From IMG/VR virus record IMGVR_UViG_3300009095_000034, positions 1-39,040 of that record: DNA of 39,040 nt. The stretch is one strand, 5' to 3'. The DNA is from a virus. Its lineage: Duplodnaviria; Caudoviricetes. Shown piece by piece: positions 1 through 39,040 of the stretch. How positions within the stretch are numbered: the first letter of the stretch is position 1; the number at the start of each line of letters is the position of its first letter. The notes under the pieces are model-generated. The model made no database searches and was not told the DNA's origin. It saw only the letters and a list, made by a program, of their open reading frames with translations. Both the position numbers and the translations under genes were made by a program.

Positions 1-30
1 CCCGCAACGACGCGGCAGAAAGGATGGCCA

Positions 31-123
31 ATGAGCACCGAGCCAGTCAGCATCCCCACGAAACGCGCGCCGATGAAGGTGGTGTTCGCCAGCCTCGTCG
101 GCACCACCATCGAGTGGTACGAC
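31..123 (+). pseudogene. 5' fragment of host MHS-family MFS transporter, interrupted by the prophage
   Basis: ATG at 31 after AGAAAGGA reads MSTEPVSIPTKRAPMKVVFASLVGTTIEWYD, then runs into phage DNA and stops at 154-156. Confidence 0.92.
117..123 (+). other. attL core GTACGAC
   Basis: Identical 7-mer at 38918-38924; the junction restores the host ORF. Confidence 0.9.
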
Positions 124-168
124 AACTACCGCTCACAGTGCTCCGAGCGGCTCTGACCTGCGGTGGAG

Positions 169-1437
169 CTAACTCAACTGGGGCGCTGGGGCACTCTCGG
201 GGCACACCAGCTCGCCGCCGAGTTTGGCGAGATCCGGGTTCTCGGCGGCCAACTCGGCGAACGCGGCGTCGATCGCCTTGCGGGTCCGCTCCTCACTGGA
301 CGGCATGAGGTGCGTGTAGGTCCGGAGCGTGAACGACGGGTCGGCGTGACCGAGGTACTCGGCAACAGCCTTGATCGACTCACCAGCGTCGAGCAGCTTG
401 CTCGCGTAGTAGTGTCGCAGCGCGTGCGCGCCGTTCTTCCTGTCACGAGGGATGCCGACGGCGTCGAGCGCGGGATACCAGACGGCGGCGGTCACGGAGG
501 CGCTGTGCAGAGCCCTCCCCGACTCGTTGGTCAAGATCAACGAGACGGTGTGATCGTCGCCGTCTGGTTCGGCCCACGGGAGGGTTACCTCCCGCGCCGG
601 GTACTTGGCGAGGTAGGCGGCGAGTTCCTCCCGCACGGACGGCGCTAGGGGCACGTCTCGGGTCTTGCCGCCCTTCGGGAGAGCGAACACTCGCCGGTTG
701 CCGACGATCTTCACTTGCCGCCGGACGTGCACCCACCCGCGTAGCCAGTCGATGTCGTCCGGGGAGAGCCCGAACGCCTCGCCCGGTCGGAGCCCGAGCC
801 CGGCGCCGACGACAACGAGCGGCCGATACCGCTCTTCGATCCTCTCCCGCATCCCGGCGACCCACGCCGACGACCACGGGACGACCCGCTCGCGCTCCCG
901 CTTGGGAGGCTTGACCGACTTCGACAGCGCCGGGTTGCGCGGGATGAGCTCGTCCTCGACGGCGGCGGCGAGGATGCTCGCCACGTGGTCGAACACGACG
1001 CGGGCCGTCGAGTCGGCGATCGTGAGTCCCTTGATCCACGCCTGCACGGTGGACGGCCGGATCTTCACGAGCGGCGTTTTCCCGAGCGTGGTCCCGGTGA
1101 CGTACCGGCGAAGCCGCCCGGCGGTGTTCTCGATCGTGAGCGGGTCCGAGGTTCGGTTTGCGAGCCATTCCGCAGCGAACTTGTCGAAGGTGATTTGCCC
1201 GGCCTTCGGGTCGATATACGACCCCTTGAGCATGTCGCCTTCGATTTCCTTGCGCTTGTTGTTGGCGTCCGTCCATTTCGCGAAGGACAGTTTGCGCGGC
1301 TGCTTGTCGGGGTCACGCCAGCGGAGAAGCCAGCGCTTGCCTTTCCCGTACCGGTCGGTTTTGACCTTGTCGACTACGTTGCCGTCCTTGTCTTTGATTT
1401 CTTTCCACCATCGGTCATCAATGCTCGCCACGGTCAC
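169..1437 (-). CDS. int: Tyrosine recombinase / phage integrase
   Basis: GLRPGE (R), K, HALRH (HxxR), LGH and TYTH (Y) catalytic motifs; N-terminal arm-binding region; start may be GTG at 1431. Confidence 0.97.
   Translation of the reverse strand: MTVASIDDRWWKEIKDKDGNVVDKVKTDRYGKGKRWLLRWRDPDKQPRKLSFAKWTDANNKRKEIEGDMLKGSYIDPKAGQITFDKFAAEWLANRTSDPLTIENTAGRLRRYVTGTTLGKTPLVKIRPSTVQAWIKGLTIADSTARVVFDHVASILAAAVEDELIPRNPALSKSVKPPKRERERVVPWSSAWVAGMRERIEERYRPLVVVGAGLGLRPGEAFGLSPDDIDWLRGWVHVRRQVKIVGNRRVFALPKGGKTRDVPLAPSVREELAAYLAKYPAREVTLPWAEPDGDDHTVSLILTNESGRALHSASVTAAVWYPALDAVGIPRDRKNGAHALRHYYASKLLDAGESIKAVAEYLGHADPSFTLRTYTHLMPSSEERTRKAIDAAFAELAAENPDLAKLGGELVCPESAPAPQLS
178..206 (+). repeat. Putative integrase arm-type sites, left arm
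   Basis: CTGGGGCGC / CTGGGGCAC / TCGGGGCACA in tandem, matching the right-arm repeats. Confidence 0.7.
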
Positions 1438-1750
1438 CCCCGGCGATTTCGTCGACGAGCTCGGACAGCAGCGCGTGAAGGCGGCGCGTTCGGTCGGTGC
1501 CGCCGCTGCCGTAGAGCAACGTGATCGGGTCGGTGTCGAGTGCGGCGGCGAGCGCGACCAGGTCGTCTACGTCGACCGGTCGGCGGCCGTCCTCGATCTT
1601 GGTGATGACGTCGATCGACAGCGGGCGCCCGGCGTCCTTGAGGCGGGCGGAGAGTCCGGTCTTGGTGATATGGGCGGAGGTGCGGAGTTCGCGGACCTGC
1701 TCGGCGACGCGGCGGCCGACGGGTCCGGGTTGGGGATGCGACTTCGGCAT
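1418..1750 (-). CDS. XRE-family HTH repressor, overlapping the int start
   Basis: VRELR...ITKTGLSARL...VITKIEDGRRPVDVDDLVALAAAL XRE pattern. Confidence 0.88.
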   Translation of the reverse strand: MPKSHPQPGPVGRRVAEQVRELRTSAHITKTGLSARLKDAGRPLSIDVITKIEDGRRPVDVDDLVALAAALDTDPITLLYGSGGTDRTRRLHALLSELVDEIAGGDRGEH

Positions 1751-1753
1751 GAT

Positions 1754-1787
1754 GACGACTCTAGTCGTCGACTTGACGAGTCGTCAA
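1754..1787. promoter_or_regulatory. Putative operators in the divergent repressor/xis gap
   Basis: GACGACT-CT-AGTCGTC (1754-1769) and TTGACGA-G-TCGTCAA (1773-1787) palindromes. Confidence 0.65.
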
Positions 1788-1829
1788 ACGGCGGTGAGGA
1801 TCGGTGGAGATCGACGAGGAGGGGTGAGG

Positions 1830-2015
1830 ATGGATGACCCGCTCATGACGCCGGACGAGCTCGCCGCGTACCTCCGGGTAAAGACGGCGACGCTGCGGGA
1901 CTGGCGGTACCACCGGACCGGGCCGCCGTACACCCATGTCGGCCGACACGTGCGGTACCGGTGGTCCGATGTGGACGAGTGGCTCCGGGAGAACGCAGTC
2001 GACGGCGCCGCATAG
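1830..2015 (+). CDS. xis: Excisionase / recombination directionality factor (HTH_17-like)
   Basis: MDDPLMTPDELAAYLRVKTATLRDWRYHRTGPPYTHVGRHVRYRWSDVDEWL; GAGGAGG RBS. Confidence 0.88.
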   Translation: MDDPLMTPDELAAYLRVKTATLRDWRYHRTGPPYTHVGRHVRYRWSDVDEWLRENAVDGAA

Positions 2016-2018
2016 ACG

Positions 2019-2056
2019 ACGAGCCCCCGTCGCCGGAAGTGGCGACGGGGGCTCGT
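2019..2056. terminator. Stem-loop terminator between convergent xis and DUF397 genes
   Basis: 16-bp perfect stem ACGAGCCCCCGTCGCC / GGCGACGGGGGCTCGT followed by TTT. Confidence 0.85.
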
Positions 2057-2083
2057 TTTCGGGTGGCTGCTACCCGTTGTCGA

Positions 2084-2293
2084 TCAGGCAGGAAGGTCGC
2101 CGTTGCGGACGGCGTCGACGAACTTCGCCCAAGCGGCGCGGGACACGGCGAGCATGTCCCGGTTCGGGTCGCCCTCCTGCTTGGTGTCACGGATGCCCGT
2201 CATGTCGGGCGCCCATCCGATCTCGACGCACTCGGCGTTGGGGTTGCTCCGGGAGGACTTCCTCCACCCGGTGAACTGGTTGGGGTTAGGCAT
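2084..2293 (-). CDS. DUF397 protein (BldB/Scr2-like)
   Basis: WRKSSRS...ECVEIG...IRDTK...AAWAKFVDAVRNG signature. Confidence 0.93.
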   Translation of the reverse strand: MPNPNQFTGWRKSSRSNPNAECVEIGWAPDMTGIRDTKQEGDPNRDMLAVSRAAWAKFVDAVRNGDLPA

Positions 2294-2318
2294 GGCTGCC
2301 GTGCCTTTCTCTCTCGCT

Positions 2319-3191
2319 TCACAGTGCCCCGGCCGCTTCGGTGATCATCGCTCGCGAGTCCTCCTCGTCGAGTGCCACCTTGTCGAGCTGGGACAGACAC
2401 ACCGTATAAGCCTCGATGTCGGCGGGCGTGTCCTGGTAGACGGCGCCTTGCCGGTTCTCGACGTAGACGAACCCGGGCACGTCCTCGTCCGGGAATTGCA
2501 GCATGACGAACGACCCGAACATCCCGGCGTGCGCTCCGGCCGCGAACGGGACGACTCGGATCGAGACGTTGTCGGCGCGGGACGCCTCGACAAGCCGTTC
2601 GAGTTGCTCGCGCATCACATCGGCACCGCCAACAGGGCGCCGGAGAACCGCCTCATTGAGGAAGTATTTCAATTCTGGCGGCTGATCGTGATTCACCTCC
2701 TCCTGCCGCTTCATCCGGAATTCGACACGCTTCGCGACTTCGTCGTCTGGCAAATCAGGAACAAGAGTCCGGGTGCTCGCCTCGATGTAAGCGGCCGTCT
2801 GTAGCTGCCCCGGAACCCACTCGGATTGATAGCTCCAAATGGTCGCAGCGTCGGCTTCCTGCCCAACGAACGACAGGAAGTATTCCGGGGTTGTCTCGCG
2901 GTATTGCGTCCACCATCCGCGTTGGTTCGCGGCGCGGGCGAGCTCGACGAGTGTGTTCGTGGTCCCGGCGTCGGCGCCGTAGAGCGTGCACAGGAGCCGG
3001 ACGGCGGGCGGCTTGATCGCCTGCTTCCCGAGCTCGATCTTGCTCACGGTCGGCGGCTGCACTTCGAGCCACTCGGCGGCGTCCTCGCGGAGCTTGCCCG
3101 CGTCCTTCCGGAGTTGCCGAAGCATCGCGCCGAGCTGCCGTCGGCGCACGGACGGACCGCGCCGCGTCGTAGCGCGCCCACCTGTCGACAT
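2319..3191 (-). CDS. XRE-HTH + DUF5753 regulator (WhiJ/Scr1-like)
   Basis: RRRQLGAMLRQLR HTH; GWW; VPGQLQTAAY; NEAVLRRPVGGADVMREQLERL; FVYVE. Confidence 0.94.
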   Translation of the reverse strand: MSTGGRATTRRGPSVRRRQLGAMLRQLRKDAGKLREDAAEWLEVQPPTVSKIELGKQAIKPPAVRLLCTLYGADAGTTNTLVELARAANQRGWWTQYRETTPEYFLSFVGQEADAATIWSYQSEWVPGQLQTAAYIEASTRTLVPDLPDDEVAKRVEFRMKRQEEVNHDQPPELKYFLNEAVLRRPVGGADVMREQLERLVEASRADNVSIRVVPFAAGAHAGMFGSFVMLQFPDEDVPGFVYVENRQGAVYQDTPADIEAYTVCLSQLDKVALDEEDSRAMITEAAGAL

Positions 3192-3250
3192 GAGACCTCC
3201 ACTCGATCATGGCCACCGGGGCGAACAGTCTGTCACGCCCGGTCCTGGTC

Positions 3251-3367
3251 GGAACGTTCTCGTCCGATCGGGTGTATCGACCTTACGAGTTGAACAAGAA
3301 CGATTGCTAGAGGAACGTTCCCCATGCCATTGTTCCCGACACGATCAGTCGTCGGAAGGCACGTTCC
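3251..3367. promoter_or_regulatory. Three GGAACGTTCC-like palindromes in the divergent intergenic region
   Basis: GGAACGTTCT (3251), GGAACGTTCC (3312), GGCACGTTCC (3358). Confidence 0.5.
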
Positions 3368-3393
3368 GCCGACACCACTCACGGGGGTGCCCC

Positions 3394-3570
3394 ATGTCGG
3401 ACCTGTACGCACCAGCGGTGACGCTCCTAGCGCTCGTGATCACGGGTGGAGCGCTGTGCGTTGGCTCCGTTGCCGACGCCGTCCGCGACGCCGACTGGTG
3501 GGTCATCCTGCGCGGCCGTGCCAGCGCCAGGCGCGCCCGATTCCGCCGCTGGCGGGAGGCCCGGCGGTGA
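3394..3570 (+). CDS. Small protein with N-terminal hydrophobic helix and Arg-rich tail
   Basis: MSDLYAPAVTLLALVITGGALCVGS...; GGGGG RBS-like sequence; first gene of the + operon. Confidence 0.6.
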   Translation: MSDLYAPAVTLLALVITGGALCVGSVADAVRDADWWVILRGRASARRARFRRWREARR

Positions 3571-3830
3571 GCACCCCTCGAATCCAGCCCGACCCCGTGC
3601 GGTCGCGAAACGGAGAGCGCCGCCTACAGCGTGCGCCCCTGATCGCCGCCGCGTTCCGGTCCCGCGTGGGAGACCGATCCCCCGAGTACGCGGCGCCGCA
3701 CGGGGACTCGTCCGGTGTGCCCGTCCCCTCCTGGCACCACACCGGACGAGCCATCCCGTCGGCCGGAGCGGGCGACCGCGAGCGCCTGTCTCCGGCCGAC
3801 GGACCCCGACCATTTCCGGAGGACACAACC

Positions 3831-4409
3831 ATGAGCACGCGGGTTGTTCTGGCGCGGGCACGCCGTGTCGGCGCATTGAGCGGCGGGCCATCCCTCGACG
3901 GGCCGCCGGAGGTTCACGCCTACCGCGTGTCGGTCGATGAGCTTTCGGCCGTCAGCGGCGATCTCAGCGCCGCGACCGACGCACCCGGCGAGCCTGGCTC
4001 GATGTGGGTAGCGGTGTGCGGAAACAAGCTCTCCCGGGGGGAGGCCGAGATCGTCGAGCGCTACGCCGGAGCGCCGTGCATGAGCTGCATGATGGCGGCG
4101 ATCATGGCGAGCGACGTCGCGCCGCTCAGCCGCGCCGACGTCGAGACGCCGCCCGCGCTGCCTCCGGCGCCCCCGGGCGTCGAGCTCGATCCCGCCTCGC
4201 CGGAGCCGTCGGCGCTCCCCGCGACGCCGACGCCGATGTACGCCGCTTCCTGGCGGGAGCGCGTCGTCCACATCGTCGAGCCGGGCGCGCCGGTCAAGGA
4301 GGTCGACGGCCGCACGCTCGTCATGGGTGCGTGCGGCGGGATCGGATGGCCCTGCAACAAGCCGAAGACCTGGGAGGTCTGCCCGGAGTGCAAGGCGGCG
4401 ACGTCATGA
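3831..4409 (+). CDS. Tandem HC3-type zinc-finger protein
   Basis: Two H...CG...CxxC units (VHAY..AVCG..CMSC; VHIV..ACG..CPEC) with a Pro-rich linker; GGAGGA RBS; in-frame alternative GTG start at 3567. Confidence 0.72.
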   Translation: MSTRVVLARARRVGALSGGPSLDGPPEVHAYRVSVDELSAVSGDLSAATDAPGEPGSMWVAVCGNKLSRGEAEIVERYAGAPCMSCMMAAIMASDVAPLSRADVETPPALPPAPPGVELDPASPEPSALPATPTPMYAASWRERVVHIVEPGAPVKEVDGRTLVMGACGGIGWPCNKPKTWEVCPECKAATS

Positions 4410-4603
4410 GCACGCTCGCCGAAGGGCTCGGCCTGCTCGCCGCCGCGTTGAGCAAGTTCGACGCCTACGCCGACGAGGTCGACGGCGACGACGAGACGTA
4501 TTCGTTGGTAGTCGAGACGATGAACGGCATTGAGGCGGGCTCGGCGCGGCTGGCGTGTTTGCTAGGACCTGAGCAGCAGGAGGCCGACCGATGCAGCGCG
4601 TGA
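4406..4603 (+). CDS. Hypothetical acidic protein (65 aa)
   Basis: ATGA overlap with the upstream stop; MSTLAEGLGLLAAALSKFDAYADE. Confidence 0.65.
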   Translation: MSTLAEGLGLLAAALSKFDAYADEVDGDDETYSLVVETMNGIEAGSARLACLLGPEQQEADRCSA

Positions 4604-4986
4604 GGCCACGACTGGGAGCCTCGCTGGCATGGGCCGGGGAGATCCCGGCGGACTTGACCGAGCTTGACCCGCCGACTTCGCCACGTTTCGCGGCGCTGCT
4701 CGACGTCACCGCCCCGGACATTCCCGTTGTGCAGGAAGGGAATTCGGCGCAGCCGCGTAAGGATGAGCCCGCGCAGCATGAGCCCGCCGAGCGTGCTCCG
4801 CGACCGGGCGAGTACGCCCCGATCACGCTGGAGCTGTTAGAGCGGCTACGCGATGCACTGGAGCAGTTGCCCCTCGATCAGCGGTGCGCACCCGGCGCAC
4901 CGGTCCCCAACGATGAAACGGAGGTGAGCGACGGCGCGCATACTGCGCCCTTGTTCCTAGATCAAGATGTCCGGAAGATCGCATGA
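4591..4986 (+). CDS. Hypothetical protein
   Basis: AGGAGG RBS; fills the operon up to the RiPP precursor. Confidence 0.55.
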   Translation: MQRVRPRLGASLAWAGEIPADLTELDPPTSPRFAALLDVTAPDIPVVQEGNSAQPRKDEPAQHEPAERAPRPGEYAPITLELLERLRDALEQLPLDQRCAPGAPVPNDETEVSDGAHTAPLFLDQDVRKIA

Positions 4987-5012
4987 CGGCACTACGGGAG
5001 GATTCCCCAACG

Positions 5013-5339
5013 ATGACCGCAGCACTCACGCGAGACACCGACCACGAGGTCGATCCGCTCGCTTCGCACGGGATGAAGTTCGCCCCCGGTGTGCGCGAGC
5101 TCGGCGACCCTGTCGAGGCCGAGCCGACGGCGCCGACCCCGTTCGGGCTGCGTTGGCTGACGCCGGTCGAGCGCCCGACCGTGCCGGAGTACCGGCTCGA
5201 CGGTGAGCGGCAGGTCGCCGTGGACCCGTCCGGGGCGCCCCTCGCCCCGCAGATGAAGAAGGATTGGACGACGACCGACTACTCCACCGACGGGGAGGAC
5301 CCGCCGTCGAGCGAGGAATTCGGCTGGGAGGAAGTCTGA
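5013..5339 (+). CDS. tgmA: ATP-grasp-modified RiPP precursor (graspetide/graspimiditide type)
   Basis: GGGAGGA RBS (alternative start 4983); leader PFGLR and YRLDGERQVAVDPSGAPL; core KKDWTTTDYSTDGEDPPSSEEFGWEEV with Thr/Ser donors, DG and acidic acceptors. Confidence 0.88.
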   Translation: MTAALTRDTDHEVDPLASHGMKFAPGVRELGDPVEAEPTAPTPFGLRWLTPVERPTVPEYRLDGERQVAVDPSGAPLAPQMKKDWTTTDYSTDGEDPPSSEEFGWEEV

Positions 5340-5342
5340 TCC

Positions 5343-6299
5343 ATGTCGGTGCTCGTACTCGCCCGTGACTTCGACCCGACGGCGGACGCGGTCGTCGAGC
5401 GCCTGACGGCGGCGGGCGTGAAGGTGCTCCGCGCCGACCTGGCGGACTTCCCGCAACGGTTACACCTGGACGCCCGCCTCCGTGACGGCCGGTGGTCTGG
5501 TCTGGTGAGTACCGAGCACCACTCGGTGACGCTCGACGGGTTGCGGTCGATCTGGTACCGCAACCCGTCGGCGTACTCGGTGCCGTCCGGGTTGGACGCG
5601 GCGGCGCGGAACTTCGTGTTCCGAGAGGCCAAGCTCGGACTCGGCGGCGTACTCGCGGCGCTGCCCGGCGTGCTGTGGGCGAATTCGCCGAACCGGTGTG
5701 CCGACGCGCTGTACAAGCCGTATCAGTGGTCGATCGCCGCCAACTGTGGACTGACCGTCCCCGACACGGTGATCACGAACTCCGGTGGTGTCGTGCGCGA
5801 GTTCGTCGCCGACCATCCCGACGTGGTCTCGAAGCCGCTCGGTGGTGCGGGGATGACGTCGAACGGGCAGGCGTACTTGAGCTACACGCATCGGCTCACG
5901 ACCAGCGACCTTGTCGACCTCGACGGGGTCGGGATGACGGCGACCACGGTGCAGGAGTGGGTACCGAAGTCCTACGAGGTGCGCGTCACGGTCATCGGTG
6001 ACGAGTGGTTCCCGGTCCGCATCGACGCCGGGGACGGCGGCCGGGAGGACTGGCGGGCCGATCCGGAGGGCGCGGCGTACTCGTTCGTCGACATGCCGAA
6101 GACCGTCTACAAGGGTCTCGCCGACCTCATGCGCCGGTTGGGTCTGACCTACACCGGGGCGGACTTCATCGTCCGCCCGGATGGGGAGTGGGTGTTCCTC
6201 GAAGCCAACAGCGGACCACAGTTCGGGTGGTTGGAAACGGCGACCGGCGCGGACATGACGGGCGCGATGGCACGGCTACTAGCAAAGGGGCTCACGTGA
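5343..6299 (+). CDS. tgmB: ATP-grasp ribosomal peptide maturase (MvdD/RimK-like)
   Basis: VLVLARDFDPTAD, SIWYRNP, KPYQ, SKPL, QEWVPKSYEVRVTVIG, DWR, ADFIV...WVFLEAN..QFGWLE. Confidence 0.94.
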   Translation: MSVLVLARDFDPTADAVVERLTAAGVKVLRADLADFPQRLHLDARLRDGRWSGLVSTEHHSVTLDGLRSIWYRNPSAYSVPSGLDAAARNFVFREAKLGLGGVLAALPGVLWANSPNRCADALYKPYQWSIAANCGLTVPDTVITNSGGVVREFVADHPDVVSKPLGGAGMTSNGQAYLSYTHRLTTSDLVDLDGVGMTATTVQEWVPKSYEVRVTVIGDEWFPVRIDAGDGGREDWRADPEGAAYSFVDMPKTVYKGLADLMRRLGLTYTGADFIVRPDGEWVFLEANSGPQFGWLETATGADMTGAMARLLAKGLT

Positions 6300-7447
6300 C
6301 AGCGACAGCATGGCCGGGGCTCGCTCACGGCCTGGTGGACGAGCTGGTCGACAAGGGCAAGCTCGTATCGCCGGAGTGGCAACACGCGATGCGGACCGTT
6401 CCCCGGCACGAGTTCGTGCCGAAGTTCTACGAACAGCGCGACCGGCAATGGCACGAGGTCACCGCCGAGTCCGACCCGGACCGGTGGTTGACGCAGGTCT
6501 ACACCAACAAGCCGTTGGTGACGCAGCTCGGCGAACTGCATCACGGCGGGATCGGGCCGACGTCGTCGTCCTCCGCGCCCGGTCTCATGGCGCGGATGCT
6601 CGAAGCGCTCGATGTCCGGGACGGGCACCGGGTGTGCGAGATCGGCACCGGCACCGGGTGGAACTACGCGCTTCTCGCGAACCGGCTCGGACCCGAGCGC
6701 GTGTTCTCCGTGGACCTGGACGGCGAGCTCGTCGAGCAAGCCCGGGAGAACATTCGTCGCGTCGGCTACGAACCGAACCTCGCGACCGCTGACGGCGCCG
6801 ACGGGTGGCCGGGCGGCGGGCCGTTCGATCGGCTCATCGCGACGTGCGCGGTGAACCGGATTCCGGCCGCGTGGATCGAGCAGACCCGCGAGGGCGGGAT
6901 CATCCTCGCGGACCTCAAGGTCGGCACGAGCACGGGCAACCTGGTCCGGCTGCGGCGGACCGCGAACGGCGCCGAAGGCCGATTCGTGGACGGGTTCTCG
7001 GCGTTCATGCTCATGCGCGGCGAGACGCACCCGCCGATCTCGGGGTACCCCGAGCGCGACCGCCAGCAGGCGCGGCACCGATACACGACGGTGATGGAGG
7101 AACGCCCGTGGGAATCGCCGGTCTGGTGGTTCCTGGCGTGCCTGTCCATGCCGTCCGGCGTGCGGTTCGGCTACACCCTGAACCCGATCACGGAGCAACC
7201 CGACGCGGTATCTCTGAGTTGCCCCGACGGGTCCTGGTGCGAGGTGTCGATCGACGCTGCTCGCCACGGCCGGAAGGTGTGGGAGGGCGGACCCGTGTCG
7301 CTGTGGTCGGCCGTCGAGCAGGCTCGCGACATCTGGTCGGCGCACGGGCGCCCGGACTGGTCGCGGCTCGGGCTCACCGTCACCGGCCGCGAACACGTCG
7401 TGTGGCTCGATTCTCCGTCCGGTCTTCGTTGGACGGTGGCCGACTAG
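6296..7447 (+). CDS. tgmC: PIMT-like O-methyltransferase of ATP-grasp RiPP system (aspartimide-forming type)
   Basis: GTGA overlap; PRHEFVP, TSSSSAPGLMARMLEAL, EIGTGTGWN SAM motif, DGADG, FDRLIATC; C-terminal GPVSLW..GRPDWSRLGLTV extension. Confidence 0.93.
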   Translation: MTATAWPGLAHGLVDELVDKGKLVSPEWQHAMRTVPRHEFVPKFYEQRDRQWHEVTAESDPDRWLTQVYTNKPLVTQLGELHHGGIGPTSSSSAPGLMARMLEALDVRDGHRVCEIGTGTGWNYALLANRLGPERVFSVDLDGELVEQARENIRRVGYEPNLATADGADGWPGGGPFDRLIATCAVNRIPAAWIEQTREGGIILADLKVGTSTGNLVRLRRTANGAEGRFVDGFSAFMLMRGETHPPISGYPERDRQQARHRYTTVMEERPWESPVWWFLACLSMPSGVRFGYTLNPITEQPDAVSLSCPDGSWCEVSIDAARHGRKVWEGGPVSLWSAVEQARDIWSAHGRPDWSRLGLTVTGREHVVWLDSPSGLRWTVAD

Positions 7448-7458
7448 CAGACACGACG

Positions 7459-7513
7459 GAACGCCCCGACCCTCCCCGTGAAGCGAGAGAACTCCGGGAG
7501 GGTCGGGGCGTTC
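7459..7513. terminator. Bidirectional stem-loop between the RiPP operon and the lysis cassette
   Basis: 18-bp perfect inverted repeat GAACGCCCCGACCCTCCC / GGGAGGGTCGGGGCGTTC. Confidence 0.85.
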
Positions 7514-7540
7514 TTGTGCCCGGTGCAGCCAACCGGGCGC

Positions 7541-7819
7541 CTATTCCGCGAGCCGTGTCGGCGGCGCGGCCGGGACGAGCGCCGTCCCGTCAGCCGTTCG
7601 CGGCCGTGCCGCCGGGGTCACCTTACGACGGGTCCAGATCGTCAGGAGGACCGACGCGAGGACGCCGAGCCCGGTCAACCCGACGGTGAGCCCGTTCGCC
7701 TCGCCGTTGGTGACCCACCCGGCGCCGACCGCGAGCGCCACCAGGACGCGGACGAGCTCGGCGAACCCGGCCGGTTCGGTGTGCATCTTCGACGGCTCCT
7801 GTGGAAGCTGGTGGCTCAT
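7541..7819 (-). CDS. Putative holin (2 TM)
   Basis: EPAGFAELVRVLVALAVGAGWV...LGVLASVLLTIWTRRKVTP; directly after the endolysin. Confidence 0.75.
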   Translation of the reverse strand: MSHQLPQEPSKMHTEPAGFAELVRVLVALAVGAGWVTNGEANGLTVGLTGLGVLASVLLTIWTRRKVTPAARPRTADGTALVPAAPPTRLAE

Positions 7820-7824
7820 GGTGA

Positions 7825-8802
7825 TCACTTCCAGATGGGGGCGATCTCGACGGCGAGCGACAGCGGCGCGTCGCCCCGGTAGGCGATCGCGATCTGAGTC
7901 GCCGCGCCGGGCACCTCGAACGACTGGCGGTCCCCGGCGGCGAGGGTGTAGCGGCCTTGCAGCGGGTACCGCTTGCCGCGCTTGCCGTCCGGCGCCCAAT
8001 CCTCTTCGGCGTATACCTCGGTGATCTCGGTGTCCTCCCCGGCTGCCAGCGACACGAACACCCGGCCCTGATCGCCGGTCACGACGCCGTTGCGGGGCGG
8101 GATGAGCCCGACGAACGTGCGGACGCGGTCCGGGCTCGCCGGGAGGGTGTAGCCGTAGGCGAGTCCACTCGGGACGTAGCGGCGCACGATGTCGCGGATC
8201 TCGGTAGCGATGGACATGTCGAGCTCACTTTCCCCGCCGCCACGGCGGATCAGGTTCGGGTCGTCGCGGAAACTCCGCACGGTGTCTTGCATCCAGCGGG
8301 TGTCGATGCCGACCGGGTCCGGCTTGCGGCCGGGCGGGATGCACACGTCCTTGTGTCCGCCGTAGCGCTCCGGGCCGCGTCGCATGTAGTGCAGCGCGGC
8401 GGCGACGAGACGCGGGTAGGCGTCGCGCTGTGCGGCCGTCCAGCCGCCGAGTCCCGCTGACTCCGCCTCGATGCCGATCGACTCGTCGTTGAGGTCGGTG
8501 AACCCGGCCCAGCGGGACGCGCCCGCGTGCCAGGCGACGCCCCCGGCGACGACATACACGGCGCCGGAGCGGCCGAGCCCGTAGTTGCACAGCGGGCCGG
8601 GGAGATCGCTCCTCCCGTCGGTGACGATGCGCTGCGACGGGTAGTCCCCGGCGGCCTTGTCCGATGTGGCCGTGTGGTGGCCGACGACGACCTCCACGGC
8701 GCGGAACCCGCCGTGTCCACGGGTGCGCCAACCGGGTAGCTCGATCACCGGGTACCCGGTCATGCGTGCCGCGTCGGCGAGCCACGGAATGTAGATCCCC
8801 AC
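7825..8802 (-). CDS. Endolysin, N-acetylmuramoyl-L-alanine amidase (Amidase_2)
   Basis: WLADA..GWRTRGHG, HHTA, GRSDLPGPLC, AWHAG, SIGIEAE, HKD..PGRKPDP. Confidence 0.93.
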   Translation of the reverse strand: MGIYIPWLADAARMTGYPVIELPGWRTRGHGGFRAVEVVVGHHTATSDKAAGDYPSQRIVTDGRSDLPGPLCNYGLGRSGAVYVVAGGVAWHAGASRWAGFTDLNDESIGIEAESAGLGGWTAAQRDAYPRLVAAALHYMRRGPERYGGHKDVCIPPGRKPDPVGIDTRWMQDTVRSFRDDPNLIRRGGGESELDMSIATEIRDIVRRYVPSGLAYGYTLPASPDRVRTFVGLIPPRNGVVTGDQGRVFVSLAAGEDTEITEVYAEEDWAPDGKRGKRYPLQGRYTLAAGDRQSFEVPGAATQIAIAYRGDAPLSLAVEIAPIWK

Positions 8803-8805
8803 CTG

Positions 8806-9078
8806 TCACGCCTCCTCGTCGTCGTAGGCGCCCGCCTCGTCGTCGGTGTCCGGCGCGGCGGGATCGGAGATCCGGGCGGCGAGGTTCTCCCGCGCCTGCT
8901 CGATGGTCTTCGGCCCGGCGCGGTCGGCGTCCCACTCGGCGGCCTCGTACTCCTCGCGGGAGTACTGGACGAGCGGGTCGAGGTCGGCGAGCGTCAGGTT
9001 CGGGTGGTCGACGAGCCGCGTCTCGTCCCACGCCGACGGCGGCGCGTCGCGGAACACGCTCGATTGCGGGTCTGTCAT
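8806..9078 (-). CDS. Hypothetical acidic protein
   Basis: GGGAGGG RBS; ends 3 bp before the endolysin start. Confidence 0.65.
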   Translation of the reverse strand: MTDPQSSVFRDAPPSAWDETRLVDHPNLTLADLDPLVQYSREEYEAAEWDADRAGPKTIEQARENLAARISDPAAPDTDDEAGAYDDEEA

Positions 9079-9177
9079 GGCTGCAATCCCCTCCCAGGTG
9101 GACGGTGTATCTGTGCTGGTCAGCTCATGCCGGCGCGAGCCCCGCGGCCTCGGTCGTCGTCTGCTGTGGACGATCGA

Positions 9178-9441
9178 CTAGCTCGCCTCGCGGCGATCCC
9201 GCCTGGTGGTGAGCTCGTCCGGGATCTCGGGTGGGGTGAGACCGTGACGTGCGATGTCTTCGCGTAGCGCGTAGATGTGGCGGAGCGCCGCCTCGAACTT
9301 GCGGCGGAGGTCGCGGACCTCCGATTCGAGGTCGACCACGGACTCCGCTCGTTGCCGTTGCCGGTTGAGCAGGAGCCCGCCAATCGCGGTGATCAACCCG
9401 GTGAGTCCGGCGAACACGGCGCCGACGAACGCTGCGTCCAC
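9178..9441 (-). CDS. Membrane-anchored coiled-coil protein (lysis cassette)
   Basis: N-terminal TM followed by LESEVRDLRRKFEAALRHIYALR heptads. Confidence 0.75.
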   Translation of the reverse strand: MDAAFVGAVFAGLTGLITAIGGLLLNRQRQRAESVVDLESEVRDLRRKFEAALRHIYALREDIARHGLTPPEIPDELTTRRDRREAS

Positions 9442-9444
9442 GAC

Positions 9445-9828
9445 TCAGCCCTCCGGGTAGGACGCCGACAGCCCGAGCGCCTGCATGGCGAGCCCGGCCG
9501 CCAGGCACGCCGTCGCCCACCCGGCGCCGCCGACGACAGCGGAGAACAGCAGCGCGAACGCGTAGGCGGCGAACACCCCGGCCGCCGCCAGCAGAGCCGC
9601 CGACCGCAAGCGCCGGGCGGCCAGTGCCGCCAGGAGCGCGACGGCGGCGCCGCCGAACAGCGAAGGCCAGAACGGGCCGACGCTGTCGAGGTAGGCGACG
9701 ACGTTCGCGGGTCGTCCCGGCAGCGGGTCGCGCAGCAGGTAGTACAGCGCCGCCCCGGCGAGCGAGACCACGATCCCCAGCGACGAGGCGGCGCGGTACG
9801 GCGCCGGGCGCGTGACGATGTCACTCAC
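9445..9828 (-). CDS. Multi-TM membrane protein (possible holin-like)
   Basis: About 4 hydrophobic segments; lysis-cassette position. Confidence 0.7.
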   Translation of the reverse strand: MSDIVTRPAPYRAASSLGIVVSLAGAALYYLLRDPLPGRPANVVAYLDSVGPFWPSLFGGAAVALLAALAARRLRSAALLAAAGVFAAYAFALLFSAVVGGAGWATACLAAGLAMQALGLSASYPEG

Positions 9829-10165
9829 TGGCGGTGTTCAGCTCCGGCGGGATTGCGGGGCCGTAGTCTGGGTAGGCGACGAACAGTTGGTTGATCTGTT
9901 CCACGCCCCGCAGCTCCGGCACTACGCCCATGTACGTGATGCTGGTGGAGTACCAATAGCCCTGCGTCACGGGGAATTCGTAGGTGCCGTACATCTGCGT
10001 GGCGCTGCGGGCCGTCGCGGTCCCGTCGCCGTTGTCCACAAAGTCGGTGACGTTGCCGGAGTTGCGGCCGAGCTGGGCCAGGTGCTCGCGGATCGCGGCG
10101 GTGTTGGTGCCATCCCAGATCCACACCTTGTGTACCTGCGGGCGGGGAAGTACATCGACAATCAT
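9821..10165 (-). CDS. Hypothetical protein (tail-associated)
   Basis: AGAAGGGA RBS; follows the tail fibre gene. Confidence 0.7.
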   Translation of the reverse strand: MIVDVLPRPQVHKVWIWDGTNTAAIREHLAQLGRNSGNVTDFVDNGDGTATARSATQMYGTYEFPVTQGYWYSTSITYMGVVPELRGVEQINQLFVAYPDYGPAIPPELNTASE

Positions 10166-10183
10166 CGTTGTGTCCCTTCTGGT

Positions 10184-10813
10184 TTACGGTCCGAGCCAAG
10201 CGACCGTGATCGTGTTGCTCCGAGCTCGCCAGATGTTCAGCGGCGAGCCTGACTGCCAGATCGCGGCGTACGCCGACACCTGTTGTCCAGCCGTGAACCG
10301 CATGAACGCTGACGCCGACTGGACATCCATCGACGGACCCGCAACGGACCCGAATTTCGCGAGCCCCGCGCCGGATGCGGCGTTGCTCTGCGACAGCCAC
10401 AGGGCGCGCACCGAGGAACCGGCGGTGTACTGAAGCGAGACGGTCACCAGCCACAGCCCGGCTTGGTTGATCGTGACCGTGCCGCCGCTGATGGAGCAAC
10501 CGGTCGGCGTGCCGACGGCGGAGACAAACTCGGTGATCTTCACGCCGTCGGAACCGCTGATGGTCTGGCCGGTTCCGTTGCCCTGGGCGTTGTTGTCGGT
10601 CCACTGTCCGAAGTAGGCGCCCGCGTTGGTGCCGACCGGCTTTCCTTCGAGCGTGGTGATCCGGTTGCCCTGCGACGTGATCGCCGACGTGTTGGACGTG
10701 ATGCGGGTTTCGTGGTCGGCGAGTTCGTTGGTGTTGGCGTTGACGAGGTCGATCAGAGCGTTCTGTTCGGCGGCGCGGGCGACTTCTCCCGCGACGACGT
10801 GAGGGATGGCCAT
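10184..10813 (-). CDS. Putative tail fibre / receptor-binding protein
   Basis: Short coiled-coil (DHETRITSNTSAITSQGNRITTLEG) plus C1q-like beta head (TINQAGLWLVTVSL..MRFTAGQQVS). Confidence 0.7.
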   Translation of the reverse strand: MAIPHVVAGEVARAAEQNALIDLVNANTNELADHETRITSNTSAITSQGNRITTLEGKPVGTNAGAYFGQWTDNNAQGNGTGQTISGSDGVKITEFVSAVGTPTGCSISGGTVTINQAGLWLVTVSLQYTAGSSVRALWLSQSNAASGAGLAKFGSVAGPSMDVQSASAFMRFTAGQQVSAYAAIWQSGSPLNIWRARSNTITVAWLGP

Positions 10814-10817
10814 GCGA

Positions 10818-13223
10818 TCAGCTCCAGATGAACGATTGGTCCCACAGTCCGTAGGTCGGCGAGTCCCACACGCCTTGTCCGGGGTTGACGACCATCTCGA
10901 CGGTGTAGGTGTCGGTCAGTCCCTCGCTGTCCATCGTGCGCTTGATCCCGAGAACCTGAAGCCACATGGACTCGCCGAAGCCGTCGGCGTCGCGGACTTC
11001 GATGGTGTCGGTGAGTTGGATGCGAGGGTCGCCGGGAACGGTCACGCTGTCGGACACCGGGATCGGTCGGGCGATCTTGTCCACGATGGACTGGAGCATG
11101 TTCCGGGTCTGGAACTCGTCTTGTAGCCATGCGTTGTTGTCGAGCTCTAGGACACGTTCGCCGTACTCGCGGACGGAGTTGTCGGCTCGGACCTCCCACG
11201 AGCGCGGCTCGTCGAGCGTGACGAGCGTGCCCTTGATGCGTAGCCGTTCGATGTTGTTGGGACCGACGAACCCGGTTGGGCCGGAGTTGCCGTTCCACAT
11301 CACGACTTTGGTCATGTCGCGGGAGGTGTTGCGCGGGACGATGTCGACGCGGAACCCGACGTACTTGTCCCCCTGGTACGACTTGTAGCCCTCGTACGGG
11401 GCGGGTTCGCTCCAGTCGGCGAACTCCGGAAGCAGTGGCAACGGCGAGGGGTGAACCGACATCATCTCGGGTTTGTTGGCGAACCACCCCTCCCAGTCGC
11501 CGGGGTTGATCACCATGATGGCCGGGAAGTACTCGCCGGTCTCTTGCCGTCGCCACAGGAGCTCGTCGTCGCGGGCGAGGTCGTAGACGATTCCCTCTCC
11601 GGCGCGGCCGGTTCGGGTGGTTGCGCGCCACACGTTGCGGACGCTGTCCATGGTGGTTCGCAGCCCGAGGGATTCGAGGTCGTCGACGGTGAACGTGCGC
11701 ACGACCGAAGATTGCCGCTTGTTGACGTCCTCGTAGTTGGCGAAGTTGAACCGACCGAATTCGTCGAAGTAGACGACGCCGTACTCCGCCGACGCGACTT
11801 CCTTCGCGAGCTCCCACGCCTCGCGGCCCGAGTCTCTCAGGGTGTAGGTGATGCGGTTGCGTCCCCAGCTCATGACGGCGTTGCCGTAGAGGCTGCGGTC
11901 GTAGGTGAGATTGGGGATGTCGTCGGCGTAGTAGCTACGCATGATCTGAAGATCGGAAAGCGCGTACTTGTTGGTGACCGTGACGAGGTTCTGCCATGCG
12001 TGGTCGGTGGTTTCGTTGGTCGGCTGGTACGGGCGGGACACGATCGGCGAGACCTCGTCGTCGACGCGGGTGCGCATCTTGACTTCCCGGCCGGGGTAGA
12101 GATCGAACGCGACCTCTAGGAAGTGCCACCCCGGCTCGCGCATGAACAGCCAGTAGCCGTCGGAAAGCACGCCGGATGTGGTGCCCTTCGTGCGGGCGCA
12201 CACGCCGCCGTTGCTTCCCTCCACGATGAGCTGAACGCTCGTGTTCGTGTCGAACATCTCGACGATGGTTGCCGACTCGTCGACGTTGTTTCCTGTCCAG
12301 TACAACCAGACGGCGAGGGTCGTCCCGCCCCATAGTCGCCGGTCGCTCGGGTACAGCGCCGCCGTCTCCGCCCAATACTTCTTGACGGCCCACGTGTTTT
12401 TCCCTCGTGGGACGGCGTTCAACGCGAGGTAGCCATGCGGTCCGGGCGTGTACTGCTCGGCTCGTGGCCGCAGCGCCGGGTCACGCTCCCATTCCTCGGT
12501 GAGGTGGAACTCCTCGACGTTATCGAGCGATCCGATCTCCGGCAGGATCGAGCCGTGGAACGGGACGGACAACACGAGCTGCCGGACCGGGTCGACGTTC
12601 TTGTACTTGTCGTAGCCGCGTGGCCCGGCGGAGAACCCGGCCGAGCGGGCGGCGAGGTCGATCACGCTCGACGAGTCGACCAGGAGCGCCCGCTTGAATC
12701 CGTTCACGAGGTACCGGGTCAACATGCCGTAGGCCGGTACCCGCGTCTTGGTGCGCATCAACTCGACGTTGTCGAGGCACTCGATCCGCACCTCTCCGGT
12801 CTCACGGTTGGCGTGCACGTCGCGGACAATGCCGGTGAACTGGACGTAGGTTTCCCAACCATGGCGGGTCTCGACATCGATCGCGTACCCGCACTGGACG
12901 CCGAGCGCGATTCCCTCGGTGTAGAAGATGGACCGGCCGTTGTTCGGGGCGAAGTGCGCGGCGAGGCTCATCCCGCCCAGCTCGCCAGTGATGGTCACGT
13001 CGAGTTTCCCGGCGGCGTAGCCGTCGACGAGCTTCACCTCGTCCGGCGCGGTCGAGGTCAACGTCTGGTCGCGGATGGTCTCGGTGACGAAGCCGGAAAG
13101 GTCCGACAGCGGGTGGCTGAACTGGCCGTCGTTGTTCCAGTCGACATAGAACCGGTGGCGGAACCGGCGTTCCGGCGAGGTGATCGCGGCGGCGCCGTCG
13201 GATGTGTACTGGTGCACGGTCAC
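10818..13223 (-). CDS. Large minor tail protein
   Basis: 801 aa after Dit; AWELAKEVASAEYGVVYFDEFG and GDPRIQLTDTIEV tail-hub motifs. Confidence 0.85.
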   Translation of the reverse strand: MTVHQYTSDGAAAITSPERRFRHRFYVDWNNDGQFSHPLSDLSGFVTETIRDQTLTSTAPDEVKLVDGYAAGKLDVTITGELGGMSLAAHFAPNNGRSIFYTEGIALGVQCGYAIDVETRHGWETYVQFTGIVRDVHANRETGEVRIECLDNVELMRTKTRVPAYGMLTRYLVNGFKRALLVDSSSVIDLAARSAGFSAGPRGYDKYKNVDPVRQLVLSVPFHGSILPEIGSLDNVEEFHLTEEWERDPALRPRAEQYTPGPHGYLALNAVPRGKNTWAVKKYWAETAALYPSDRRLWGGTTLAVWLYWTGNNVDESATIVEMFDTNTSVQLIVEGSNGGVCARTKGTTSGVLSDGYWLFMREPGWHFLEVAFDLYPGREVKMRTRVDDEVSPIVSRPYQPTNETTDHAWQNLVTVTNKYALSDLQIMRSYYADDIPNLTYDRSLYGNAVMSWGRNRITYTLRDSGREAWELAKEVASAEYGVVYFDEFGRFNFANYEDVNKRQSSVVRTFTVDDLESLGLRTTMDSVRNVWRATTRTGRAGEGIVYDLARDDELLWRRQETGEYFPAIMVINPGDWEGWFANKPEMMSVHPSPLPLLPEFADWSEPAPYEGYKSYQGDKYVGFRVDIVPRNTSRDMTKVVMWNGNSGPTGFVGPNNIERLRIKGTLVTLDEPRSWEVRADNSVREYGERVLELDNNAWLQDEFQTRNMLQSIVDKIARPIPVSDSVTVPGDPRIQLTDTIEVRDADGFGESMWLQVLGIKRTMDSEGLTDTYTVEMVVNPGQGVWDSPTYGLWDQSFIWS

Positions 13224-14053
13224 GCCTCCAGCAGCGTTACGGACACGTCGTTACGCGGGTAGTACGGGGAGACGCGCTCGACCTGGTCGACGAGCACGTG
13301 CGGCGCCGCGCCCCCGAGGTCCCACTCGGTCGGCGCCGGGCCGGACTCGACCTGTGCGGCGGCGGCCGTGATCGTGCCCCCGGCGGTGTCGTCGACGATC
13401 AGCGCGGCGCGGGTGGTGCCCGTTCCGGCGGGCACGGTCGCGGTCACCGAGTAGCGAGACCACGCGGTCGTGATGGTGATCCCTTGCGTCGTCGAGCTCG
13501 TGTGCTCGGTCGCCCCGGCCCGGATGTGGTCGAGCGCGATCCGGGCGGCCGTCGAGCCGCTTTCCGCCTTGAGCCACAGCGAGAACGTGACCGTTTCCTC
13601 GTCGAGCACGGGCACGGCGGGCAACCGGATGTAGCTGCCTGCGCCGTAGCTGGACCATTCGGTCGCGGTGACCGGGACGCCGACCTCGGCCGGGCCGACG
13701 CCGTCGCGGAGGATGCCGCCGGAGGACTTCCGGACGGCGTCGCCGAGCGGGAGCAGGACGGCGGCGTCACGCGGGAGCCGGTTCGTCCCGAGCGGGTCGA
13801 TCAGGTGGAACGGCCCGGCGATCGTGCGGTGGTGCAGTGCCTCGACGAACCGGGACTCCGACGGCGTGAGCCACGGGAGCGTGAGCTCCCAGCTTGCCCG
13901 GTGCCCTGTGACATCCATCGTGCGCGCTCCCGACAACGCCTGGTGCACGCCGCCGAACCGCTCGACGGTGCGTTTCACGTTGCTCTCTGGGCACACCAGC
14001 GGCCGGAGGTCACCGAGCGGTCCGAGATACCACGTGGCGGATTGCGGCTGCAC
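13220..14053 (-). CDS. Minor tail protein (Dit-like, with carbohydrate-binding insert)
   Basis: GTG start after GGAGG; WYLGPLGDLRPL; TVTFSLWLKA..TTAWSRYSVTAT..AQVESG CBM-like module. Confidence 0.8.
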   Translation of the reverse strand: MQPQSATWYLGPLGDLRPLVCPESNVKRTVERFGGVHQALSGARTMDVTGHRASWELTLPWLTPSESRFVEALHHRTIAGPFHLIDPLGTNRLPRDAAVLLPLGDAVRKSSGGILRDGVGPAEVGVPVTATEWSSYGAGSYIRLPAVPVLDEETVTFSLWLKAESGSTAARIALDHIRAGATEHTSSTTQGITITTAWSRYSVTATVPAGTGTTRAALIVDDTAGGTITAAAAQVESGPAPTEWDLGGAAPHVLVDQVERVSPYYPRNDVSVTLLEA

Positions 14054-14057
14054 GGGC

Positions 14058-16569
14058 CTACCTCCGGGCGTTGGACGAGTTGGTCGTGTTGACGAGCTTC
14101 GCGACGCCGTCACCCTCGACCTTCATGCGTGCGCCGTGGAGACCGGCGAGCACGCCCGCCGTTACGGCCGCCTGAATGCCGTCAGAAGCGCCGAACGAGG
14201 GCGAGGGGGCAGATGGGGCCGTGACGGGCACCGCTGCGACCGCTCGCGCCATCTCAGAGGCTGCTGTGACCGCGTTCGGTGCCGCTCGTTCGATACCGTC
14301 GGCGAAGCCTTCGCCGGTCCAGCGGCCGAGCTGGTGAAAGACCTTCGACGGGGAGGCAATCCCGAGCCACGACTTGACCTCGCCGACGGCGCTCTTGGCC
14401 ATGTCGCGCACGGTGCCGAGCAGGTTGCCGATCATGGACTTGACTCCGTTGATCAGGCCGCGGATCAAGTCGGCGCCAGCGTTCCACAGTAGACGGCCGA
14501 AGTCGCCGAGCGCTCCGAGGATGCGTCCGCCGAGGCTGGCCGCCAGGCCGACGAGAGAGCCGAAACCGTCGCGCACCACGGACACGACGAGGTTCACCGC
14601 TCCCGAGACGATCGACTTGATCAGCTGCCACACAGAAGCGATCACTTGTTGCAAACCACGCCAGACTTGCGAAGCGTCGCCGTTCAGGAATCCGCCGAGC
14701 ACCGTTAGGAATCCCTGGATGCCGGAGACCGCTGCCGACACAATCGACGCCGCCGTCTGGAAAACCGTTGTCACCAATGGCAGAAGTGCCGATATCGCAG
14801 GTGCAAGCACACTGACCAAAATGGACGCAAGATTCAGCAGTGGCGGCAGAACGGGAAGAGCTGCCTGCACGATCGATAGGATGCCGGAGACCAGCGGCGG
14901 CAGGATCGGCAGCAGCGCGCCGATCGCCTGAACCAGGAATCCCCCCCAGTGCCCCCGCGATTTGCGTCAGGACGGGCGTCGCGGCGGCGAGCGCCGTCGA
15001 GATGATTCCGGCGAGCTGGCCGATCGTATCTGTCAGCATCGGCAGAAGCGGCGTCACCGCGTTGAGCGCCGCGAGCAGCACACTACCCACAGTAGACGCC
15101 AATTGACCTAAGAGAGGCGCTACAGCGGTCAGGGCATCCGTCAGTGCTCCGCCGAGCTGCTGAGCGATCGGCACCAGTCCAGCCGCGAAAGCGTTCACCG
15201 CAGGAACGACCGCCGCGAAAGCTGGTCCGAGCCCGGCCGAGATCCCGCTTCCCAGCGTGCCGACGACCGTGAGCACGGAGCCGATCGCCGGGGCAATGGA
15301 CTTCAGAGCCGCGACGAATTGCGAGACGTGTTGCGCGTTCGCGGCGAAGAACGACCGCATCGCGTCTTGCCCCTGAACGGACCCGGTGATTTGCGCGAGC
15401 GCGCCCGTCATTTCCTTGAGCGAGTTCAGCATTCCGCCGCCGACATCCGACGCGGCGCGGAACACGTTCACGAGCGTTGCGCCGACGTTCCCGGCGACCT
15501 TGCCGAGATCACCAAGGACGGAGAGACCTTGCGAGATGATGTCGTGCAACCGGCCGGACTCAGCGGCGGCCGTAGCCCAGTCCGCGAAGCGGGTTGCCAC
15601 TTCAGACACTCCGGCCGCGAGTCCCGGAAGGAACTCGGAGCCGACCGCGCCAATCTGCGCGAATGCCCGGACTACCGCGCCCCCGGTCGGGATGAGCTCT
15701 CGGAACGCATCTGCCGTGTTGTCCAGCGCGACACGGGATGCGTCGATCGTCTCCGGCCGCATGAGCGCTTTCCCGGAAACCTGCACCATCGCGCCCATGG
15801 CTGCCGCGACTTGGCGCATACCGCCTTGCAGGAGCGGCAGATACGTCCCGCCGACGTTGCGGATCGTGTTGCCGAGTCCTTCGAAGAACTGTTGCTGTAC
15901 GTCGAGCCGCAGAGCGTCGAACGCGGGTTTCATGTCCCGGATCGCGATCGCCGTTTCCTGCGCCGACGGGGCGAGCTTTTTCAGCGCTTCGGCAAACTTG
16001 GCCGGGTCATCCATGTTGGACAGCGCGTCGCCCACGCCCTTAAAGGCGATCAGGAGCGTTCCCGCACCGACGGCCGCTGCGCCCAGCGCGGCCGGAAGCA
16101 ACGCGACCGATCCGGCCGCCTGCATCGCGATCGAGCCGAGCCCGGCGATCCCGGTCGCCGCCGGGCCGATCCCCGCCGCCACCAGCGACCGCATACCGAC
16201 AAGCCCACGTAGACTGCCTGTAAGGCGACCGATACCGCCCGTCGCGCTATCGATGCGCTTGCGGTCGACGTCGACATTCAACGTGATGTCGTGCCCGCTG
16301 GCGCGCTTCGCGATCGCGGCGACCTTCGTGTTCACGCCGTCGCCGTCGACGTCGACCGGAATGTCGACGTTCGCGGCTTTCTCCGCAATGTCGGCGACGC
16401 GACGAACGTCCCTTGTGAATCCGTCGGAGTCGACGACGGTCGGGATCTCGACGCGGGTGCTGCGCTCGATCCGCTGCAAGTACTTTTCCAGCGACCGGCC
16501 GAACGCGGACGTGTCCGGGAGAACGCGCACCGATACGCGCCCGACCTCACGTCCTCCCGGACCCGCCAT
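14058..16569 (-). pseudogene. Tape measure protein with a +1 frameshift at a G7 run (14941-14947)
   Basis: MAGPGGREVGRVSVRVLPDT N-terminus and LGIASPSKVF C-terminal motif lie in different frames; removing one G gives an 836-aa ORF. Confidence 0.88.
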
Positions 16570-16572
16570 GAT

Positions 16573-16941
16573 TCACCCCTTGCCGTTGAGTTCGGCCACG
16601 GTCACCACGCGACGTGTCGGCTTGGCCGACGGTCGCCGGATTGGCTTCGGTTTCGGTCCCTTGCCGCCGCCGCGTTGGTAGTTGCCTGCCGCGAGGAGTT
16701 CGACGATGGACACTGCGGCGTGCCGGTCGACGGTCCAGCCGCGATGCGGCGGACCGCCTTGCCGACTGGCGTAGTACGCGGAGGAGTCCGGAAGCCACTC
16801 GACCAACCACAGGACGTAGCGCGGCGAGAGCGTCGGCTCGTCGGTGAACAACTCGCGGAGGTCGACGCCGATCGACCGGAGGTCGTAGAGCAACGCCCCG
16901 CCGTGCTCATCTAGGAGTTGGCCGAGTGCGAGGCTTCCCCC
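16573..16941 (-). CDS. Tail assembly chaperone, -1 frameshift extension (gpT-like)
   Basis: The -1 frame after GGGGGAA reads GSLALGQLLDEHGGALLYDLRSIGVDL... Confidence 0.85.
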   Translation of the reverse strand, partial: GGSLALGQLLDEHGGALLYDLRSIGVDLRELFTDEPTLSPRYVLWLVEWLPDSSAYYASRQGGPPHRGWTVDRHAAVSIVELLAAGNYQRGGGKGPKPKPIRRPSAKPTRRVVTVAELNGKG

Positions 16942-17288
16942 GGCTGGGTACGCTCCGAGTACTGCTCGAACAGGGTTTGTAGGACGGCGAGATCGTCGCC
17001 GATCTCCTCGATGAGCCGGTCCGCGTGACCCCGGTCGTCGGCGACGGTGCGGATCATGCTGCGAAGGACTTCGAGGAGATCCCCGTCGGAATACTCCGGG
17101 TCGTCCTGCATGGTGCCGATCGAGGATTGCATCTTGCGCAGCGCCGTCCGTTCCTCACTGGACAGCCGCAGCGGAGCCCGGAGCACGACCGTGGTCTGAT
17201 CGTCGAGCCGAACCGGATAGTCGGCGTAGCGCTGGCGCGCTTCCTGCCGGATCGCGTCGAGCGACGCGGCGCCGTTGACACTGTGCAT
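16911..17288 (-). CDS. Tail assembly chaperone (gpG-like)
   Basis: Between major tail and tape measure genes; LRAPLRLSSEER, TQPGEA. Confidence 0.87.
   Translation of the reverse strand: MHSVNGAASLDAIRQEARQRYADYPVRLDDQTTVVLRAPLRLSSEERTALRKMQSSIGTMQDDPEYSDGDLLEVLRSMIRTVADDRGHADRLIEEIGDDLAVLQTLFEQYSERTQPGEASHSANS
16935..16941 (-). other. Programmed -1 slippery site G GGG GAA
   Basis: CCG GGG GAA at the end of the chaperone ORF; -1 frame open to 16573. Confidence 0.85.
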
Positions 17289-17372
17289 TGCACGGACCTC
17301 CCACGGCGCGGACCAAGAAAGGTGACCGCCGGGCGAGCGGGTCCGCGCAAGGCGCCCGCCCGACGGCCGTCA

Positions 17373-17927
17373 TCACGCCGTCGGCGAGGGCTCGGCGAAC
17401 GCCGGGCCGTCCACGCTGAACAGGTAGTCCAGCGAGGAGTCACCGAGGATGGTCGCCGAGACCGGCATCCCGGAGAGCTGCTCGACGTCGTGTTCCTCGT
17501 CGTCGGAGCCCAGAATCGAGACCTTCGGGAAATACCGGTTCCACACGTTGGTGCCGTCGATGATCTCGACGTACAACGCGTGTTCCTGCGGTACCGGCGT
17601 TTTCGGCACCTCGAACCGGCCCGTGGTCGCGTTGACCTGTCCGCCGCCGTAGTACAGGCGGTGAGCCAGCTCGTCGTACTGGAGCAGCCGGAAAGCGATC
17701 TGATACGTGGTCGGCTCGATGCGCTCGCGAAGCGCCTCGTTCTGCCAGCTCCCCAACGTTTCCCGGTCTCCACCCTCGCGGGAGATCGTGAGCGGCTCGT
17801 CGCGGCTGGTGTGCCCAACGTTGACCCACGGGGTCGTGGGCGAGCCGGAAGGTGCGGCGGTGTTGGTCGGCGCGATGTAGAAGTAACCCCGGCCGGGGAC
17901 CATCACCGCGTTGTCGTCGAGTGCCAT
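17373..17927 (-). CDS. Major tail protein
   Basis: MALDDNAVMVPGRGYFY, VGHTSRDE, LGSWQNEALR. Confidence 0.88.
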   Translation of the reverse strand: MALDDNAVMVPGRGYFYIAPTNTAAPSGSPTTPWVNVGHTSRDEPLTISREGGDRETLGSWQNEALRERIEPTTYQIAFRLLQYDELAHRLYYGGGQVNATTGRFEVPKTPVPQEHALYVEIIDGTNVWNRYFPKVSILGSDDEEHDVEQLSGMPVSATILGDSSLDYLFSVDGPAFAEPSPTA

Positions 17928-17968
17928 GAATCGGCCTCCTCAATGGACGGTTCGGGTTACCCGCGTGG

Positions 17969-18391
17969 TCACGCGGGCGCTGAAGCGGCGCGGCGCGGAG
18001 GGCGGATCGCGAGCGCGTAGCTGGCCTGATAGCGGTGCAGCGTGTCCGGCTGGTCGTTCGTGCGGAGCTCGCTCGGCGACGCCTCCTCGCGGAAGTACGC
18101 AAGGTGGCCGAAGTCGGTCACGGTCTGGCGTTCCCACGCCTGAAACAGCGCAACACGCACATCTTCGGCGAGGTCGGCCGCGCCCGCCCGGCTCGTGTGC
18201 CACACGTCAACCGACATGACCGGCTGATCAAGGAACCGAGAGTCGATCGCGGCGCCGCCGACGCGGCGCACCACCACGAACGGCAACCGGTCGGCGACGT
18301 CGTCCGGGATGAGCGTTCCGAACCCGACTCCCGGGAACGCGGGTCGCAGCAGCGCGAGCGCGAGCCGCTCAGCGTCCGGTAGCAGTCGCAC
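17969..18391 (-). CDS. Tail terminator
   Basis: LLPDAERL, PFVVVRRVGG, VDVW, HRYQASY; synteny. Confidence 0.8.
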   Translation of the reverse strand: MRLLPDAERLALALLRPAFPGVGFGTLIPDDVADRLPFVVVRRVGGAAIDSRFLDQPVMSVDVWHTSRAGAADLAEDVRVALFQAWERQTVTDFGHLAYFREEASPSELRTNDQPDTLHRYQASYALAIRPPRRAASAPA

Positions 18392-18400
18392 GGGTGCCCC

Positions 18401-18688
18401 CTATCGAGCGGCGTTGATCAGGATGTGGAGCCCCTGGATCACGCGGCCGTCGCGCCGCACGCCGCCGAGCTCGATCGCGGCGGCGGCGCCGTGCGGGTCT
18501 TCCAGATGGACGAGGTAGTCCGGAGAGCGGCTCTCGACGCTGATGCGGGCCGACCCGGTGTCTCGGTGTGCGGCGAGCCCCGCACGGGCGCGAGAGGCGA
18601 TCTGACGGCCCTTCGCGGCCACTTCGGCGCGCACCCCCGGAAGGCGGGCGACGTCGCGAGGCGCGAACTCGCTCACCCACACCATCAC
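18401..18688 (-). CDS. Neck/tail completion protein
   Basis: AAAAIELG...GLHILINAA; synteny. Confidence 0.75.
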   Translation of the reverse strand: MMVWVSEFAPRDVARLPGVRAEVAAKGRQIASRARAGLAAHRDTGSARISVESRSPDYLVHLEDPHGAAAAIELGGVRRDGRVIQGLHILINAAR

Positions 18689-19020
18689 GCACCCACCCGG
18701 CGGACGTAGAGCACGTAGTGATGCAGCCCGGCCGGGGAATCATGCCGACGCGGATCGCCGACGAGCTCGTACTCCCGGCCTTCCCACACGACATGTGACC
18801 AGGCGTCGAGCCCGGCCGCCTCCGGCCGGACGAACACCCGGTAGCGGGTCTCCCGGACCTGCCCGTCGGTGATGTCCTCCGACGGCTCCAACGGCTGGAC
18901 ATAGGCCGGTACCGGCGCCCCGGGCGTGCCGGGAACGCGGACGCGGTTGCCGTAGTCGTCGAGCTGATCAACCGAGGTCACCGGCTGCACGCGGTGCGGG
19001 AGTAGGTGGTCACCGATCAC
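18685..19020 (-). CDS. Head-to-tail stopper
   Basis: LDDYGN, AYVQP, VVWEGREYELVGDP. Confidence 0.82.
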   Translation of the reverse strand: MIGDHLLPHRVQPVTSVDQLDDYGNRVRVPGTPGAPVPAYVQPLEPSEDITDGQVRETRYRVFVRPEAAGLDAWSHVVWEGREYELVGDPRRHDSPAGLHHYVLYVRRVGA

Positions 19021-19126
19021 GTTCGCGCCTCCGTTTCCGCAGTGGACGAACGCCGGTTGTGTTTGTGCTGGTCAGCTCGTGCCGGCTAGACGGTGATCAA
19101 GGCCGCGGAGCACCCGGGCCGGAAGT

Positions 19127-19291
19127 TCAGAACTCCTCGTCCGGGTCGTCCGGCGTGAGCAACACGGCGGTGTTGCCCAACCCGACGCCGAGCGCGACCA
19201 GGGCGAGCGCCGTCGCGCCGTCCCCGAGGACGCCGAGGATCAACGCGGCGAACGCGAGCACGACGATCACCCAGACGAGAACGGTCCTCAC
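19127..19291 (-). CDS. Small 2-TM membrane protein (54 aa, not in ORF track)
   Basis: GTGA overlap with the adaptor stop; VRTVLVWVIVVLAFAALILGVLGDGATALALVALGVGLGNTAVLLTPDDPDEEF. Confidence 0.65.
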   Translation of the reverse strand: MRTVLVWVIVVLAFAALILGVLGDGATALALVALGVGLGNTAVLLTPDDPDEEF

Positions 19292-19833
19292 GGGATCGAC
19301 ACCCACAGCACACCGACATCCGGGACGCGGTAGCGGTCGAGGACAGCGCGGTCGGTGCGGTCGACGATGACCCGGCGGGCGATTGCCGACTCCGGCAAGC
19401 CGTAGGAGTACTCACCGATGGTTTCCCGCGAGTACAGCGGCGCGGCCGGGCTCGTCGCGAGCCCGCGCAGCACCATCGCGGCGACCACCGACCGGATGTC
19501 GTCCGGCGTCTGGTCGTAGCCGTGGGTGTAGGTGATGGTCACCTCGCACCCGTAGACACCGCGCAGCACCGGGCCGACGAGGTCCGGTTCGTCGACCGGC
19601 TCGCCGTTGACCGACAGCACGTCCACGACCGGCCGTTGCGGGAGCTGCACCCGGCCGCCCTGCACGGGAAGCGTCACGGTGGACGTGCCCCGCGTGATGT
19701 GCTGCCCGGTGTAGCCGCGCACCTCCGCCGACGCGTCGGTGATCAGCGCCTCCACGCGGGCGGCTTCGTCTGTGGTGAGGGGGCGCCCGAGACGCGCCTC
19801 GATGTCCTGGGAGGTGATCAACGGGTCTGCCAC
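19288..19833 (-). CDS. Head-to-tail adaptor
   Basis: DIEARLGRPL..LITDASAEVR; LPQRPV; TYTHGY..PDDI; ETIGEYSY. Confidence 0.85.
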   Translation of the reverse strand: MADPLITSQDIEARLGRPLTTDEAARVEALITDASAEVRGYTGQHITRGTSTVTLPVQGGRVQLPQRPVVDVLSVNGEPVDEPDLVGPVLRGVYGCEVTITYTHGYDQTPDDIRSVVAAMVLRGLATSPAAPLYSRETIGEYSYGLPESAIARRVIVDRTDRAVLDRYRVPDVGVLWVSIP

Positions 19834-19848
19834 GAACGCCCCCTCGCC

Positions 19849-20019
19849 TTACTTCGACTCCGCCGACGTGGTGCGGCGGCGTCGCGTCTTCGATGCCGTG
19901 TCAGCGTCCGGAGTCGACGGCGACTCGTCGGCCGCCTTCCATCCGGCGGCGAGATACCGCGTGGCGGTCTCCTCGCCGATGGTGACCACGGTTCCTGTCT
20001 GCGGGTTACGGACTCGCAT
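19849..20019 (-). CDS. Small virion-gene-cluster protein (56 aa, not in ORF track)
   Basis: MRVRNPQTGTVVTIGEETATRYLAAGWK...; typical position just after the capsid gene. Confidence 0.7.
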   Translation of the reverse strand: MRVRNPQTGTVVTIGEETATRYLAAGWKAADESPSTPDADTASKTRRRRTTSAESK

Positions 20020-20033
20020 CACGAATCACCCGC

Positions 20034-20951
20034 TCACGCGGCGGCCGGGGTGTCGACGTACTCGACGAACGACTCCGGGTCGGCGACGACGAGGCCGTAC
20101 TCCGCTTCGGCGCGCAGGGCAACGAGGTTGTTCTCCCACAACGAGGTGAGCGTCCCGTCGATCGTGACGGCGGTCTCGTTGGACACGGTGAACGTGATGT
20201 CGCTGCCGATGCCGTAGGCGACCTTGGACCAGTCGCCGCCGATGATCCGCAGGTTCGCCGCCGCGCCGGACGGTCCGGCGACACCCTCGGAGATCCCGGC
20301 GGGGCGGCCGATCAGGCGGTTCCCAACGGTCTCGTCGGCCGGAGCGTCCACCCAGATCGGGCGGCCGTTGAGGTCCACGCTGGACAGGAGAACGGGTTCC
20401 GCCTTCGGGTCGACCGCGAACCCGGTCAGCCGCTTGTCGTCGTTCACCAGCAGCGACAGCCCCGCGACGATGTCGCCGTAGGTGCCGCCGCTGTCCCGAC
20501 TGGTGGTGCCCAGCTCCACGCTCTTGGTGGTCTGCGTGAGGAAGCTCGGGAACGGCCCGGCGGTGCCGTCGTGCGACAGGCCGTGGATCGCCGCGAGGTC
20601 GAACGCGGTCGCGAACGCTTCCTTGATCTGCGGCCGGATGTTCGCATACAGCTTCGTCGGGTCGGACCGGACGTACTCCATGCTGAACACGACGATGCAG
20701 GCGAGCTTCTTCCGGTCCATGAACACGAAGTTCGACCCGGCGTTGGTGGTCGGCTTGCGGGCGCCTTCCGCAACCCAACCGGCGACCGGCTTCTCCGTGG
20801 TGATCGGGATCATGGTCCCGTTCTCCGGGAGGTTCACCCGGCGGGCGAGCTTCTGCACGACCGATTCCCGTGCGACGTCGTCGAAAATGGACTCCGAGAT
20901 CGAGCGGGGGAACTGCTGCGAGCCCGCCTCCGGGAGCGTGATCGGGGGCAT
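20034..20951 (-). CDS. Major capsid protein (HK97 fold)
   Basis: AGWVAEGARKP, KKLACIVVFSME, FDLAAIHG, GDWS, SLWENNLVALRAEAEYG. Confidence 0.95.
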   Translation of the reverse strand: MPPITLPEAGSQQFPRSISESIFDDVARESVVQKLARRVNLPENGTMIPITTEKPVAGWVAEGARKPTTNAGSNFVFMDRKKLACIVVFSMEYVRSDPTKLYANIRPQIKEAFATAFDLAAIHGLSHDGTAGPFPSFLTQTTKSVELGTTSRDSGGTYGDIVAGLSLLVNDDKRLTGFAVDPKAEPVLLSSVDLNGRPIWVDAPADETVGNRLIGRPAGISEGVAGPSGAAANLRIIGGDWSKVAYGIGSDITFTVSNETAVTIDGTLTSLWENNLVALRAEAEYGLVVADPESFVEYVDTPAAA

Positions 20952-20963
20952 GATGCACCTGCC

Positions 20964-21509
20964 TTACTTGAGATTCTGCGTGATCAACTGTCCGAATAGG
21001 TCGGCAGGACTGGACCGGGTCGCGCCTCGCGCACCCTGGCCGAGATCAGCCGCCCGGCGCGGCGTCTCCTGCGCCGGAGCAAGCTCGTTCAACCACGACA
21101 CGATGGCGTCGCGATCGACCTCGCCGTCCTCGGTGAGGAACCGGCTCCGGTCGACATTCGCGATCAGAGCGTCCACATTGAGCGGGCGGCCCGATGCGGC
21201 CGAGCGGATCTCCGCGTCGACCAGGCGCCCGGCCATCTCGCGCATGGCTTCCGCACGTCCGGTGTCCCGCGCTTCGGCCACGGCTCGTTCCTGCTCGGTC
21301 ATCGCCTGGCGGCGGAGCTTGTCGAGCTCGCGGCGAAGCTCGTTGCGCTCGCGCTTCATGCGGTCGAGCGCACGCTTGCCCGCGTCGCCGAGCTGCTCCT
21401 CCTCCGACGTTTCCTGCGCAGCGTCCGCCGACTCCGTTGCGGAGTCCTCGGTCGGCGCGTCGGCCGTCTCGGCGGTCTCGTCCGGGGTCGTGGTGTTCTC
21501 GGTGTCCAT
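20964..21509 (-). CDS. Scaffolding protein
   Basis: Acidic N-terminus, LGDAGKRALDRMKRER, MTEQERAVAEA, DLGQGAR; upstream of the capsid gene. Confidence 0.88.
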   Translation of the reverse strand: MDTENTTTPDETAETADAPTEDSATESADAAQETSEEEQLGDAGKRALDRMKRERNELRRELDKLRRQAMTEQERAVAEARDTGRAEAMREMAGRLVDAEIRSAASGRPLNVDALIANVDRSRFLTEDGEVDRDAIVSWLNELAPAQETPRRAADLGQGARGATRSSPADLFGQLITQNLK

Positions 21510-21592
21510 CCTGTTTCCTCCCGTTGCGGGTAGCCAAAACGACGCCCGTTGCGGGCGCGTGCGTCCACGAAGGACGGTCTAGGAATGCGGCG

Positions 21593-22405
21593 TCACGCCG
21601 CGTCGGAGGCGACCTCGTCGGGGCCACGAAAATGGTCGCCCTCCTCGCGGAGAACGGGTCCGAGCTCGCCGTGTTCGTGCACCGTGTACCGGGCGCGCTT
21701 GAGCTTTTCCATGCTCGTTCCGCCCGCCCGGCGGTACAGCTCGTCCAGCTCGGAGCGGTTCAGCGACCGACCGGGGTCATTGGCGCCGATGATCGGCATG
21801 GTGGTGCACTTGCAGTGCGTGTGCAGCGGCATAAGGTCGCTCTTGTGGTACACCCGGTCGGACGCCGCCACGCACAACCCGCACGACCCCCCGGCCGACA
21901 ACTCCGGGTGCAACACCCGCCGGTACCCGGTCACGCCCGGCGTGCGCCGGTACACCTGGCGGGACGCTTCCCGTGCGGCGAGCGACAAATCGTCGTCGAC
22001 GATCAGGCGAGCGCGGCGGACGGCGCGGTCTCTGGCCGTGTCCTCGTCGAGCCCGTCGGCGATGTGGCGCCGGTACTCGGCGGGCACACGGGCCAGCACG
22101 TCACGGTGTGACGTGCCGCCGCGCAACCGTGCCGGATCGACCCGCACCCCAACGGGGGCGGTCGCACGGCCGCGCATCTCGCCGATGACGCGGGCGAGGT
22201 AGGCGTCCGTGGTGGACGCCGTCCGCGACTGCGCGGGTTCGACGATCCGGGCCAACGCGTCCACTAGGCGGCGAACCTGCTCCGGGGTCGTGAAGTCCGA
22301 CCACCTGCGGACGAGCTCGGCCACCTGGCGGAGCACCGAAGCGCGGACCTTGTCGCGTTGCGCGGCCTGCGCGTCGACCAGGCGGACGAGATTACGGCTC
22401 GCCAT
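21593..22405 (-). CDS. Minor head / capsid maturation protein (MuF-like)
   Basis: GYRRVLHPELS..SCGLC..ASDR..PLHTHCKC. Confidence 0.82.
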   Translation of the reverse strand: MASRNLVRLVDAQAAQRDKVRASVLRQVAELVRRWSDFTTPEQVRRLVDALARIVEPAQSRTASTTDAYLARVIGEMRGRATAPVGVRVDPARLRGGTSHRDVLARVPAEYRRHIADGLDEDTARDRAVRRARLIVDDDLSLAAREASRQVYRRTPGVTGYRRVLHPELSAGGSCGLCVAASDRVYHKSDLMPLHTHCKCTTMPIIGANDPGRSLNRSELDELYRRAGGTSMEKLKRARYTVHEHGELGPVLREEGDHFRGPDEVASDAA

Positions 22406-23792
22406 TGGTGATCGGCTCCACCGTGGGCAGTCCGGAGAGCTCGGCGTCGAGCAGTTCGCCGGAGCGGTCCGCCTCGTCGCGGGCGATCGACTGCGGCGTC
22501 ATCTGCAACACGTCACGCTGCAAAGTCCTCCGGCTGACAACGTCTTTCAGCTTCCCGGCGGCGTCGGCAAGCTCCGACAGGGTGTGGCGCTTCGGGTTGG
22601 CCCAAAGGACTTCGAGGTCCGGCCGGCGTGCACGGGCTTCGTCGCCGAGCACCTCGAACGCAAGCGACATCACGGCTTCCCAGCTCTCGCCCGCCTGCAA
22701 CAGCCGGTTCCCGACCTTCGCCACAAGGCCAGACTCCGTCACCGTGTAGGCGTCGGCGGAGACGTTGACGAGCTCGGCGAGCAGGTATGACGGCGGCGTG
22801 CGGGTGATCGCGCCGAGCGCCCGGACATCCTCGGACACCGCGTCAAGTAGGGGCTTGAGGTTGACCTCGTCGAACTCGCCGAGATCGACCCCGGCAGGCA
22901 GAGCCCACACCGCGCCCGCCGACGCCGACAGCATTGACGACAAGTCGATCGGGTTTCCCTCGGCGTCCTTCGTGGACACGCCCTTGATCCAGCGCTGCCG
23001 GAACGCCTGCATCGAGGCGACGACCAGGCGGTCAAGGATGGTGTGGTTGATCCGGTCCTGAATGTCGAGGACGTCCTCGAACTCGCCTTGCGTCTCGCCG
23101 AACAGGTTCTCCCGGTTCGCGAAGCGCACCACCGGGACGCGGGACAGTGGCAACGCGCCGGAGAGCTCCTCGTCGACATCCCACGCCGACCCGTCGAACG
23201 TGCCGTCCTCGGTCACACCCGAGCTCTTGCGGCGGCGGTGGAAGTGCCACACCTCGCCAGGCAGGTACAGGACGATCCGGTCCTCCTGCCGGATGTCGTG
23301 AGACCAGGTCTTGAGCGCGGCGTCCACGCTGCGCCGACGGCCCGGCGCGGATGCGGTGATGACCTGTCGCGGGTCCTCCGGCGTGATGAGCGGGATGTCG
23401 TCCTCGACGGCCGGAGGGCCGACGATCGCGTACGACTCGCCCATGACGACCGACGCCTCATGCACGAGCCCGGCGTCCGCGTCGAGCTGGTTTGCCTGCC
23501 AGATGCGCCACGCTGCCTCGTCGCCGATCTCGTCGCGGTCGGCGCCCGTGCGGAACCCGACGACGTTCATGCGCTCCGTGACCGCGCTCGCGACGAGGCC
23601 GACGTAGTTCGTGCGCGCCTTGCGCTGCAACCGCCGGTAGGCATTCGGGCACTGCTCGGCGCCCTGCGGGAGCGGGTGGTCCCCGCGTTGGTAGGCGTCG
23701 AGGAGGTCGTAACGCGCCTGGCGGGCGCCGAGCTCGGTCGCGAGCCTCTTCGCCCACCAGCCCGGCGAGCCCGGTGTCTCCGTGTCGATCAC
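22392..23792 (-). CDS. Portal protein (SPP1-like)
   Basis: GTG start after GGGAGG; IWQANQLDA, VPVVRFANR, GEFEDVLDIQDRIN, AFRQRW. Confidence 0.93.
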   Translation of the reverse strand: MIDTETPGSPGWWAKRLATELGARQARYDLLDAYQRGDHPLPQGAEQCPNAYRRLQRKARTNYVGLVASAVTERMNVVGFRTGADRDEIGDEAAWRIWQANQLDADAGLVHEASVVMGESYAIVGPPAVEDDIPLITPEDPRQVITASAPGRRRSVDAALKTWSHDIRQEDRIVLYLPGEVWHFHRRRKSSGVTEDGTFDGSAWDVDEELSGALPLSRVPVVRFANRENLFGETQGEFEDVLDIQDRINHTILDRLVVASMQAFRQRWIKGVSTKDAEGNPIDLSSMLSASAGAVWALPAGVDLGEFDEVNLKPLLDAVSEDVRALGAITRTPPSYLLAELVNVSADAYTVTESGLVAKVGNRLLQAGESWEAVMSLAFEVLGDEARARRPDLEVLWANPKRHTLSELADAAGKLKDVVSRRTLQRDVLQMTPQSIARDEADRSGELLDAELSGLPTVEPITNGEP

Positions 23793-23903
23793 GCAGACCT
23801 CCCATGTGGACACCCAGCGACCAGGTCGACACGTACCGTATCGATCTTGTTTGTGGTTGCTGATCCATTTCGGTGATATGAACTGCGCCGCCGGTAGCGG
23901 TAT

Positions 23904-24161
23904 GTGAACATCCCGCGCATGACGAACAAGCATCGTGCTCCGGAACCGGACACCACCGACGTCGTGAACGTGCAGCTCGACTGGATGGACGACGCGGACC
24001 GGGTGGCGTTCGAACGCATGGCCCAAACCCAAGGCGTCGACCTCGGGCGGCTTATCGCGGATTACGCCGTTCGTGGACTTCACCAGCGGGGGAACGTCAA
24101 CTACGGCAGCGCCGGAACCGTCCTGCAAACCGGCAACATCTCCGGCGGCCTTCGCCTATGA
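23904..24161 (+). CDS. Small protein: ribbon-helix-helix-like core plus C-terminal RHIM/BASS-like motif
   Basis: VNVQLDWMDDADRVAFERMAQTQGVDLGRLIADYAVRGL then GNVNYGSAGTVLQTGNISGGLRL; start may be ATG 23919. Confidence 0.68.
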   Translation: MNIPRMTNKHRAPEPDTTDVVNVQLDWMDDADRVAFERMAQTQGVDLGRLIADYAVRGLHQRGNVNYGSAGTVLQTGNISGGLRL

Positions 24162-24349
24162 GCCTTCGCCGCCCGCGCATGACCAATGAGGACGGGTGGC
24201 GCACCTCCACAACCGACTTCTCGCGTGGCCCCATCCTGATCGCGATCGGCCTGGTGCTCATGGCCGCCGGAGACCTGGTTTTCGACCAGTGGGCGAGCTA
24301 CTTCGTCGGGCTCGTGGTTCTCATCGCGGGCATCCTCAACGCGATCTGA
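24158..24349 (+). CDS. Small 2-TM membrane protein
   Basis: ATGA overlap; ILIAIGLVLMAAG and YFVGLVVLIAGILNAI. Confidence 0.68.
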   Translation: MSLRRPRMTNEDGWRTSTTDFSRGPILIAIGLVLMAAGDLVFDQWASYFVGLVVLIAGILNAI

Positions 24350-24381
24350 CCGGGGACCGGCGGACGGGGTCTGCGGCATGG

Positions 24382-26022
24382 TCACCGCACCCGCACGATG
24401 TCGGCGGGTGATGCCAGCGCCGGAGCCCTCCGCGCCTGGAGGGCTCCGGCCGCCAGCGCATCCCCCCGCGCCTCCCACGCCAACACGAGCGACATCGCAA
24501 GGTCGATCTTGTGAGGCGAGTCCGGCCGAGCCTTCTCGATCCTCCACAGCGGCGCGCCGTCCTCGTCCCTCACGGACAGGTCTTTCCGGCGCGCATTCGC
24601 CACGTGAGCCGTCAGCTCGCGGTCCCCGGTATGCCGGAGCCCGCCCGTCTCGATCGCCGTCGCCAGCGTCCGACAGGCGTACGCCGTCGGCCGCTGCCGG
24701 TTCGTCCACCACTCCACGACGCGGCGCTCCCCGAACTCGCCCGACCACCGTCGTAGCGCGTCCTGCCAGAACGGCGGGTCGCCGTACATGCGCCACACGT
24801 CGAACCGCTCGAAGATATCGGAGACGGCCGCGTCGACCTCGTCCTCCGGCACCTCCCAGTCGGCATCATCGGGCAGGTGCGCCGGACGCTGCCAGCAACC
24901 CCACGGCACCACGAGCCCCGACTCGACGCCCACGACGACGAGCCCGGTCGCGTCCCGTCGGCGAGCACCGTCGAACCCGACCGTGACGAGCTCACCATCC
25001 GGCAGCATCGCGCCCGGCTCGGCGAGCTTCGACCACGCCCGCACGTCGAACGCCTGCCGCGCCGACTGAACCGTCCTGTTGAGCCACACGCGCTCTAAGT
25101 ACGGCCCGTCCGCGCCCGGACGTGCCCACTGCGCCGCGACCGCGTCCACGTCCGACCACTCCGCAGCCGGGCCGCGAGCCTCCCGCACAGCCGCCACACG
25201 GCCCGCGTGCGAGTCGAGGTCATGCTTGCCCCCAGCGAAGCGGTGGAAGAAGAACAGGCTCGGGTTGTCGAGCTTGCCCTCGTCGATCATCACGGCTTCG
25301 TCATACGTGGCTTCCGCGACCGAACCCGCGCCCGGCTCGAACGCCGTCGTCACCTCCAGCGCCCACGGATCGGCGAGCGGTCGTTTCGGCAGGTTCCCGA
25401 GCATCGTCTCGTGGGCCTGCCGCAAACGCGGCAACGTCATCCGGTGCGTCTCGTCGAACCCCTGAAACGTCGTGCGCGCACCGTCACGCGAGTTCGGGCT
25501 CCCTGCAAGGGGAACCGCCTTGCCCTCACCGTTGGCGCGCATGATCCGCGTGAGCCCGATGTCGAACAGATCCGCGTCCGGTCCTTCCGAACACACCACG
25601 TAGAGAGCGCCGAACGCCAACTCCTCCGTCTGCTCGGCCGTGTACGCGACGAGCGGGATGTACGGGTCCGACACCGGACGGCCGACCGGCTGTCCGTTCG
25701 CGTCGAACCCGTCGCACCGAACCGGCGCCTCCGGATGCAACTCCGCGTAGGCGATCCAGGCCATGAACTCCGTCTTGGCCGTGCCCTTCGGCCACGACAA
25801 CCCGACGCGGGAGAACCGGCGTCGACCCGCACGAGGATGCCCCGGCGGGAACACCTCGTAGGCACGGTAGATCGCGCCCCTTTTCTCAGCGTCCAACGTG
25901 GCCGGTTGCCCCCGAAGGTCGCCCGGACCGAACACCGCCCGCTCCTCAAGGAACGACACGACCTGCGGTCCCAGCGTCGGCCACGGCTCCGGGTCCGGCT
26001 TCGGAACGATCAGCGTCGCCAC
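24382..26022 (-). CDS. terL: Terminase large subunit
   Basis: WPTLGPQV, Walker A-like PKGTAKT, FDETH Walker B, VGFDG nuclease, KIDLAM. Confidence 0.95.
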   Translation of the reverse strand: MATLIVPKPDPEPWPTLGPQVVSFLEERAVFGPGDLRGQPATLDAEKRGAIYRAYEVFPPGHPRAGRRRFSRVGLSWPKGTAKTEFMAWIAYAELHPEAPVRCDGFDANGQPVGRPVSDPYIPLVAYTAEQTEELAFGALYVVCSEGPDADLFDIGLTRIMRANGEGKAVPLAGSPNSRDGARTTFQGFDETHRMTLPRLRQAHETMLGNLPKRPLADPWALEVTTAFEPGAGSVAEATYDEAVMIDEGKLDNPSLFFFHRFAGGKHDLDSHAGRVAAVREARGPAAEWSDVDAVAAQWARPGADGPYLERVWLNRTVQSARQAFDVRAWSKLAEPGAMLPDGELVTVGFDGARRRDATGLVVVGVESGLVVPWGCWQRPAHLPDDADWEVPEDEVDAAVSDIFERFDVWRMYGDPPFWQDALRRWSGEFGERRVVEWWTNRQRPTAYACRTLATAIETGGLRHTGDRELTAHVANARRKDLSVRDEDGAPLWRIEKARPDSPHKIDLAMSLVLAWEARGDALAAGALQARRAPALASPADIVRVR

Positions 26023-26023
26023 G

Positions 26024-26494
26024 TCACGTCGCCGCGTACAGCACAGCGCGAGGATCGCTCCCCGCCTCCACCGGTTCGATCGTCCGCGCCCGGCGCTGAC
26101 GGCCGCGATCCTGCGCCGCCTCCGTCGCCTCGATCTGCCATTGCAGACGACGCCGGTCGTACGGGCTCAATCCGAACCGCTGCTCCTGCAACCTGATTTC
26201 GGCCGCGAGCTCGGCACGAACCCGAGGCTTTTCCGGCGGCACCCGCCAGAAATCGTCATGCAGCGCCGCCAGCATGTAGAGCCCGTGCGTATCCGACGTG
26301 CGCTCGAACTCCGGAGCCATCGGCGACGCCCAGATGTCCGCCCACCACTGCAAGGTGAACGGGTGCCAATCCTGGTCGGCGCGCTCCGGCAGCGGCGGCG
26401 CCACGACGTCATGGTCACGGACCAACGTCGCATGTGTACTCGTCTTGTTCGTCCGGCGGCGAGTCGCCGGGTTCTTCGGCGGTGGACCGGGCAT
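26024..26494 (-). CDS. terS: Terminase small subunit
   Basis: MPGPPPKNP..RRRTNK, WHPFT..WW..IWASPMA, FGLSPYDRRRLQW; GGGAGG RBS. Confidence 0.88.
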   Translation of the reverse strand: MPGPPPKNPATRRRTNKTSTHATLVRDHDVVAPPLPERADQDWHPFTLQWWADIWASPMAPEFERTSDTHGLYMLAALHDDFWRVPPEKPRVRAELAAEIRLQEQRFGLSPYDRRRLQWQIEATEAAQDRGRQRRARTIEPVEAGSDPRAVLYAAT

Positions 26495-26641
26495 GTCTGC
26501 ACACCTCCCGTTGCGGGCGCTAGTCGCCATTGCGGCATCGCTAGCCGGTGAGTGCGGGGCGAAGAGTCGGCGCATTGAGCAGCCGACCGAGACTGTCCAC
26601 GATGTACACTATGTACACTTAACCGCAGGTCAGCGGCTTAT

Positions 26642-27010
26642 ATGGCATACTCCGCGGCTATGACAGCCGATCATCAGTCCTTGGCGAGTAAGCCCCTGGC
26701 GATCGTGGCGGCGATCGTCTCCGGCGTGCGCCTGGTCGCCACATGCCTACGCAGACGACAGGCTCCGGAGTGCCAGTGCAGCAACGTCCGGTGGACCCGG
26801 AGCGAGATCGCCGAGCACTTCCAGCTCTCCCACGCGCAGACGCGGGACCGTCTCCGGCGGTGGAACGTGGGCGCCGTCGGCTACGAATGGCGGCCGACAG
26901 CGTGCGGTCCACGCCAGACCGCGATCTACGACGCGGCCGAAGTGCGGCGCGTGTTCCACGCCCGAGGGTTGATCTCGCGGTCAAGCAGAACAGAGCGTGA
27001 CCGTGTGTAA
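26642..27010 (+). CDS. Hypothetical protein with probable HTH
   Basis: WTRSEIAEHFQLSHAQTRDRLRRW...AIYDAAEVRR; counter-oriented; start uncertain. Confidence 0.5.
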   Translation: MAYSAAMTADHQSLASKPLAIVAAIVSGVRLVATCLRRRQAPECQCSNVRWTRSEIAEHFQLSHAQTRDRLRRWNVGAVGYEWRPTACGPRQTAIYDAAEVRRVFHARGLISRSSRTERDRV

Positions 27011-27090
27011 CCGTGTATCCCGTAGGCGCGGGAAAGTGCAGAACCGGCGCGGGAGCCCGCTGCCCTGCGAGGGGGTCACCCCCTACCCTC
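27011..27090 (-). other. Candidate cos/packaging-site region
   Basis: Non-coding gap downstream of HNH and upstream of terS with GGGGGTGACCCCC dyad; position is typical of HNH-associated cos phages. Confidence 0.4.
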
Positions 27091-27259
27091 TGTGATCGTC
27101 CGTGCTCTCCTGTTCGTCGCTGTCCGTGGTCGGCGCGGCGTCCTCGTTCGTGTCATGTAGACGATTCGCGATGTCTGCAACGATCGCCGCGAGCTTGAGG
27201 ACGACGAGCGCGAACACTGTCGCCATGCCGAGCACGAGCACAGGTTCGAGCGTGCTCAT
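27083..27259 (-). CDS. Small membrane protein (58 aa)
   Basis: MSTLEPVLVLGMATVFALVVLKLAAIVA; ATGA overlap with the HNH stop. Confidence 0.6.
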   Translation of the reverse strand: MSTLEPVLVLGMATVFALVVLKLAAIVADIANRLHDTNEDAAPTTDSDEQESTDDHRG

Positions 27260-27576
27260 GTGGACGTTCTCGCGGCGCGTTCGCGTGCTGTCTTGTCGGC
27301 GTGACAGTCGGAGTGCATCACGGCGAGATTGCTTTCGTCCCATGTTCCCCCGTCCGCTATGGCTTGGATGTGGTCGACGTGGTGCGCGCCGGGTTGGCCG
27401 CACCAGTAGCAGATGCCCCGGTCGCGTCGGCGTATCCGGTCGCGGAGTGCGCGGGCGTTGCCGGGGCGACTCTGGTTGCGGGGGCTTGGCCGGGTGGTCC
27501 ATCCAACGGGCGGGGTGTGTTGGGGGCACGGTGCGAGCTGGGGGCATCCGGGTTGTGGGCAGACGCGGGCGACCAT
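27256..27576 (-). CDS. HNH endonuclease (packaging-associated)
   Basis: RRRDRGICYWC..VDHIQ..GG..NLAVMHSDCHADKT. Confidence 0.92.
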   Translation of the reverse strand: MVARVCPQPGCPQLAPCPQHTPPVGWTTRPSPRNQSRPGNARALRDRIRRRDRGICYWCGQPGAHHVDHIQAIADGGTWDESNLAVMHSDCHADKTARERAARTST

Positions 27577-27812
27577 GCGCTACTCCGTTCCCGTATCCCC
27601 GGGCTACCACGAGGACGCACTAGCTGAGCTTGCGGTGTACGGCGACCTGACGTCCGGCGACGATGGCCGAGATGCCGTCGACCGAGCTGCCATCGAGTGA
27701 GCCGATCGGGCCGATGCCGAACCAGCATTGCAGCCCGGACGGTGACGGCCGCGTGATGGTGAAGTGATCACCGATGAATCGCCGAACTCGGTCTGACCAT
27801 GCCTCGTGTATC

Positions 27813-28019
27813 TCAGTGCTTCCGTCCGCGTCCGGGCCACTGTCCGGTGGCGCGGCGGTGGAGCTTCGCGCAATACCCTTCCGCGCCAGGGCCAAGGTGT
27901 CGGCGCGTTTTTCGTACGCAGCGCCGGAAATCGCCCTTGGTTCCCCAGCGGATCGACGCCCCGCCCTTGCCGGTTGTCCAGTACCGGCGGAGCCGTTCGG
28001 CGTTCGCTGTGCGTGCCAT
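27813..28019 (-). CDS. Small basic Cys/His protein
   Basis: MARTANAERLRRYWTTGKGGASIRWGTKGDFRRC..GYCAKLH..TGQWPG. Confidence 0.7.
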   Translation of the reverse strand: MARTANAERLRRYWTTGKGGASIRWGTKGDFRRCVRKTRRHLGPGAEGYCAKLHRRATGQWPGRGRKH

Positions 28020-28021
28020 CG

Positions 28022-28270
28022 CTACCGCTTCCCTTTGCTCTGCCGGATGCTTGGGAACTTCGCCGCTACCTTGCGTCGCACCGTGCGTTGCTCGGCGGGC
28101 GTGCCGTGCTGGCTCACCCTGGCGAGTGCGTTCCTCGCGTGAGCGGCGTCGTCGATCCGGTACGCCCGGCGGGACGGGATCGCGAAGTTCTTCGCCGACA
28201 TGCGGGCTCGGCCGGATGTGGTGTTCCGGCGGCGGTTCGCCGTCTTGCTCAAGGGGCTTTTCCGTGCCAT
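28022..28270 (-). CDS. Small basic protein (DUF6582-like)
   Basis: GGAGG RBS; FAIPSRRAYRIDDAAHARNALARVSQ. Confidence 0.7.
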   Translation of the reverse strand: MARKSPLSKTANRRRNTTSGRARMSAKNFAIPSRRAYRIDDAAHARNALARVSQHGTPAEQRTVRRKVAAKFPSIRQSKGKR

Positions 28271-28289
28271 GCCGACACCTCCACCAACG

Positions 28290-28328
28290 ACAACGCCCCC
28301 GGTTCCTGGCGGATTCCGGGGGCGTTGT
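28290..28328 (-). terminator. Stem-loop at the early/late boundary
   Basis: ACAACGCCCCCGG / CCGGGGGCGTTGT 13-bp stem. Confidence 0.7.
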
Positions 28329-28406
28329 GTGCGATGGACGGTCGGCGACACTGCGCCGACCTAAGCACAAGGTAGCGTTCGCGCTGGTCGGGCGCAAGCG
28401 ACTCGC

Positions 28407-29174
28407 CTATGTGGACATCACGAGGTCGATCACATCCCCGACCCGGAAGCGTGCCCGGCCGGACGGGTCTGGCGGTCGGGGCAACAGCCGTCCTCGGTGG
28501 ACGTAGCCCCGGATCATGGCGGGTGTGACGTTGGTGCCGAGCAGTCCGGGTAAGGCGCGGGCGATCGTCGAGGCGGTCTCGATGCGGTCTCGTGCTTGTT
28601 CGAGGAGCCAGGCCCGGCGCTCGTCGGCGTCGTAGCGGGCTCCGCAGTCGCGGCACGTGTGCTCGGCGGCGTGGGGGCGGGCGTACATGTCGGCGCCGCA
28701 CTCGTCGCATGGGCCGACGAACCGGCGCTCGGCCGGGCGGTCGACGGCACGCCAAGCGCGGTGAATCGCGTCGGTGATCTCGTCGTGGAGCTCGGCGGCG
28801 GCCGGGTGGGTGCGCAATGTGGATTCGTGGGCGAGTAGGAACGCGGCGGCCGTCGGCATGGCGGCGACGTTGGCGGCCGTGGTCCCGGTGCGGTCGGCGA
28901 CGTCGCGTGCCCACGTGGTGAGGACGTTCACCAGGTCGGCGCGGATCTCGGCGGCCGTGAGGTCGACCGGGAGCGGGCGTTCCGAGGGTCGGGAGGTGAC
29001 GCCGACGCCGGTTGCGGTGCGGGTCTGGCGGCTGATGGTGGCGTCGAGCTGGTCGGCGAGTTCGTCGACGCGGCGGAGGTCGGCGACGAGCGCGTGTGTG
29101 CAGTGGGGGCACAGGTAGTAGCCGCCGGTCGGCCGGTCGCATCCGGTGGCGCACGTGGTGATCAGATCGCTCAT
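28407..29174 (-). CDS. Zn-finger + C-terminal HTH protein; candidate late-transcription regulator
   Basis: CATGC, CPHC, CDEC, CRDC; TIARALP..VTPAMIRGYVHRGRL..FRVGDV; last early gene. Confidence 0.72.
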   Translation of the reverse strand: MSDLITTCATGCDRPTGGYYLCPHCTHALVADLRRVDELADQLDATISRQTRTATGVGVTSRPSERPLPVDLTAAEIRADLVNVLTTWARDVADRTGTTAANVAAMPTAAAFLLAHESTLRTHPAAAELHDEITDAIHRAWRAVDRPAERRFVGPCDECGADMYARPHAAEHTCRDCGARYDADERRAWLLEQARDRIETASTIARALPGLLGTNVTPAMIRGYVHRGRLLPRPPDPSGRARFRVGDVIDLVMST

Positions 29175-29425
29175 GTGTCGCTCTCCTGGGTGGTGTCGAC
29201 GATGACCGATAGGGCGCGGATCGTGGGGCAGGGATAGGCGGTGCGGCAGTGTGCACAGCGGAGCGGCCGAGTCCCTTCGTCGGCGGGGTCGTGCGGCTGT
29301 GGTGCGTGCAGGTCCAGCACGTTGCGGATGGCTCGATGGCCGCGATAGACGGGTTCGTTTTCGAGGCAGTCGCCGCAGCAGACGAACCGGTCGAGCTCGG
29401 CGCGGATCGCGGTGTCCAGGCTCAT
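29171..29425 (-). CDS. Hypothetical Zn-binding protein
   Basis: VLDLH..CAHC..YPCPTIRAL; ATGA overlaps. Confidence 0.7.
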   Translation of the reverse strand: MSLDTAIRAELDRFVCCGDCLENEPVYRGHRAIRNVLDLHAPQPHDPADEGTRPLRCAHCRTAYPCPTIRALSVIVDTTQESDT

Positions 29426-29889
29426 GCGTTCGCCTCCTGGTGGTCGCCGTACCCGGCGCGGTGCAGCATCGGCACCAGGTCGCCGAGTTCGAGGCAGGCA
29501 AACCCTGTGAGACCGGGCACGACGGTGCCAGTCACGGCGCGGGCGAGCATGGGCAGCGGTACCCACGCCCACCAGCGGGACACGTCGCCCTTGCCCTTGC
29601 GGCGCACGACGAGCACTGCGAGTTCGGCCCCGTGGGCGTCGCGGGTGATGTCGATCTCGTGGAGCCACTTGACGATCTGGTTGCTCTGGTCGTTCTTGAC
29701 GCTGAACACGACGCCGGGGATGCCGGTGATGTCGCCGGGGTCGGGCACGGTCCGGTTTCCGGCGCGGTAGCCGGTGCGGACGGCGCGTTCGGCGCCGGGG
29801 AAGCCGACGGCGCGGAGGTACTTCGCGACGGCGCGTTCCGCGTCGTGTCCCCGCCGCCGGTTGCTCCGGCCGCGCTCGGTGGGTGTCAT
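29422..29889 (-). CDS. Holliday junction resolvase-like PD-(D/E)xK nuclease
   Basis: NRRRGHDAERAVAKYL..GFPGAER..DPGDITG..SVK..VLVVRRKG. Confidence 0.75.
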   Translation of the reverse strand: MTPTERGRSNRRRGHDAERAVAKYLRAVGFPGAERAVRTGYRAGNRTVPDPGDITGIPGVVFSVKNDQSNQIVKWLHEIDITRDAHGAELAVLVVRRKGKGDVSRWWAWVPLPMLARAVTGTVVPGLTGFACLELGDLVPMLHRAGYGDHQEANA

Positions 29890-29995
29890 GGTCACGGGAT
29901 GCCCCTTTCTGGCGGCTGAGTGGCTCTCTCGCGGGCGAACCCCGGTTCGCCGGTATCTCGGGGTGGATTGATCAGGCACAGCGGCTCTCAGGGGC

Positions 29996-30436
29996 TCAGA
30001 ACGGCGGTTCCTCGACGGTGCCGGGCGCCGGGACGTCCGGCCACGAGCTCCCCGGCGCGGCCGACTCGCGAGGCTCGGCCTTGCGCACGGTGGCCGTGGC
30101 GTAGCGGGTGGACGGGCCGATCGCATCGATGAGCAGCGCGACCCGCGAACGCTTCTGCCCGGTCTCCCGGTCTTGCCACTCCTCGGTTTTCAGCCGTCCG
30201 GTGACGACAACCTCCATGCCGCGCTTGTAGGTCTCGGCGGCGTTCTCGGCGGCATCGCGGAACAGCGTGCCCCGGATGAAACACACGTCGCCGTCCTCCC
30301 ACTGCCCGGTGTCGCGGTTGTAGCGGCGGGCGTTGAATGCCAGCGGGACCGTGGCAACGGCCGTCCCGTTCGGGGAGAACCGGACCTCCGCGTCGGCGGT
30401 GAGTCGGCCGGTTCCGTGCATGGTCGGCAGGGACAC
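29996..30436 (-). CDS. ssb: Single-stranded DNA-binding protein
   Basis: GRLTADAEVRFSPNG, AENAAE, VVVTGRLK, IGPS, acidic EEPPF tail. Confidence 0.93.
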   Translation of the reverse strand: MSLPTMHGTGRLTADAEVRFSPNGTAVATVPLAFNARRYNRDTGQWEDGDVCFIRGTLFRDAAENAAETYKRGMEVVVTGRLKTEEWQDRETGQKRSRVALLIDAIGPSTRYATATVRKAEPRESAAPGSSWPDVPAPGTVEEPPF

Positions 30437-30440
30437 GTGA

Positions 30441-30941
30441 TCACTCCTCGGGTCGTGCGGCGCGGCGCCGCTGGATGTGGGGAACTTCGATCGGCCGCAC
30501 CGGGTCGCGGCGCTGGCCGTGCATCCCGACGGTCTGGACGCACCGGGCGCCGGGCTCGGCGCGGCAGTGCGGGCACTCGATGCCCAGCGCCCGCCACTGG
30601 TCGTCGGCGGCTGTCTCCCGGTCGGCCGCCAGGCGGGCGGCGAGCCAATCGACAACGCGGCAGACGTGCGCCTCGTCGGCCGGGCGCGGGGTGGCCGCCG
30701 GGAGCGCGTTCGAGCGCGGCGGCTCGGCGCGGCGCTGACGGAGGCGTTGGGTGATGTGGCCGGGCATGAGCCACTCGGTCGACTCGGCGAAGTGCGCCGA
30801 CACGGCGTCGGCCGCTTCGGCGTAGGTCCACCGTCCGCGCTGGGCAGCTTCGGCCCATGCGTGCAGCTCGGCGGGTCCGGCGTTGCGGCCGTCGTAGGCG
30901 GTGATCAGCGATAGCAGGTCGATCACTTCACCGTTGTTCAT
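30441..30941 (-). CDS. Replication accessory (helicase loader/inhibitor-like) with Zn finger
   Basis: LLSLITAYDGR..AW..AVSAHF..WLMPGHI; CPHCRAEPGARC..PHIQR; follows the initiator. Confidence 0.7.
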   Translation of the reverse strand: MNNGEVIDLLSLITAYDGRNAGPAELHAWAEAAQRGRWTYAEAADAVSAHFAESTEWLMPGHITQRLRQRRAEPPRSNALPAATPRPADEAHVCRVVDWLAARLAADRETAADDQWRALGIECPHCRAEPGARCVQTVGMHGQRRDPVRPIEVPHIQRRRAARPEE

Positions 30942-31819
30942 GCGACACCGCCGGGTAAGGCACGGAGGCCGTGCGGCGGCTCATCGTCGGGCGCTTCCCC
31001 GATGTGGGTCTTGAGCGCCTGCAAGCGGGCGATCCGCTCGTCCTTCGTGGACATCTTCGGCGGCGGCGTGTAGCGCGGCTCCGGCTCGTCGTCCCAGCGC
31101 CCGGCATTGAGCCACGTCGACGGGTGGGCGGTGTACTTCGGGTCTTCGCCGTCGCGGGCGGCGGCGTACCGGCGGGCACCCTCGATGATCGTGTCCGGGT
31201 CGGTGAGCTCGACCGCCTTGCGCCATGCCTTGATCGCGGCTTGCTTGCCTACGCGGCGCGGGTACGCCGACCAGAACTCGTCGAACCGGTCCGGAGTGGA
31301 GCTCGTACGCCCTCGGCTTGACGTCCCCTGGCGGGGGACTACAGGGGGTGTATCCCCGTTAGGGGATGCAGGGACGGGACGGGACGGGTCGGGACGGGTA
31401 GAGCGGACACCCCCCGTGACACCCTCGGGGGCTCCCTCGGGGAGTCCCGGATCTGTCCCTTGGGGACTCGGCTCGCTGTCCTGGGCCTTTCCGGACTTCG
31501 CGGCTCTGGCTTTCGCTTTCTTCTCGGCCTCTTTCCGACGGCGCTCAAGGACTTCCGAACGCGTCGGGTTTCGACCGTGAGCCGACCATTGATGGAAAAT
31601 GAACCCGCCGTCGACCGGCTCCCACAGGTTTTCTTTCACCAGACGCCGAGCCTGCGCATGGCTCCCGAGCATCCGAACCATGTCGTCCGGGATGAACCCG
31701 TCGGTCAGTTGTTGCGCCGACCACGAGCCAGCGCGAACCCATAGGCCCATCGCTGAATTCCCAGCTCGGACCGCCTTCTCGTGGAACGCGAGCGTGTCGT
31801 CAACCTTGAACCACGTCAC
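30938..31819 (-). CDS. Phage replication initiator (RepA/O-like)
   Basis: MTWFKVDD..AMGLW..TDGFIP; FDEFWSAYPRRVGKQAA..HPSTWLNAGRWDDE. Confidence 0.85.
   Translation of the reverse strand: MTWFKVDDTLAFHEKAVRAGNSAMGLWVRAGSWSAQQLTDGFIPDDMVRMLGSHAQARRLVKENLWEPVDGGFIFHQWSAHGRNPTRSEVLERRRKEAEKKAKARAAKSGKAQDSEPSPQGTDPGLPEGAPEGVTGGVRSTRPDPSRPVPASPNGDTPPVVPRQGTSSRGRTSSTPDRFDEFWSAYPRRVGKQAAIKAWRKAVELTDPDTIIEGARRYAAARDGEDPKYTAHPSTWLNAGRWDDEPEPRYTPPPKMSTKDERIARLQALKTHIGEAPDDEPPHGLRALPGGVA
31371..31468. repeat. Repeat tract inside the initiator gene; candidate origin iterons
   Basis: GGGAC/GGGTC 5-mer run (31371-31399) and ~12-bp period CCCCGAGGG-type repeats (31405-31468). Confidence 0.55.
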
Positions 31820-32076
31820 CGCGCATCACTTGTCCCTTCGTTCGGCGCGAGCCCGATCCGGTCCCGGATTCGCGCCGTCGTGTACGTGCTCATTCGCGTG
31901 TGCTCCGCGATCTCGCGGTCCGTCCACCCGAGCCCGTGCAGCTCGGCGACCAAGTCCTCCCGATCGCGGGTGGACAACGCTTCGGCCGGGAGCTCGCCCG
32001 CGCAGCACGCCCGCCAGCGACCGAGGTCCGATCGCCGGTCGGGTCGTGCTGGCGGCGCCGTCAGTTGTCGGCGCAT
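31816..32076 (-). CDS. Small HTH protein
   Basis: LVAELHGLGWTDREIAEHTRMSTYTTARIRDRIGL; start approximate. Confidence 0.7.
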   Translation of the reverse strand: MRRQLTAPPARPDRRSDLGRWRACCAGELPAEALSTRDREDLVAELHGLGWTDREIAEHTRMSTYTTARIRDRIGLAPNEGTSDAR

Positions 32077-32390
32077 CCTGTGCCTCGCCAACGCCGGATC
32101 ACCGACCCGTGACGGGACGGCCGGTTCGGCTTGTCCCATCCGACTTGTTGGAAGGCGCCGCGCCGCGCCCAATGCCGGATGAGGCTCGGTAAGACGTTGT
32201 GCGAGTGCGGCTCGACGCCCGGCGGGACCAGGCGGCGGACGTCCTCCGCGTTGAACTCGCGCCCGGTGCGGGCGAAGTCGTCGAGGATCGCCTCGACGTG
32301 CTCGCGGTAGGTCACCCGGTGCGGTGCCGTGGCGGCGGCGAGGTTCGCCTCAATGCCGTCGATCGCGAGTTGTTCACCAGCCGACGTCAT
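32061..32390 (-). CDS. Hypothetical phage protein
   Basis: GGAGGG RBS; TGREFNAEDVR..PHSHNVLPSL..SRHGS. Confidence 0.72.
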   Translation of the reverse strand: MTSAGEQLAIDGIEANLAAATAPHRVTYREHVEAILDDFARTGREFNAEDVRRLVPPGVEPHSHNVLPSLIRHWARRGAFQQVGWDKPNRPSRHGSVIRRWRGTGCADN

Positions 32391-32706
32391 GGCTGTTCCC
32401 TCCGTCCATGTAGGTCACGCCGCCGTCGTCGTCGAGGAACGCCGGTCGCCCCCGGTAGGTGGCCGGGACCGTGCGCGGCTCGTAGGCGCCGCGCACCAGC
32501 CATCCGGCCGAGTAGGACGCCGCCGGGTGCTCGGTCACGTAGCCGTGGCACGGGCGGCACAGGTGCAGTCCGTTCGCGGGCGACCAGTCGCCGCCCTGCG
32601 ATCGGTTCTTCCTGTGGTGCCAGTCGGCGGCCGGGGCGTTGCCGCACCGCTCGCACATGCCCTGAGATCGCCTGTAGACGGCCGAACGTGCTTCTGCCTC
32701 TCTCAT
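32374..32706 (-). CDS. HNH-type endonuclease
   Basis: CERC..HHRKNRSQGG..NGLHLCRPCH. Confidence 0.85.
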   Translation of the reverse strand: MREAEARSAVYRRSQGMCERCGNAPAADWHHRKNRSQGGDWSPANGLHLCRPCHGYVTEHPAASYSAGWLVRGAYEPRTVPATYRGRPAFLDDDGGVTYMDGGNSHDVGW

Positions 32707-33059
32707 GGCGCACCCGCCCCGCCGAGTCCGACCTCGGCCCGCACAGCAGCTCCGAGGGACCGTCCAACGTCGATCCGGGTGCGCACCGAGTCGATCCGGC
32801 GCCGGAGCCCCCGGACGTGTTGCTCGGCGAGCTCGGCGGCAAGCCGCGCCTCGTGGGTCTCCTCCGTGGCGGTGTGGCGCCGGATGTCCATCGCGCCATC
32901 CGCCGACAGGAACGCTTTCGAGAAGGCGAGGGTGTAGTCCTCCCGCTTGTTGACCGCGTCGCGTTCCGCCTCGCCGATCTCGCTCACCAGCTCGTCAAGT
33001 TGGCGCGAGAGCTCCGAGAGCCCGGATGCGATCTCGTGGGCGGTGAGAGGGCGAGTCAC
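32703..33059 (-). CDS. Hypothetical coiled-coil protein
   Basis: Overlapping start/stop codons; helical heptads; IDVGRSLGAAVRAE. Confidence 0.72.
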   Translation of the reverse strand: MTRPLTAHEIASGLSELSRQLDELVSEIGEAERDAVNKREDYTLAFSKAFLSADGAMDIRRHTATEETHEARLAAELAEQHVRGLRRRIDSVRTRIDVGRSLGAAVRAEVGLGGAGAP

Positions 33060-33814
33060 GATGACTCACCCCCGGCGGGGTCCGGCGCGGGCGGCTCGTC
33101 GGCGGGCTCGGCGTCCGATTCGGCGGCGCGCTCCGGGGGCTCCGGCTCGTCGAGCTCCGGCGCCTCGACCGGCTTGCGTTTCGCCGTCCGGCGCTTGGCC
33201 GGGGCGGACTTCGGGCGTGGCTTGCTCTCCGGCTCGCCCTCGTCGAGTTCCTCGACGGCGTAGGGCATTCCGAGTAGGACGTCCGCCGCGATCAGGCGGC
33301 ATACCTCAGCCGTGCCCCTGGCGACGAGCATCGCGCCGGGTTGCTTGCGGTAGTTGTCCCGGTTGGCGAGTCCGAGGTTCCGCGCCCGGTCCATCGTCCA
33401 CACCGAGCGCTGCACAATGTCGGAGCCCTTGCGACGGCCGTAGACGATCGCCCGCGTCTCGTTCGAGTCGTCGTCGACCCACACCTCATGCCCGGCCGCC
33501 TGCACCAACCCGCGCATGGTGTTCGCCCGCATCGCGGGCACGCCTTGAATAATGTCGATCGAACGGAGCGCGGCCATGGGCGAGAGTCCGAGCTCGGCCC
33601 CGGTGAGGATCGCGGCCGTGACGAGCTCCGGCTTGTTCTGCATCTCCCGAGGTACGAACGCGGTCCGTGCGAGCGAGGTCGCCACGGCGTGCGCGTCCCG
33701 GGCATCGCGAGCCCACTGTCCGAGCGTCGAAAGAGGACCGGCCGGCGGTTCCGTTTCCGCTGGTAGACGAGCCGCGTCCGATCCCGCGGCCTCCACCGGT
33801 TCCATAGTGGTCAC
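33056..33814 (-). CDS. RecT-like ssDNA annealing protein
   Basis: TAFVP, AAILTGAELGLSPMAALRSIDIIQGVP, WTMDRA, PGAMLVAR; paired with the exonuclease. Confidence 0.8.
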   Translation of the reverse strand: MTTMEPVEAAGSDAARLPAETEPPAGPLSTLGQWARDARDAHAVATSLARTAFVPREMQNKPELVTAAILTGAELGLSPMAALRSIDIIQGVPAMRANTMRGLVQAAGHEVWVDDDSNETRAIVYGRRKGSDIVQRSVWTMDRARNLGLANRDNYRKQPGAMLVARGTAEVCRLIAADVLLGMPYAVEELDEGEPESKPRPKSAPAKRRTAKRKPVEAPELDEPEPPERAAESDAEPADEPPAPDPAGGESS

Positions 33815-34572
33815 GCTGCTACCTCCGGGGGTGCCAGAGCCTCACCGATCAGACTCTTGTTGTCCTTGGTCTTGCGGGCGACGTGCGCGATGTGCAGGAA
33901 CGTTTTGTGCGTGCTCTCGGTGATGTCGACCGGGTAGAGGTCGTAGCCGTCGGCGCGGACCCAGATGCCGAGCGCGCCGGAGATCCCGAGTTCATTCATG
34001 GGCTGTTCGTTGCCGTCGGCGTCGAGGTAGACCTCCGCGCCCGCGTAGGCGGCGAGCTGATAGGCGGTCTCCGGGAAGATCCCCGACCGCGCTGTCTTGA
34101 TGTCGACGAGCAGTCGGCGGCCGTCGGGCATGTCGACGACGGCGTCCAGCGTTCCGGCGTAGCGCCAACGCCGGTTCGCGACCGGCGTTTCCACCAGCAC
34201 GGCAACGGGTTTCCACTCGTCGAGGAACTTCACGTAGGACTCAACGTGTCCGGCGAGCTCGTCGGGGACGTCGACCTCCTCGCCCCGGATGAGCCGCTCG
34301 GCGAGCGCGTGAACCTCGGTGCCGCGCTTGGCCGCCCGGTCACGCTCGGCGAACCGGGCTCGGCGGAGCTTGTTGATCCGCTCGCTGATGGTGTTGCGGG
34401 AGAGTTCGTCCCAGTGGTCGACGGCGTAGTCCGCCGTGGTGTTCGCCGCCCAGTTGATCAGCGCTGGTTTCGGGACGCCGTCGGAGAGCAAGGTCGTTAC
34501 GCCGTCGAACTTGCTGCCGTCCTCGTCCACGTAGTAGTGGCCTTTCCCGGCGTTTCGTCGCTTGAATGGCAC
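33811..34572 (-). CDS. PD-(D/E)xK exonuclease (RecE/Cas4-like)
   Basis: GVTTLL..KPALINWAA, RGTEVH, YAGTLD, DIKT, QLAAY. Confidence 0.88.
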   Translation of the reverse strand: MPFKRRNAGKGHYYVDEDGSKFDGVTTLLSDGVPKPALINWAANTTADYAVDHWDELSRNTISERINKLRRARFAERDRAAKRGTEVHALAERLIRGEEVDVPDELAGHVESYVKFLDEWKPVAVLVETPVANRRWRYAGTLDAVVDMPDGRRLLVDIKTARSGIFPETAYQLAAYAGAEVYLDADGNEQPMNELGISGALGIWVRADGYDLYPVDITESTHKTFLHIAHVARKTKDNKSLIGEALAPPEVAA

Positions 34573-34588
34573 CGTTCGTCTCCTGTGG

Positions 34589-35401
34589 TCAGTGCAGGGC
34601 AGGGAGGCTGTCGATTGATTCCGGGAGCACGAGACGGGCGAGTGTCTCCCCGTCGCGCCACGCGTTCCACGCCCGGAACACCAGCCACAACGCAGTGATG
34701 GTGTTGAGCTTCTGGCGGTCACGGTCGATCCTGTCGAGGCGCTGCGCGAGCGTGAGGACCGGCGAACCGAGCGGAAGATTCGCCCGCGTAGCAAGGGAAT
34801 CCCAGAACTCGGCGGCAGCGCTGGCGTCAATCAACGCGGTCCGGTAGTAGGCGTAGGCCATGCGGGAGAGCGAGAGCCGGATCTTGCTGCGTAACCCGCC
34901 GCCGCAGACGTGCGCGACGGCCGCCTCAATCTCGGGGTGTTCCTCGATCCACGCGAACACCTCCGCGTGGCTGACGCCTACCTCGTTGGTGCGGAGCGAA
35001 TCGCGGTCGAGGAGAACGCCGATCCGCGCTGCGGCCGCGAGCGTGTGAGCGTTCGCGGCACCATGGATCGCGAGCGTGTCGCTCGCCCGGCGAGCGCTTC
35101 CGCTGTCCATGACGGACTGCGCGTCTTCGGCGATCCTGCTAACCACCAGGATCGGGACGGTGACGTCAGCCTCGATCACGGCCGTGAGGCGATGCTGTCC
35201 ATCGAGGAGCGTTCCGTCGTCGGCGAACTTGATCGCCTCGCCGGTCAACTTCCATCGCCCGGCCGCCATGTCACGGGCGTACTGGCGTACCTTCGCCGGT
35301 CGGATGTTCCGGTTGCGGGTGTTGGACTTCAGCCACAAGCGGGCCGTCTCCGGGTCGACCTGTTCGACCCGGGCATCTGGCGTCGAGTTTTCGGGCAGCA
35401 T
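34589..35401 (-). CDS. ParB-like / DGQHR-motif protein
   Basis: NTRNRNI..YARDMAAGRW..GEAIKF..LLDGQHRLTAV. Confidence 0.8.
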   Translation of the reverse strand: MLPENSTPDARVEQVDPETARLWLKSNTRNRNIRPAKVRQYARDMAAGRWKLTGEAIKFADDGTLLDGQHRLTAVIEADVTVPILVVSRIAEDAQSVMDSGSARRASDTLAIHGAANAHTLAAAARIGVLLDRDSLRTNEVGVSHAEVFAWIEEHPEIEAAVAHVCGGGLRSKIRLSLSRMAYAYYRTALIDASAAAEFWDSLATRANLPLGSPVLTLAQRLDRIDRDRQKLNTITALWLVFRAWNAWRDGETLARLVLPESIDSLPALH

Positions 35402-35510
35402 GAGGTAACCTCCGGTCGCAGGTTGGGGAGTTGGGCGTCGCCGCTGTGTGTGCGTGCTCCGGCGGCGGCGCCCCCAAAATGACCGTCCGAAATGGACGAG
35501 AGACGCGGAA

Positions 35511-36017
35511 TCAGTCCGCCACGAGCCGCGAAACCCTCGCGTAGAGATCGACGAACACAGTCGTCATCAGGTGCAAGCCGTCGGCTCCGATGAGCCCGTA
35601 CACCATGTTGAGCGTCATCCCGAGCAGATCGGGGCGCTTGTCGGCGGCGGCGTTGACGCAGTCAATCGCCCACCGGGTCATGAGATCCGGCGCGTCGACG
35701 CTGTCGAGCCGGACGCCGCACTCGACGTGTCCGCACTCGCCGGAGATACCGGCGAACAGCGCGGCCGTGGCTGCGGCTCCCGCACAACACAGGTCGTAGC
35801 AGCCTTGAGCGTGGGTGTTGGCGTGGTTGGTGTACTCCGCCAGCGCGGCCGATGAGCCTTCGAGATCATCGCGGACGTAGGCGTCGGCGGCCGTGGCGAA
35901 CGCCGTTGCGGACTGCTCGGCGCGCTCGACGAGCCCGGCGAACCGATCCTCCGCTCCGAGTGCGGTTTCGATGAGTCGGCGAGCCTCCTGCTCGTCGAAC
36001 GCGTGCTCACTGGTCAA
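35511..36017 (-). CDS. Hypothetical protein
   Basis: TTG start after GAGGGG; Cys/His-containing helical protein. Confidence 0.6.
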   Translation of the reverse strand: MTSEHAFDEQEARRLIETALGAEDRFAGLVERAEQSATAFATAADAYVRDDLEGSSAALAEYTNHANTHAQGCYDLCCAGAAATAALFAGISGECGHVECGVRLDSVDAPDLMTRWAIDCVNAAADKRPDLLGMTLNMVYGLIGADGLHLMTTVFVDLYARVSRLVAD

Positions 36018-36162
36018 CGATGCTCGCCCCCTCAAGGTCCACATCGGGTGCTTGCGTAATGCGTGGCGGGTCCTGTGCGAGTCCGGCGGCGAGCTCGTCG
36101 AGAACCTTGAACGGGTCGCCGAGCTCAGTCACGGTCGCGTCGTAGTCCGGTGTCGCGATCAA
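36007..36162 (-). CDS. Small hypothetical protein (51 aa, not in ORF track)
   Basis: TTGA overlap with the upstream stop, GGAGGAG RBS; MIATPDYDATVTELGDPFKVLDELAAG... Confidence 0.5.
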   Translation of the reverse strand: MIATPDYDATVTELGDPFKVLDELAAGLAQDPPRITQAPDVDLEGASIVDQ

Positions 36163-36644
36163 GGCTCCTCCGCCCCCTTGTTCGGGACGAACAGAGCAGC
36201 GCGGGCGTCGGCGGTCTCAACGATGTGTCGATCGGCCGTATGCAATGCTGATTCAAGGATGTCCCGCACTTGCACGACGGAACCCAACTCCTTACGGAGA
36301 CGGTCGACCTCGTCGCGGAGCTCGGCCTCTACCTCGCTGCGGTCGCGGCTGAGCAGTGCGGCGTACCTCTCCGCCGTCAGGTGCGCCGCCGGTAGCTCGA
36401 CTTCCGCTGACGACGAGCGCGGCGCGATGAGTTCCACCACGGTCGTATCAAGCACCGCTGCCAGGGCAAACAACTCGGCAATCTTGAACGCCCGGTTGCC
36501 CTTCTCGGCCGCGCTTACGGCCTGGCGAGTCCATGGTTTACCCAGATATTCCGCGAGTGCGGCGCCGATTTGCTCCTGTGTCATGTCGTGCTGCTGGCGT
36601 GCTTCCTGCACGCGAAGGCCGACGAGCTCAGCGACTCCACTCAT
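36159..36644 (-). CDS. XRE-family HTH regulator with coiled-coil tail
   Basis: VGLRVQEARQQHDMTQEQIG..WTRQAVSAAEKGNRAFKIAELFALAAVL. Confidence 0.85.
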   Translation of the reverse strand: MSGVAELVGLRVQEARQQHDMTQEQIGAALAEYLGKPWTRQAVSAAEKGNRAFKIAELFALAAVLDTTVVELIAPRSSSAEVELPAAHLTAERYAALLSRDRSEVEAELRDEVDRLRKELGSVVQVRDILESALHTADRHIVETADARAALFVPNKGAEEP

Positions 36645-37075
36645 GCCGCGTTCTCCTCGTCCGTAGTGGACAGCGCGTCGGCGGCGGCGCGGAGCGTGTC
36701 GAGACCGACGCGGGCGCGAACACCGATCTCCGGTGTGTGGCCGACGGCCGACCACAACGCCGACAGTTCGCGGGCGCTCGGGTGCGTCCACGCAACGAAC
36801 GGGATCGGTCCGGCGTCGCCGGACACCTGCACCTGTGTGAACCTGACCGGCCGGTCGCGCCGGAGCACGGATACGGCCACGTCTCCGGAGAGCATCTCGG
36901 CGACCGCGACCAGGGCGGCGAGCTCGTTGTCCGTGGCGGCGAGCTGAACGCTCGTGCGGACCGTTCCGGCGGCCCGGTCCGGGATGAGTTCGAGGCAGGC
37001 GACCTCGGGGAATGAGTCGTGTTCGGACAGGCACACGGCGGCGTACTCGGCCGCGTCCGCAAGCGCTCGATTCAT
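36641..37075 (-). CDS. Hypothetical protein
   Basis: AGGAGAG RBS; MNRALADAAEY...; overlaps the next start. Confidence 0.65.
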   Translation of the reverse strand: MNRALADAAEYAAVCLSEHDSFPEVACLELIPDRAAGTVRTSVQLAATDNELAALVAVAEMLSGDVAVSVLRRDRPVRFTQVQVSGDAGPIPFVAWTHPSARELSALWSAVGHTPEIGVRARVGLDTLRAAADALSTTDEENAA

Positions 37076-37122
37076 TGCGCGCTCTCCTGTGGTGGGTTGG
37101 GGCGGGGGCTCATGGGGTCGAC

Positions 37123-37380
37123 CTATGCGGCGCGGCGTTCGGGGCGCTTCGGGTCGACGACCGGCGTGCGGCTGAAGTTGAACAGAGCGGGGATCTCGTC
37201 GGTCGTGAACAGCACGGCGCACGTCGCGATGAACCCCGCCGACACGGGGGCGCCGGCGAGGACGCGGTAGACGGTCTGCTGACTGATTCCGGACTCTGCG
37301 GAGAAGTCCGCGATGGTCCACCCGCGATCGGTACACAATCGACGGAACGCTCCGCTGTTGAGCCGGGCGGCGTACTGCAT
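37123..37380 (-). CDS. Cro-like HTH protein
   Basis: GGAGG RBS; GWTIADFSAESGISQQTVYRVLAG; first gene of the early operon, divergent from cI. Confidence 0.82.
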   Translation of the reverse strand: MQYAARLNSGAFRRLCTDRGWTIADFSAESGISQQTVYRVLAGAPVSAGFIATCAVLFTTDEIPALFNFSRTPVVDPKRPERRAA

Positions 37381-37457
37381 CCGGGTTCACCTCCTAGGGA
37401 TCTGCTGTGGACGCTCGATCACGCTAGGTCGCTGTGTGGCATGCGTGCAAGTATCGA

Positions 37458-37571
37458 CTCTCACGCGTGAGAGCCTTTGATCTTGGTTAGATGTTCGCTA
37501 AAGTGTTCGAATCGCAGGTCAGAGGGATGTTGATCTTCGGTCCGAACGTTCAGAAATTCTCACGCGTGCGA
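37458..37571. promoter_or_regulatory. Operators of the cro/cI switch
   Basis: Perfect 16-bp palindrome CTCTCACGCGTGAGAG (37458-37473) and variant TCTCACGCGTGCGA (37558-37571). Confidence 0.72.
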
Positions 37572-37618
37572 TACGGTCGACGCCCATGTCTCCTACGCAT
37601 GGGACGGATGCACCCAAC

Positions 37619-38113
37619 ATGGACGACGAGCGACCTACGTTCGCCGACTTCATCGACGAACAGCTCAAGCGGAAAGGCTGGTCAATCCGGCAATGCGCAG
37701 CAGAAACCGGGTTGTCCGAATCCTTGCTCCACAGATGGAGGACGAATAACTACACCCCGAACATCGCGAACGCCCGCACGTTCGCGCACGGTGTCGGCGT
37801 CGGCGTGCTCGACGTGCTCATTGCGTCCGGCCAGATCTCGCCGGAGGAAGCGCACTCCTCGGCGGCAGGGAGAACCGAACGGAGCCTTGACGGCTGGTCG
37901 TCGGTTGAGCTGCTACAGGAAGTTATCAACCGCTTAAACCGTGCCACCGAACGAGTGATTTTGCATGCTCAACCATCCGCCGAAACCGGCGCCGGGCGGC
38001 TGTCAAGCGACCAACTTTCCGATCTTGTCGCCGCGCTCGCGCAAGCCGGATGGTCCTTCACTCCCCACGAAAAAGAGTCCGATTCGAGTCAATCGTCCAC
38101 AGCTCGTCCGTGA
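37619..38113 (+). CDS. Immunity repressor (cI-like XRE HTH)
   Basis: FADFIDEQLKRKGWSIRQCAAETGLSESLLHRWRTNNYTPNIANARTFA..DVLIASG; start uncertain (37586 or 37619). Confidence 0.85.
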   Translation: MDDERPTFADFIDEQLKRKGWSIRQCAAETGLSESLLHRWRTNNYTPNIANARTFAHGVGVGVLDVLIASGQISPEEAHSSAAGRTERSLDGWSSVELLQEVINRLNRATERVILHAQPSAETGAGRLSSDQLSDLVAALAQAGWSFTPHEKESDSSQSSTARP

Positions 38114-38229
38114 TCAGCACGGGCGGTGACCACCCCGAAATGATCCCCCCGGTTGGCATTCTCGCGGGTGACAACCGGCCGGGCGATGGTGTGAGATCGG
38201 CTTCCGCAATGAGTGAGGGAGGTCGATTG

Positions 38230-38481
38230 ATGGGAGCCGCACCGCCACCCGACGCGTTAGAGGGGGACGTCTACCTTGGGACGGTGCGCACCAGGTCGGG
38301 AGATCTCGTGTTCACCGTGGACGAAACCGGCGATGAGCCGATCACGCTCTCGATCCTCGTCCCGCAAGGACACTTGGCGCTCGACCCGGTCGAGTTCACG
38401 GTGTCCGAGGTTGAGGAGACCGTCGCCTTGCTCCGCAAGGCGGTCGAAGTCAGCAAGGCGGCGTGCAGTCGGGGGGCTTGA
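38230..38481 (+). CDS. Hypothetical protein
   Basis: GAGGGAGG RBS; beta-rich with a C-terminal helix. Confidence 0.6.
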   Translation: MGAAPPPDALEGDVYLGTVRTRSGDLVFTVDETGDEPITLSILVPQGHLALDPVEFTVSEVEETVALLRKAVEVSKAACSRGA

Positions 38482-38729
38482 TCATGGGGCAGTCCACAAC
38501 GGGGACCGCGCCGACACGGTGCCGAATGGGCAACATGACCCGCGTGTCCCGCGTCTGCGGGGTCGGGGTCGACGGGGCTCGCGTGATCGTCCGGGATGTG
38601 CCCGATTCGGGCTCTGAGGGCGACGCTCGCGAAGTCGAAGAGGTGGCCCGGTGGGTTGAGTCCGTCGCGGGGGTGGAGCGCGTCGAGATCCTCATTCGGG
38701 GCGTCATCCGAGAGTCCGTCGACACGTAG
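38463..38729 (+). CDS. Hypothetical protein (start uncertain)
   Basis: Open frame ending just before the terminator. Confidence 0.4.
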   Translation: MQSGGLIMGQSTTGTAPTRCRMGNMTRVSRVCGVGVDGARVIVRDVPDSGSEGDAREVEEVARWVESVAGVERVEILIRGVIRESVDT

Positions 38730-38742
38730 GGCGGGGTACAAG

Positions 38743-38775
38743 AACGCCCCCGGCGGGAGCTTCCGCCGGGGGCGT
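38743..38775 (+). terminator. Stem-loop insulating attR
   Basis: ACGCCCCCGGCGG / CCGCCGGGGGCGT inverted repeat. Confidence 0.78.
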
Positions 38776-38786
38776 CTTGATCTTCA

Positions 38787-38909
38787 CTGGGGGCACACTG
38801 GGGGCACAACAGACCCAAACGAGCCCCGCTCTCAACCGACGTAGCCAGACGTCGTAATGACTGGTCAGAGCCGGTTTCGGCGCTCCGCCGCTGGTCGCCG
38901 CTGGGGCAC
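38787..38909 (+). repeat. Putative integrase arm-type sites, right arm
   Basis: CTGGGGGCACA twice (38787-38808) and CTGGGGCAC (38901-38909). Confidence 0.72.
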
Positions 38910-38917
38910 GCAAAGAA

Positions 38918-38924
38918 GTACGAC
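38918..38924 (+). other. attR core GTACGAC
   Basis: Matches 117-123; lies within the inverted repeat AAGAAGT-ACG-ACTTCTT (38913-38929). Confidence 0.9.
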
Positions 38925-39040
38925 TTCTTCCTCTACGGCTCGGCCGCGGCCCTGGTGTTCAACAAACTGTTCTTCCCGGCCGGCGACCCGTTGACCGGGA
39001 CCCTGCTGGCCTTCATCACCTACGCGGTCGGCTTCGTCGC
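38919..39040 (+). pseudogene. 3' continuation of host MFS transporter (runs off window)
   Basis: Reads YDFFLYGSAAALVFNKLFFPAGDPLTGTLLAFITYAVGFV; joins the 5' fragment in frame to give the EWYDFFLYG motif. Confidence 0.93.

Follow-up and report, generated by a model that had tools for sequence, protein, structure and literature searches.

Prophage and cargo module

The window analysed here, 39,040 nucleotides of the IMG/VR record IMGVR_UViG_3300009095_000034, holds a 38.8-kb siphovirus-like prophage of a soil actinomycete with genes for capsid, portal, terminase, tail, lysin and replication. The attL core GTACGAC (117..123, plus strand) lies inside an MFS transporter gene, and the identical 7 bases form the attR core at 38918..38924 on the same strand. 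The core splits the transporter gene, and translating the two halves gives successive portions of a single MFS protein; an end of the sister phage L140 likewise falls within an MFS transporter gene. Reading the excision from a contig alignment at 123 was dropped, as the loose ends there look like undisrupted MFS genes, which occur in many bacteria. The gene content and the att cores confirm that the gene trio described below is located in a prophage, as had been predicted.

At the left end of the prophage, a tyrosine integrase gene (169..1437, minus strand; PF00589, phrog_1) is followed by an XRE gene (1418-1750, minus; HTH_31) and, divergent from the latter, an excisionase gene (1830-2015, plus; HTH_17, TIGR01764, phrog_66). 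The lysis genes, both on the minus strand, are an amidase endolysin (7825-8802; Amidase_2, phrog_880) and a holin-like gene (7541-7819), labelled from its position and hydrophobicity. The tape-measure gene (14058..16569, minus) is split between two frames at a G-rich run near 14,940, and its two open reading frames match PHROG tape-measure families in a profile search. A contig from another study (X6) spans the break without a gap. In the sister phage, the tape measure is a single open frame of 836 codons, whereas here it is frameshifted. A putative tRNA-Pro is called at 29761-29858.

Two hairpins, both likely bidirectional terminators, flank the region between the excisionase and the lysis genes. 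The left one (2019..2056) was missed by a simple terminator scan and is supported by z-scores of -7.0 and -6.5 against shuffled sequences; the other (7459..7513; z -4.5 and -5.7) separates the cargo from the lysis genes. The original prediction had placed both at the borders of the trio. The hairpins are real, but they enclose an entire module (2084-7447), which consists of an XRE/DUF397 pair and seven further genes. The pair comprises a BldB-like DUF397 protein (2084..2293, minus; PF04149, E 2.5e-16) and a WhiJ-like XRE-DUF5753 regulator (2319..3191, minus; HTH_31 and PF19054; phrog_9908). The seven-gene unit points away from the pair and converges on the lysis genes, with the trio at its end. 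An XRE-DUF5753 gene, a DUF397 gene downstream of it and a divergent target gene are the constituents of a locus of the WhiJ/BldB type.

The intergenic region of the regulator contains a conserved 18-nt element, TTG(C/A)TAGAGGAACGTTCC (3304..3321, plus), which is a candidate promoter or operator. The element recurs in the matching intergenic region of two other loci (L143, with dnaE as cargo, and L114) and is missing from 73 of the 74 further viral XRE loci compared. Three copies of an 11-nt repeat in the same region are candidate sites for the regulator; the WhiJ9 consensus is CGXXCTCAAC. The 8-mer GAACGTTC was considered as a general operator and set aside, being found upstream of XRE in just 1 of 74 viral loci. 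In Streptomyces venezuelae, WhiJ9 of the whiJ9/bldB9 locus activates its own divergent gene (PMC10294661). If the present pair works in the manner of that locus, the divergent cargo operon would be activated by the XRE-DUF5753 protein and restrained by the DUF397 protein, so that the cargo is likely turned on in the lysogen.

The unit starts with four small leader genes on the plus strand, none of which matches a family: a 58-residue membrane-like protein (3394-3570), a Cys-rich, probable Zn-binding protein (3831-4409), and proteins of 54 (4406-4570) and 131 residues (4591-4986). Three of the four have homologues of 39-51% identity in the same slot of the sister phage. In the Atlas, the best match of the leader genes is 0.89, with DUF3039 in 17% of members, which is a lead only.

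The tgmABC cluster and its predicted product

The last three genes of the unit are the tightly coupled precursor, ATP-grasp and PIMT-like trio of the original prediction, and all three are intact on the plus strand (5013..7447). The precursor gene tgmA (5013-5339; 108 residues) has GGAGG ahead of its ATG at 5013 and matches TIGR04186 with 39.8 bits (cut-off 25). The ATP-grasp ligase gene tgmB (5343-6299) reaches 352.9 with TIGR04187 (cut-off 350). It overlaps by GTGA with tgmC (6296-7447), which encodes a methyltransferase of the RiPP PIMT/PAMT type that scores 365.3 with TIGR04188, slightly under the cut-off of 380, and matches Pfam PCMT with E 6e-32. These matches bear out the family assignment of the trio, and the adjacent precursor, ATP-grasp and O-methyltransferase genes place it among the graspimiditides, or group 13 graspetides. 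No transporter or peptidase family was matched in profile searches with 14 proteins of the region, in keeping with what had been predicted, and an immunity gene is likewise absent.

The enzymes appear intact. Across 34 homologues, TgmB residues K125, K164, Q204, K209, E212, R214, D236, R238, D274, E287 and N289 are invariant, which we take to mark an intact ATP-grasp site. The closest solved structure in a sequence search of the structure database is 9BOU (E 8.5e-42). TgmC contains GTGTG at 117 (GxGxG) and WSAHGRP at 347 (the C-terminal WxxxGxP). The dN/dS values for tgmA, tgmB and tgmC are 0.17-0.23, and the enzymes are under purifying selection.

The predicted core of TgmA spans W85-V108 (about 5265-5336). 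It has the graspimiditide pattern: a stem with T86-T88, S91 and T92, a D93-G94 loop, and an acidic stem with E101, E102, E106 and E107. Five close homologues have the same core or differ from it by 1-2 changes, and among 49 related precursors, 46-48 keep T/S or D/E at positions T87, T92, E101 and E107. A PDB search with the precursor gave chance matches only. Characterised relatives and the equal spacing suggest that TgmB would join T92 to E101 and T87 to E106; T86-E107 and S91-E102 are possible as well. By analogy with characterised relatives, ester closure would remove 36 to 72 Da, and TgmC would then remove 18 Da at D93-G94 to form an aspartimide at D93. In the predicted product, Thr-Glu esters close a hairpin peptide that bears this aspartimide.

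Exchange of the cargo between sister phages

A sister phage (IMG/VR 3300009095_001142) is 81-88% identical in DNA to the window over the integrase and from the lysis to the tail genes. It retains the integrase, XRE, excisionase, DUF397 and XRE-DUF5753 genes together with three leader genes, and has DnaE and DUF6300 genes in place of tgmABC. DNA likeness resumes at 7472. A metagenome contig (X4) likewise connects 3507 to 7548. A second kind of exchange is seen in two other sister prophages (G094 and G114), where the cassettes are counted as prophage-borne by the conserved integrase-like and lysis genes on both sides. The lysin (93%), holin-like (98%), tail (89%) and integrase-like (85%) proteins of this pair are well conserved, but the cargo alleles differ: TgmA 47%, TgmB 59%, TgmC 53% and the regulator 26%. 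Both have a tRNA-Ser between the holin gene and tgmC. In other phages the XRE/DUF397 slot holds HATPase, tRNA-synthetase-like and ASCH, or DnaE genes and small proteins without assignment, with no recognised defence family among them. Thus tgmABC is exchangeable prophage cargo, in a slot with the integrase on one side and the lysis genes on the other. This status of a graspimiditide cassette was not found in the literature searched.

The trio lies inside the att sites with its own regulator and terminator, runs opposite to the lytic genes, and is absent or exchanged in sister phages, as befits a moron. Very probably it is a lysogenic-conversion moron, for which expression in the lysogen is predicted. 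It is taken as a moron rather than a core lysis-lysogeny gene because it is exchangeable, is carried recurrently near att, and belongs to a mostly chromosomal family.

Distribution

Eleven further prophages carry tgmABC at the att-proximal end: G033, G035 and G036, together with G031, G032, G002, G025, G003, G094, G114 and G069, in none of which eight att sites were placed. In G036, a 48-bp tRNA-Arg duplication encloses the trio. A quick tree of TgmB, which leaves out G094, G114 and G069 and still labels L031 and L041 as remnants, divides the prophage-borne proteins into at least six separate lineages, including the present one. A 137-kb record (L086; TgmB 35%, no TgmC) was excluded from the prophage count.

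The survey proposed earlier thus found further carriers, but most clusters are chromosomal. Of 90 family-level matches, 3 lie near phage head genes against 0.48 expected (P 0.013), and in Saccharopolyspora 2 of 17 do so against 0.10 expected (P 0.005); the other 87 of the 90 are more than 25 kb from any portal or terminase marker. Phage genes are absent from 77 of 80 genome loci. Among 50,697 GenBank phage records no TgmB was found, the two matches having merely 24-29% identity, and IMG/VR pattern scans with TgmC and with an alignment of TgmB gave nothing. Since these IMG/VR scans are insensitive, viral counts are lower bounds. At five Saccharopolyspora loci, the cassettes persist next to decayed lysis genes. 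The holin-like profile was built from our own hits, so only L120 is an independent holin-like match.

Five cultured Streptomyces phages (Bioscum, Ididsumtinwong, Austintatious, PapayaSalad and Alderaan) carry a cassette with the PIMT only, which in Bioscum and Alderaan occupies the same slot as tgmABC here. A bldA link through a tRNA-Leu annotated in Bioscum was discarded, because ARAGORN finds no tRNA there.

Comparison with known systems

The tgmABC class, with 1,326-1,432 clusters, is described as group 13 graspetides (PMC13001092), and the co-occurrence of DUF397/DUF5753 with groups 11 and 13 is also in print (PMC8939145, PMC13097080). Because both the family and the XRE link are published, calling the locus an undescribed system was an overstatement. 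The cluster shares with fuscimiditide, amycolimiditide, albusimiditide and SsfA (TIGR04186-04188; PMC13001092, 10.1101/2023.06.21.545981) its actinobacterial origin, adjacent precursor, ATP-grasp and PIMT genes, the Thr/Ser stem, Asp-Gly loop and acidic stem, and the absence of protease and transporter. It differs in lying inside a prophage as swappable cargo, in its short core that ends in the W-x-W-E-E type, and in having only Glu as C-terminal stem acceptors; all four characterised members have Thr-Asp esters (PMC13001092), whereas a Thr-Glu pattern is predicted here.

Lanthivirins are PIMT-carrying, transporter-poor actinobacterial lanthipeptides that act against phages inside the cell and are commoner on prophages (10.1101/2024.06.26.600839); a reference-list entry also gives lanthivirins and lanthiphages as Cell Host Microbe 2026. 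They likewise mostly lack transporter and protease and have an aspartimide site of the TxDG type. The present cluster is no member of this group, having no LanB or LanC genes, no Cys in the core and predicted ester cross-links instead of lanthionines, but it may work alike. Lanthivirins are more often prophage- or plasmid-borne, and their anti-phage effect is shown, whereas that of the present cluster is proposed. Lanthivirins are also enriched near defence systems (26.6%, against 5.6%). The present family gives no such signal by the one marker used, an N6-methyltransferase gene (PF02384), found within 20 kb of 0 of 90 matches against 1.2 expected.

The WhiJ/BldB/AbaA loci of Streptomyces (PMC10294661) have the same XRE-DUF5753 gene followed by DUF397 and a divergent target operon. 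The present module differs in being phage-borne, flanked by integrase, excisionase and lysis genes, and in its cargo being exchanged between sister phages. The imiditide/pamtide-like cassette of Bioscum and Alderaan also has a divergent XRE, small genes, a short Gly/Ser/Asp-rich open reading frame and a TgmC-like PIMT (37%) that runs convergently towards the lysis genes. The cassettes of all five phages lack the ATP-grasp enzyme, and the records name an O-methyltransferase, not a RiPP.

Possible function

Superinfection defence is the best single guess, although the chances are somewhat against it. If the cluster is a lysogenic-conversion moron, an anti-phage role approaches an even chance, the argument being one of analogy. 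By analogy to lanthivirins only, the modified peptide would work inside the lysogen against other phages, needing neither export nor a protease of its own. The known targets of WhiJ/BldB affect sporulation and not phage, which counts against this.

These targets lead to the unlikely alternative that the XRE-DUF5753/DUF397 pair plugs into the BldB/WhiJ network and the peptide modulates sporulation or growth inside the host, tuning development or dormancy. Sporulation inhibitors are under the control of paralogous WhiJ/BldB/AbaA loci, and paralogs of BldB form hetero-oligomers (PMC10294661); AbaA-like HATPases occupy the slot in other phages; and Leu40 of TgmB is encoded by TTA, as it is in L104. 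However, TTA in tgmB is in modest excess over background (19/100 against 74/605 genes) at a position that is not conserved, half of the prophage-borne cassettes use an unrelated XRE-TPR regulator, and allele swaps between sister phages suit conflict better than input into a host network. Rather unlikely, too, is a near-neutral passenger. On this view, prophage ends are recombination hotspots that take in XRE-led islands, which are frequent on the chromosomes of Pseudonocardiaceae, and the phage would merely spread a peptide that serves the host otherwise. The presence of TIGR04187 in 47 of 151 genomes of a family-level sample, mostly away from phage genes, the highly variable slot contents, the cassettes beside decayed lysis genes and the broken tape measure here all fit such an origin. 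A refutation had been foreseen if related phages lack the trio, and the sister phage does, but the repeated independent capture at the same position argues against a mere passenger, as do the purifying selection on the enzymes and the PIMT-only RiPP filling the slot in cultured infectious phages.

It is improbable that the peptide is secreted, or freed at lysis, and harms the lysogen's competitors as a weapon or protease inhibitor similar to microviridin or to sublancin, which is encoded in SPbeta. Microviridin graspetides inhibit serine proteases, host proteases are able to remove the graspimiditide leader (10.1101/2023.06.21.545981), and the prophage is integrated in an MFS transporter gene. 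Yet this integration splits a transporter and does not supply one, exporter, peptidase and immunity gene are all absent, and the core is strongly acidic (precursor pI 4.3). Release at lysis, as once suggested, is doubtful for the present copy because its genes run counter to the lytic ones and a frameshift breaks the tape measure. A lysis-lysogeny signal resembling arbitrium, the peptide system with which it would be compared, was also suggested and is very improbable. The trio adjoins the integrase and excisionase genes and a DNA-binding regulator, and the XRE intergenic region has two copies of GAACGTTC, with a third by the repressor promoter, but 9 of 100 shuffled sequences also reach three copies, a route for export or import is lacking, and the close sister phage does without tgmABC.

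On the reading that we favour, an intact graspimiditide cluster is carried as exchangeable prophage cargo, and its peptide might hinder other phages inside the cell. More speculatively, and somewhat unlikely as a whole, the aspartimide RiPPs of actinobacteria (graspimiditides, imiditides/pamtides and lanthimiditides) could form one intracellular anti-phage class, spread by phages in a prophage-end slot switched by WhiJ/BldB or XRE-TPR regulators. Their cores would hit different phages, alleles would be swapped between sisters, and many orphan chromosomal clusters would be leftovers of decayed prophages.

Implications

The role of aspartimide-bearing RiPPs has been named the main open question of the field (PMC13001092). 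The chemistry and the XRE link were already known; the status as swappable prophage cargo appears new against the literature searched, and gives a concrete hypothesis for their function. Sister phages that naturally have or lack the cluster or have swapped its alleles, and the PIMT-only version in cultured phages of a Streptomyces used in the laboratory, are ready test systems. If the hypothesis is true, peptide-based phage defence would extend past lanthivirins, and the spread of such clusters would be explained.

Organization of the graspimiditide cassette

The trio of a precursor, an ATP-grasp ligase and a PIMT-like methyltransferase, recognized in the original prediction, is present as first described. 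The tgmA gene (5013-5339) matches TIGR04186 above the cut-off, tgmB (5343-6299) matches TIGR04187 with a score of 352.9 (cut-off 350), and tgmC (6296-7447), a PCMT-family gene, scores 365 against the TIGR04188 cut-off of 380. The ATP-grasp site residues of TgmB are invariant across 34 homologues. TgmC contains the GTGTG motif and the WxxxGxP motif, the latter described for RiPP PIMTs (PMC13001092). Saccharopolyspora supplies the closest TgmA homologues of named origin (81% and 68%), and dN/dS is 0.17-0.23 for each of the three genes when compared with loci L104 and L003. The trio is genuine and intact and belongs to a RiPP family that is already known.

From left to right, the integrase is followed by an XRE gene, a divergent xis, a hairpin (2019-2056), and the DUF397 and XRE-DUF5753 genes on the minus strand. 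Seven plus-strand genes come next: four small unknown leader genes, tgmA, tgmB and tgmC. To the right of tgmC are a second hairpin (7459-7513) and then a holin-like gene and the endolysin in the opposing direction. Because hairpins enclose the DUF397/XRE-DUF5753 pair together with the seven genes, and the holin-like and endolysin genes point back towards them, the unit is insulated and runs opposite to the lytic genes.

State of the prophage

By family scans the window, a single virus record of 39,040 bases, is a siphovirus-like prophage; the genes recognized are those for integrase, repressor and replication, for terminase, portal, capsid and tail, and for the lysin. Two identical copies of a 7-base att core, GTACGAC (117-123 and 38918-38924), interrupt an MFS transporter gene, the two halves of which are continuous in reading. 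The G+C contents of the trio (69.2%) and of the rest of the prophage (68.3%) are alike. The integrase end (1-2015) has its own XRE/xis pair, and a cI/cro-like pair is situated at the opposite end (36159-38113), with two copies of the 14-nt palindrome TCTCACGCGTGAGA in its intergenic region.

The tape-measure gene (14058-16569) is split into two frames by a break near 14,940. A contig of another study spans the break unchanged, in the same frameshifted state; in the sister prophage described below the gene is a single frame of 836 codons. The window prophage is likely unable to build a tail.

Exchange of cargo between related phages

Scans of IMG/VR with the window lysin and integrase found a sister prophage, 3300009095_001142. 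Its identity to the window is 81% across 7472-18812 and 88% across the integrase, and it too terminates in an MFS gene of that kind. XRE, xis, DUF397, XRE-DUF5753 (66%) and all but one of the four leader genes are retained, with DnaE and DUF6300 in the place that tgmABC has in the window. The DnaE (Pol III alpha) gene in this cargo (L143:2466-6550) is full length. DnaE is also found between the integrase and the XRE/DUF397/PIMT region of phage PIS 136 (L123:10627-14343) and, 55% similar, immediately after tgmC at L050:12565-16116.

A commoner relative in public soil and fermentation metagenomes matches the window in its integrase and lysis genes, and one of its contigs joins window position 3507 straight to 7548. 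The prophages of G094 and G114 have lysin, holin-like, tail and integrase-like genes that are 85-98% identical, whereas their cargo is only 47% (TgmA), 59% (TgmB), 53% (TgmC) and 26% (regulator) identical. In the cultured phages Mojorita and Darolandstone the slot holds HATPase, tRNA-synthetase-like and ASCH genes; in Bioscum and Alderaan it holds a TgmC-like PIMT together with a short ORF rich in Gly, Ser and Asp, a cassette found in five cultured phages (eight records). The content of the slot is therefore exchangeable between related prophages.

Several details accompany these arrangements. The Mojorita cargo under XRE-DUF5753/DUF397 (L124:3226-5747) includes an uncharacterized gene as well. 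The PIMT cassettes of Bioscum (L122:5070-8155) and Alderaan (L127:5079-8155) are imiditide/pamtide-like and previously unrecognized in cultured Streptomyces phages; Alderaan retains its cassette, though that stretch of the record has no integrase. The two sister prophages of G094 and G114 carry a tRNA-Ser(TGA) between the holin-like gene and tgmC (L235:8986-9073 and L236:12545-12632) and a tRNA-like stretch past the integrase. The tRNA is possibly a substitute for a disrupted host tRNA.

Recurrence and frequency

The tgmABC genes occupy the att-proximal end of eleven other prophages: three in IMG/VR (G031, G032, G033), three in Saccharopolyspora (G002, G025, G003), and G035, G036, G094, G114 and G069. 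As in the window, seven of the 11 cassettes converge on the lysis genes; those of G033, G035 and G036 come after early genes, and the order in G069 is different. Their regulators are XRE-DUF5753/DUF397 or XRE-TPR. In a quick tree, the prophage TgmB proteins fall into at least six lineages, with chromosomal copies in between.

Saccharopolyspora has 17 tgm matches in 14 of 30 genomes: three in prophages with tail genes, five by phage remnants and nine by neither. The holin-like or lysin remnants lie beside tgm at L113, L114, L118, L119 and L120, a pattern matched by the window cassette, which is intact despite the broken tape measure. L118 and L119 have partial duplicate tgm copies. At L119, a fragment from the 3' end of the MFS gene that the window prophage splits (13712-13828; 82% to window 38918-39035) adjoins the tgm/XRE/DUF397 remnant, which suggests that the same integration site was used in another genome. 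An AICE (integrase, xis, RepSA, FtsK; L111:14212-19982) directly adjoins a prophage-borne cassette.

TIGR04187 is present in 47 of 151 sampled genomes of the family, a tally that counts three unpublished genomes later excluded; the remaining 44 contain 90 matches. Three of the 90 lie within 25 kb of a portal or terminase site (32 sites), against 0.48 expected (P 0.013), and with terminase as the only marker two of the 17 Saccharopolyspora matches do so, against 0.10 expected (P 0.005), under a null that takes no account of contig ends and with these two marker families. Phage genes are found at three of the best 80 of 149 genome loci, many of them short metagenome contigs. Carriage of tgmABC by prophages is therefore recurrent and above chance, but the majority of tgm clusters are chromosomal.

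A search of 50,697 GenBank phage records returned no group 13 TgmB. The XRE-DUF5753 gene is frequent in IMG/VR (296 matches), usually next to integrase or lysis genes in the 79 loci read; neither TgmB nor TgmC occurred among the nine upstream genes shown for each of 75 parsed loci, and one of the four loci outside this set, G033, carries the trio. None of the 90 TIGR04187 matches lies within 20 kb of an N6-methyltransferase, the one defence marker used (63 sites; 1.2 expected), giving no link. Some genomes have many TIGR04187 matches (11 in G119, nine in G153, six in G037), a pattern of diversifying paralogues.

Predicted chemistry

A W..DG..WE[EI] core is common to 49 of 100 extracted precursor candidates. 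Among these 49, the positions of T87 and T92 are T/S in 48 and 47, and those of E101 and E107 are D/E in 46 and 48, respectively. By analogy with the equal-spacing rule for cross-links of characterized graspimiditides (10.1101/2023.06.21.545981, Choi et al.), esters T92-E101 and T87-E106 and an aspartimide at D93-G94 are predicted in the TgmA core, perhaps with further esters T86-E107 and S91-E102. The Thr-Glu pattern is a prediction because the four characterized members, in contrast, use Thr-Asp esters.

Relation to earlier work

Group 13 graspetides comprise 1,326-1,432 clusters, four of them characterized, and their function is described as open (PMC13001092). Co-occurrence with DUF5753/DUF397 has already been reported (PMC8939145, PMC13097080); other related literature includes 10.64898/2026.08.26.747419, PMC11118758, PMC7159879, PMC9903846 and PMC10787088. 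The word 'phage' is missing from the main text of the graspimiditide/pamtide surveys checked, and no report of prophage-borne graspimiditides was found in the literature searched, which was largely open-access main text. Cluster motifs or prophage flags in subscription papers, among them the 2021 RODEO survey of graspetides and the lanthivirin paper in its journal version, or in supplements and figures could already cover the core type or phage location. The context of this graspimiditide cluster, as swappable prophage cargo, appears to be undescribed.

Proposed mechanism and function

Gene content, position, exchange, recurrence and selection are direct observations, and the following pathway is proposed. 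The XRE-DUF5753 protein would activate the divergent operon, as WhiJ9 activates iosA (PMC10294661), via a candidate element at 3304-3321 that is common to the window, the sister prophage and L114. TgmB and TgmC would then produce a cross-linked aspartimide peptide, which probably remains intracellular because no exporter is encoded.

Allele swapping at prophage ends, as seen here, is typical of conflict cargo, and for this reason anti-phage action of the peptide is tentatively placed first among the readings, at somewhat less than an even chance. It is also placed first because, among PIMT-carrying RiPPs, a function has been demonstrated only for the lanthivirins, which are anti-phage, mostly lack transporters and are more often prophage-borne (10.1101/2024.06.26.600839, Shomar et al.). 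Mutations by which phages escape lanthivirins map to a GNAT of the phage (same source), and a GNAT gene lies downstream of the XRE-TPR regulator of one prophage tgm cassette (L001:1774-2313); the coincidence may be chance.

Control of host development by the cassette is ranked after anti-phage action and is unlikely; that the cassette is a passenger follows it and is also doubtful. A secreted weapon is improbable, and a lysis-lysogeny signal, ranked last, is very improbable. The anti-phage reading might extend to aspartimide RiPPs in general, a rather doubtful generalization.
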